Shown in pieces: positions 1 to 32,000 of a DNA stretch of 32,000 nt. The notes beneath the pieces were generated by a model. It was not told the DNA's origin. It worked only from the letters and a program-made list of their open reading frames with translations, and did not search any database. The position numbers were made by a program, and so were the translations under genes. The number at the start of each line of letters is the position of its first letter. Position 1 is the stretch's first letter. Origin of the DNA: Schaalia meyeri (lineage in GTDB: Bacteria; Actinomycetota; Actinomycetes; Actinomycetales; Actinomycetaceae); assembly GCF_900105015.1 (NCBI RefSeq), contig NZ_FNLK01000010.1, positions 90,001 through 122,000 on the forward strand, in the 5' to 3' direction.

Positions 1-2246
1 ATGGCCTCAAGGCCGAGCGCGGCGTCACGGGGGACACGGAACTGACCGCCGACGACCTGCGCGGCCTCGTTGACACCTTCAAGGGCATCGTCAAGGAACA
101 GACCGGGCAGGACTTCCCGCAGGACCCGCGCACCCAGATGGACATGGCCATCGAGGCCGTCTTCCGTTCCTGGAACACCGAGCGCGCCCGCATCTACCGC
201 CGCCGCGAGCGTATCCCCCACGACCTGGGTACCGCCGTCAACGTCTGCACCATGGTGTTCGGAAACATGGGCGAGAACTCCGGCACGGGCGTGTGCTTCA
301 CCCGCGACCCCTCTTCTGGCCACTCGGGCGTCTACGGTGATTACCTGGAGAACGCGCAGGGCGAGGACGTCGTCGCCGGCATCCGCAACACGCTGGCCCT
401 GGCTGACCTGAAGCGCATCAACAAGCCCGTGTACGACGAGCTGCGCTCCATCATGCGCAAGCTCGAGACGCACTACCGCGACATGTGCGACATCGAGTTC
501 ACGGTCGAGCGCGGCAAGCTGTGGATGCTGCAGACCCGCGTCGGCAAGCGCACGGCGGCAGCCGCGTTCCGTATCGCCACGCAGCTGGTTTCCGAAAAGC
601 TCATCACGCGCGACGAGTCCCTGGGTCGCGTGACCGGCGACCAGCTCACCCAGCTGATGTTCCCGCAGTTCGACGCGAAGGCCGACAAGGAACTGATCGC
701 GCGCGGCATGGCTGCCTCTCCGGGTGCGGCCGTCGGTAAGATTGCCTTCAATAACGAGCAGGCCATCCTCGCCGCCGAGAAGGGGCTCAAGACCGTCCTG
801 GTGCGGCGCGAAACCAACCCCGATGACCTGCCCGGCATGGTCGCCGCCGAGGGCGTGTTGACCGCGCGTGGCGGCAAGACCTCTCACGCCGCGGTCGTCG
901 CGCGCGGCATGGGTAAGACCTGCGTGTGTGGCGCCGAGGCGCTCGTGATCGATGCTGCGGCAGGCACCGTCACGATCGGCGACCTGGTTCTGACCGGCGA
1001 TGACACGATCGCGATCGACGGCCAGACCGGCGAGATCTTCCGCGGAGAGGTGCCCGTCACCGACTCACCCGTCACCACCTACCTGGCGGAGGGCCTCGAA
1101 GCGGGCCTGGCTGCCGCCGGCGAAGACGAGGGGACCCGCGAGCTGGTCAGGGCGGTCGACAAGATTCTGGCTCATGCCGACAAGGTCCGCCGCCTGCGCG
1201 TGCGCGCCAACGCGGACACCCCGCTGGACTCAAAGCGCGCCATCGAATTCGGCGCGGAGGGCATCGGATTGTGCCGCACCGAGCACATGTTCCTGGGCGA
1301 GCGGCGCCCGCTGGTCGAGCGAGCCATCCTCTCTGCCCCCGCCTCCCCCGAGCGTCAGGCCGCGTTCGACGAGCTGGAGAAGCTGCAAAAGCAGGACTTC
1401 CTGGAGATGCTTCAGGTCATGGATGGCAAGTCGATGACCGTGCGCCTCATCGACCCGCCGCTGCACGAGTTCATGCCGGCGCTCATCGAGTTGGAGACCA
1501 AGGTCGCCGTCGGCAAGGCCACCGGCACTTTAGATCCCGCGGACGAGAGCATGCTGGCAGAGGTGCGCCGCATGCACGAGCAGAACCCCATGCTGGGCCT
1601 GCGCGGCGTGCGCCTGGGCATCTACCTGCCCGGCCTGTTTGCCCTGCAGATGCGCGCCCTGTGTGAGGCCACCGCGGAGCTGGTCGCGCGAGGCCTGCAT
1701 CCCGAGCCGGAGATCATGGTGCCTCTGGTCGGCTCCGTGCGTGAGCTTCAGCTGGTGCGCGAGGAGGGCGAGGCCATCATCGCCGACGTGGCCCGGGCCC
1801 GCGGCGTGGATCTGTCGGGCGTGACGATCGGTGCGATGATCGAGCTGCCGCGCGCCGCGATGACCGCCGAGGATCTGGCTGAGGAAGCCGACTTCTTCAG
1901 CTTCGGCACGAACGACCTGACGCAGACCGTGTGGGGCTTCTCGCGCGACGACGTTGAGGGCGTTTTCTTCCCGCACTACATTGAGGCGGGAATCTTTGGC
2001 GTGTCCCCCTTCGAGTCCATCGATGTTCACGGCGTGGGCACCCTGGTCTCCGAGGGCGTGCGTCGCGCCCGCTCGACCAAGCCCGGCATCAAGCTCGGCG
2101 TGTGTGGCGAGCACGGGGGCGATCCGCTGTCGATCCACTTCTTCCACGGCGTGGGACTGGACTACGTGTCCTGCTCCCCGTTCCGCGTCCCGGTGGCTCG
2201 GCTGGAGGCCGGGCGCGCCGCGGTCGAGGACCACGTAGAGGAGTGA
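1..2246 (+). CDS. ppdK: pyruvate, phosphate dikinase, 5'-truncated by the window edge (codon phase begins at nt 3)
   Basis: The frame is open from nt 3 with no start codon. The translation carries PPDK hallmarks: GDYLENAQGEDVVAGIRNT, the phospho-histidine swivel motif TARGGKTSHAAVVARGMG, and C-terminal PEP/pyruvate-domain motifs GLCRTEHMF, FFSFGTNDLTQ, GVCGEHGGDP and SCSPFRVP. Stop TGA at 2244-2246. Confidence 0.95.
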   Translation, partial: GLKAERGVTGDTELTADDLRGLVDTFKGIVKEQTGQDFPQDPRTQMDMAIEAVFRSWNTERARIYRRRERIPHDLGTAVNVCTMVFGNMGENSGTGVCFTRDPSSGHSGVYGDYLENAQGEDVVAGIRNTLALADLKRINKPVYDELRSIMRKLETHYRDMCDIEFTVERGKLWMLQTRVGKRTAAAAFRIATQLVSEKLITRDESLGRVTGDQLTQLMFPQFDAKADKELIARGMAASPGAAVGKIAFNNEQAILAAEKGLKTVLVRRETNPDDLPGMVAAEGVLTARGGKTSHAAVVARGMGKTCVCGAEALVIDAAAGTVTIGDLVLTGDDTIAIDGQTGEIFRGEVPVTDSPVTTYLAEGLEAGLAAAGEDEGTRELVRAVDKILAHADKVRRLRVRANADTPLDSKRAIEFGAEGIGLCRTEHMFLGERRPLVERAILSAPASPERQAAFDELEKLQKQDFLEMLQVMDGKSMTVRLIDPPLHEFMPALIELETKVAVGKATGTLDPADESMLAEVRRMHEQNPMLGLRGVRLGIYLPGLFALQMRALCEATAELVARGLHPEPEIMVPLVGSVRELQLVREEGEAIIADVARARGVDLSGVTIGAMIELPRAAMTAEDLAEEADFFSFGTNDLTQTVWGFSRDDVEGVFFPHYIEAGIFGVSPFESIDVHGVGTLVSEGVRRARSTKPGIKLGVCGEHGGDPLSIHFFHGVGLDYVSCSPFRVPVARLEAGRAAVEDHVEE

Positions 2247-2288
2247 GGGGTTAAGGAGTGAGCCTGACGTCTCCGTGAGGTGACGAGG

Positions 2289-2330
2289 CGAGGCCGTGGC
2301 CGGGTTTCCCGGTCGCGGCCTCGTTTGTCT
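2289..2330 (+). terminator. intrinsic terminator of ppdK
   Basis: A 16-bp stem (2289-2304 pairs with 2308-2323, 14 Watson-Crick plus 2 G.U pairs) with loop TTT, followed directly by TTTGTCT. It lies 43 nt after the ppdK stop. Confidence 0.65.
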
Positions 2331-2491
2331 GGGGCGCGGTGACATGTTTCGTGGCCCCGCGGGTGCCCCAACGGCACGCGTTAACCCTCTTGGTTGCACG
2401 TTGGCGGGGCTGCTCGCCGCGCATCCCAGCGGGTTAGTGTGAGAGTCTTTGTTCCGGGCGCTGGCCGGTGTGGGGATTTGTGGCGTGGCTT

Positions 2492-2729
2492 GTGGGTGGG
2501 GGTGAAACTGTGGTCGCCCCTGCGTGGTGATTTGGTTTGGATTTTGGGGTTTTTGGCGGTGTGGGGGTGGTGTGGGTTTCATGCGGGCCTGGTTGGTTGT
2601 TGGTGTTCGTGGGTGGTGGCGGGGCCTGGCCGGGCTTCGAGATCGATCGCTCCGAGCCGTTAGGCTCGCGTGTGGCGATCGAGCGGGCGGGCTGCCGCCC
2701 ACGGACATATACACGGACACAAAAGGGCA
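2492..2729. repeat. direct repeat, copy 1 (left bracket of the iron module)
   Basis: 2492-2708 matches 12262-12478 (offset 9770) with 4 substitutions in 217 nt (2649 g/a, 2661 t/c, 2693 t/c, 2694 g/a). Copy 1 then has a 12-nt insertion (atatacacggac, a local duplication of cacggac) before the shared tail acaaaag[g/a]gca. Similarity is weak over the 24 nt to the left. Confidence 0.9.
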
Positions 2730-2826
2730 CGACAGTAAACTGGCGGGACGACTTCGGCAACAGGGGATAGGCCTTTGGTCCTTGCCACAAGTGGCTTGTG
2801 AGCATTATTGACGGTGACTATATGGT

Positions 2827-2848
2827 TACAATTTAGGCAATCCTAAAT
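2827..2848 (+). promoter_or_regulatory. putative -10 (TACAAT 2827-2832) overlapping an inverted repeat that resembles a DtxR/IdeR-type iron box
   Basis: An AT-rich island lies ~100 nt upstream of the FTR1 start. Perfect inverted repeat ATTTAGG-caat-CCTAAAT at 2831-2848. The 19-mer at 2828-2846 (acaatttaggcaatcctaa) matches the IdeR/DtxR consensus TTAGGTTAGGCTAACCTAA at 13/19 positions, mostly in the right half. TTGACG at 2808-2813 is only 13 nt from the -10, so the -35 is unclear. Confidence 0.35.
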
Positions 2849-2944
2849 GGGCTACTTTTCATCTGGGCGGCATGTGGCTACGCTGACTGCTGAGGAAATC
2901 CCATCAGCCCGGCGTCTCCCACGCGCCGGTTTTCCAGGAGGCTC

Positions 2945-4579
2945 GTGATAGCCGTGCTTCGCGTTTGCGCACAAAACGTTATCCAGCGGTTCGCCCGCGT
3001 TCTCATCATCGCCGTCATGGCGGCCCTCGCCCTGGCGATCATGGGCGCCCCCTCGCGCGCCCAGGGCCAGACCTGGCGCGACGTGGCCACCACCATCAAC
3101 GGCCTCATTGACGAGGGCGTCGAGGCCTTTAAGGCGGGTGATCCGAAGGGTGGTAAGAACAAGGTTAACGACGCGTATTACAAGAATTATGAGACGACTG
3201 GCATGGAGAAGCAGGTCCTGAGCCGCGTTTCCGGGGCCCGCGTCTCGCAGGTGGAGATGGAGTTCTCCCTGCTGAAAAAGGCCATGACCGATGGCGCCGC
3301 CGCGGATGTTGAGAGCCACGCGGCGACCCTCAAGCGGTACGTCGCGGAGGATGCCGCCACCCTGGACGGAGTATCCCCGGACCAGGGTGCGCAGGCATCG
3401 TCCGGCGACTACAGCCCGGGCGCGTGGGGGCAGGTCGCGCAGACCATTAACGGAATCCTTGCGGAGGGCGTCGAGGCCTTTAAGGCGGGTGATCCGAAGG
3501 GTGGTAAGAACAAGGTTAACGACGCGTATTACAAGAATTATGAGACGACTGGCATGGAGAAGCAGGTCCTGAGCCGCGTTTCCGGGGCCCGCGTCTCGCA
3601 GGTGGAGATGGAGTTCTCCCTGCTGAAAAAGGCCATGACCGACAACGACTCGAGCGCGGTCGACCAGCACTACGCGACCCTGTCGAACCTCATCCGTGAG
3701 GACGCTAACACCCTGGACGGGTACACCGGCAAGTCCGCTGAATCCTCAGCCTCCACCTCGTCCCCGTGGCTGGCGCAGTTCCTGCCCTCGCTCCTCGTCA
3801 TCCTGCGTGAGGGCATGGAAGCGATCCTGGTCGTCGCCGCGGTCCTCGCCTACCTGGGTAAGGCCGGACACAAGGACAAGGTCGGCGTCGTGTGGGGCGG
3901 TGTCGCACTGGCGCTGGCCCTCTCGATCGGCCTGGCGTTCCTGTTCAACTACGCGACCTCCCTGGCTGGCGCGAATCAGGAGCTCCTGGAGGGCGTCGCG
4001 GCCCTCTTCGCTGTCGCCATGCTGATCTGGGTGTCGAACTGGATGATCAACAAGTCCTCCAACCAGGCGTGGGACAAGTACATCAAGGAACAGACGGACG
4101 CATCCTTGACCAAAGGCTCCCTGCTGGGCCTGGCATTCATCTCATTCCTGGCGGTCCTGCGTGAGGGCGCCGAGACGATTCTCTTCTACGTGCCGATTGT
4201 TTCCGGCGCCGGCGGCAATGTCCACTACGTGTGGATCGGCCTGGGCGTGGGCGCCGTCATCCTGGTGGTCGTCTACCTGCTCATCCAGTTCGCCGCGCTG
4301 CGCATCCCGCTGCGTCCCTTCTTTACGATCACGTCGCTGCTGCTGGCCCTCATGGCCTTCACGTTCACGGGATCGGGCATCAAGGAGCTCCAGGAGGCGG
4401 ACGTTATCTCGCTGACGCCCGTTGGCGGCTTCCCCACTATTGACCTCTTGGGGATCTTCCCCCGAGTGGAGAACCTGGCCGCACAGGCCTTTGTTCTCAT
4501 CCTCATCGTCGGTCTCTATTTCTTCGGAAAAGCTCGCCTCGCTCGCGAGGCCGCCGCCCAGACGCGGGCCGAGGAGTGA
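2945..4579 (+). CDS. FTR1/EfeU-family iron permease fused to an N-terminal tandemly duplicated extracytoplasmic helical domain
   Basis: GTG 2945 (alternative GTG 2954) follows AGGAGG at 2936-2941. There is an N-terminal hydrophobic signal/anchor and two ~117-aa repeats. A polytopic C-terminal half carries both FTR1 RExxE motifs (LREGMEAILV and LREGAETILF). Confidence 0.9.
   Translation: MIAVLRVCAQNVIQRFARVLIIAVMAALALAIMGAPSRAQGQTWRDVATTINGLIDEGVEAFKAGDPKGGKNKVNDAYYKNYETTGMEKQVLSRVSGARVSQVEMEFSLLKKAMTDGAAADVESHAATLKRYVAEDAATLDGVSPDQGAQASSGDYSPGAWGQVAQTINGILAEGVEAFKAGDPKGGKNKVNDAYYKNYETTGMEKQVLSRVSGARVSQVEMEFSLLKKAMTDNDSSAVDQHYATLSNLIREDANTLDGYTGKSAESSASTSSPWLAQFLPSLLVILREGMEAILVVAAVLAYLGKAGHKDKVGVVWGGVALALALSIGLAFLFNYATSLAGANQELLEGVAALFAVAMLIWVSNWMINKSSNQAWDKYIKEQTDASLTKGSLLGLAFISFLAVLREGAETILFYVPIVSGAGGNVHYVWIGLGVGAVILVVVYLLIQFAALRIPLRPFFTITSLLLALMAFTFTGSGIKELQEADVISLTPVGGFPTIDLLGIFPRVENLAAQAFVLILIVGLYFFGKARLAREAAAQTRAEE
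3113..3291 (+). repeat. intragenic repeat unit A (179 bp, identical to 3464-3642)
   Basis: Base-by-base comparison shows 179/179 identity at an offset of 351 bp (117 codons). The flanks on both sides are clearly diverged. Confidence 0.95.
3464..3642 (+). repeat. intragenic repeat unit B (179 bp, identical to 3113-3291)
   Basis: See unit A. It encodes EGVEAFKAGDPKGGKNKVNDAYYKNYETTGMEKQVLSRVSGARVSQVEMEFSLLKKAMTD in both copies. Confidence 0.95.
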
Positions 4580-4635
4580 CATCAGTCGAGCGACACCGAC
4601 CCATCACCCAACCAACACGCTAAGGAGTTCATCGC

Positions 4636-5274
4636 ATGAAGCGCTCACTCTTCCGTGTCAGCGCGGCCCTGGCCACGCTGGCCCTCGCAGGCACCCTCGC
4701 GGCCTGCTCGAACAACTCGTCTGGTTCCACCGACACGAAGCCCTCCACCGATTCCTCGGCCAGCTCCGACTCGGGTGCGGCCGCCCCCGGTGAGGACGCG
4801 GGCTTCGAAGAGCAGCCCCTGGGCGACGACGTGCACGTCGGCCCGCTCGTCGTGGGCGGCGTCTACTTCCAGCCCGTCGACATGGAGCCCGCGATGGGTG
4901 TTTCAGCGGCGGAAGCGTCAATGCACATGGAAGCAGACATTCACGCTGCGGCTGATAACAAGCTCGGCTACGGCGCGGGTGACTTCGTGCCCGCCCTGAC
5001 CGTCAATTACACCATTAAGGACAAGTCCGGTAGCACGGTCCAGACGGGCACTTTCATGCCGATGAATGCCTCCGACGGCCCGCACTACGGCCTGAACATC
5101 CCCAAGCTGGAAGCCGGAACCTACGACGTGACCTTCTCGATCGAGTCACCGGAAAAGAACGGCTGGTTGCTCCACACCGATAAGGCTACCGGCGTTGAGG
5201 GCCGTTTCTGGACCGAACCGCTGGTCGCCGAGTTCAAGGATTGGCAGTGGGATCCCACGGCTGTTTCTTGGTGA
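4636..5274 (+). CDS. P19/Tp34-type periplasmic Fe2+/Cu-binding iron-transport lipoprotein
   Basis: AAGGAG at 4622-4627 lies 8 nt before ATG 4636. The signal peptide has lipobox TLAAC. Family-typical motifs are present: YFQPVDMEP, HMEADIHA, GDFVP, FMPMNASDGPHYG and RFWTEP. Confidence 0.9.
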   Translation: MKRSLFRVSAALATLALAGTLAACSNNSSGSTDTKPSTDSSASSDSGAAAPGEDAGFEEQPLGDDVHVGPLVVGGVYFQPVDMEPAMGVSAAEASMHMEADIHAAADNKLGYGAGDFVPALTVNYTIKDKSGSTVQTGTFMPMNASDGPHYGLNIPKLEAGTYDVTFSIESPEKNGWLLHTDKATGVEGRFWTEPLVAEFKDWQWDPTAVSW

Positions 5275-5360
5275 AGCTCAGCTGACGCGGGGACGAGGCA
5301 GCGGCTCCCATCGTGGGCCATGACCTCGCCCCGCGCCCCGCCAGGGGACTACACGTGACA

Positions 5361-5392
5361 CCGGAGTCGCACGACTTCGGTCCGCCTTTTTT
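5361..5392 (+). terminator. possible intra-operon attenuator between p19 and the downstream genes
   Basis: Hairpin ccggagtc/gacttcgg (8 bp including one G.U, loop gcac) at 5361-5380. A T6 run at 5387-5392 follows after a 6-nt spacer. The spacer makes it a weak or leaky terminator at best. Confidence 0.3.
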
Positions 5393-5407
5393 AGGAGAGG
5401 AAAACCA

Positions 5408-6730
5408 GTGCTTCAGCAGATGAGTGAAGCGACGTTGATCTTGCTGCTGACCATGCTCGCCGTTGGTGCGACCATCCGCTTCATGCCGACCGCGGGCCAC
5501 GGACGTCGCGGCAAAAAGGTGCGCTCGCGGGCCGTGTGGCTGGGCATCGGTCTGGGCATGGTCGCCTCCGCCGCGTTGACGATCATCAACGTGGAGGCCC
5601 CCAAGTCGGTCAACCGTCAGACCGTCGGCCTGTACACTCTGCCCATCGCCCTCGCCCTGGCCCTCGTTTTCCTGGCGCTCGTCGCTGTGCGATCGCGCCG
5701 CGTACGCCCGCACCTGCCCGGGGGGGATGCGGACGAGGAGGCACAGGCGGCCTCGGCGATTGAGACGGCGCTGCCCGGCGATGCCCTGGTGCGCCTCGTC
5801 GGTGCCCTGTACATTGCGTTCGCGCTGTTCCGATCCGTTCCGGTGGCGATGAGCCAGGCGGTCATGATGCTCTCCGGTGGGGTTGGAATCTATTCCACCC
5901 AGGCGGTGCTCGCCATCGTCGGCTACGCGCTGGCGTGGGGGCTCGTGTGCTTCCTGGCGTGGGTGTCCTACCGCCTGTGCGCGTGGAATAACCGGGTGTG
6001 GCCCGCGATGTTTATCCTGTGCGCGCTGGCCCTTGAGCACTCGTTGATGTTCGTGCGCATCCTCAAGGCCAAGCGGTGGATTTCTGTTCCCAAGGGCGCG
6101 TGGAACGTGATCGCGTGGTTCATCAACCACGAGGCCGTCTTTACGATCGTGGCCGCCCTGGCGCTCGGCGTGGTCGTGGCCCTCACCTGGTACGCCTCCC
6201 GATCGATCCCGACCGTGGGCGCGAACCCCGCCGAGGGGCGGCTGGGGCGCGCCCGCTCCCGCCTCTACAAGTCCATGGCCGGCACCGCTGCCATCGGCTA
6301 CCTGTGCGGCGCGCTGCTGATCACCGTGGGCGTCGCGATAGGCAGCCAGGAGGTCGAGCTTTCGGCTCCCGAGGCTCACAGCGTCGTCGACGATCAGGTG
6401 AGCGTCAACCTGGCCGACATCTCCGACGGGCACCTGCACCGTTTCGAGTACACGACGTCGGGCGGCGTGAAGGTGCGCTTCATCGTCATCCAAAAATCCG
6501 GGTCCTCCTTCGGCGTGGGGCTGGACGCCTGCGAGATCTGCGGGCCGTCCGGCTATTACGAGAAGGATGGCAAGGTCATCTGCAAGCTGTGCGAGGTGGC
6601 GATGAACATCGCGACCATCGGCTTTAAGGGCGGCTGCAACCCGATTCCCATCGAATACAAGGTCTCTAACGGGACCCTGACAGTTCCCATCTCGGCCCTC
6701 GAGGCCGCGGCCCCCATCTTCGCAAAGTAG
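5408..6730 (+). CDS. polytopic membrane protein with a C-terminal DUF2318-type Cys-rich domain (Cj1660-like)
   Basis: GTG 5408 lies 7 nt after AGGAGAGG (5393-5400). There are about 7 hydrophobic helices. The C-terminal domain reads HLHRFEY...ACEICGPSGYYEKDGKVICKLCEVAMNIATIGFKGGCNPIP (CxxC...CxxC...GGCNP). It sits directly after ftr1-p19, as in Campylobacter. Confidence 0.8.
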   Translation: MLQQMSEATLILLLTMLAVGATIRFMPTAGHGRRGKKVRSRAVWLGIGLGMVASAALTIINVEAPKSVNRQTVGLYTLPIALALALVFLALVAVRSRRVRPHLPGGDADEEAQAASAIETALPGDALVRLVGALYIAFALFRSVPVAMSQAVMMLSGGVGIYSTQAVLAIVGYALAWGLVCFLAWVSYRLCAWNNRVWPAMFILCALALEHSLMFVRILKAKRWISVPKGAWNVIAWFINHEAVFTIVAALALGVVVALTWYASRSIPTVGANPAEGRLGRARSRLYKSMAGTAAIGYLCGALLITVGVAIGSQEVELSAPEAHSVVDDQVSVNLADISDGHLHRFEYTTSGGVKVRFIVIQKSGSSFGVGLDACEICGPSGYYEKDGKVICKLCEVAMNIATIGFKGGCNPIPIEYKVSNGTLTVPISALEAAAPIFAK

Positions 6731-6740
6731 AGGCGCGCGC

Positions 6741-8018
6741 TTGTTTATCCGAATGCTCCGAGGGACCCTGACCAGGCGCGGTAACCGCCACCTCATGATC
6801 GCCCTGACCATCGCGTTGGGGGCGTGCGTGGCCACCTCCATGCTCTCCGTCATGTTCAACGTCGGCGACAAGGTTAACCAGGAGCTTAAGTCCTACGGCG
6901 CCAACATTGTCGTGCGCCCGCAGGGGGCTGCCGTCCTGAATGACCTGTACTCCACGGGCGAGTCCAGCGAATCGCGGACCTATCTGCGCGAGAGCGAGCT
7001 GGGCAGCATTAAGACGATCTTTTGGACCTACAACATCCTCGACTTCGCGCCCTTGCTGAGCGTGTCCGCCACCGACGCCTCGGGCGCGCGCGTCCCCACG
7101 ACCGGCACCTGGTTTGGCCACCACCTTGAGCTCGCGACCGGCGAGAGCGTGGACACCGGCCTGGACAAGCTGCGCGGCTGGTGGGGCATCGACGGGGCGT
7201 GGCCGACCGACGACGACGCCACGGGGGCGATAATCGGAGCGACCTACGCGGCCGACAAAGGTCTGTCCGTCGGCGGCTCCTTCACGCTCACGCGCGGGCA
7301 GGCGAGCCGAGAGTTCACCGTCCGCGGCGTCGTCACCACCGGGGATGACGCGGATCGCGGCGTCTACATTCAGTTGGCCGCCGCCCAGGAGCTGATTGGT
7401 CGCGAAGGCGCCGTCGGCAGCGTCGAGGTCTCAGCCCTGACCACACCCGACAACGACCTGGCGCGCAAGGCCGCGAAGAACCCGAATTCGCTGAGCGTGT
7501 CCGAAAAGGAAACCTGGTACTGCACGGCCTACGTCTCTTCGATCGCCTACCAGATCGAGGAAGTCATGACGGACTCGGTTGCCCGCCCCGTCCGGCAGGT
7601 CGCCCAGTCCGAGGGCACCATCCTGGAGAAGACGCAGCTGCTCATGGTCCTCGTGACCGTCCTGGCGCTCATCGCCTCCGCCCTGGCCATCGCGAACCTG
7701 GTGACCGCGGGCGTCATGGAACGCTCCAGCGAAATCGGCCTGATGAAGGCCGTGGGCGCCAAGGATAAACAGATCATCGCGCTGTTCTTGACCGAGACGA
7801 TCGTCGTTGGCCTGGTCGGTGGCGTCATCGGTTACTGCGCCGGCCTTGGGCTGGCGCAGGCGATCGGGTACATGGTGTTCCACTCCTCCATCGCTTTTGC
7901 GCCCGTCGTCGTCGGACTCGTTGCCGTCCTCGTCATCATCGTGGTCCTGGGCGCTTCCATCCCGGCGATCCGATACCTGCTGCGCCTCAACGCGGCGGAA
8001 GTCCTCCACGGAAGGTGA
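6741..8018 (+). CDS. ABC transporter permease, FtsX/MacB type (large extracytoplasmic loop)
   Basis: TM1, then a ~240-aa loop, then a C-terminal FtsX 3-TM bundle with MERSSEIGLMKAVGAKDKQII. The start is TTG 6741 (alternative ATG 6753). Its stop overlaps the next start (GTGA at 8015-8018). Confidence 0.85.
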   Translation: MFIRMLRGTLTRRGNRHLMIALTIALGACVATSMLSVMFNVGDKVNQELKSYGANIVVRPQGAAVLNDLYSTGESSESRTYLRESELGSIKTIFWTYNILDFAPLLSVSATDASGARVPTTGTWFGHHLELATGESVDTGLDKLRGWWGIDGAWPTDDDATGAIIGATYAADKGLSVGGSFTLTRGQASREFTVRGVVTTGDDADRGVYIQLAAAQELIGREGAVGSVEVSALTTPDNDLARKAAKNPNSLSVSEKETWYCTAYVSSIAYQIEEVMTDSVARPVRQVAQSEGTILEKTQLLMVLVTVLALIASALAIANLVTAGVMERSSEIGLMKAVGAKDKQIIALFLTETIVVGLVGGVIGYCAGLGLAQAIGYMVFHSSIAFAPVVVGLVAVLVIIVVLGASIPAIRYLLRLNAAEVLHGR

Positions 8019-9232
8019 TCCCCATGTCCAGACGCGCAATGTTTTGGCGGATGGTCACCTCTTCCATCCTCCGCCGCCGCTCCCGCGTCCTCATCGCTGT
8101 CCTCGCTGTCGCCATCGGCGCGACCACCCTGTCCGGCCTGGTTACCATCGCCGTGGACGTTCCCGCGCAGATGGCCCGCGAGATCCGCTCGTACGGCGCC
8201 AACCTCGTTCTCACCCCCAGCGGGGATGGGACCATCACGGACGAGGCCGTGGCCGCGGCTACCGCCCAGGTGCCCTCGGGTGCCCTCGTTGGCTCCGCCG
8301 CGTTCGACTACGAGACCGTTACCATTAACGAACAACCGTACGTCGCGGGTGGCACCGACCTCGACGCCGTTCGGTCGATGAACCCCTTCTGGTTCGTGGA
8401 CGGTGCGTGGCCGGATGCCGCCGGCCAGGTGCTCGTGGGCGAACAGATCGCCTCCACGATCGGCGTCAAGGCCGGAGATGCGATCACCGTCAGTCAGCTC
8501 GACGGCGGCGCCTCCGCGAAGGCCGCCCGGGCCAGCGGCCAGCAGTCCGGTCCCGCGGACGCGTCCCAGGCCTCGTCCCTGTCCGTCGATCCGCGCACCG
8601 TGACACTGCGCGTGGCCGGGATCCTCAAGACCGGCGGAAACGAAGACGGCTACCTGTACATGTCCACCCAGGACATGTCCGCCCTCACCGGGGCCCCCGT
8701 GGCCGTGTCCATCGCGGAATACTCCATCGCGCTCGAGGGCGCGCAGCTGGGCGCAGTCGCCGACGCCATGAACGCGGCAAACCCCGACATCCACGCCCAG
8801 ACCGTGCGACGCCTCGCACAATCGGACACGGGAGTCCTCGACATGCTCCGATCGCTGCTGCTGGTCATCACCGCCATCGTCCTGGCCCTGACCATGATCG
8901 GCGTGTCCACCACGATGATCGCCGTCGTCACCGAACGACGCAACGAGATAGGCCTGCGCAAGGCGCTGGGGGCCACCGCGCGATCCATCACCTCCGAGTT
9001 CATGGGCGAAGGCGTCATGCTCGGTGCGATCGGCGGAATTATCGGCGCGGGGGCCGGATACGCCCTGGCGGCCCTGATCTCCCACTCCGTGTTCCACCGC
9101 TCGATCTCCCTGCATCCCGTCATCTGGATCGCCACCGTCGCGTGCTCGATCCTCATCGCCGTCCTCGCCTGCCTCCCGCCCGTGCGCCGCGCACTGGCCG
9201 TTGACCCCGCGCTCGTCCTGCGTGGAGAATGA
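8015..9232 (+). CDS. ABC transporter permease, FtsX/MacB type (second paralogue)
   Basis: Same architecture, with TERRNEIGLRKALGATARSI. The start is GTG 8015 or ATG 8024. The stop overlaps the ATPase start (ATGA at 9229-9232). Confidence 0.85.
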   Translation: MIPMSRRAMFWRMVTSSILRRRSRVLIAVLAVAIGATTLSGLVTIAVDVPAQMAREIRSYGANLVLTPSGDGTITDEAVAAATAQVPSGALVGSAAFDYETVTINEQPYVAGGTDLDAVRSMNPFWFVDGAWPDAAGQVLVGEQIASTIGVKAGDAITVSQLDGGASAKAARASGQQSGPADASQASSLSVDPRTVTLRVAGILKTGGNEDGYLYMSTQDMSALTGAPVAVSIAEYSIALEGAQLGAVADAMNAANPDIHAQTVRRLAQSDTGVLDMLRSLLLVITAIVLALTMIGVSTTMIAVVTERRNEIGLRKALGATARSITSEFMGEGVMLGAIGGIIGAGAGYALAALISHSVFHRSISLHPVIWIATVACSILIAVLACLPPVRRALAVDPALVLRGE

Positions 9233-10044
9233 GAGAACCCATGAACACGCCCGATAACCCCACCGACTCGAACGAATCGGGCGAGGCGGCCCACGCCTCG
9301 TCAAAGGACACGCTGCTCGCCCTCGAAGGCGTCTCCAAGATCTACGGCGACCTGCACGCGCTGGACAACGTTTCGCTGGAGATCCCGCGCGGCCAGTGGG
9401 TGTCCATCGTCGGACCCTCCGGCAGCGGCAAGACGACCCTCATGAACATCGTCGGGGCTATGGACACCGCCACGAAGGGCACCGTCACCCTGGACGGCCG
9501 CGACATCTCCGACTTGACCGCCGACGAACTCACCGAGGTGCGCTGCCGGACCATCGGGCTGGTTTTTCAACAGTTCCACCTCATCGGGCACCTCACCGCC
9601 CTCGAAAACGTCATGGTCGCCCAGTACTATCACTCGATGCCCGACGAAAAGGAAGCCCTGGAGGCGCTGGACCGGGTGGGCCTGGCCGACCGCGCCACGC
9701 ACCTGCCCCGCCAGCTCTCCGGCGGCGAACAGCAGCGAGTGTGCGTGGCCCGCGCGCTCATCAACTACCCGAAGCTGGTCCTCGCCGACGAGCCGACCGG
9801 CAACCTGGACGAAACCAACGAAGAGATCGTCCTCGACCTGTTCAACCAGCTCCACCGTGACGGCACGACCCTCATGGTCGTCACCCACGACGCGCTGGTC
9901 GCCGAACAGGGACAACGCGAGATTCGACTGGACCACGGCAGGGTCGTTAAAGAGACGTGGCACGACCACGACGTACGCGCCTGCGACGCGGCAGGCCCCG
10001 GAGACAGCGATGCACAGCGCAGCGGAAAGGACAAGGTGCGATGA
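9229..10044 (+). CDS. ABC transporter ATP-binding protein (MacB/LolD-like)
   Basis: Walker A GPSGSGKTT, Q-loop, signature LSGGEQQR, Walker B LVLADEPTGNLD, H-loop VTHD. The stop overlaps the next start (ATGA at 10041-10044). Confidence 0.95.
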   Translation: MREPMNTPDNPTDSNESGEAAHASSKDTLLALEGVSKIYGDLHALDNVSLEIPRGQWVSIVGPSGSGKTTLMNIVGAMDTATKGTVTLDGRDISDLTADELTEVRCRTIGLVFQQFHLIGHLTALENVMVAQYYHSMPDEKEALEALDRVGLADRATHLPRQLSGGEQQRVCVARALINYPKLVLADEPTGNLDETNEEIVLDLFNQLHRDGTTLMVVTHDALVAEQGQREIRLDHGRVVKETWHDHDVRACDAAGPGDSDAQRSGKDKVR

Positions 10045-10637
10045 GCGCTCGAATCAATCACGATGGCCACACCCCCGGAGCTGCCCGGTGGAGGGCACCC
10101 GCCTCCCGCGCGGCCCTCGGCGCCCTCGGGGCACTCGGGGCCACGATCCTCGCCGCGTGCCAGCCCTCCACGGGCCTCGACATGAGCAAACCCATGAGCG
10201 ATGGAACGTGGAGCGCCCAGTCCAACGCGGACGACCAGGGCTCCATCGGCACGATCACCATCACCGTCGAGGGCGGGCACATCACCGCCACCTCCTATGA
10301 GACGGCGCTGGCGGACGGCACCGACAAGGGCGCAAACTATGGAAAGAGCTCCTCCGGTGAGGTCTTTAACCAGGACTACTACAAGAAGGCCCAGGCCGCC
10401 GTCGCCTCCTACCGTGAGTACTCCGACAACCTCACCAAGGTCGGCGACCCCGCGAAGGTCGACGTCATCACGGGGGCGACCGTGGCCCACCGGCAGTTCG
10501 TTCAGGCCGCCATTCGCGCCATCGCCGCCGCCCAGGGCACTTCGCCCGACGGAGCCGACGACATCACCATCCCTGGCCTGAACGACTCCACCAAGGACGC
10601 AGGCCTGGACCAGGACCTTGGAGGCGGCGACGACTGA
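10041..10637 (+). CDS. FMN-binding-domain lipoprotein, predicted ApbE substrate
   Basis: ATG 10041 is coupled to the ATPase stop; the longer ORF from 9957 lies inside the ATPase gene. The signal peptide has lipobox ILAAC (Cys codon 10158-10160). The FMN_bind-like fold starts at DGTWSAQ. The flavinylation motif Dxx(s/t)gA(s/t) is matched exactly by DVITGAT (10461-10481). Confidence 0.85.
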   Translation: MSARINHDGHTPGAARWRAPASRAALGALGALGATILAACQPSTGLDMSKPMSDGTWSAQSNADDQGSIGTITITVEGGHITATSYETALADGTDKGANYGKSSSGEVFNQDYYKKAQAAVASYREYSDNLTKVGDPAKVDVITGATVAHRQFVQAAIRAIAAAQGTSPDGADDITIPGLNDSTKDAGLDQDLGGGDD

Positions 10638-11901
10638 CGCTTCGCCGACCTGGCGCTCCTCTTTTCCCGCGATGGGCACCCGCGTCGACATCGTCGGCTG
10701 GGGCGGGGACGGCATGGCGATCGTGAACGCCGTCGTGGAGCTGGTCGCGCGCCACGAGGAGCTGTGGAGCGTGTATCGGCCAACCTCCGAAATATCGCGG
10801 CTCAACGCGTCTGGCCGGGTGGGCCAGGCAGGGGCCGGTGGAGTCGACGTCGGCGCAGGGGACCGGGGTTCCGTGGGGGCGGATGACCCGCTCAGGGGGG
10901 CAGGCCTGGTGGTGCAGGGCGGCCATGGCCTGGTCGTTAGTGCCGACACCGACCGCCTGCTGGAGGACGCGCTGGCGCTCGCGCGCGCCACGGGCGGAGC
11001 CTTCAATCCGCTGATCGGGCCGCTCGTTGCCGCGTGGGACGTCAAGGCCATGCGCGCCGCCTACCTCGCCGGCGCTCCGCTTCCGCCCGCTCCCGGACCG
11101 GCCCGCATCCGGGCGGCGCTGCGCGCATCCGACTCGGGGCTGCTCGTGCGAATCGGCCAGCGGCGCTGGCTGCTGCGGGCGCCGGGAGACCGGCCAGATG
11201 CGGCCTCGGGCGGTCATCCGGGCGGTGGGCGCGGCCGCACCCCGGGCGCTGCACCGGGGGTCTTCCCGAGCGTTGACCTGGGCGGCGTCGCAAAAGGCTA
11301 CACGGCCGACGCGTGCCGCGACCTGGCCGTGGACCTGGGGGCCGCGGGGGTGCTCGTGTCGGTGGGTACCTCGTCCGTGGCCGCCTTCGGTACCCGTGCG
11401 GACGGTTCGCCGTGGCGCGTGGGGGTGCGTGACCCCGACGGGGCACCCACTGACGTGTGCGGCGTGGTCGAGTTGCCCGCGGATGGCATGGCGTCCCTGT
11501 CGACGTCGGGGGATAACCTGGGGCCGCTGGGGGCCCACGTCGCGGGAGCGGCAGATTCGGGCGCCTCGGCCGCGTCCGGTTGCGCAGCGGCGGTTCCCGC
11601 CGACCAGGCGCGCGCCGATCGGGCGGGCTCAGGCGGCTGCGGAGGTGCGCTCCCGCGCCTGCGAGACCACCACATCATCGATCCGCGGACCGGGCGTCCC
11701 GCGTGCTCGGGAGTGCGTCAGGTCAGCGTCGTCGCTTCCTCGGGTGTGCTCGCGGAGGCGCTATCCACCGCGATCCTCGTCGATCCATCCTGTGTGCGCG
11801 ACGAGGCCGCGGCGCAGCGGTCCCACGCGGGCGCCCCCGAGGGCCGGTGGCGGATCGTGCGGCTGTTTGGCGAGGCTGGGGTCAGTGGGGCTGTGGAATA
11901 G
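10618..11901 (+). CDS. apbE: ApbE-family FAD:protein FMN transferase (no detectable signal peptide)
   Basis: Motifs FPAMGTRVDI, GGAFNPLIGPL, GGVAKGYTAD, HHIIDPRTGRP and LAEALSTAILV. The start is TTG 10618. An in-frame TGA at 10579-10581 limits any N-terminal extension. The gene overlaps the FMN-binding gene by 20 nt. Confidence 0.85.
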   Translation: MEAATTDASPTWRSSFPAMGTRVDIVGWGGDGMAIVNAVVELVARHEELWSVYRPTSEISRLNASGRVGQAGAGGVDVGAGDRGSVGADDPLRGAGLVVQGGHGLVVSADTDRLLEDALALARATGGAFNPLIGPLVAAWDVKAMRAAYLAGAPLPPAPGPARIRAALRASDSGLLVRIGQRRWLLRAPGDRPDAASGGHPGGGRGRTPGAAPGVFPSVDLGGVAKGYTADACRDLAVDLGAAGVLVSVGTSSVAAFGTRADGSPWRVGVRDPDGAPTDVCGVVELPADGMASLSTSGDNLGPLGAHVAGAADSGASAASGCAAAVPADQARADRAGSGGCGGALPRLRDHHIIDPRTGRPACSGVRQVSVVASSGVLAEALSTAILVDPSCVRDEAAAQRSHAGAPEGRWRIVRLFGEAGVSGAVE

Positions 11902-12352
11902 TGGTGTCGTCGATTTGCTGGAAGCCGTCATTGGGCGGTGCGGGCGTTTGATACGCGGTGGGGTTATCCTCGATGCCGCCGTCGGGCGCCGGCGGGCACA
12001 CCCGGGCCATGGTCGATTGTCTTTTGAACCATGCCACCAGCGCGATGACGACGCCGATACAGACGTAGATGATGTGCCTGGTCGTGGGGTTGTCCGCCAG
12101 GTTCGGGGCGACCTCCTCGACGACCCTCAGGACAAGGGTGAGCATGATGACCAGGCTGGCGGCGACGACGGGGAAGCTGATGACCGCGTACAGGCGCGGG
12201 GACGTGGGGGACGCTGTGCTGGTCTTGCATCTTGATTCTGTGGGGTGGTCTGTGGGTGTTCGTGGGTGGGGGTGAAACTGTGGTCGCCCCTGCGTGGTGA
12301 TTTGGTTTGGATTTTGGGGTTTTTGGCGGTGTGGGGGTGGTGTGGGTTTCAT
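11882..12352 (-). CDS. small two-helix membrane protein, start uncertain (ATG 12352 inside the repeat, ATG 12145 or GTG 12478)
   Basis: GC3-rich coding signal and two hydrophobic helices (LYAVISFPVVAASLVIMLTLVL and HIIYVCIGVVIALVAWF). The first helix lies upstream of ATG 12145, and no ATG/GTG/TTG occurs between 12145 and 12352. This favours a start inside repeat copy 2 or a non-canonical start. The 3' end overlaps the apbE 3' end by 20 nt (convergent). Confidence 0.45.
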   Translation of the reverse strand: MKPTPPPHRQKPQNPNQITTQGRPQFHPHPRTPTDHPTESRCKTSTASPTSPRLYAVISFPVVAASLVIMLTLVLRVVEEVAPNLADNPTTRHIIYVCIGVVIALVAWFKRQSTMARVCPPAPDGGIEDNPTAYQTPAPPNDGFQQIDDTTIPQPH

Positions 12353-12487
12353 GCGGGCCTGGTTGGTTGTTGGTGTTCGTGGGTGGTGGCGGGGCCTGGC
12401 CGGGCTTCGAGATCGATCACTCCGAGCCGTCAGGCTCGCGTGTGGCGATCGAGCGGGCGGGCCACCGCCCACGGACACAAAAGAGCA
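12262..12487. repeat. direct repeat, copy 2 (right bracket of the iron module)
   Basis: See copy 1. A partial third copy of the terminal hairpin-plus-tail motif (GGGTGG-gcct-CCGCCC-acgggcacaaaaag) follows at 12514-12543. Confidence 0.9.
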
Positions 12488-12566
12488 GCAAGCAGGCAGC
12501 GTGGCAAATATCCGGGTGGGCCTCCGCCCACGGGCACAAAAAGCAACCAGAAACGACCGGGGTCTT

Positions 12567-12800
12567 CTATGCAGGTTCGGGGTCGTCTCCGTAGAGCTTA
12601 GGGAAAGGTGTCACAGGGACAGGTATGGGCTCGATCGGAGGCAAATGTGGACTGACCGCCTGTGAAGTATCGGGGTAGAAATGGGGGGCTGAGTCCGAGT
12701 TGAGGCAGTAGGGTGAGAGTTCGCGGCGCGTCTCTTCGGACGCCGGAACGCGGGGTTCTGGCGCCGAGTATTCAACGATGCGCAGGTCTTCTCTGCCCAT
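12567..12800 (-). CDS. possible 77-aa Pro-rich hypothetical protein (weak call)
   Basis: ATG at 12800, weak SD-like GGGCGG upstream, moderate GC3 and no recognisable motif. It has the same orientation as the small membrane-protein gene and lies upstream of repeat copy 2. Confidence 0.2.
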   Translation of the reverse strand: MGREDLRIVEYSAPEPRVPASEETRRELSPYCLNSDSAPHFYPDTSQAVSPHLPPIEPIPVPVTPFPKLYGDDPEPA

Positions 12801-12854
12801 TGTTTACCGCCCTGTCTGTTGATTGCTTCATGTCGCGCAGTGGTCTAACCAGGT

Positions 12855-12910
12855 GGAAGGGGTCCTTCCGCCTGTGTCCTGTGGGACACGTAATATTGTA
12901 CACGACAATA
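12855..12910. promoter_or_regulatory. cluster of three short inverted repeats in a lower-GC intergenic tract
   Basis: GGAAGG-ggt-CCTTCC (12855-12869), GTGTCC-tgtg-GGACAC (12874-12889) and TATTGT-acacg-ACAATA (12894-12910). The last contains TACAAT on the minus strand (12900-12895), ~95 nt upstream of the 77-aa ORF. Confidence 0.25.
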
Positions 12911-13221
12911 GTCATGAGTCGGCGTGATGTGCAAATAGTTGCTCAGGATGTGTCAGGATGGGATCGTGTGACAAAGGGATAGTGGTCTGGTTTTACTGAG
13001 CCACATTGCCCCGCTGTGGAGTGCGAGGAGCTGGCGCACATCTTCTGTTGACAGGTGAGGGGATGGGTATCGCTGTGATGCGATTGGATGGCCTGATGGT
13101 GGATGTATGACCAACTGATGCTTACGTGGTATCCATCGCAATGTCCCTGTGTCCTCCGAGTTTCTTTTGGAACGTATGGAACAATGGCCACGAGCGCCCC
13201 AATCATGTGGAGGAAAGATCG

Positions 13222-15069
13222 ATGGCCCTGTTTGAGTTTGAGGATGGACGCCTCGTACCCGCTCAATTCGGGTACCCGGTCGCGCACGATCTGGGACCCG
13301 AATTGGTCGACGCAATCTGCCAGCAGGTCCTGCAGATCGTGTCGCGCCCCCTGTTCCCGGTGACCTGGCGCGACATGACCGGCCAGGGTGACGAGGAGAC
13401 GCCGCGCCTGACCTCCCTGGATGTGACGGGGCAGATCGTCTCCGTCGAGATTCTCAAGGAGCTGGATTCCGAAACCCTCATCGCGTCTCTTTCTCGCTTG
13501 GCCGAGGTTGCGTCGATCTCGTGGTCCGACCTGGCCGCCGAATACCCGTCGGGTCCCGAGGGATTCCGTACGGGATGGACGCAGTTCCGCGACTCCATGC
13601 CCCCGGCCGTGGGTCCGGGGCCCAGGCTCATCATGGTGGCGGGCAGTATCGATCCCTCGGTGCGCCCCGCCTTGTCCGTCCTGGCGACGTCCGGCGTGGA
13701 GGTTCATCTGATGAACCTCCGTCAGATGTCGAACGGGCGCCTTTTCCTCGACGTGAACGCGGTGGGGCCACGCCTTTACGGCCATGCCCCGCAGGTTCTG
13801 GCCTCCGCTGCCGCCGCCCCCGAACTGACGGCCGCCGAACCGGCGGTCGGGGTCGACGGGGCGGATCGTGCCCAAACATCGGCGGAACACGATGCGCTGG
13901 ATGGCGCGGAGGATAGTGGTGAGGCGGAAGCGGAGACACCCATGACGCGCCCCACCCCGAAGGTTTCTCCGCGCCTGCGCGACGTCTTCAGCTATCCGGT
14001 GGGCGAAGAGCCCCCGGCGCCCTGGCAGCCCGGCGATGCTGACGAAACGGAGCCCGGGGCGCAGGAGGCGCCTTCCGACGGGTTCGGCGACCAGACCGTG
14101 GGCGCCCGCGGCGGTGATGAGCGGGTCGAGGCACGGGGTGAGGAACAAGAGTGCGTTGACACTATGAGCGATGCCGACCCCGACGCGGTCGAGGAGATGC
14201 CCGTGGGAGCCGCGCGCGGGCAGGTGGATGCGGCCGATGGTGAGGCCGGTGAAGCCGAGGGCCGTGGTTTGCCGGGTGCCGCGGAGCGGGTCGATCTGGG
14301 TGACTGCGAGGAGCCTGAGGATGACGCGCGGGCGGAGTCGGTTGAGGAGTGTGACCAGGCCAGCCTGGCCACTCAGGCCATCCGGGCCAAACAGGCCGAC
14401 ACGGTCGACCCGGCTGACGCGGGCGATGGTGAGGCCGGTGAAGCCGAACCCCGCGATTGGCCCGGCGCTGCCGAGCAGATCGATGCGCCCGAGCAAGCCG
14501 ATACCCCAAAGGATGACCCCATGGAAGCCGCACCCGATCAGGAAACAGTACCCGAGCAGGAGGATGCGCTCGGGGAAGAGGAGCCTCGCTGGGAGCGGCC
14601 CGCTCACCTCGGCAGCCGCGTCGCGCGCCGCGCGCAGACCGAAGAGCTCAACGACGACGGTGCGACGGACGCGGCCACGGCCTCGTTCGTGGACCGAGCC
14701 GAGGAATCCGCGGAGGTCATCCATGCCCGAGAGAATGGGGTGCCCGTCCTCAACCGCGACGAATCCGGGCTGCGCACCCTGGCGCAGATCCTCGGTGAAG
14801 ACACGCCCCTGGTGGCGCGCGGCGAACTGGGCCTGCCCTCAGACCTGGTGCTGGCGGCCAGCGGAGCCATCTCCGGTGCGGGCCTGACCTATCCGTCGCT
14901 GGAAACCCTGCTGACCGCGCGCGGACTCGGGCATATTCGCGCCTGGGCACAGGTGCGCATCGGTGACCGGTTGGGTCCGACCCTGGCGGAGGCACTCGAC
15001 GAGATCAACCGCGAGATCGTGCGCGAGTACTCGCAGGCGCCCCGTGCCCGCCGCGCGGCCAAGCACTGA
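13222..15069 (+). CDS. hypothetical 615-aa protein: NucS/PD-(D/E)xK-like N-terminal fold, acidic repeat-containing linker, RAMA-like C-terminal domain
   Basis: GGAGG at 13209-13213 lies 8 nt before ATG 13222; the upstream in-frame extension to 13126 lacks an RBS and coding character. The N-terminus MALFEFEDGRLVPAQFG...LTSLDVTGQIVSVEILKEL...ISWSDLAAEY...RLIMVAGSIDPSV follows the layout of NucS/DUF91-type nuclease folds. The middle is D/E/A/G/P-rich. The C-terminus is GLTYPSLETLLTARGLGHIRAWAQVRIGDRLGPTLAEAL. Confidence 0.75.
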   Translation: MALFEFEDGRLVPAQFGYPVAHDLGPELVDAICQQVLQIVSRPLFPVTWRDMTGQGDEETPRLTSLDVTGQIVSVEILKELDSETLIASLSRLAEVASISWSDLAAEYPSGPEGFRTGWTQFRDSMPPAVGPGPRLIMVAGSIDPSVRPALSVLATSGVEVHLMNLRQMSNGRLFLDVNAVGPRLYGHAPQVLASAAAAPELTAAEPAVGVDGADRAQTSAEHDALDGAEDSGEAEAETPMTRPTPKVSPRLRDVFSYPVGEEPPAPWQPGDADETEPGAQEAPSDGFGDQTVGARGGDERVEARGEEQECVDTMSDADPDAVEEMPVGAARGQVDAADGEAGEAEGRGLPGAAERVDLGDCEEPEDDARAESVEECDQASLATQAIRAKQADTVDPADAGDGEAGEAEPRDWPGAAEQIDAPEQADTPKDDPMEAAPDQETVPEQEDALGEEEPRWERPAHLGSRVARRAQTEELNDDGATDAATASFVDRAEESAEVIHARENGVPVLNRDESGLRTLAQILGEDTPLVARGELGLPSDLVLAASGAISGAGLTYPSLETLLTARGLGHIRAWAQVRIGDRLGPTLAEALDEINREIVREYSQAPRARRAAKH

Positions 15070-15213
15070 GGCACGCGACCAAGCGCGGTGGAAACGGCGT
15101 CAAGCGCAGCAAAGACACGGCCGAGCACCCGGGCAACACAGCCACACGCGGCGGCGCGCAATGCGCGGTGGCGGGGCGCGGCTCAATCCGATTCTGCCCC
15201 GCCCCGACGCGCC

Positions 15214-16377
15214 TCACCTGACGAAGGCCTCCAGCCACCCGCAGATCGCGGCGTAGACGGCCTCGCGAACGGGGGCGTCCGAGAGAACCAGGTCGTGCTT
15301 GCCGGGGAAGCGGGCAATCGTCACCAGGTCCGACAGGTTCAGGCTGCGCTGGGCGATGACCGCCGGATCCAGGACCGTATCGGAGGTGAAAGCGCGCTCG
15401 CTCCACTCCTCGTCGAAATATGAGGACGTTGACACCATCGACAGCACCGGGCACTCCAGCGCCACATCCTTTTCAACGGTATCGTGACCGGCCATGATCG
15501 CCTCCAGCCAGGACGCGGGAACCGGGTAGGATTCGGGGCGTTTCCATTCGTGGGCGAGAGGCCAGCCCGCGACCGAGGGATCGTCGTCGGTCAGTCCGTC
15601 CGGGATGGGCAGCCCCGACGAGGCGCGCCCCGCGAGCGAACGCCCATAGAGACCGGCCCCTCCCGTGGGCACCTCCCACATGGGGTTGTGCGCCGCGATG
15701 CGACCGATGACGGGGGCCATCGCCCCGCGCCACGCGCTCATCGACTGCATTTCCAGCCACGCGGAGTTCAGGATCAGACCCGACAGGACGCCGGGGTGAC
15801 GGTGCGCCCACAGGGTCGCGATGAGTCCGCCCGTCGAATGGCCCATGAGCACCAGGGGCTCGTCGTCGCGTTCCTCGCGGATAAGCTCGATGGCCTGGCC
15901 GATTTCCTCGTCGTAAACCAAAAGGTCATCCGTGTATCCGATTGTCTGGTGGGGGCGCAGGCTGCGCCCGTACTTGCGCATGTCCAGCGCGTAGAACGCC
16001 ACGTCCGCCTCCGTCAAACGGTGCGCCATCTCCGTCTGGAAAAAGTAGTCGTTGCGGCCGTGCAGGTACAAAACTGTCATGCGCGCATTTTGCGTGGCCC
16101 TCGCGCGCACCAGAGTCGCCACGCACGCTCCCTCCGCGTCGTCCAAGAGCTCGATCGTGCGTGAGACGAAGTCCTGGCCGAGGATGTCGGTGCGCCATTC
16201 CTGGCCGGGAGGGCCGGCGTGGCCCCACGGGGCCATCACGTCGCGCTCGGGCAGGGTGGGGGGTACGGCCCGGTCGTCGTTCGACGAGGCCTGGGCCGGC
16301 ACCCCGGAGAAACCGGCGAGTTCGGGCGCCTCGGAACGGTGGCGGTCGTGTGGCGTGGGATCGGTGGAAGCGCTCAT
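15214..16377 (-). CDS. alpha/beta-fold hydrolase (lysophospholipase/monoacylglycerol-lipase-like)
   Basis: YLHGRNDYFFQ (oxyanion region), nucleophile elbow GHSTGG and a C-terminal GKHD. The start is taken as ATG 16377. The frame stays open to GTG 16617 with intermediate GC3, so a longer Pro-rich N-terminus cannot be excluded. Confidence 0.85.
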   Translation of the reverse strand: MSASTDPTPHDRHRSEAPELAGFSGVPAQASSNDDRAVPPTLPERDVMAPWGHAGPPGQEWRTDILGQDFVSRTIELLDDAEGACVATLVRARATQNARMTVLYLHGRNDYFFQTEMAHRLTEADVAFYALDMRKYGRSLRPHQTIGYTDDLLVYDEEIGQAIELIREERDDEPLVLMGHSTGGLIATLWAHRHPGVLSGLILNSAWLEMQSMSAWRGAMAPVIGRIAAHNPMWEVPTGGAGLYGRSLAGRASSGLPIPDGLTDDDPSVAGWPLAHEWKRPESYPVPASWLEAIMAGHDTVEKDVALECPVLSMVSTSSYFDEEWSERAFTSDTVLDPAVIAQRSLNLSDLVTIARFPGKHDLVLSDAPVREAVYAAICGWLEAFVR

Positions 16378-16661
16378 GAGGCCAGCATAACGCGCGGGGT
16401 CACCGGCCTCGTCGATTGGCGAGGGGGTGACAGGGTGCGCGGTAGGGCGGTTGACGCTGCCTCGGCGCGGGCAGCCGTCGATTGGCGGGGACGATGGGGC
16501 ATGTGGCGGGGGTCTGCGTGGGTGGAGTGAACGGGCCGAGGCCGGGCGATTTCGTGCGGTGAACGTCGGACGGGGCACGTGAAGGACAGGAAGCGCGCCA
16601 AATGTGAGTAGAAGCACTCGAAGGCTGGTGGCGGGTGAAAAATATAAGTAATTGCTCGGTA

Positions 16662-16751
16662 TTCATGGTGTGAATGTTACTAATGTTGCGATTGTTGCGA
16701 CTGTGAACGGTGGTGATTTTGGTGCGTTTGTTGCCAAGTGTGGCGAAAGTG
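16662..16751. repeat. array of about ten degenerate 9-bp units (NNNNtGkTG) in the divergent promoter region
   Basis: Read in 9-nt register from 16662: ttcatGGTG tgaatGTTa ctaatGTTG cgattGTTG cgactGTGa acggtGGTG attttGGTG cgtttGTTG ccaagTGTG gcgaaaGTG. Confidence 0.5.
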
Positions 16752-16810
16752 GATAGGCTCGTTCTCATGTACGCGCCCGCGGGCGCCCGCACTGACGAGA
16801 TGAGACGACG

Positions 16811-18103
16811 ATGAGACAACGCGGAACCATCCGCATGGGACTGACGGCGCTGGCTGCCTGCGCCCTCCTGGTCCTGCCCCAGGTGGCGCAGGCAGCACCC
16901 TCCGAGGAAGAAATCGCGGCGGCCAAAGCGGCCGAAGAGGCCGCGAAGATGAGTGTCGCCCAGATTGAGGTCAAGCTGGCCGAAGTCAGCGCTAACGCCG
17001 CAGCTGCCACCCAGAGGGCGCAAATCGCCGGAGAAGACCTCAACGAAGCCAATATCGCCCTGGCCGAGGCCACCGCGACCGCCTCGGCCGCCTCGGACGA
17101 CGCCGACGCCGCCGAGGCGGCATTCCAGGAAGGCAAACAACAGATTGCCGCCGTCGCCCAGACCGCCTACCGGAACGGTGGCGGCTCTCTCGACGCCATC
17201 GCGCCCTACCTCGACTCCGACGGGCTGCGCAGCGTCGAAACCAAGCAGGCGGGCATTAACTCCTTCTCGGCCTCGGCCGAGGCGAAGATGCAGAACGTCG
17301 CCGCCCTCGAACAGGTCGCCAAGGTCACCCGCGACGCCGCGAACGCCGCGCTGGCCAACCAGGAAGCGGCCACCGCCGCGGTCCAGGCCCGCACCGACGC
17401 CGCAAACAGGGCAGCGGCCGCAGCTCAGAACGAGGCCGCCCTCGTCGCCGCCCAGCGCAGCGCCTACGTGCAGGAGCTGGCCGCCAAGCAGAACACGACC
17501 GTCGACCTCATCAACCAGCGCGAGGCGGCCCTCGAAGCCGAACGCCAAGAGGCCGCACGCATCGCCGCCGAGCAGGCCGCCGCAGCCGCCGAAGAACGCC
17601 GTCAGGCACAGGCCGCCGCTGCCGAGCAGGCCGCGTCCCAGGCCTCATCTTCCGCAGGCGATGACGACGACGATTCCCCGGGCAGCCCCGCGCCCTCGCG
17701 CCCGGCACCCCCCTACTCTCCTCCCGCCAGCTCGGGCGGCGGCGCATCCACCGCGATCGCGGCCGCGAAGAGCTACCTCGGCGTGCCTTACGTGTGGGGC
17801 GGCGAATCCTACGGCGGCGTGGACTGCTCCGGCCTGACCATGCTTGCCTGGCGCAGCGCGGGCGTCAACCTGCCGCACCTGTCGCGCGCCCAGTACGGAT
17901 ACGGCACGCACGTGCCGATCGGGAGCATGGAGCCTGGAGACCTGATCTTCTGGTCCTCCAACGGCGCGCAGTCCGGCATCTACCACGTCGCCATGTACCT
18001 GGGCGGCGGGCAGATGATCGAGGCCCCCACCTTCGGCGTGCCCGTGCGCATCACCGGCGTCTACAGCTGGGGATCCATCATGCCCTACGCTGTGAGGCTG
18101 TGA
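16811..18103 (+). CDS. secreted RipA-like peptidoglycan endopeptidase (coiled-coil N-domain, Pro-rich linker, C-terminal NlpC/P60)
   Basis: Signal peptide ...LVLPQVAQA|AP, a long Ala/Glu/Gln coiled-coil region, and an NlpC/P60 domain with GVPYVWGGES, catalytic DCSGL and YHVAMYLG. Confidence 0.92.
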   Translation: MRQRGTIRMGLTALAACALLVLPQVAQAAPSEEEIAAAKAAEEAAKMSVAQIEVKLAEVSANAAAATQRAQIAGEDLNEANIALAEATATASAASDDADAAEAAFQEGKQQIAAVAQTAYRNGGGSLDAIAPYLDSDGLRSVETKQAGINSFSASAEAKMQNVAALEQVAKVTRDAANAALANQEAATAAVQARTDAANRAAAAAQNEAALVAAQRSAYVQELAAKQNTTVDLINQREAALEAERQEAARIAAEQAAAAAEERRQAQAAAAEQAASQASSSAGDDDDDSPGSPAPSRPAPPYSPPASSGGGASTAIAAAKSYLGVPYVWGGESYGGVDCSGLTMLAWRSAGVNLPHLSRAQYGYGTHVPIGSMEPGDLIFWSSNGAQSGIYHVAMYLGGGQMIEAPTFGVPVRITGVYSWGSIMPYAVRL

Positions 18104-18126
18104 ATCCTCGAGGCAAATAAGCGAGC

Positions 18127-18160
18127 GGGGCCGCACAGACCGTCAAGTCTGTGCGGCCCC
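18127..18160. terminator. bidirectional hairpin terminator between the convergent NlpC/P60 and ppa genes
   Basis: A perfect 14-bp stem (ggggccgcacagac/gtctgtgcggcccc) with a 6-nt loop. The T-tracts are weak: ttcg on the plus strand and cttattt after a 5-nt spacer on the minus strand. Confidence 0.55.
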
Positions 18161-18229
18161 TTCGCGCGCGTGAAGGTTGTGCGCGAGGCGAGCGCCGGCC
18201 ATCGGACGGGCGCGGCCCCCGCGCTGGGC

Positions 18230-18724
18230 TCAGTGCCCGCCCTGGTGTTCCTTCAATCGCTCGTAGGAGCGGCGGATCTCCTCCTCGGCCTCCTCGCGGC
18301 CCACCCAGTGGGCGCCCTCAACGCTCTTACCGGGCTCCAGGTCCTTGTAGACCTCGAAGAAGTGCTGGATCTCCAGGCGGTGGAACTCCGAGACGTCCTC
18401 GATGTCGGTGCGCCAGGAGGCGCGCTGGTCGGCGCTGGGCACGCACAGGACCTTGTCGTCGCCGCCCTTCTCGTCGCGCATGCGGAACATGCCCAGCGCG
18501 CGGCAGCGGATGACGCAGCCGGGGAAGGTCGGCTCCTCCAGCAGCACCAGGGCATCCAGGGGGTCGCCGTCCTCGCCGAGGGTTCCGTCGATGAAGCCGT
18601 AGTCGTCGGGGTAGCGCGTGGACGTGAAGAGCATGCGGTCCAGGCGGATGCGTCCGGTGTCGTGGTCGATCTCGTACTTGTTTCGGTTCCCCTTAGGGAT
18701 CTCGATGGTCACGTCGAATTCCAT
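18230..18724 (-). CDS. ppa: inorganic pyrophosphatase, family I
   Basis: [20 protein letters not shown]..., [20 protein letters not shown] and [16 protein letters not shown] lies 8 nt upstream of the ATG. Confidence 0.95.
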
Positions 18725-18826
18725 GGCTGTGCCTTCCGCGTCAGCCCCCGAAACTCGGGGGCCAGTTGGTTATGTGGGTGCATGGACGGGTAGTCTAGCT
18801 ACCTAGGAAACCACGAAGGGACATCC

Positions 18827-20182
18827 ATGCATCGCACGTCTATGGGGGCAATTGTAAGCGCTAGTGCCGCGCTCGTGGCGGCAGTGGCGATGGTGAGTGC
18901 CGGTTGTTCTTCATCCGGGCAAGCCGCGGCACCGCCACCGACCGCATCCAGGCTCGATCCGGCGGTGGCAGCGCAGGATTCCCATGCCTCGTCAACGCCG
19001 GTCAGCGAGGCCGACGTCGAGGCGCTGTGGGCGCCCGTCGCCGCCGCGGCCGCTGCCGGGGGGTACACCGCGTGGGGCACGGTCGTGGACGCGGAAACCG
19101 GCAAAGTCCTGCTGGACGCGGAAGCCTCCACCCCCCATACGCCCGCCTCCACCACGAAGACCCTGGCGGCCTTCACCGCCCTGGCGCACCTGGATCCGAC
19201 GAAGACGCTTGCGACCAGCGCCCTCCTGAGCGCCGACTCCCAGACCCTCTACCTCGACTCAGAGGGGGATCTGCTCCTGGGCATCGGCACCTCCGAGGAA
19301 ACCGAGGTGTCGGGACGCGCGGGCCTGCAGACCCTGGCGAACGACGCGGCCGCCGCCCTGACCCAGCGAGGCATCACCTCGGTGACCCTGAAGTGGAGGG
19401 ACACCCTCTTTGAGGGCGCCTCGCACCTGTCGTCGTGGGACGCCCAGGAAGTGGGCGCCTACGAGGGGCACGTCGGCCCCATGGCCATCGACGCCGGGCG
19501 CACCTTTGAGGGAGCGAACGACTTTTACGCGGACGCCCCCGCGCGCGTCGCCCAGGTCTTTGCTCAGGCCCTGGGGGCAGCCGGCATCAGCGCAAACCTC
19601 GGCGAGGCCGGTCAGGCCCCCGCCGGGACGGAAACCCTGGCGTCCGTCAGCTCCGCGACGATGGGCGAGCAGCTGCGTTGGATGCTGGCCCACTCGGACA
19701 ACACGCTCGCCGACCAGTATTGTCGCTTCGCCGCGCGCGCCGCCGGGGCGCCGTCCACCTACGAGGGCGCCACCGCCACGGTCGCGAGCACGCTGAGCGC
19801 GGCCGGGGTCCCCACCCAGGGCCTATCCCTCGAGGACTGCTCGGGCCTGTCCAGCAACGACCGCATCAGCGCCAACACGCTGGTCGGCGTCCTCAAGGCC
19901 TCGTATGCGGGGCAGGGGACCAGCGCTGACACGATGCGCCTCCTGCCCTGGGCGGGGCTCGTGGGCACGCTCTCTAAGCGCATGAACGAGGCCCCCGCCG
20001 CCGGAAACGTGCAGGCAAAGACGGGTGCGCTGGCGGAGGTGACCTCGCTGTCGGGTTCCGTCATCACGCGGGGCGGGCGCGTTCTGCTGGTGTCGATCGG
20101 GCACGACCGGGTGAGCGGGGGAGCGCTCGCCACGCGCGGTCACCTGGACGCCTTCGAGGAGGGCCTGGCCAGGCTAAACTAG
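18827..20182 (+). CDS. dacB: D-alanyl-D-alanine carboxypeptidase/endopeptidase, PBP4 (S13) family
   Basis: Signal/lipoprotein-like N-terminus (MVSAGCSSS), active-site SxxK (PASTTKT), SxN (HSDNT) and KTG (AKTGAL). It occupies the conserved position next to ppa and tilS. Confidence 0.88.
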   Translation: MHRTSMGAIVSASAALVAAVAMVSAGCSSSGQAAAPPPTASRLDPAVAAQDSHASSTPVSEADVEALWAPVAAAAAAGGYTAWGTVVDAETGKVLLDAEASTPHTPASTTKTLAAFTALAHLDPTKTLATSALLSADSQTLYLDSEGDLLLGIGTSEETEVSGRAGLQTLANDAAAALTQRGITSVTLKWRDTLFEGASHLSSWDAQEVGAYEGHVGPMAIDAGRTFEGANDFYADAPARVAQVFAQALGAAGISANLGEAGQAPAGTETLASVSSATMGEQLRWMLAHSDNTLADQYCRFAARAAGAPSTYEGATATVASTLSAAGVPTQGLSLEDCSGLSSNDRISANTLVGVLKASYAGQGTSADTMRLLPWAGLVGTLSKRMNEAPAAGNVQAKTGALAEVTSLSGSVITRGGRVLLVSIGHDRVSGGALATRGHLDAFEEGLARLN

Positions 20183-20186
20183 GGTC

Positions 20187-21029
20187 ATGGATATGCCGTT
20201 TGGCCCGCGCGACGTCGCGGGAGTTCTCGCTTCGCTGTCCTACGCGGGACCGTCGGCGTCCCGCGTGGGCGCCTCCGCCGTCGTGGCGCGCCTGCGTCGA
20301 TCGGTGGCCTGGTCGGATCGCAAGCTCGTACAACTGTCGCCCCTGCCTGAGGCCTCCGCGAAGGTGGCCGCGTCCTCGACCCTGGTCGTTGATCGCCGCG
20401 GACTGATCCGATCCGTCGGCGCCATCCTGGATCGTTTTGAGGACACGCGCACGCCGATGGTGCTCGCCGCCGAGGCCATCATCCTGCGGGCGCTGGCCAA
20501 GAACGCGACGGGCATTTGGGACGTTATTTCCTCGCGCCGGATCCTGGTCGCGCCGAACGTGCTCGCGGACGCGCAGCGCTACGCCCTGGATCAGACGGAC
20601 TGGTGCCGCTGGGTGTGCCTGTGCACGGGCCTGCGCGCCGTCCACCTGACGCACGCCCCCTACCTGGTCCCCCACATCGCGGGCCTGATTCGTGCCCTTC
20701 CCGAACGCAGCGACGAGCTGGTGCGCATCGTTTTGCTCCTGGATGCCCTGCCGTCCGCGCAGATGGAGGTGCTCACCCCTCGGGACCTGCCTTCGATCCA
20801 GTGGCTGCGCACCCACCGGGCGCAGGCCGGGGGCGTGGCGCTGGTGCGCGCGTGCGCGGCGGCCGGCATGCCGCTGGCCGGGGTCGAATCCATCTGGGCA
20901 CAGACCGCGGGCTTTGCGCGAACGGTCGTGCGCGAAGGCGCGATCAGGGCGCTGCTGTCCGGCCCGGAGGCGCTGCCCACCGCGCAGGAGTACGCCGCGC
21001 CCAGAACGTGGCTGGCGCGTGTGCGCTGA
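20187..21029 (+). CDS. conserved hypothetical protein at the zincin-like (DUF2342-type) position upstream of tilS; no HExxH motif present
   Basis: Good coding signal and ATG 4 nt after the dacB stop. Synteny matches the mycobacterial dacB-like/hypothetical/tilS order. The stretch WVCLCTGLRAVHLTHAPYLVPHI aligns by eye to the metalloprotease motif region, but no HE dipeptide occurs anywhere in the protein. Confidence 0.6.
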   Translation: MDMPFGPRDVAGVLASLSYAGPSASRVGASAVVARLRRSVAWSDRKLVQLSPLPEASAKVAASSTLVVDRRGLIRSVGAILDRFEDTRTPMVLAAEAIILRALAKNATGIWDVISSRRILVAPNVLADAQRYALDQTDWCRWVCLCTGLRAVHLTHAPYLVPHIAGLIRALPERSDELVRIVLLLDALPSAQMEVLTPRDLPSIQWLRTHRAQAGGVALVRACAAAGMPLAGVESIWAQTAGFARTVVREGAIRALLSGPEALPTAQEYAAPRTWLARVR

Positions 21030-22128
21030 GGCCTCGCGCCTCGTGGGTCCCAACCCGCGGGGGCCGCTGCGCGCGTGCTCGCTCGCGGTTAACGACTGCC
21101 TGAACCGTGTGATCGGGCGGGCTGGGTCCCTCACCTCCATCGTCGTGGGGCTGTCGGGGGGCGCGGATTCGCTGGCGCTGGCCCTGGTTTCGATCGACGC
21201 TGCCGCGCGCGCGGGTATCCCGGTTGTGACGGTCACCGTCGACCACGGGTTGCGTGCGGGCAGCGACGAGGAGGCGCGTCGCGTCGCGGACCTGGCGTGC
21301 TCCCTGGGCGCGCGAGGCATCGTCGAGACCGTGCGCGTGGGGCGCACCGGGGGCGGGGGACCCGAGGCCTCGGCGCGCGAAGCCAGGCGCGCGGCCCTGC
21401 GTGGCGTTGCGCTGTGCGAGGGCGCCCCCGTCTTGCTGGGGCACACGATGGATGACCAGGCCGAGACCGTCCTGCTGCGGCTGGCCAGGGGTTCTGGCCC
21501 CTCCTCGCTGCGGGCTATTGCCCCCGTTTCGCGCGACGGGGATGGGGTGACGTGGCTGAGGCCCCTGCTCGGACTGCGGCGGGGGGATACCGCGGGAGCG
21601 TGCGAGCAGGCCGGGCTCGTCCCGGTCGAGGATCCGACGAACGCCATCGACGGCCCGTGGCGCGCAGCGGACGGGACTCCGCTGCGGCGCTGCGCCCTGC
21701 GGCATCTGGCGATCCCGGCCCTGGCCTCGGCCCTGGGGGTGGACCCGGTGCCCGCGCTGGCGCGCACTGCCGAACTGTGCGCGCGCGACGACGATGCCCT
21801 GAGCGAGTGGGCGCGGGAACTCACCCGGAGCGCGCGCGGCGACGAAGCACGGCAGGCCCCGGATCCGGCGGGGGAGGGGGGATTCGCGCTCGGCGTTCGG
21901 GAGCTGGCAGGAGCGCCCCGGGCGGTGCGTACGCGCGCGCTGCGCGAGGCCGCTTCGGCGGCGGGTGTAGGTTCGCTGTCTCGCGCCAACGTCGATGCCG
22001 TGGACGCCCTGGTGGTCGCGTGGAGGGGCCAGGGGCCGATCGATCTGCCCGGCGGGAGCGCGCGGCGCGTCGGGCGTGGGGCAACGGCGCGAATCGTCTT
22101 TACCGCAGGTCACGCCCCAATCCAGTGA
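21019..22128 (+). CDS. tilS: tRNA(Ile)-lysidine synthase
   Basis: PP-loop VGLSGGADSLALA and downstream GHTMDDQAETVLLRLARGSG. The start is GTG 21019 (overlapping the upstream stop) or GTG 21043. The longer ORF from 20692 lies inside the upstream gene. Confidence 0.88.
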   Translation: MCAEASRLVGPNPRGPLRACSLAVNDCLNRVIGRAGSLTSIVVGLSGGADSLALALVSIDAAARAGIPVVTVTVDHGLRAGSDEEARRVADLACSLGARGIVETVRVGRTGGGGPEASAREARRAALRGVALCEGAPVLLGHTMDDQAETVLLRLARGSGPSSLRAIAPVSRDGDGVTWLRPLLGLRRGDTAGACEQAGLVPVEDPTNAIDGPWRAADGTPLRRCALRHLAIPALASALGVDPVPALARTAELCARDDDALSEWARELTRSARGDEARQAPDPAGEGGFALGVRELAGAPRAVRTRALREAASAAGVGSLSRANVDAVDALVVAWRGQGPIDLPGGSARRVGRGATARIVFTAGHAPIQ

Positions 22129-22326
22129 AACAGCAGTCCGCGCGTCGTGAGGGACGCGATGGCCTCGGCCCGCCCCAAGGAGACGCCGGTGAGGGCACAC
22201 AGGATGTTGCGCTCACAGTGAGAATCTGTGCCTTCCTGGCGCGCTTGCGCCGTTTTGTGGCACGCTTGTAGTGGAATCGCTCGCGCAGCAACGAAACGAA
22301 ACGAGGATACGGTGGACGCCACCGAC

Positions 22327-22889
22327 ATGGGAAACGACCTGAAGGAGATCCTGGTCACCGCCGAGGACATGGACCGCAGGCTCGGCGAGATGGCCGAAGA
22401 GATCGACCGCGACTACGCGGGCAAGGAGCTCTTAGTCGTCGGAGTCCTGCGCGGTGCCGTCATGGTCATGGCGGACCTTTCCCGCAAGCTCCACACGCCC
22501 CTGGAGATGGACTGGATGGCCGTCTCCTCCTACGGGGCGGGCACCAAGAGCTCGGGCGTCGTGCGCATCCTGAAGGATCTTGATCAGGATGTGGATGGGC
22601 GCCACGTCCTGATCATCGAGGACATCATCGACTCTGGATTGACGCTCTCCTGGCTGCGTGCCAACATCGCCGGCCGAGGGGCCGCCTCCGTCAGGATCGC
22701 CACCGCCCTGCGCAAGCCCTCCGCCGCGAAGGTGGACGTGGATGTCGCCTACGTGGGCTTCGATATTCCCGACGAATTCGTCGTCGGATACGGGCTGGAC
22801 TATGCGGAGAAGTACCGAAACCTGCCGTTCGTGGGGACCCTGAGGCCCCACGTTGACAACAATCGAGAACACCTACCTGTAGGGGACGC

Positions 22890-22893
<4 letters not shown>
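22327..22893 (+). CDS. hpt: hypoxanthine-guanine phosphoribosyltransferase
   Basis: ATG 22327 gives the typical N-terminus (DLKEILVTAEDMDRRLGEMAEEIDRDY). PRPP motif VLIIEDIIDSGLTL and C-terminal DEFVVGYGLDYAEKYRNLP. The stop overlaps the ftsH start (ATGA). Confidence 0.92.
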
Positions 22894-24931
<2,038 letters not shown>

Positions 24932-24935
<4 letters not shown>

Positions 24936-25501
24936 CCTACGATCCCGCTGGCGTGTCGAGGGCGTCGCACGACCTGCTGGTCGCGATCGGCGAGGATCCG
25001 GCGCGCGAGGGCTTGGTCGGCACCCCCGAGCGTATGGCGCGCGCGTGGCAGCAGATGTGCTCCGGCCTGACGGAGGATCCGTGCGAGCACCTGCGCACGC
25101 AGTTTCGCGCGGGTACGGACGAGCTGGTGTTGGTGCGCGACATCCCTTTCCATTCGGTGTGTGAGCACCACCTGTTGCCGTTCTTTGGCCGCGCGCACGT
25201 GGGTTACATTCCACGCGGGGGCGTGGTGGTGGGCCTGTCGAAGCTGGCCCGGGTGGTCGAGGGCTACGCTCGCAGGCCCCAGGTACAGGAGCGGTTGACC
25301 GCGCAGGTCGCGGACGCCATCGACCAGGTTCTGGCTCCCCAGGGGGTCATCGTCGTCATCGAGGCCGAGCACCTGTGCATGTCGATGCGGGGCGTGTCCA
25401 AACCCGGTTCGTCGACCGTCACCAGCGCGCTGCGCGGCATCATGAGCGACGGCGCGACCCGGGCCGAGATGATGGCCCTGGTGCTGTCGGGGAGCCGCTG
25501 A
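24932..25501 (+). CDS. folE: GTP cyclohydrolase I
   Basis: GTG 24932 overlaps the ftsH stop (GTGA). Motifs [24 protein letters not shown] and HLCMSMRGV. Confidence 0.95.
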
Positions 25502-25502
25502 C

Positions 25503-26372
25503 ATGAGCGTCCTTCCCCTGCCCCCCGCCCCCACTGTGCAGGCCGCCCCGCCCGCGCCCCCGGCGCTGCCCGGCGGCTTGGCGCTGCCCTGCGGGCGCGC
25601 CGCGATCATGGGGATCCTTAACGTGACCCCCGATTCTTTTTCGGACGGGGGGCGCTACACGGATCCCTCGGCCGCGCTGGCCCACGCGCGCGCGATGGTG
25701 CGCGCGGGCGCTGATCTGATCGACGTGGGCGGCGAGTCGACGCGTCCGAATTCGACGCGCATCGGCGCGGACCAGGAGTGGGAGCGCATCGGTGCGGTGG
25801 TCGAGGCCCTGGCCGGTGAGGGCGTGATCGTGTCGGTGGACACGCTGCACGCCTCGACGGCTCGCGAGGCCGCGCGGGCGGGCGCGGCAATCATCAACGA
25901 CGTGAGCGGCGGGCGATGGGACCCAGAGATGAACCGGGTCGTCGCCCAGTGTGGATGTGCTTACATCATTCAGCATTACCGGGCCCTGCCGGGGATGCCC
26001 GGAGAGTCCTTTGATTACGGGGACGATCTGGTGGGCACGCTGGTCGCGCGCATCAATTCCCAGGTGAGCGATGCGATTGATGCGGGTGTGACACCTGATA
26101 AAATTGTTATCGACCCGGGCCTCGGCTTCTCGCTGACGGTCGATCAGTGCTGGCAGATTCTGTCTGAACTACCGCGATTGTGTTCCTATGGGTACCCTGT
26201 ACTTATAGGGGCGTCACGTAAGCGCTTCGTCAAGGCCCTCGGAGGCGATGTCGATACCGACAGCGCATCCATCGCCGCCCACAGCGTCCGCTTCGGCGCG
26301 TGGGCCGTGCGGGTCCACGACATAGCGGCCACCGTGGCGGCCATCGCCCGAAAGGAGAACGACGTTGAGTAG
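25503..26372 (+). CDS. folP: dihydropteroate synthase
   Basis: IMGILNVTPDSFSDGG, DVGGESTRP and NDVSGG. ATG 25503 is 1 nt after the folE stop. TTG 25578 or ATG 25608 would remove a Pro/Ala-rich N-terminal extension. Confidence 0.92.
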   Translation: MSVLPLPPAPTVQAAPPAPPALPGGLALPCGRAAIMGILNVTPDSFSDGGRYTDPSAALAHARAMVRAGADLIDVGGESTRPNSTRIGADQEWERIGAVVEALAGEGVIVSVDTLHASTAREAARAGAAIINDVSGGRWDPEMNRVVAQCGCAYIIQHYRALPGMPGESFDYGDDLVGTLVARINSQVSDAIDAGVTPDKIVIDPGLGFSLTVDQCWQILSELPRLCSYGYPVLIGASRKRFVKALGGDVDTDSASIAAHSVRFGAWAVRVHDIAATVAAIARKENDVE

Positions 26373-28584
26373 CAGACGCGTCATCATCGCCCTGAAAGGA
26401 CTGGGGGCGTTGGCCAACCACGGCGTCTACGACAGTGAGCGCACGCAGGCGCAACGCTTTTGCGCCGACGTCATCATGTGGGTCGAGACCGCGGGTACCG
26501 CCGACGACATCGCCGCCACCGTGTCCTACGCCGACATCGCCGACGAAACGATGGCGGTGCTCACCGGCAAACCCGTCGATCTCATCGAGACGCTGGCGGA
26601 GAACATCGCCTCTCGCGTCATGAGCCACGACGGCGTGGTCGGTACCGAGGTCACCGTCCACAAGCCCGAGGCCCCCATTGAGCACCCCTTCGCGGACGTG
26701 TCCGTCACCGTGCGCGCGGGTGAGACCGATGCGCTCCCCCTGTCGCTGACCCTCAAAGGCATCTACGAGGCCGAGGACGGCTCCGTTATCACCGGCGAGA
26801 TCGAGACGTACGGCCGTGCCCAGGCGCCCAGCCCCGCCGAGCAGGAGCAGCGGGAGGATATTCCGTCCCGCCGCGTCGCCCAGGCTGCCCAGGCCCCCCG
26901 CGCGGAACAGCCCTCCATGCCCGCGCACCTGCGTTCACGCCGCGTCGTTCTGGCCATCGGCGGCAACCTCGGGGATGTGCCCGTCACGCTCATGCACACG
27001 GTCGAAGCCCTGTCCTACATGGAAGGCTTTCAGATCGACGACGTATCGCCGATCATGCGCACAAAGCCCGTCCTGGCCCCGGGGCAGGCGCCCCAGCCCG
27101 ACTACTGGAACGCCATTGTCATCGGTTCGGCCATCGCGACGCCCGACGAGCTGTTCACGCAGACCAGCCGCATCGAGCGCGAGCTTGGCCGGGAGCGCCA
27201 CGAACGCTGGGGTGCGCGCAGCGTCGACATCGACATCATTCAGGTCGAGGGCCTGGCCTCCTCCGATCCGGCCCTGTCCCTGCCGCACCCGCGGGCCAGG
27301 GAACGCGCCTTCGTCTTGGCGCCCTGGCTATTGTGCGAACCCGACGCGGTGCTGGAGGGCGTCGGACGCGTTGCCGACCTGCTGGCCCTCACGCCCGACC
27401 GCGAAGGCATCATCGATGCCGTCGACGACTGGCTCGAAGACCCCGCGGCCGTCATGGTTGATTCCGACCGGCTTCTCGCCCAGCGCGCTGAGCAGGCCAG
27501 CGCCGACATGCGCGAGCTCATCGAAACCCTGACCGGCGAAATCAGCCGGGTGAGCGGGCTCGTGACCAAACCGACAGAGAGCGCCGCGCCCGCGGGTGAA
27601 ACCGCGCCCTCTGCCGCCGCACCCGAGGCGAAGGGCCCAGGTGCCGCGCCGGAGGCTGCGCGCGGCGACAAGAGCGAGGCGCCCGCTCCCGAGCCCGAGG
27701 CGCCCACCCCCCGTGCGCGCGAGGAAGGGCACGCGTCGGTCGATCCCGCCACGTGGAACAACATGTGGACCCGTTGGGCCGCCACCGACGTCGGCGAAGA
27801 CATCGCTCACGCCATGGGCATCGAACGGCCGCCGGCCCCCAAGGCCCACGCGAGCGATGAACCCGAGGCGCGGCCGCCGATGAGGCAACCTGAAACCCCC
27901 GCGCAGCGCGCCGCCCGGGCCGCCGAGCAACGCCGTGAGGCGGGAGGATCGCCCCAGGCGAGCGGAGCGCCTCAGGAACCCCCCGTTCCCCCGGCGGCTC
28001 CCTCCCCTCGGCCAGGCGGTGCCCCCCGCGCTGCCTCCGCCCCCCCGGCGGATGGACGCGGAGGGCAGGCGGCCCCCGCTCCCCGGTCAGGCGGCGCCCC
28101 CCAGGGGGCCCCTACCCGGCCCGAGGGCGGCCGCGGAACGCGGACGGCCAAGGCCTCTGCGCGCCCCTCGTGGCACCCCATCTCTTCCGTGTCGGCCGAC
28201 TCACCGGCCGGACGCGTGACCCGCAAGATCGGCACGGGCACCTACACGCCCAGTGGCGACGAGAAACCCCGCTGGATGCCCGTCTTTGAGGCCGAACGCG
28301 AGGAATCGCATTCCGACATCGGGCTGCCTGACTGGAACTTCCCCGTCGGCTCCGCCCACGACGTTCGCGTCGTTGACGACCGCTCTGGGCTGGTCCGCGA
28401 CGACGAGCCGCCCAAGCCGACCGTGCACGCCGACGGGCGTTCCACGATTCTGGCTCCCGGGTTGCCCGACAACACCCCCGTCGGCCCCATTCCCGAGGAA
28501 GAGGCCACCCACACCGGCATCCTGCGTCGCGTCGTCGTGCGGCCCACGATGACGGGAGCGATCCCGGTCGTCAAGAGGCGCTAG
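26365..28584 (+). CDS. folBK: bifunctional dihydroneopterin aldolase / HPPK (FolB-FolK fusion) with a ~380-aa low-complexity C-terminal extension
   Basis: TTG 26365 overlaps the folP stop. The FolB domain covers aa ~1-120 (IIALKGLGALANHGVYDSERTQAQRF...VTVHKP). The FolK domain covers aa ~192-350 (VVLAIGGNLGD, RWGARSVDIDII, LPHPRARERAFVLAPW). The frame then stays open with high GC3 to TAG 28582-28584. Confidence 0.85.
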   Translation: MSSRRVIIALKGLGALANHGVYDSERTQAQRFCADVIMWVETAGTADDIAATVSYADIADETMAVLTGKPVDLIETLAENIASRVMSHDGVVGTEVTVHKPEAPIEHPFADVSVTVRAGETDALPLSLTLKGIYEAEDGSVITGEIETYGRAQAPSPAEQEQREDIPSRRVAQAAQAPRAEQPSMPAHLRSRRVVLAIGGNLGDVPVTLMHTVEALSYMEGFQIDDVSPIMRTKPVLAPGQAPQPDYWNAIVIGSAIATPDELFTQTSRIERELGRERHERWGARSVDIDIIQVEGLASSDPALSLPHPRARERAFVLAPWLLCEPDAVLEGVGRVADLLALTPDREGIIDAVDDWLEDPAAVMVDSDRLLAQRAEQASADMRELIETLTGEISRVSGLVTKPTESAAPAGETAPSAAAPEAKGPGAAPEAARGDKSEAPAPEPEAPTPRAREEGHASVDPATWNNMWTRWAATDVGEDIAHAMGIERPPAPKAHASDEPEARPPMRQPETPAQRAARAAEQRREAGGSPQASGAPQEPPVPPAAPSPRPGGAPRAASAPPADGRGGQAAPAPRSGGAPQGAPTRPEGGRGTRTAKASARPSWHPISSVSADSPAGRVTRKIGTGTYTPSGDEKPRWMPVFEAEREESHSDIGLPDWNFPVGSAHDVRVVDDRSGLVRDDEPPKPTVHADGRSTILAPGLPDNTPVGPIPEEEATHTGILRRVVVRPTMTGAIPVVKRR

Positions 28585-28586
28585 CA

Positions 28587-29060
28587 GTGAAACCGCTGTC
28601 GATCACCTGGGTTGCGCTGGTCGGCTTCGTCTGCACCGCAATGAGCTTCCTGGGCTTCTTCGCCCACATGCGCGCCGGTAACACCCCTATGATCGTCACG
28701 CCCGGCCCGGCCGTGCTGTTTGCCGTGGCCACCGCCTGCTTGATCTGGTCCGGCCTGGCCGTGCGCCGCCTGCGCGCCGACAGGGAAACGTGGATTGACG
28801 CGCTCGGCGCGATGCGTGTCGCAGTGTTCGCCCGCACGAGCGCGCTGGTCGGCAGCGCACTCACCGGCTTCCTCGGCGGCGTCATGGCCGTGTCCCTGAC
28901 ACAGCTGGGCGCCCCGGCGATGGCATCCAACGCAATCGCCTCGGGCCTGAGTGCCCTCGTCGGCCTGGTGTGGGTCATCGTCGCCCTGGTCGTGGAGCGC
29001 TGGTGCATCATCACCGACGATGACGGGCCTTCCTCGAACAAACCCAGCGCGGCCGCCTGA
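28587..29060 (+). CDS. DUF3180-family four-helix membrane protein (conserved partner of folK in actinobacteria)
   Basis: GTG 28587 is 2 nt after the upstream stop. There are four hydrophobic helices and a C-terminal VERWC motif. Its position after folK is as in mycobacteria. Confidence 0.8.
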   Translation: MKPLSITWVALVGFVCTAMSFLGFFAHMRAGNTPMIVTPGPAVLFAVATACLIWSGLAVRRLRADRETWIDALGAMRVAVFARTSALVGSALTGFLGGVMAVSLTQLGAPAMASNAIASGLSALVGLVWVIVALVVERWCIITDDDGPSSNKPSAAA

Positions 29061-29160
29061 CCGGCGCGCGAGAGGAAACGCACGCGGCCCCGGGCGGCGA
29101 AAGTGCGCTCACTCCGAGCGCCCCGCGCGCCGCGCGCGGTAGGGCCGGTATCGTGGATGC

Positions 29161-30033
29161 GTGGCTGACCAGCGTGAGACTTTCCCCAGGCGTCCCTCCC
29201 GGCGTCCCGTGGCGGGCGCCTTCCGGCGCGGCGCCGGCCGCCGGTCCGCTTCATCGGCGGGCTCTTCGGGCGCGTCGGCCGTGAAACGGGGACGCGGAAG
29301 CACAACGCGCGGCGGTGGGTCGTCATCGTCGGGCGGCGGACGGCCACCCGTGAACCTGTGGCCCAGGCGCATCATCACCGGAGGCGGCCTGCTCCTGATC
29401 GTGGCACTCATCGTGTGGGGGATGGCCGCCATCGTCCGCGCCATCGCGGGCTCCGCGACCGCAGAACAGACGACGCACGGCGCGCAGTCCGCCCATTCCG
29501 GCGGGGTTGACGCCTCGGGCTACACACTCACAGGTGGCCAAGAGGCCACCGCCGACGGCCTGCTCACTGACGGCACGACGATCGACATCCCCCCGTGCCC
29601 GGAGCGCGACATCACCGTGAGCGCCGAAGCGGACGATGCCGTGTCCGGAACGCCAACGCCCGTGAAGCTGACGCTGGAGAATCGGGGCAACGTCGCCTGC
29701 TCGACCTCCCTGTCGCAATTCGCCCTGCAGATAACGACGGGCGACCAGCTGGTGTACAACTCCGCGAACTGCGCCGAGGACCAGCAGAGCTCCACGCCCC
29801 TGCTCCTGCGCCCCGGAGGCTCGTGGAGTGGTGCGCTGCGCTGGGATGGCTTGGTGTACGCGAACGGTTGTACGCCGCCCGCGGGGGGTGCCCGCGCCGC
29901 GCTAGCGGGCACCTATAAGGTCGCGATCATCATGGGAGGGCGCGAGGTCGAATCCACCGTATTCGACGTGACGCCCGTCCCCGCCCCACCGCCCCAACAG
30001 AGCGGCCAGACGGGAACGCAATCCGGGCGTTAA
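29161..30033 (+). CDS. single-pass membrane protein: Arg/Gly/Ser-rich cytoplasmic head, one TM helix, Cys-containing beta-rich ectodomain (DUF4232-like by eye)
   Basis: GTG 29161, TM segment GGGLLLIVALIVWGMAAIV, and an ectodomain with four Cys (CPERDITVSAE...NRGNVACSTS...NSANCAED...ANGCTPP). Confidence 0.65.
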   Translation: MADQRETFPRRPSRRPVAGAFRRGAGRRSASSAGSSGASAVKRGRGSTTRGGGSSSSGGGRPPVNLWPRRIITGGGLLLIVALIVWGMAAIVRAIAGSATAEQTTHGAQSAHSGGVDASGYTLTGGQEATADGLLTDGTTIDIPPCPERDITVSAEADDAVSGTPTPVKLTLENRGNVACSTSLSQFALQITTGDQLVYNSANCAEDQQSSTPLLLRPGGSWSGALRWDGLVYANGCTPPAGGARAALAGTYKVAIIMGGREVESTVFDVTPVPAPPPQQSGQTGTQSGR

Positions 30034-30089
30034 GAGCCCGCGTCCTTCCAGCCCGAGCCCCCGCAGTTCCAGCGTTTCAGCCCGCGCGC

Positions 30090-31160
30090 CTACCAGCCGA
30101 CGATGCCCGAACCGACCGCCTGCGCCTGGTGGGCCAGGTTCTCGGTGATGACCTTGGCCCGGTAGGGGCCGATCCCCTCGATGGGCTCCAGGTCGGCGAC
30201 GGTGGCCGCGCGCAGCTCGGACAGGGAGGCAAAGTGAGCGGAGACCTCCTTGATGGCGCTCCATGACAGGTGGGGCACCAGGGACAGGGCGCGCACGCCC
30301 CGGGGGGTGATCTCGCGATCGAGGTCAGCGACCTCGTAGACGTCCAGGCCCAGGATATTCGCGATGGCCGTCAAATCCACGATCCGTTCCGACCCCATCG
30401 AGGACAGTTCGGACTCGACGCGGGCAACGTCGCCGGGCTCGCGGATGTAGTCACGCATGACCAGCGCGCGCTCTGACGCGGAGCCTCGCACCAGGTCCTC
30501 CACCTGCAGGGCGAGCAGGCGCCCCTCGGACCCCAGCTCCTCCAGGCACTCCGTGATCTCGGAGGTGATGCGCCGAATCATTTCCATGCGCTGCATCACG
30601 GTGGCGACGTCGCGCACGGTCGCGCTGTCGCGCATCTCCAGGATCGTCAGGGTCTGCAAAACCTCGTCCAGGCGCTGGCTGTAGCGGTCCAGCGTGTCCA
30701 CGGCCAGGTTGGCGCGCGACAGGAGGGCCTCGGGCTCTTCGACCAGGCGGTGTTCGGTGCCCACGTAGATAGAGATCATGCGCATGGACGCCGACAGGGA
30801 CAAGACGGGCAGGTGAGTCTGCCGGGCGGTGCGCTGGGCGGTGCGGTGGCGCATGCCCGACTCGTCGGTGGGGATCGTGGGATCCGGGAAAAGTTGAACG
30901 TTCGCCTTGCGGATGCGCCACAGGTCGGGGTCGATGATGACGGCCCCGTCCATCTTGCACAGCTCGCGCAGGCGCGCCGCCGTGAACGCGACGTCAAGGT
31001 CGAAGCCGCCCGAGCATATGGACTGCACCTCGGGCGTGTAGCCCAGGACGATGAGGGCACCCGTATGGGAACGCTGGATTCGTTCCAATCCCTCTCGAAG
31101 CGGCGTGCCTGGCGCGACTGCGCGCAGTGCTTCACGAAGGATCGCTGCGTCGGACGTCAA
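30090..31160 (-). CDS. disA: DNA integrity scanning protein DisA (diadenylate cyclase)
   Basis: TTG start at 31160 with GGGAGGG ~8 nt upstream. DAC-domain motifs GALIVLG, DGAVIID and RHRTAQR, plus a C-terminal HhH region (GIGPYRAKVITENL). Confidence 0.95.
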   Translation of the reverse strand: MTSDAAILREALRAVAPGTPLREGLERIQRSHTGALIVLGYTPEVQSICSGGFDLDVAFTAARLRELCKMDGAVIIDPDLWRIRKANVQLFPDPTIPTDESGMRHRTAQRTARQTHLPVLSLSASMRMISIYVGTEHRLVEEPEALLSRANLAVDTLDRYSQRLDEVLQTLTILEMRDSATVRDVATVMQRMEMIRRITSEITECLEELGSEGRLLALQVEDLVRGSASERALVMRDYIREPGDVARVESELSSMGSERIVDLTAIANILGLDVYEVADLDREITPRGVRALSLVPHLSWSAIKEVSAHFASLSELRAATVADLEPIEGIGPYRAKVITENLAHQAQAVGSGIVGW

Positions 31161-31196
31161 TGTGGTTCCCTCCCGAGTGAGTAGGTTCGCTCTCTA

Positions 31197-32000
31197 TTAT
31201 TGCGAGTCCGCGGGGAAAGCGACGCGAATCGCCGCCGCCAAATCAGAGACAGTGAACACGGTGATGCCCGAGGCGCCGGTCAGGTCCTGGCTGCCCTGCG
31301 AGGGGACGATAGCGGCCGAAAAGCCCAGGCGGGCGGCCTCGGCGAGCCTGCGCTGCGTGCCCGTGCAGGCGCGGACCTCGCCCGTCAGCGAGATCTCTCC
31401 GACAGCGACCAGGTTGGCGCGAGGGGGCGTACCCCTCACCGAGGACACGATGGAGATGGCCATCGCCAGGTCGATGGCGGGTTCGACGGTGCGAGCCCCG
31501 CCGACCGTGGAAACATACACGTCTGCCCCCGACGCGTCCGCCCCGATGCGGGCCTGCAGGACGGCCAGGATCATGGCGACGCGCGCGTGATCCACGCCCG
31601 ACGTGGTGCGCCGGGGAGAGCCACCCAAGGAGGGAGCCACCAACGACTGGACCTCGGTGGGCAGCGGGCGGCGCCCCTCAAGCGAGACGGTCGCGCACGT
31701 CCCGGGCACGCTCCTGCCGGTGCGCGACAGGAACAGGCCGGACGGGTCCGCGAGGCCGCAGATCCCCGAGTCCGTCAGCTCAAAACAGCCAACCTCGTCG
31801 GTGGGTCCGTAGCGGTTCTTGACCGCCCGCAACAGGCGCAGGCGCGAATGTCGATCCCCCTCGAACTGACAGACGACATCCACCAGGTGTTCCAGGACGC
31901 GCGGGCCCGCGATCCCCCCGTCCTTGGTGACGTGCCCGACCAGCAGGGCGGGCAGGTCGGATTCCTTGGCGACCCGGATCAGTGAGGCCGCGACCGCCCG
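31197..32000 (-). CDS. radA: DNA repair protein RadA, 5'-truncated by the window edge (C-terminal half only)
   Basis: The frame is open to nt 32000. KNRYGPTDEVGCFEL motif and a Lon-protease-like C-terminal domain (GEISLTGEVR...RLAEAARLGF). Stop TAA at 31197-31199, 36 nt upstream of the disA start. Confidence 0.93.
   Translation of the reverse strand, partial: RAVAASLIRVAKESDLPALLVGHVTKDGGIAGPRVLEHLVDVVCQFEGDRHSRLRLLRAVKNRYGPTDEVGCFELTDSGICGLADPSGLFLSRTGRSVPGTCATVSLEGRRPLPTEVQSLVAPSLGGSPRRTTSGVDHARVAMILAVLQARIGADASGADVYVSTVGGARTVEPAIDLAMAISIVSSVRGTPPRANLVAVGEISLTGEVRACTGTQRRLAEAARLGFSAAIVPSQGSQDLTGASGITVFTVSDLAAAIRVAFPADSQ

Follow-up and report, generated by a model that had tools for sequence, protein, structure and literature searches.

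The window, a 32-kb stretch of the Schaalia meyeri genome that is 100% identical to S. meyeri CP066065.1, contains an iron-uptake operon downstream of the 3' part of the gene for pyruvate, phosphate dikinase (ppdK), together with two near-identical direct repeats that flank the operon (Table 1). The operon encodes an FTR1 permease, P19 (Fe2+ transport), an FtrD-like protein, two FtsX/MacB-type permeases, an ABC ATPase, a 198-aa FMN-binding-like protein and ApbE, that is, 8 called genes rather than the nine counted in an earlier, sequence-only reading of this DNA. Its first half has a GC content of 62-65%, slightly below that of the flanks. The palindrome that precedes FTR1 is a candidate operator, presumably recognized by a metal regulator. 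The same arrangement, with ppdK followed by FTR1-P19-FtrD-FtsX-FtsX-ABC-FMN-ApbE, is present in a sister species (L036/L037; FtsX and PpdK are 89% and 95% identical, respectively, to those of the window) and in Schaalia sp. ZJ1691 (L038; FtsX 76% identical), that is, ppdK adjoins the operon in three Schaalia species, S. meyeri included.

Table 1. Features of the iron-operon locus, with positions counted from the first nucleotide of the window
Feature	Position	Strand	Basis or remark
ppdK, 3' part (pyruvate, phosphate dikinase)	138..2246	+	conserved left neighbour of the operon
Filler 'a', type II-specific	2378..2491	.	stands where W712-type sequences have 1.15 kb
Left repeat copy	2492..2707	+	mosaic of core hairpin, linker and palindromic element M3
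Core, left copy	2498..2588	+	left arm, T-rich spacer, right arm
M3, left copy	2603..2709	+	40 pairs, fold z-scores, copies at other loci
Palindrome ATTTAGG-CAAT-CCTAAAT	2831..2848	.	upstream of FTR1, outside the repeat, conserved in sister species
Iron-uptake operon	2945..11901	+	Pfam, NCBIfam, gene calls; order and ppdK neighbour conserved in other Schaalia
Remnant of 190-aa four-TM gene, 5'-truncated, C-terminal 107 aa	11882..12203	-	W712 homology ends at 12203; tblastn covers residues 84-190 only
Filler 'b', type II-specific	12204..12261	.	strain comparison with W712-type
Right repeat copy	12262..12477	+	mosaic like the left copy: core hairpin, linker, M3
Core, right copy	12268..12358	+	same sequence as left core
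M3, right copy	12373..12479	+	carries all left/right mismatches
Solitary terminal hairpin unit, partial M3	12500..12542	+	GGGTGGGCCTCCGCCCACGGGCAC at 12514-12537

A repeat search of the 32-kb window yielded a direct pair of 239 nt (2469-2707 and 12239-12477) with a spacing of 9770 nt. The high-identity tract within this pair, delimited by MAFFT alignment and a per-segment count, comprises 216 nt with only 4 mismatches, at 2649, 2661, 2693 and 2694, whereas the first 157 nt (2492-2648) are the same in both copies. At its edges, identity drops to ~60% in the 20 nt leftward and to the background level rightward. There is no second comparable pair in the 32-kb window, so the 2492/12262 repeat is far beyond chance. 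Thus, the near-identical direct repeats in the same orientation that the sequence-only reading had described are real, and they indeed enclose the iron operon. Searches of the plasmid and phage collections gave no match to the repeat. In Rfam, the whole window produced 0 hits at the gathering threshold, and a search of positions 2250-2950 at an E-value threshold gave a single chance match (E = 0.4) located outside the repeat. A literature search gave nothing on either of the two families that make up the repeat, both of which are also absent from Rfam.

The core, the first of the two modules, is a hairpin of ~90 nt. In the left copy, the arm GTGAAAC(N6)CGCCCCTGC at 2502-2526 pairs with the opposite arm GGGGGTGGTGTGGGTTTCATGC at 2563-2584. 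The resulting long, G.U-rich hairpin is formed on the + strand only (fold z = -3.35, vs -0.67 on the - strand) and is retained in 7 family members, with nearly all of its 26 pairs kept; the arms are the most conserved blocks of the core. Two diverged core copies, in direct orientation, flank a DUF559 gene between trkH and trkA (nhmmer E ~3e-9) on contigs with a TrkH sequence annotated as S. meyeri, and the hairpin is even more pronounced in one of these (L032; z = -7.6). On the trkH-trkA contigs, the core arms are expanded to 42-nt arrays, with an arm copy number of 1 to 5, whereas inside the window, the arms are single-copy. In 4/4 core copies, the C/A-rich strand is located upstream of, and sense to, an adjoining gene (the CPBP and 190-aa genes in W712, trkA and the DUF559 gene in L032). 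This uniform orientation, combined with the strand-specific fold, hints at a function, as RNA or as single-stranded DNA.

The second module, the palindromic element M3, is ~110 nt long and, in the left copy, consists of a 5' terminal inverted repeat GTGTTCGTGGGTGGTGGC at 2603-2620, a central hairpin at 2644-2681 and a 3' terminal inverted repeat GCYRCCGCCCACGGACAC at 2691-2709. The terminal inverted repeats (GTGYYCGTGGGYGGYGGC ... GCCRCCGCCCACGGRCAC) span ~18 nt, as expected of a MITE, and the fold (z = -4.9 on the + strand and -3.1 on the - strand) is a single long hairpin of the REP type. Across 10 copies, there are 40 paired columns, 9 of which show compensatory changes; for example, the terminal repeats read GTGTTCG...CGGACAC in S. 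meyeri and GTGCCCG...CGGGCAC or GTGCCGG...CCGGCAC elsewhere. Copies 87-93% identical to M3 are found at unrelated intergenic loci, in both orientations and in some cases arrayed, on contigs of the S. odontolytica group, the proteins of which are named S. odontolytica, Pauljensenia or Actinomyces sp. We identified at least 7 full copies at at least 4 unrelated loci of this group, for instance, near groEL/UDG and near ilvBNC/Asp-Al_Ex. In S. meyeri, the ~55-60 kb that we estimate to have been read contain just the two operon-flanking copies and partial units. All 4 mismatches between the left and right repeats fall in M3, one in a stem and three in hairpin loops. A third, partial terminal hairpin unit, missing from the earlier description, lies directly to the right of the right repeat; its counterpart adjoins the left copy in W712-type strains, where we denote it the extension.

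No target-site duplication is evident among the aligned M3 copies, we found no IS with terminal inverted repeats like those of M3 that could be its parent, and there is no RAYT (IS200/IS605-like tyrosine transposase) among the window ORFs scanned to 24935. The sole case of presence and absence of M3 (L004 vs W712, right site) involves a deletion between GGGCC microhomologies that removed part of the element. This case looks like a microhomology deletion rather than a precise excision.

Comparison of the available S. meyeri sequences reveals two haplotypes, the differences between which map exactly to both repeat sites, in line with the recombination hot spot suggested by the sequence-only reading. 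Type I (W712, L043, L061-L064, L003-L005 and L053) carries, at the left site, an IS30 remnant, the CPBP gene and the left repeat with the extension, and at the right site, the intact 190-aa gene and a right core that is ~82% identical to the left one, mostly without M3, which is missing in W712. The type I contigs assembled from short reads in four runs all end at one identical base in the left core, suggesting that there are further copies. Type II includes the window and the isolate GCA_001813985.1, in each of which both sites were read; partial evidence comes from L046/L047, for the left-site filler only, and from the metagenome contigs L030 and L040, for the truncated gene and the right-site filler only. 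In type II, filler 'b' and a left-type core (12204-12469) replace ~520 bp of W712-type sequence (L001 17572-18091) that spans the divergent core and, of the 190-aa gene, the 5' half plus the upstream region. The membrane-protein gene reported earlier as small and convergent lies between the repeats as described, but is the 3' remnant of the 190-aa gene, which is intact elsewhere. At the left site, the W712-type sequence replaced by filler 'a' contains the 3' remnant of an IS30-family transposase and the CPBP/Rce1-like gene, both of which are absent from the window. No source could be identified for either filler.

The two type II genomes differ in which part of the repeat is homogenized. In the window, the left and right cores are identical and the M3 copies differ at 4 sites, whereas in GCA_001813985.1, no difference exists between the M3 copies, both of which have a strain-specific 'TTCACG', and the cores differ at ~8 sites. 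This reciprocal pattern of left/right identity indicates gene conversion, which, judging from the identity patterns in just these two type II genomes, would be the homogenizing mechanism, and supports concerted evolution of the two copies within strains as read from the sequences.

The repeats are probably non-coding mosaic intergenic repeats that later exchanged sequence, rather than the boundaries of a mobile cassette. The copies each consist of the ~90-nt core, with its hairpin on the G/T-rich strand, the ~110-nt REPIN/MITE-like M3 and at least one solitary terminal hairpin unit. In the order of events that we infer, an older composite unit of ~330 bp would have reached both sides of an operon that already adjoined ppdK, the composite copies having arisen within the S. 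meyeri lineage, most likely, by segmental duplication or ectopic recombination. Two insertions of one composite element are an alternative origin for the two copies. Afterwards, homologous recombination, as gene conversion or unequal crossing-over, would have exchanged sequence between the copies, which would also have attracted deletions. In the window haplotype, the left-type core appears to have overwritten the diverged right core, and the 5' half of the 190-aa gene would have been lost in the same event or in a linked one. Being ~216 bp long and 98% identical, the direct repeats would be expected to make the 9.8-kb iron operon a unit of RecA-dependent duplication or deletion, such that amplification or excision of the operon can be envisaged.

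M3 resembles the REP, BIME and REPIN elements of Proteobacteria in being short, GC-rich, extragenic and palindromic, with co-varying arms. Like a REP doublet, it consists of two inverted units of ~18-24 nt around a spacer, forming a ~110-nt hairpin, and as in REP/BIME systems, solitary units occur beside it and modules are mixed into mosaics, in both orientations and at unrelated intergenic sites. However, the hosts of M3 are Actinomycetaceae, its sequence does not resemble known REPs, and the adjoining core is strand-asymmetric in that G.T/G.U pairs form on only one of its strands, and is expandable to 42-nt arrays; to our knowledge, neither strand asymmetry nor such arm arrays are REP/BIME features. 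With MITEs, such as Correia/NEMIS and ERIC, M3 shares the size (~110-135 nt), the ~18-nt terminal inverted repeats, the lack of coding capacity, the interspersed distribution and the location in or beside operons, but it differs in the lack of a target-site duplication, of a matching parent IS and, in the one case at hand, of precise excision. The core arms on the trkH-trkA contigs are reminiscent of mycobacterial MIRU, being 42-nt tandem arrays of variable copy number that are intergenic within an operon. Unlike MIRU, the arms are single-copy in the window, and the arrays are opposing arm sets around a spacer; we know of no sequence relationship between the core and mycobacterial MIRU. The locus as a whole is comparable to amplifiable or deletable chromosomal units bounded by direct repeats (rrn operons, IS copies or REP clusters), in which tandem duplication depends on RecA, given that 9.8 kb lie between 216-bp, 98% identical repeats, that the rearrangements map to the repeats and that junction-type contigs exist, although the repeats in the window are far shorter than rrn or IS, and amplification or deletion is here hypothetical.

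The junction-type contigs come from two separate metagenomes and connect the end of the operon to its start, as the earlier reading had predicted for a circle or a duplication. In one of these (L030; OEAP01042775.1, 1108 bp), window positions 11805-12481, with one repeat and a 50-nt extension of the W712-left type, are followed by positions 2684-3064; in the other (L040; ERZ25503192 NODE_50968, 706 bp), positions 11782-12477 run into ACATATACAC, which flanks the left site on its right. The predicted junction is present in two independent contigs, which are either junctions of tandem duplications or circles, or assembly chimeras. If these contigs represent real molecules, the repeats would be active endpoints for tandem duplication, amplification or circular excision, and the type II arrangement itself would be the outcome of cycles of duplication followed by deletion. 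We consider this possible but unlikely; it would extend rather than contradict the mosaic-repeat explanation. The truncated gene and filler 'b', which are specific to type II, are found on both contigs, the SNP combinations of these contigs do not amount to a simple mix of either sequenced type II genome, and left/right mosaicism in both directions is an expected product of unequal crossing-over. However, the contigs are short, one of them has low coverage (5x), and the repeat is longer than the k-mers expected of short-read assemblers (for example, the name of L037 includes k141), so that assemblers could plausibly have followed the wrong route at a collapsed repeat. Furthermore, L040 extends past the repeat by only 7 diagnostic bases, L030 joins the left flank of type II to an extension that is otherwise found only in type I, which fits a chimera of co-occurring strains, and in both type II isolate assemblies, the operon is present once and a 615-aa gene comes after the repeat.

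A purely 'selfish repeat' account seems to leave the orientation and the strand-specific fold of the core unexplained. The core could be a functional cis element or a small RNA that occurs twice because two genes share a control region, acting either as a structured RNA that is read from the G/U-rich strand and is antisense to the adjacent genes for membrane proteins, or as the C/A-rich, unstructured leader or promoter region of these genes. The position of the C/A-rich strand relative to the adjacent genes, the strong hairpin on the + strand alone, the retention of nearly all pairs and the conservation of the arms are all compatible with such a role. We nevertheless deem it improbable. The core has no Rfam match and shows just two weak G.U to U.G double changes, one-sided G.U/G.C changes being expected by chance on a G/T-rich strand; the variable number of arms in the 42-nt arrays is unusual for a defined RNA; and in the window, the gene downstream of the left core is absent and the one downstream of the right core is truncated, so that no intact target is left.

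Highly doubtful is the possibility that the core family (GTGAAAC-N6-CGCCCCTGC ... GGGGGTGGTSTGGGTTTCAYGC) is a strand-specific recombination site of an undescribed Schaalia cassette system, in which the cores would mobilize the genes or the operon between them and L030 and L040 would be real products. The genes for the DUF559 protein, the CPBP protease and the 190-aa membrane protein would then be single genes inserted or swapped beside a core, and core pairs could mobilize or amplify anything between them, the whole iron operon included. Similarly to an integron attC site, the core is an imperfect palindrome with a strand-asymmetric fold and complementary ends (...AAAC / GTTT...), and its two direct copies between trkH and trkA bracket a single, inserted-looking gene. 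However, GTGAAAC and GTTTCAY match the attC consensus RYYYAAC/GTTRRRY at only 5/7 positions each, the core arms are arrayed, and no integron integrase was detected in the scanned window ORFs or in seven large ORFs of L032. The core does not qualify as an integron attC site. We know of no integrons in Actinobacteria.

Finally, it is extremely unlikely that the 9.8-kb segment was gained horizontally, as an island or an integrative cassette, with the repeats as attL and attR for a recombinase encoded elsewhere: the bracketing of a functional module by direct repeats, the slightly lower GC content, the IS30 remnant in type I strains and the core-like elements around the apparently inserted DUF559 gene would fit, but the proposal is largely refuted by the conserved synteny, given that the operon adjoins ppdK in two other Schaalia species, in which a core profile search of the respective loci (L036/L037 and L038) found no match, so that the operon is ancestral at this site. 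The near-identity of the repeats, taken earlier as a mark of integration, is limited to one haplotype, the divergent right core without M3 being the state in most S. meyeri contigs. No empty site was found among the S. meyeri contigs that extend past ppdK into the left site or from the pyrophosphatase side to the right site. The absence of an integrase, transposase or tRNA stated in the sequence-only reading was confirmed by Pfam searches covering the major ORFs between 138 and 24935 and by a tRNA search of the window; the only transposase trace at the boundary is the IS30 remnant, which is confined to the other haplotype. That reading had also proposed that occurrence at many unrelated loci would point to a generic interspersed repeat, and both modules do belong to interspersed families at unrelated loci, a partial match to that description.

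Overall, despite the near-perfect direct repeats that flank it, the S. meyeri iron operon is core, vertically inherited DNA, and a wrong annotation is averted. The repeats represent two undescribed intergenic repeat families of oral Actinomycetaceae, a REPIN/MITE-like palindrome and a strand-asymmetric hairpin core. Several contigs stop inside the repeats, and one stops ~50 nt before them; the repeats appear to break short-read assemblies at the iron-operon locus, which is relevant to the binning and comparison of Schaalia genomes. They also mark spots of gene gain, gene loss or gene truncation among S. meyeri strains. Provided that the junction contigs are real, this commensal and opportunist would be able, by means of the repeats, to adjust the dosage of a ferrous-iron uptake system in a simple manner.

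A repeat search of the window returned a single long direct pair, which alignment and a per-segment count resolved into a sharply bounded tract of near identity (Table). The four mismatches between the left and right copies lie at 2649, 2661, 2693 and 2694, leaving the first 157 nt without a difference; beyond the tract, identity drops to ~60% across the 20 nt on its left side and to background on its right. The sequence-only reading of near-identical direct repeats around an iron operon was thus borne out, as was its statement that tRNA, integrase and transposase genes are lacking (from the window in the case of tRNA, and from the major ORFs between 138 and 24935 scanned against Pfam for the other two). 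Its account of the enclosed content held for the promoter, the operon and a small gene but not for the number of operon genes, which is eight rather than nine: the copies enclose the FTR1 promoter region, eight co-directional genes (encoding the FTR1 permease, P19, an FtrD-like protein, two FtsX/MacB-type permeases, an ABC ATPase, a 198-aa FMN-binding-like protein and ApbE), and then a short minus-strand ORF. There is no Rfam family in the window, none was found for the repeat itself at either gathering or E-value thresholds, and plasmid and phage collections contained no match to the repeat.

Coordinates of features in the window and in the compared loci
Feature	Sequence	Position	Strand	Character
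Long direct pair	window	2469-2707 / 12239-12477		9770 nt spacing
High-identity tract	window	2492-2707 / 12262-12477		4 mismatches in 216 nt
Core	window	2498-2588		left arm GTGAAAC-N6-CGCCCCTGC, T-rich spacer, right arm GGGGGTGGTGTGGGTTTCATGC
M3	window	2603-2709		palindromic, ~18-nt terminal inverted repeats, central hairpin
Solitary terminal hairpin unit	window	12514-12537		GGGYGGGC-NN-CCGCCCACGGRCAC
Filler a (type II)	window	2378-2491		114 nt
Filler b (type II)	window	12204-12261		~58 nt
Filler b plus left-type core (type II)	window	12204-12469		replaces ~520 bp of type I, L001 17572-18091
Palindrome	window	2831-2848		perfect 7-4-7, ATTTAGG-CAAT-CCTAAAT
FTR1 tandem duplication	window	3092-3291 and 3443-3642		351 bp, in frame, 97% identical
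Terminator-like hairpin	window	5360-5391		followed by T run
615-aa protein gene	window	13222-15069	+	no Pfam/NCBIfam match
Repeat pair in 615-aa gene	window	14227-14295 / 14416-14484		80% identical, 189 nt spacing
IS30-family transposase 3' remnant	L001 (W712)	6636-6759		directly after ppdK terminator
M3-family element	L036 (sister species)	4237-4343	-	flank of iron operon
M3-family element	L036 (sister species)	17938-18053	+	flank of iron operon
Core-like elements	L032 (trk locus)	7657-8010 and 9642-10044		direct
DUF559/MTES_1575 endonuclease-like gene	L032 (trk locus)	8307-9248	-	between trkH and trkA
M3 copy	L059 (IMGVR_UViG_3300007208_000105)	8055-8160		very end of contig

When the two copies in the window were aligned with their counterparts in other strains, three kinds of module emerged: a core, a palindromic element (M3) and solitary terminal hairpin units. 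The core is predicted to fold into a long G.U-rich hairpin on the plus strand only (z = -3.35 vs -0.67 on the minus strand), and M3 folds with z = -4.9 on the plus and -3.1 on the minus strand; of the four positions at which the left and right copies differ, one is in a stem and the others are in hairpin loops. A solitary terminal hairpin unit follows the right copy, and its counterpart, a homologous "extension", lies after the left copy in strains with the haplotype of W712 (type I). Because such units follow both copies, the ancestral duplicated unit was apparently longer, ~330 bp. We rejected the repeat as a coding sequence because the minus-strand open frame (MKPTPPPH...), which includes the most conserved 20-mer and runs into the membrane-protein remnant, is frameshifted in the W712 left copy, because the left/right differences lack third-position bias, and because the true 190-aa protein begins downstream of a stop codon.

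Both modules occur elsewhere. Copies of M3, 87-93% identical, are found in both orientations at unrelated intergenic sites on contigs of other species, among them a site close to groEL/UDG and a site close to ilvBNC and an Asp-Al_Ex transporter; the contigs were recovered by a six-frame "protein" query through spurious ORFs that cross arrays of M3, a query that missed even self proteins and so carries no weight as a negative. Across 10 copies, 9 of the 40 predicted base pairs show compensatory changes, for example in the terminal inverted repeat. In a sister species, M3-family elements are present in both intergenic flanks of the iron operon, in inverted orientation and without the core. An IMG/VR search yielded one chance match and one M3 copy, which sits at the terminus of a predicted viral contig (L059) of far lower GC (51%) than the GC-rich element itself and may represent a mobile element/host junction or an assembly break at the repeat.

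With the core profile, matches were obtained on three metagenome contigs (L031-L033), all of the same locus, whose TrkH is annotated as S. meyeri. Here, two core-like elements flank a DUF559 gene, an arrangement that resembles the insertion of a single gene between members of the core element family. The arms of the elements at this locus are 42-nt tandem arrays of 2-5 units, and their central hairpin is highly stable, though on the plus strand only (z = -7.6). The core hairpin is kept in all seven aligned family members, with support from only two weak double changes. Four core copies share one orientation toward an adjacent gene (the CPBP gene, the 190-aa gene, trkA and the DUF559 gene): each lies upstream of its gene, with the C/A-rich strand as the sense strand. 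This orientation and the bracketing of the DUF559 gene are not explained by a purely selfish-repeat view. A metagenome scan with a 20-mer detected only one contig joining the operon ends (L030) and the trkH/trkA contigs, plus two chance matches. An exact 18-mer scan of genome contigs gave 17 chance matches and no Schaalia; given that the same 18-mer sits on S. meyeri-attributed contigs (L032), the S. meyeri genome was evidently outside that scan. The possibility, raised from the sequence alone, that this is a generic interspersed repeat is supported in part by the M3 copies in other species and the core copies at the trk locus.

The operon itself appears to be older than the repeats. CP012072.1, which we take to be strain W712, is ~99% identical to the window across the operon and diverges from it exactly at both repeat sites. 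Two further species were reached through homologs of the mid-operon permease, namely, the sister species (L036/L037; FtsX 89% and PpdK ~95% identical to those of S. meyeri), where neighboring proteins bear the names S. odontolytica, Pauljensenia or Actinomyces sp., and Schaalia sp. ZJ1691 (L038; FtsX 76% identical). In both, ppdK is followed at once by the same iron operon, and a profile search of these loci gave no match to the core. Because the synteny is kept in two species without the core, the operon adjoined ppdK before the repeats arose; thus, the operon is not an insertion, and the proposed cassette integration at att-like sites is essentially excluded. In the intergenic region upstream of FTR1, the alignment between the sister species and S. 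meyeri begins no earlier than the FTR1 promoter. To the right of the operon, the species are not alike: the sister species and ZJ1691 have a gene for a 1086-1091-aa FAD-binding/Fe-S protein further downstream, and therefore the right repeat marks a synteny breakpoint.

Several features of the operon and its right flank are separate from the repeats. The palindrome upstream of FTR1 is conserved in the sister species and may, we would guess, serve as the operator of a metal regulator, whether of the DtxR/IdeR type or another. The tandem duplication in the 5' part of FTR1 is missing from contigs L007 and L008 and, therefore, varies between strains; it is also a point at which several short-read contigs break. 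Inside the operon, a terminator-like hairpin that separates the genes for P19 and the FtrD-like protein may act as an internal attenuator. The 615-aa protein adjoining the right repeat, 658 aa long in strains of the W712 type, resembles a variable protein with internal repeats.

The repeat sites come in two haplotypes. Type I was read in W712 (L001, L048, L060), L043, L061-L064, L003-L005 and L053. The full type II arrangement was read in the window and in isolate GCA_001813985.1 (L044 plus L049, without assembly gaps); in addition, the filler at the left site alone was visible in L046 and L047, and the state of the right site alone in L030 and L040. Exact-protein look-ups for type II contigs (87-aa remnant, ApbE, FTR1) returned essentially the source genome and L040 only. 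At the type I left site, ppdK is followed by an IS30-family remnant (tblastn matches to annotated IS30/IS1086 transposases), an abutting gene for a CPBP/Rce1-like protein only 45% identical to the syntenic CPBP protein of the sister species, and the left repeat with its extension. In type II, the remnant and the CPBP gene are absent, and filler a is found instead. At the type I right site, an intact 190-aa four-TM gene precedes a core ~82% identical to the left core, and M3 is usually deleted, being kept in L004. In type II, the 190-aa gene is cut at 12203, and the right core is of the left type. Given this truncation, type II is derived on the right side; the small membrane-protein gene noted from the sequence alone is indeed present, but as a remnant of a gene intact in type I. 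Fillers a and b have no homolog in any fetched locus.

Identity between the copies is patchy. In the window, the left and right cores are identical and M3 differs at 4 sites, whereas in GCA_001813985.1, the M3 copies are identical, sharing a strain-specific TTCACG, and the cores differ at ~8 sites. Such two-way, strain-differing identity is what repeated gene conversion or unequal crossing-over would be expected to produce, judging from these two genomes. The type II left-copy boundary is closer to the right copy than to the type I left copy. The type II right copy need not stem from a single tandem duplication alone: immediately to the left of its core, the bases have kept a resemblance to the type I right site, and a conversion patch combined with a deletion therefore fits at least as well.

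The circular form predicted from the sequence alone finds a possible counterpart in two independent short contigs in which one repeat joins the truncated gene and filler of type II to the right flank of the left site. L030 extends 381 nt beyond the junction into the FTR1 upstream region, and L040 only 7 diagnostic bases past the repeat. This operon-end/repeat/operon-start junction is expected from a tandem duplication or an excised circle, but a mis-resolved, collapsed repeat of 216-240 nt would give the same. L030 combines the type II left flank with an extension otherwise found in type I only, and its flanking SNPs fit neither haplotype cleanly. Several short-read contigs end within the repeats, and L046 ends ~50 nt short of the left one. 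Four type I contigs, L061-L064, come from different runs and yet share one end point, 30 nt inside the left core (~2531 in the window), which suggests that those genomes carry a further near-identical copy of the core at another site.

Overall, we consider it reasonably probable that the repeats are a mosaic of two interspersed families of hairpin-forming intergenic repeats, that this mosaic would have been duplicated to both sides of an ancestral operon, and that the copies were later homogenized by recombination in one haplotype, with collateral deletions of neighboring genes. Plausibly, this would leave the iron operon of S. meyeri liable to be duplicated or deleted as a unit.

Follow-up and report, generated by a model that had tools for sequence, protein, structure and literature searches.

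The bfeUO-sifABCDE genes of Bifidobacterium breve UCC2003 (Bbr_0221-0227) encode an FTR1 permease, a P19-like protein, an 8-TM membrane protein, two FtsX permeases, an ATPase and a membrane-anchored FMN-binding protein; they are induced by dipyridyl, and mutations in them render the cells sensitive to iron chelators. Lanigan et al. (2017; PMC5449479) showed that growth under chelation of ferrous iron depends on these genes: transposon mutants in sifA-E do not grow with ferrous chelators, and neither does a mutant in an unlinked apbE (Bbr_1825, interpreted as an Fe-S factor), both kinds of mutant being sensitive to ferrous chelators only, while sifE, the FMN-binding protein, was annotated as a possible ferric reductase. 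In Campylobacter jejuni, the iron-regulated fetMP-fetABCDEF cluster (cj1658-cj1665 / CJJ81176_1649-1656) ends with two periplasmic thioredoxin genes. Its fetM, P, A, B, C and D genes are all needed under iron limitation, the requirement for fetA, fetB, fetC and fetD, each on its own, being reported by Richardson-Sanchez et al. (2023; PMC10783030), who found fetE/F redundant and the thioredoxins more oxidase-like than reductase-like. According to Liu et al. (2018; PMC6083913), the seventh gene encodes a thioredoxin in most Proteobacteria and an FMN-binding protein in Actinobacteria, Firmicutes, Spirochaetes and Synergistetes, both being proposed to supply reducing power for ferric iron outside the cytoplasm, and Méheust et al. 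(2021; PMC8238504) found an FMN-binding gene in 260 P19 clusters. With the last two studies, the replacement of thioredoxins by an FMN-binding protein in P19 clusters is an already published idea, and, in view of all four, the novelty implied by the original prediction for the present locus is not supported.

The window analysed here, a stretch of 32,000 nucleotides, is part of the chromosome of Schaalia, a member of the oral Actinomyces-group. As predicted, it carries eight plus-strand ORFs (Table 1), whose coding-type GC3 is 0.81-0.88. Pfam confirmed the predicted families, in the order FTR1, P19, DUF2318/FtrD-like, two MacB_PCD+FtsX permeases, ABC ATPase, FMN-binding lipoprotein and ApbE; profile searches were clear for all except FMN_bind, which remained sub-threshold (see below). 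The genes had been described as chained by ATGA/GTGA overlaps throughout. Such overlaps occur only at the FtsX1/FtsX2, FtsX2/ABC and ABC/FMN-bind junctions; FTR1/P19, P19/DUF2318 and DUF2318/FtsX1 are separated by gaps of 56, 133 and 10 nt, and apbE, with its TTG start, shares 20 nt with the FMN-bind gene.

Table 1. Features of the Schaalia iron-transport locus (positions in the window).
Feature	Position	Strand	Evidence or remark
Candidate operator TTAGG-CAAT-CCTAA	2833..2846	+	99 nt upstream of FTR1 start
Conserved leader hairpin CCGGCG...CGCCGG	2909..2929	+	Alignment of nine upstream regions
FetM/BfeU-type FTR1 iron permease, 544 aa	2945..4579	+	Pfam FTR1 9e-44, residues 281-485; NCBIfam EfeU/Ftr1 3e-44
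Tandem duplication in FetM ectodomain	3092..3642	+	Unit 351 nt
P19/FetP/BfeO-type iron-binding lipoprotein, 212 aa, lipobox LAAC	4636..5274	+	Pfam Iron_transport 4e-54
P19-fetA intergenic structure	5288..5391	+	Terminator scan
FetA/SifA-type membrane protein, 440 aa	5408..6730	+	Pfam FtrD-like (formerly DUF2318) 3e-31, residues 338-438
FetB/SifB-type MacB_PCD + FtsX permease, 4 TM, large extracytoplasmic domain	6741..8018	+	Pfam, NCBIfam, hydropathy
FetC/SifC-type MacB_PCD + FtsX permease	8015..9232	+	GTGA overlap with preceding gene; Pfam, NCBIfam, hydropathy
FetD/SifD-type ABC ATPase, MacB/LolD/FtsE class	9229..10044	+	ABC_tran 2e-35; NCBIfam; ATGA overlap with preceding gene
SifE-type FMN-binding lipoprotein, 198 aa	10041..10637	+	FMN_bind homology, lipobox, flavinylation motif
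ApbE FAD:protein FMN transferase, 427 aa, TTG start	10618..11901	+	Pfam ApbE 1e-45; PDB ApbE matches

The first seven genes and their order are those of B. breve, a member of the same phylum, and the first six match C. jejuni cj1658-cj1663, as had been proposed. Schaalia, the other Actinomycetales and a Bifidobacteriaceae metagenome-assembled genome (MAG) differ from B. breve in having apbE within the cluster, as its eighth gene. The same eight-gene order is found in about 35 Schaalia/Pauljensenia loci, in Winkia, Bowdeniella, the Bifidobacteriaceae MAG, Propionibacterium and Gephyromycinifex, and in part in Pseudonocardia. It is conserved in at least six actinobacterial families, and since every related locus with enough flanking sequence has the same gene order, the arrangement is not due to chance. 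The two Firmicutes clusters examined keep the seven-gene order and have no apbE in cis. The genomic context in relatives points to iron: feoAB lies immediately 3' of the cluster in three Schaalia species, a perfect Fur box precedes a Eubacterium cluster, and a Clostridium cluster and the Winkia cluster adjoin a DtxR-family gene with feoA and an iron-siderophore ABC transporter, respectively.

The FTR1 permease consists, from its sequence and hydropathy, of an N-terminal anchor, a ~245-aa ectodomain and a 7-TM FTR1 domain, and contains two RExxE motifs (REGME and REGAE). P19, soluble and periplasmic in C. jejuni, is a lipoprotein in Schaalia and is closest to treponemal Tp34; the nearest solved structures are Tp34-type lipoproteins (5e-49) and FetP/P19/FtrA. 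The FetA-type protein has eight predicted TM segments and a C-terminal DUF2318/FtrD-like domain with the motif CEIC-x13-CKLC-x14-C, the spacing of which is identical to that described for C. jejuni FetA. Hydropathy and a strongly positive first loop suggest that this C-terminus is extracytoplasmic. C. jejuni FetA has a YHS domain, whereas Pfam finds none in the Schaalia protein, and our search for a solved structural relative of the latter found none. The P19 (FtrA) and FTR1 (FtrC) core is shared with Bordetella/Brucella FtrABCD, which lends its name to the 'FtrD-like' Pfam domain; however, the Schaalia cluster lacks the cupredoxin FtrB and the polyferredoxin FtrD, and FtrABCD lacks the FtsX/ABC module and the flavoprotein.

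The window lipoprotein scores 19.3-19.7 bits against Pfam FMN_bind, below the gathering score of 22. The assignment is rescued by several other lines of evidence: 15 of its 16 orthologues match FMN_bind (best 2e-5), the NCBIfam PplA model matches the protein itself (3.9e-11), the family profile matches PDB 3o6u and 2kzx over the stretch containing DVITGAT, distant homologues reached through this profile carry PF04205 outright, and AlphaFold gives a confident model (pLDDT 82) that can be superposed on 3o6u (TM 0.72, E 6e-6). The protein had been correctly read as a lipoprotein with a flavinylation motif: the lipobox ILAAC has its Cys40 at nt 10158-10160, and DVITGAT spans residues 141-147 (nt 10461-10481), with Thr147 as the predicted FMN acceptor. 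The lipobox Cys is invariant in all 52 homologues, G145 and A146 are invariant too, and DVITGAT is the only D-x-x-[ST]-G-A-[ST] site among the operon proteins. Many homologues are named 'major membrane immunogen (membrane-anchored lipoprotein)' in databases. By description, the protein resembles the small single-domain FMN-binding lipoprotein TP0171 (Tp15) of Treponema pallidum, which Ftp/ApbE (TP0796) has been shown biochemically to flavinylate on the Thr of the same motif. The original prediction had likened it to Listeria monocytogenes PplA, flavinylated by FmnB. The likeness holds as far as a surface lipoprotein that ApbE flavinylates, here presumably, is concerned, and the window protein aligns with one PplA FMN domain; however, it reaches 42.7 bits against a cut-off of 325, it has one FMN domain instead of two, the transferase FmnB is an exported lipoprotein, in contrast to the signal-less ApbE of Schaalia, and no genes for Ndh2, EetA/B or DmkA/B lie near the cluster. 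In view of the score far below the cut-off, the single domain and the missing extracellular electron transfer genes, the Listeria system serves as an analogy only.

The locus is very probably orthologous to the FetMP-FetABCD(+redox partner) iron-uptake system, known in Bifidobacterium as bfeUO-sifABCDE, with a dedicated flavin transferase as eighth gene, and would work as follows. Under iron limitation the operon would be derepressed at the candidate TTAGG-N4-CCTAA operator. P19 would bind iron at the cell surface and pass it to the FTR1 permease for transfer across the membrane, which would require a coupled redox step supplied by the five other membrane and surface proteins. FetA would contribute its CxxC-x13-CxxC-x14-C domain, and FetBCD, a type VII (MacB-like) ABC machine, would convert cytoplasmic ATP into conformational work in extracytoplasmic domains rather than import a solute. 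The original prediction had cast the DUF2318 protein and the MacB-type ABC machine as a possible membrane electron or energy link. ApbE would move FMN from FAD onto Thr147 of the small lipoprotein, and the resulting flavoprotein would replace the proteobacterial thioredoxins FetE/FetF as an extracytoplasmic one- or two-electron relay, most likely reducing Fe(III) or maintaining the proper state of the redox centres of FetA/P19. This explanation draws on the eight family assignments, the paired RExxE motifs, the FetA cysteine spacing, the P19 and FMN-protein lipoboxes, DVITGAT, the FMN_bind homology and fold, the ApbE motifs, the conserved gene orders, the iron context in relatives and the literature. 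What was established here is the content and order of the genes, their conservation, the motifs, the fold and the predicted topology; that growth under iron limitation requires the system, and that ApbE flavinylates a TP0171-type lipoprotein, is established in homologues, the mutant test that had been suggested having already been run on sifA-E in B. breve (PMC5449479). We infer the direction of electron flow, its partners, what the ABC machine does and in which compartment ApbE acts. Counting against the explanation are the signal-less ApbE, the confinement of the candidate operator to the S. odontolytica-like group, the oxidase-like behaviour of the equivalent C. jejuni thioredoxins and the absence of an encoded electron-input module: no quinone- or NAD(P)H-linked membrane module is encoded in or beside the cluster.

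The ferric-reductase or electron-acceptor role of the flavoprotein is, here and in the literature alike, an inference. In the same system, the flavoprotein could accept electrons from Fe(II)-P19 oxidation during FTR1 transport, in the manner of Fet3/Ftr1 and FtrB/FtrC, or oxidise the FetA cysteines, though this seems unlikely. In yeast and in FtrABCD, transport by FTR1 is tied to the oxidation of Fe(II) (PMC11966278). An oxidant would also parallel the behaviour of FetE/FetF, FetE resembling thiol-disulfide oxidases and fetEF mutant extracts being more reducing (PMC10783030), and the sif mutants of B. breve respond to chelators of ferrous but not of ferric iron (PMC5449479). However, a flavin would need a downstream acceptor, none of which is encoded nearby, and both published commentaries favour a reductive role (PMC8238504, PMC6083913). 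The sequence does not discriminate between the two directions.

The one unexplained feature of the cluster, which the original prediction missed, is ApbE itself. Its catalytic motifs DLGGVAKG, TSG, HHIIDPRTG and AEALSTA are all intact and are conserved in 36-42 of 43 orthologues, and it carries long Gly/Ala/Arg-rich insertions. Position 10618 is the furthest upstream start possible in the ORF. By simple hydropathy and lipobox rules rather than a trained predictor, neither the window ApbE nor about 45 orthologues from eight genera showed a signal peptide, a lipobox or a TM segment. In none of the actinobacterial clusters examined does the in-cluster ApbE have a signal peptide, and yet the one substrate that the cluster offers it is a lipoprotein. 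The simple view that a surface lipoprotein receives its flavin outside the cell, as in Listeria, is at odds with this; T. pallidum Ftp, by comparison, is a periplasmic lipoprotein. ApbE may instead work in the cytoplasm and flavinylate the lipoprotein precursor before export, the holo-protein leaving through Tat (with a twin-arginine signal) or else through Sec with its FMN adduct, a possibility that we hold only tentatively and that, if true, would spare Actinobacteria the export of FAD. Besides the missing signals, this would fit the observation that 26 of the 27 nearest full-length representatives (50% clustering) are signal-less, against 60-78% of more distant ApbEs with signal-like N-termini. 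The Propionibacterium lipoproteins add an apparently Tat-type signal (L-T-R-R-F-A-A-F in P. australiense, L-A-R-R-F-A-A-L in P. acidifaciens), the P19 of the P. australiense cluster having a KK Sec-type signal, and actinobacterial signals are less hydrophobic than those of Firmicutes (1.68 vs 2.19). A 7-residue linear tag can also serve as an ApbE substrate, and some known ApbEs are cytosolic, but these modify cytosolic proteins; of 17 actinobacterial signals only 5 contain RR, that of the window protein having just R-W-R, and Sec passage of an FMN-modified chain is hypothetical. It is quite improbable that the in-cluster ApbE is a cytoplasmic FAD pyrophosphatase, a flavin-trafficking or an Fe-S-related enzyme, another exported ApbE modifying the lipoprotein. 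The T. pallidum homologue is indeed an FAD pyrophosphatase besides a transferase, apbE is unlinked in B. breve and not in cis in the Firmicutes clusters, and this clade has Glu in place of the Asp in the A-D-A-L-S-T-A metal motif. Nevertheless, apbE is strictly adjacent to the FMN-bind gene, often overlapping it, in every actinobacterial cluster, the transferase motifs are conserved and the operon contains no other acceptor motif.

Our analysis adds a candidate operator and a conserved hairpin pair. The candidate operator, present once in the window, sits in a wider palindrome, CAATTTAGGnnnnCCTAAA (~2829-2848), next to a -10-like hexamer TACAAT (2827-2832). Its TTAGG-N4-CCTAA arms, around a 4-nt centre that varies, were found in 20 close relatives, a single time in each locus. 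There they always stand 110-165 nt upstream of the FTR1 coding start as mapped, and the 754 kb of fetched loci contain no further copy; no conservation was found beyond the S. odontolytica-like group, and the operator proposed in B. breve has a different sequence. In our own reading, the half-sites resemble those of DtxR/IdeR (13/19 to the IdeR consensus). Directly 5' of the AGGAGG ribosome-binding site (2936-2941), the leader hairpin has conserved arms with a paired change in one locus, L017 (CTCGGCG / CGCCGA); an Rfam search with it matched no family. The hairpin pair lies between P19 and the genes downstream of it. In it, a terminator-like hairpin with a T-run (5360-5391) follows a long G+C-rich one (5288-5335), the consensus structure being kept across nine loci with few compensatory changes. 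A terminator between bfeO and sifA parallels this pair in B. breve. Finally, the FTR1 ectodomain is a tandem duplication whose sequences indicate concerted evolution: its cores (3092-3291 and 3443-3642) are 97% identical, and both copies are found in all close relatives, with 83-100% likeness within one genome versus ~80% between genomes.

Based on gene content, family assignments and published work on homologues, the eight-gene cluster most likely encodes an iron importer with a flavoprotein taking part in its redox step. P19 and FTR1 would move the metal, and FetA, the MacB-type FetBCD machine and the flavinylated lipoprotein would supply the extracytoplasmic redox step needed by FTR1-type transport, the flavoprotein acting as the functional counterpart of FetE/FetF in Campylobacter jejuni. 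In homologues, both the requirement for the cluster under iron limitation and the ApbE-dependent flavinylation of such a lipoprotein have been shown; the direction of electron flow, the electron source, the role of the ABC machine and the compartment of ApbE are parts of the scheme that we infer. The DNA is high in G+C and actinobacterial, its proteins share 80-98% identity with those of oral Schaalia and Actinomyces species, and all eight genes have coding-type GC3 and lie on the same strand. The cluster and its parts, as described in the original prediction, were confirmed, and each gene fell into the Pfam family named there, FMN_bind with a score below the gathering threshold. FTR1 followed by P19, DUF2318, an FtsX pair with an ATPase and an extracytoplasmic redox protein, either a thioredoxin or, as here, FMN-binding, is the gene content of the FetMP-FetABCD and BfeUO-SifABCDE systems.

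Features of the iron-import cluster and its surroundings (positions in the window)
Feature	Position	Strand	Description
Interval between the dikinase gene and FTR1	2247-2944		~700 nt; no convincing gene
Candidate operator, TTAGG-CAAT-CCTAA	2833-2846		99 nt upstream of the FTR1 start, beside a TACAAT hexamer
Leader hairpin, CCGGCG...CGCCGG	2909-2929		Conserved, just ahead of the ribosome-binding site; paired change in one relative (locus L017)
FTR1 (FetM)	2945-4579	+	Pfam 9e-44; two RExxE motifs, REGME and REGAE (read in the sequence)
FTR1 ectodomain repeat	3092-3291 and 3443-3642		Tandem duplication; 351-nt (117-aa) unit, cores 97% identical
P19 (PF10634, Iron_transport)	4636-5274	+	Pfam 4e-54; lipobox LAAC
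P19-fetA spacer	5288-5391		Long G+C-rich hairpin, then hairpin with T-run, in a 133-nt gap; both conserved in relatives
FetA	5408-6730	+	DUF2318, now 'FtrD-like' (PF10080), 3e-31
FtsX1 (FetB), FtsX2 (FetC), ABC ATPase (FetD)		+	Two MacB_PCD+FtsX permeases, then ABC_tran ATPase
FMN-binding lipoprotein	10041-10637	+	Lipobox ILAAC
ApbE	10618-11901	+	TTG start, 20 nt inside the FMN_bind gene
Acidic ORF	13126-15069	+	647 aa, very acidic; no Pfam or NCBIfam match
Flanking housekeeping genes			Hydrolase, NlpC/P60, pyrophosphatase, DacB, TilS, Hpt, FtsH, folate genes, DisA, RadA

P19 matches the solved P19/FetP/Tp34 structures, and for the DUF2318 protein no related solved structure was found. The Cys motif of the latter, CEIC-x13-CKLC-x14-C, satisfies the published pattern CxxC-x13-CxxC-x14/15-C, such a motif having been described by Liu et al. 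2018 (PMC6083913). Hydropathy gives FTR1 an anchor, a ~245-residue ectodomain and seven TM segments, FetA eight TM segments, the FtsX permeases a 1+3 pattern with a large external MacB_PCD domain between TM1 and TM2, and the FMN-binding protein and ApbE none; the Cys-rich domain of FetA most likely lies outside the cell. The permeases match the NCBIfam MacB, LolC/E and FtsX models in part and the ATPase matches FtsE, MacB and LolD, all under the equivalog cut-offs, and by sequence FetBCD is classified as a type VII (MacB/LolCDE/FtsEX-like) ABC machine. Both copies of the FTR1 ectodomain repeat occur in all close relatives, and they are 83-100% alike within a genome versus ~80% between genomes, a pattern suggestive of gene conversion from one copy to the other.

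The FMN-binding protein scores 19.7 bits against Pfam FMN_bind (PF04205), whose gathering score is 22; the model matches 15 of 16 orthologues (best 2e-5), and the NCBI PplA model aligns with residues 50-166 (3.9e-11). A family profile retrieves the structural-genomics proteins 3o6u (1.3e-5) and 2kzx, aligned over their own DVITGAT/DAISGAT motifs, and a broader profile retrieves ~60 Firmicutes lipoproteins that carry PF04205 outright (1e-30 to 1e-40). An AlphaFold model built from a 52-sequence alignment (pLDDT 82) superposes on 3o6u with a TM-score of 0.72; it replaced a first run with 16 close homologues, which reached a pLDDT of 44 and was discarded. For ApbE, the PF02424 score is 156.7 bits against a cut-off of 25.6, and ApbE structures in the PDB are matched. 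Homology, joined by fold for the lipoprotein, thus places both terminal ORFs in the families originally proposed for them.

The heptapeptide DVITGAT at residues 141-147 of the lipoprotein satisfies the flavinylation motif D-x-x-[ST]-G-A-[ST]; among the 52 homologues G145 and A146 never vary, and D141, S/T144 and T147 are each kept in 90% or more. The lipobox Cys is invariant (52/52) and follows a charged n-region with an Ala/Leu/Gly h-region, and the protein is predicted to be extracytoplasmic. It is the sole operon protein with an acceptor motif, a search for a second one in the other operon proteins having found none, and its motif Thr is predicted to carry covalent FMN. Nearly all members of this lipoprotein family from Actinobacteria lack a precomputed Pfam FMN_bind hit, which those from Firmicutes have. 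Since the actinobacterial subfamily falls below the Pfam threshold, Pfam-based censuses probably undercount Actinobacteria, and the tallies of flavinylated P19 clusters in print are probably too low.

The catalytic motifs of ApbE are conserved among 43 orthologues (DLGGxAKG in 42, HxxDPxTG in 37, A-E-A-L-S-T-A in 36), with Glu throughout the Schaalia group where the A-D-A-L-S-T-A metal motif usually has Asp, and the enzyme therefore looks functional. The canonical enzyme is a lipoprotein that is itself exported and acts on secreted targets. The window protein reaches the conserved F-P-A-M-G-T after only 18 residues, its start is the most upstream one possible in the ORF, and neither a hydrophobic N-terminal stretch nor a lipobox nor a TM segment was found in it or in ~45 orthologues from eight genera; it lacks the marks of an exported lipoprotein and resembles the cytosolic ApbE class. 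In an exhaustive HMMER search of 1.8 billion representatives, 26 of the 27 nearest full-length ApbEs had no signal-like N-terminus, the exception being an N-terminally truncated record, and such an N-terminus was called in 60-78% of more distant ApbEs, all calls being made by hydropathy and lipobox rules and not by a trained predictor. Winkia, Bowdeniella, Actinomycetaceae, Pseudonocardia and Bifidobacteriaceae are the named members of this signal-less group. ApbE is also the fastest-diverging gene of the operon, with ~60% identity between close relatives versus 78-88% for its neighbours, and its Gly/Ala/Arg-rich low-complexity insertions are very variable, giving lengths of 294 to over 480 aa across genera. 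A frameshifted FMN-bind/ApbE fusion was considered as the reason for the missing signal and dropped, as the frame offset differs among the window and two related loci (L001 and L002); where a locus offers a longer upstream ORF for ApbE, the extension merely reads the FMN-bind gene in its other frame and lacks hydrophobicity.

The missing export signal in ApbE and the predicted export of the lipoprotein together suggest a cytoplasmic transferase paired with an exported substrate, and the locus thereby raises a concrete question, namely which compartment makes the extracytoplasmic flavoprotein. ApbE takes a seven-residue linear tag as substrate, so a folded substrate is not needed. We regard as a live possibility, though less likely than not, a route in which the ApbE of actinobacterial P19 clusters is cytoplasmic and loads the lipoprotein precursor with FMN; only then would the holo-flavoprotein be exported, by Tat in Propionibacterium for instance. 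The lipoprotein signals of P. australiense and P. acidifaciens are textbook Tat motifs (L-T-R-R-F-A-A-F), and in the P. australiense cluster P19 bears a Sec-type signal with KK. RR occurs in 5 of 17 actinobacterial lipoprotein signals, and their mean hydrophobicity is 1.68 versus 2.19 in Firmicutes; the window signal has R-W-R only, not RR. If true, an extracytoplasmic flavinylated protein would be made by an inside-first route and FAD would not have to be exported, which departs from the current view that exported ApbEs perform extracytosolic flavinylation.

A flavoprotein in the place of the thioredoxins, as put forward in the original prediction, is a reasonable interpretation but not a novel one, being already in print and partly tested in Bifidobacterium breve. 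Liu et al. 2018 (PMC6083913) compared 33 species and stated that the seventh gene encodes a thioredoxin in the majority of Proteobacteria, its place being taken by an FMN-binding protein in Actinobacteria, Firmicutes, Spirochaetes and Synergistetes. Méheust et al. 2021 (PMC8238504) counted 260 P19 clusters that include an FMN-binding gene, most of them Gram-positive, and drew the parallel with the thioredoxins. The locus adds nothing categorically new to the P19/FTR1 picture and confirms its Gram-positive, flavoprotein version in an oral Schaalia species. The actinobacterial version, bfeUO-sifABCDE, was studied in B. breve by Lanigan et al. 2017 (PMC5449479), where an apbE::Tn5 mutant (Bbr_1825) had the chelator profile of the sif mutants: ferrous chelators impaired it, and under the ferric chelator it was normal. 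The authors attributed this phenotype to Fe-S metabolism; it would also fit a loss of flavinylation of SifE, the FMN-binding protein of that cluster, which seems to us the simpler reading. Flavinylation of a small FMN-binding lipoprotein, TP0171, by ApbE/Ftp on the motif Thr was shown biochemically by Deka et al. 2015. Later mechanistic literature on the flavoprotein partner was searched for and not found.

As for the direction of electron flow, we favour reduction by the flavoprotein, in keeping with Liu et al. 2018, who proposed both the thioredoxin and the FMN-binding protein as extracytoplasmic reductants for ferric iron. That the flavoprotein is the oxidant instead is a serious rival. Richardson-Sanchez et al. 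2023 (PMC10783030), who deleted each gene in C. jejuni, found fetA, fetB, fetC and fetD each to be needed and fetE and fetF to be redundant, the latter two looking like oxidases, and called the role of the ABC transporter unclear. Nothing suitable as an electron source is encoded in or near the window cluster. The locus does not fit a Listeria-type extracellular electron transfer (EET) system: the window protein scores 42.7 bits against a PplA cut-off of 325 and has a single FMN domain where two are required, and the linked Ndh2/Eet/Dmk genes were sought near the cluster and not found, its flanks being housekeeping genes. The cupredoxin FtrB and the membrane polyferredoxin FtrD of FtrABCD are absent from all operon and flanking proteins of the window. 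Many pathogens and commensals have the P19/FTR1-FetABCD system, which is needed under iron limitation, and the locus, with a flavin transferase in the same operon as its single substrate, offers a compact, self-contained test case.

GTGA/ATGA overlaps link FtsX1, FtsX2, the ABC gene and FMN_bind, and the first three gene junctions are gaps. In B. breve, a terminator at the place matching the P19-fetA spacer splits bfeUO from sifABCDE into two transcription units (Lanigan et al. 2017, PMC5449479). Given these gaps, the spacer hairpins with their T-run and the B. breve terminator, the stoichiometric co-expression of all eight genes that had been proposed is too strong a claim; the hairpins may set a higher FetMP:FetA-D expression ratio. 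Upstream of FTR1, the TTAGG-N4-CCTAA palindrome recurs at the same position in 20 close relatives (among loci L004-L028). Its arms are invariant, its four central bases vary, and each locus has a single copy ahead of the operon, the 754 kb of related loci containing no other, all of which suggests that it is likely a dimeric repressor site. The half-sites recall DtxR/IdeR boxes, with a different spacing, and the more distant Schaalia species do not have the site. A canonical 19-bp DtxR/IdeR box was matched at 13/19 positions in the window, and spot checks of relatives were inconsistent, with matches at various positions; the element is therefore described only as a palindrome. A sigma-70 consensus scan gave no plus-strand promoter upstream of FTR1, and no Rfam family matched in the leader or anywhere in the window.

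The eight-gene order is found in every Schaalia/Pauljensenia locus with enough flank (~30 loci) and also in Schaalia sp. 19OD2882 and ZJ1691, Winkia neuii, Bowdeniella nasicola, a Bifidobacteriaceae MAG, a Propionibacteriaceae MAG, Propionibacterium australiense and Gephyromycinifex aptenodytis; Pseudonocardia has the FMN_bind-ApbE pair at a contig end. The P19 homologue search returned close relatives only and contributed little to the coverage of other phyla. In two Firmicutes clusters that we examined, one from Clostridium aminobutyricum and one from a Eubacterium, genes one to seven are present and ApbE is not. The former is flanked by feoA and a DtxR-family repressor gene (locus L044, 12891-13406), and in the latter (locus L045) FTR1 is preceded at ~124 nt by a perfect Fur box, TGATAATCATTATCA. 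Iron genes also adjoin the cluster elsewhere: feoAB lies directly 3' of ApbE in three more distant Schaalia species (L001 11747-14187, L002 12080-14454, L033 11698-14144), a feoA remnant is present in another locus (L031), and the Winkia cluster is adjoined by an iron-siderophore ABC system. Together with the candidate operator, these sites and neighbours in relatives hint indirectly that expression may respond to iron. In the window, ApbE is followed not by feoAB but by a ~1.2-kb stretch of lower G+C (0.60) without family match. A pyruvate-phosphate dikinase gene lies to the left of the cluster and a housekeeping run to the right; Winkia carries a DUF3152 gene (L040 1547-2479) where the window has the interval ahead of FTR1. 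The acidic ORF is conserved beside the alpha/beta-hydrolase gene in most related loci, and a 593-aa minus-strand ORF that overlaps it is probably spurious.
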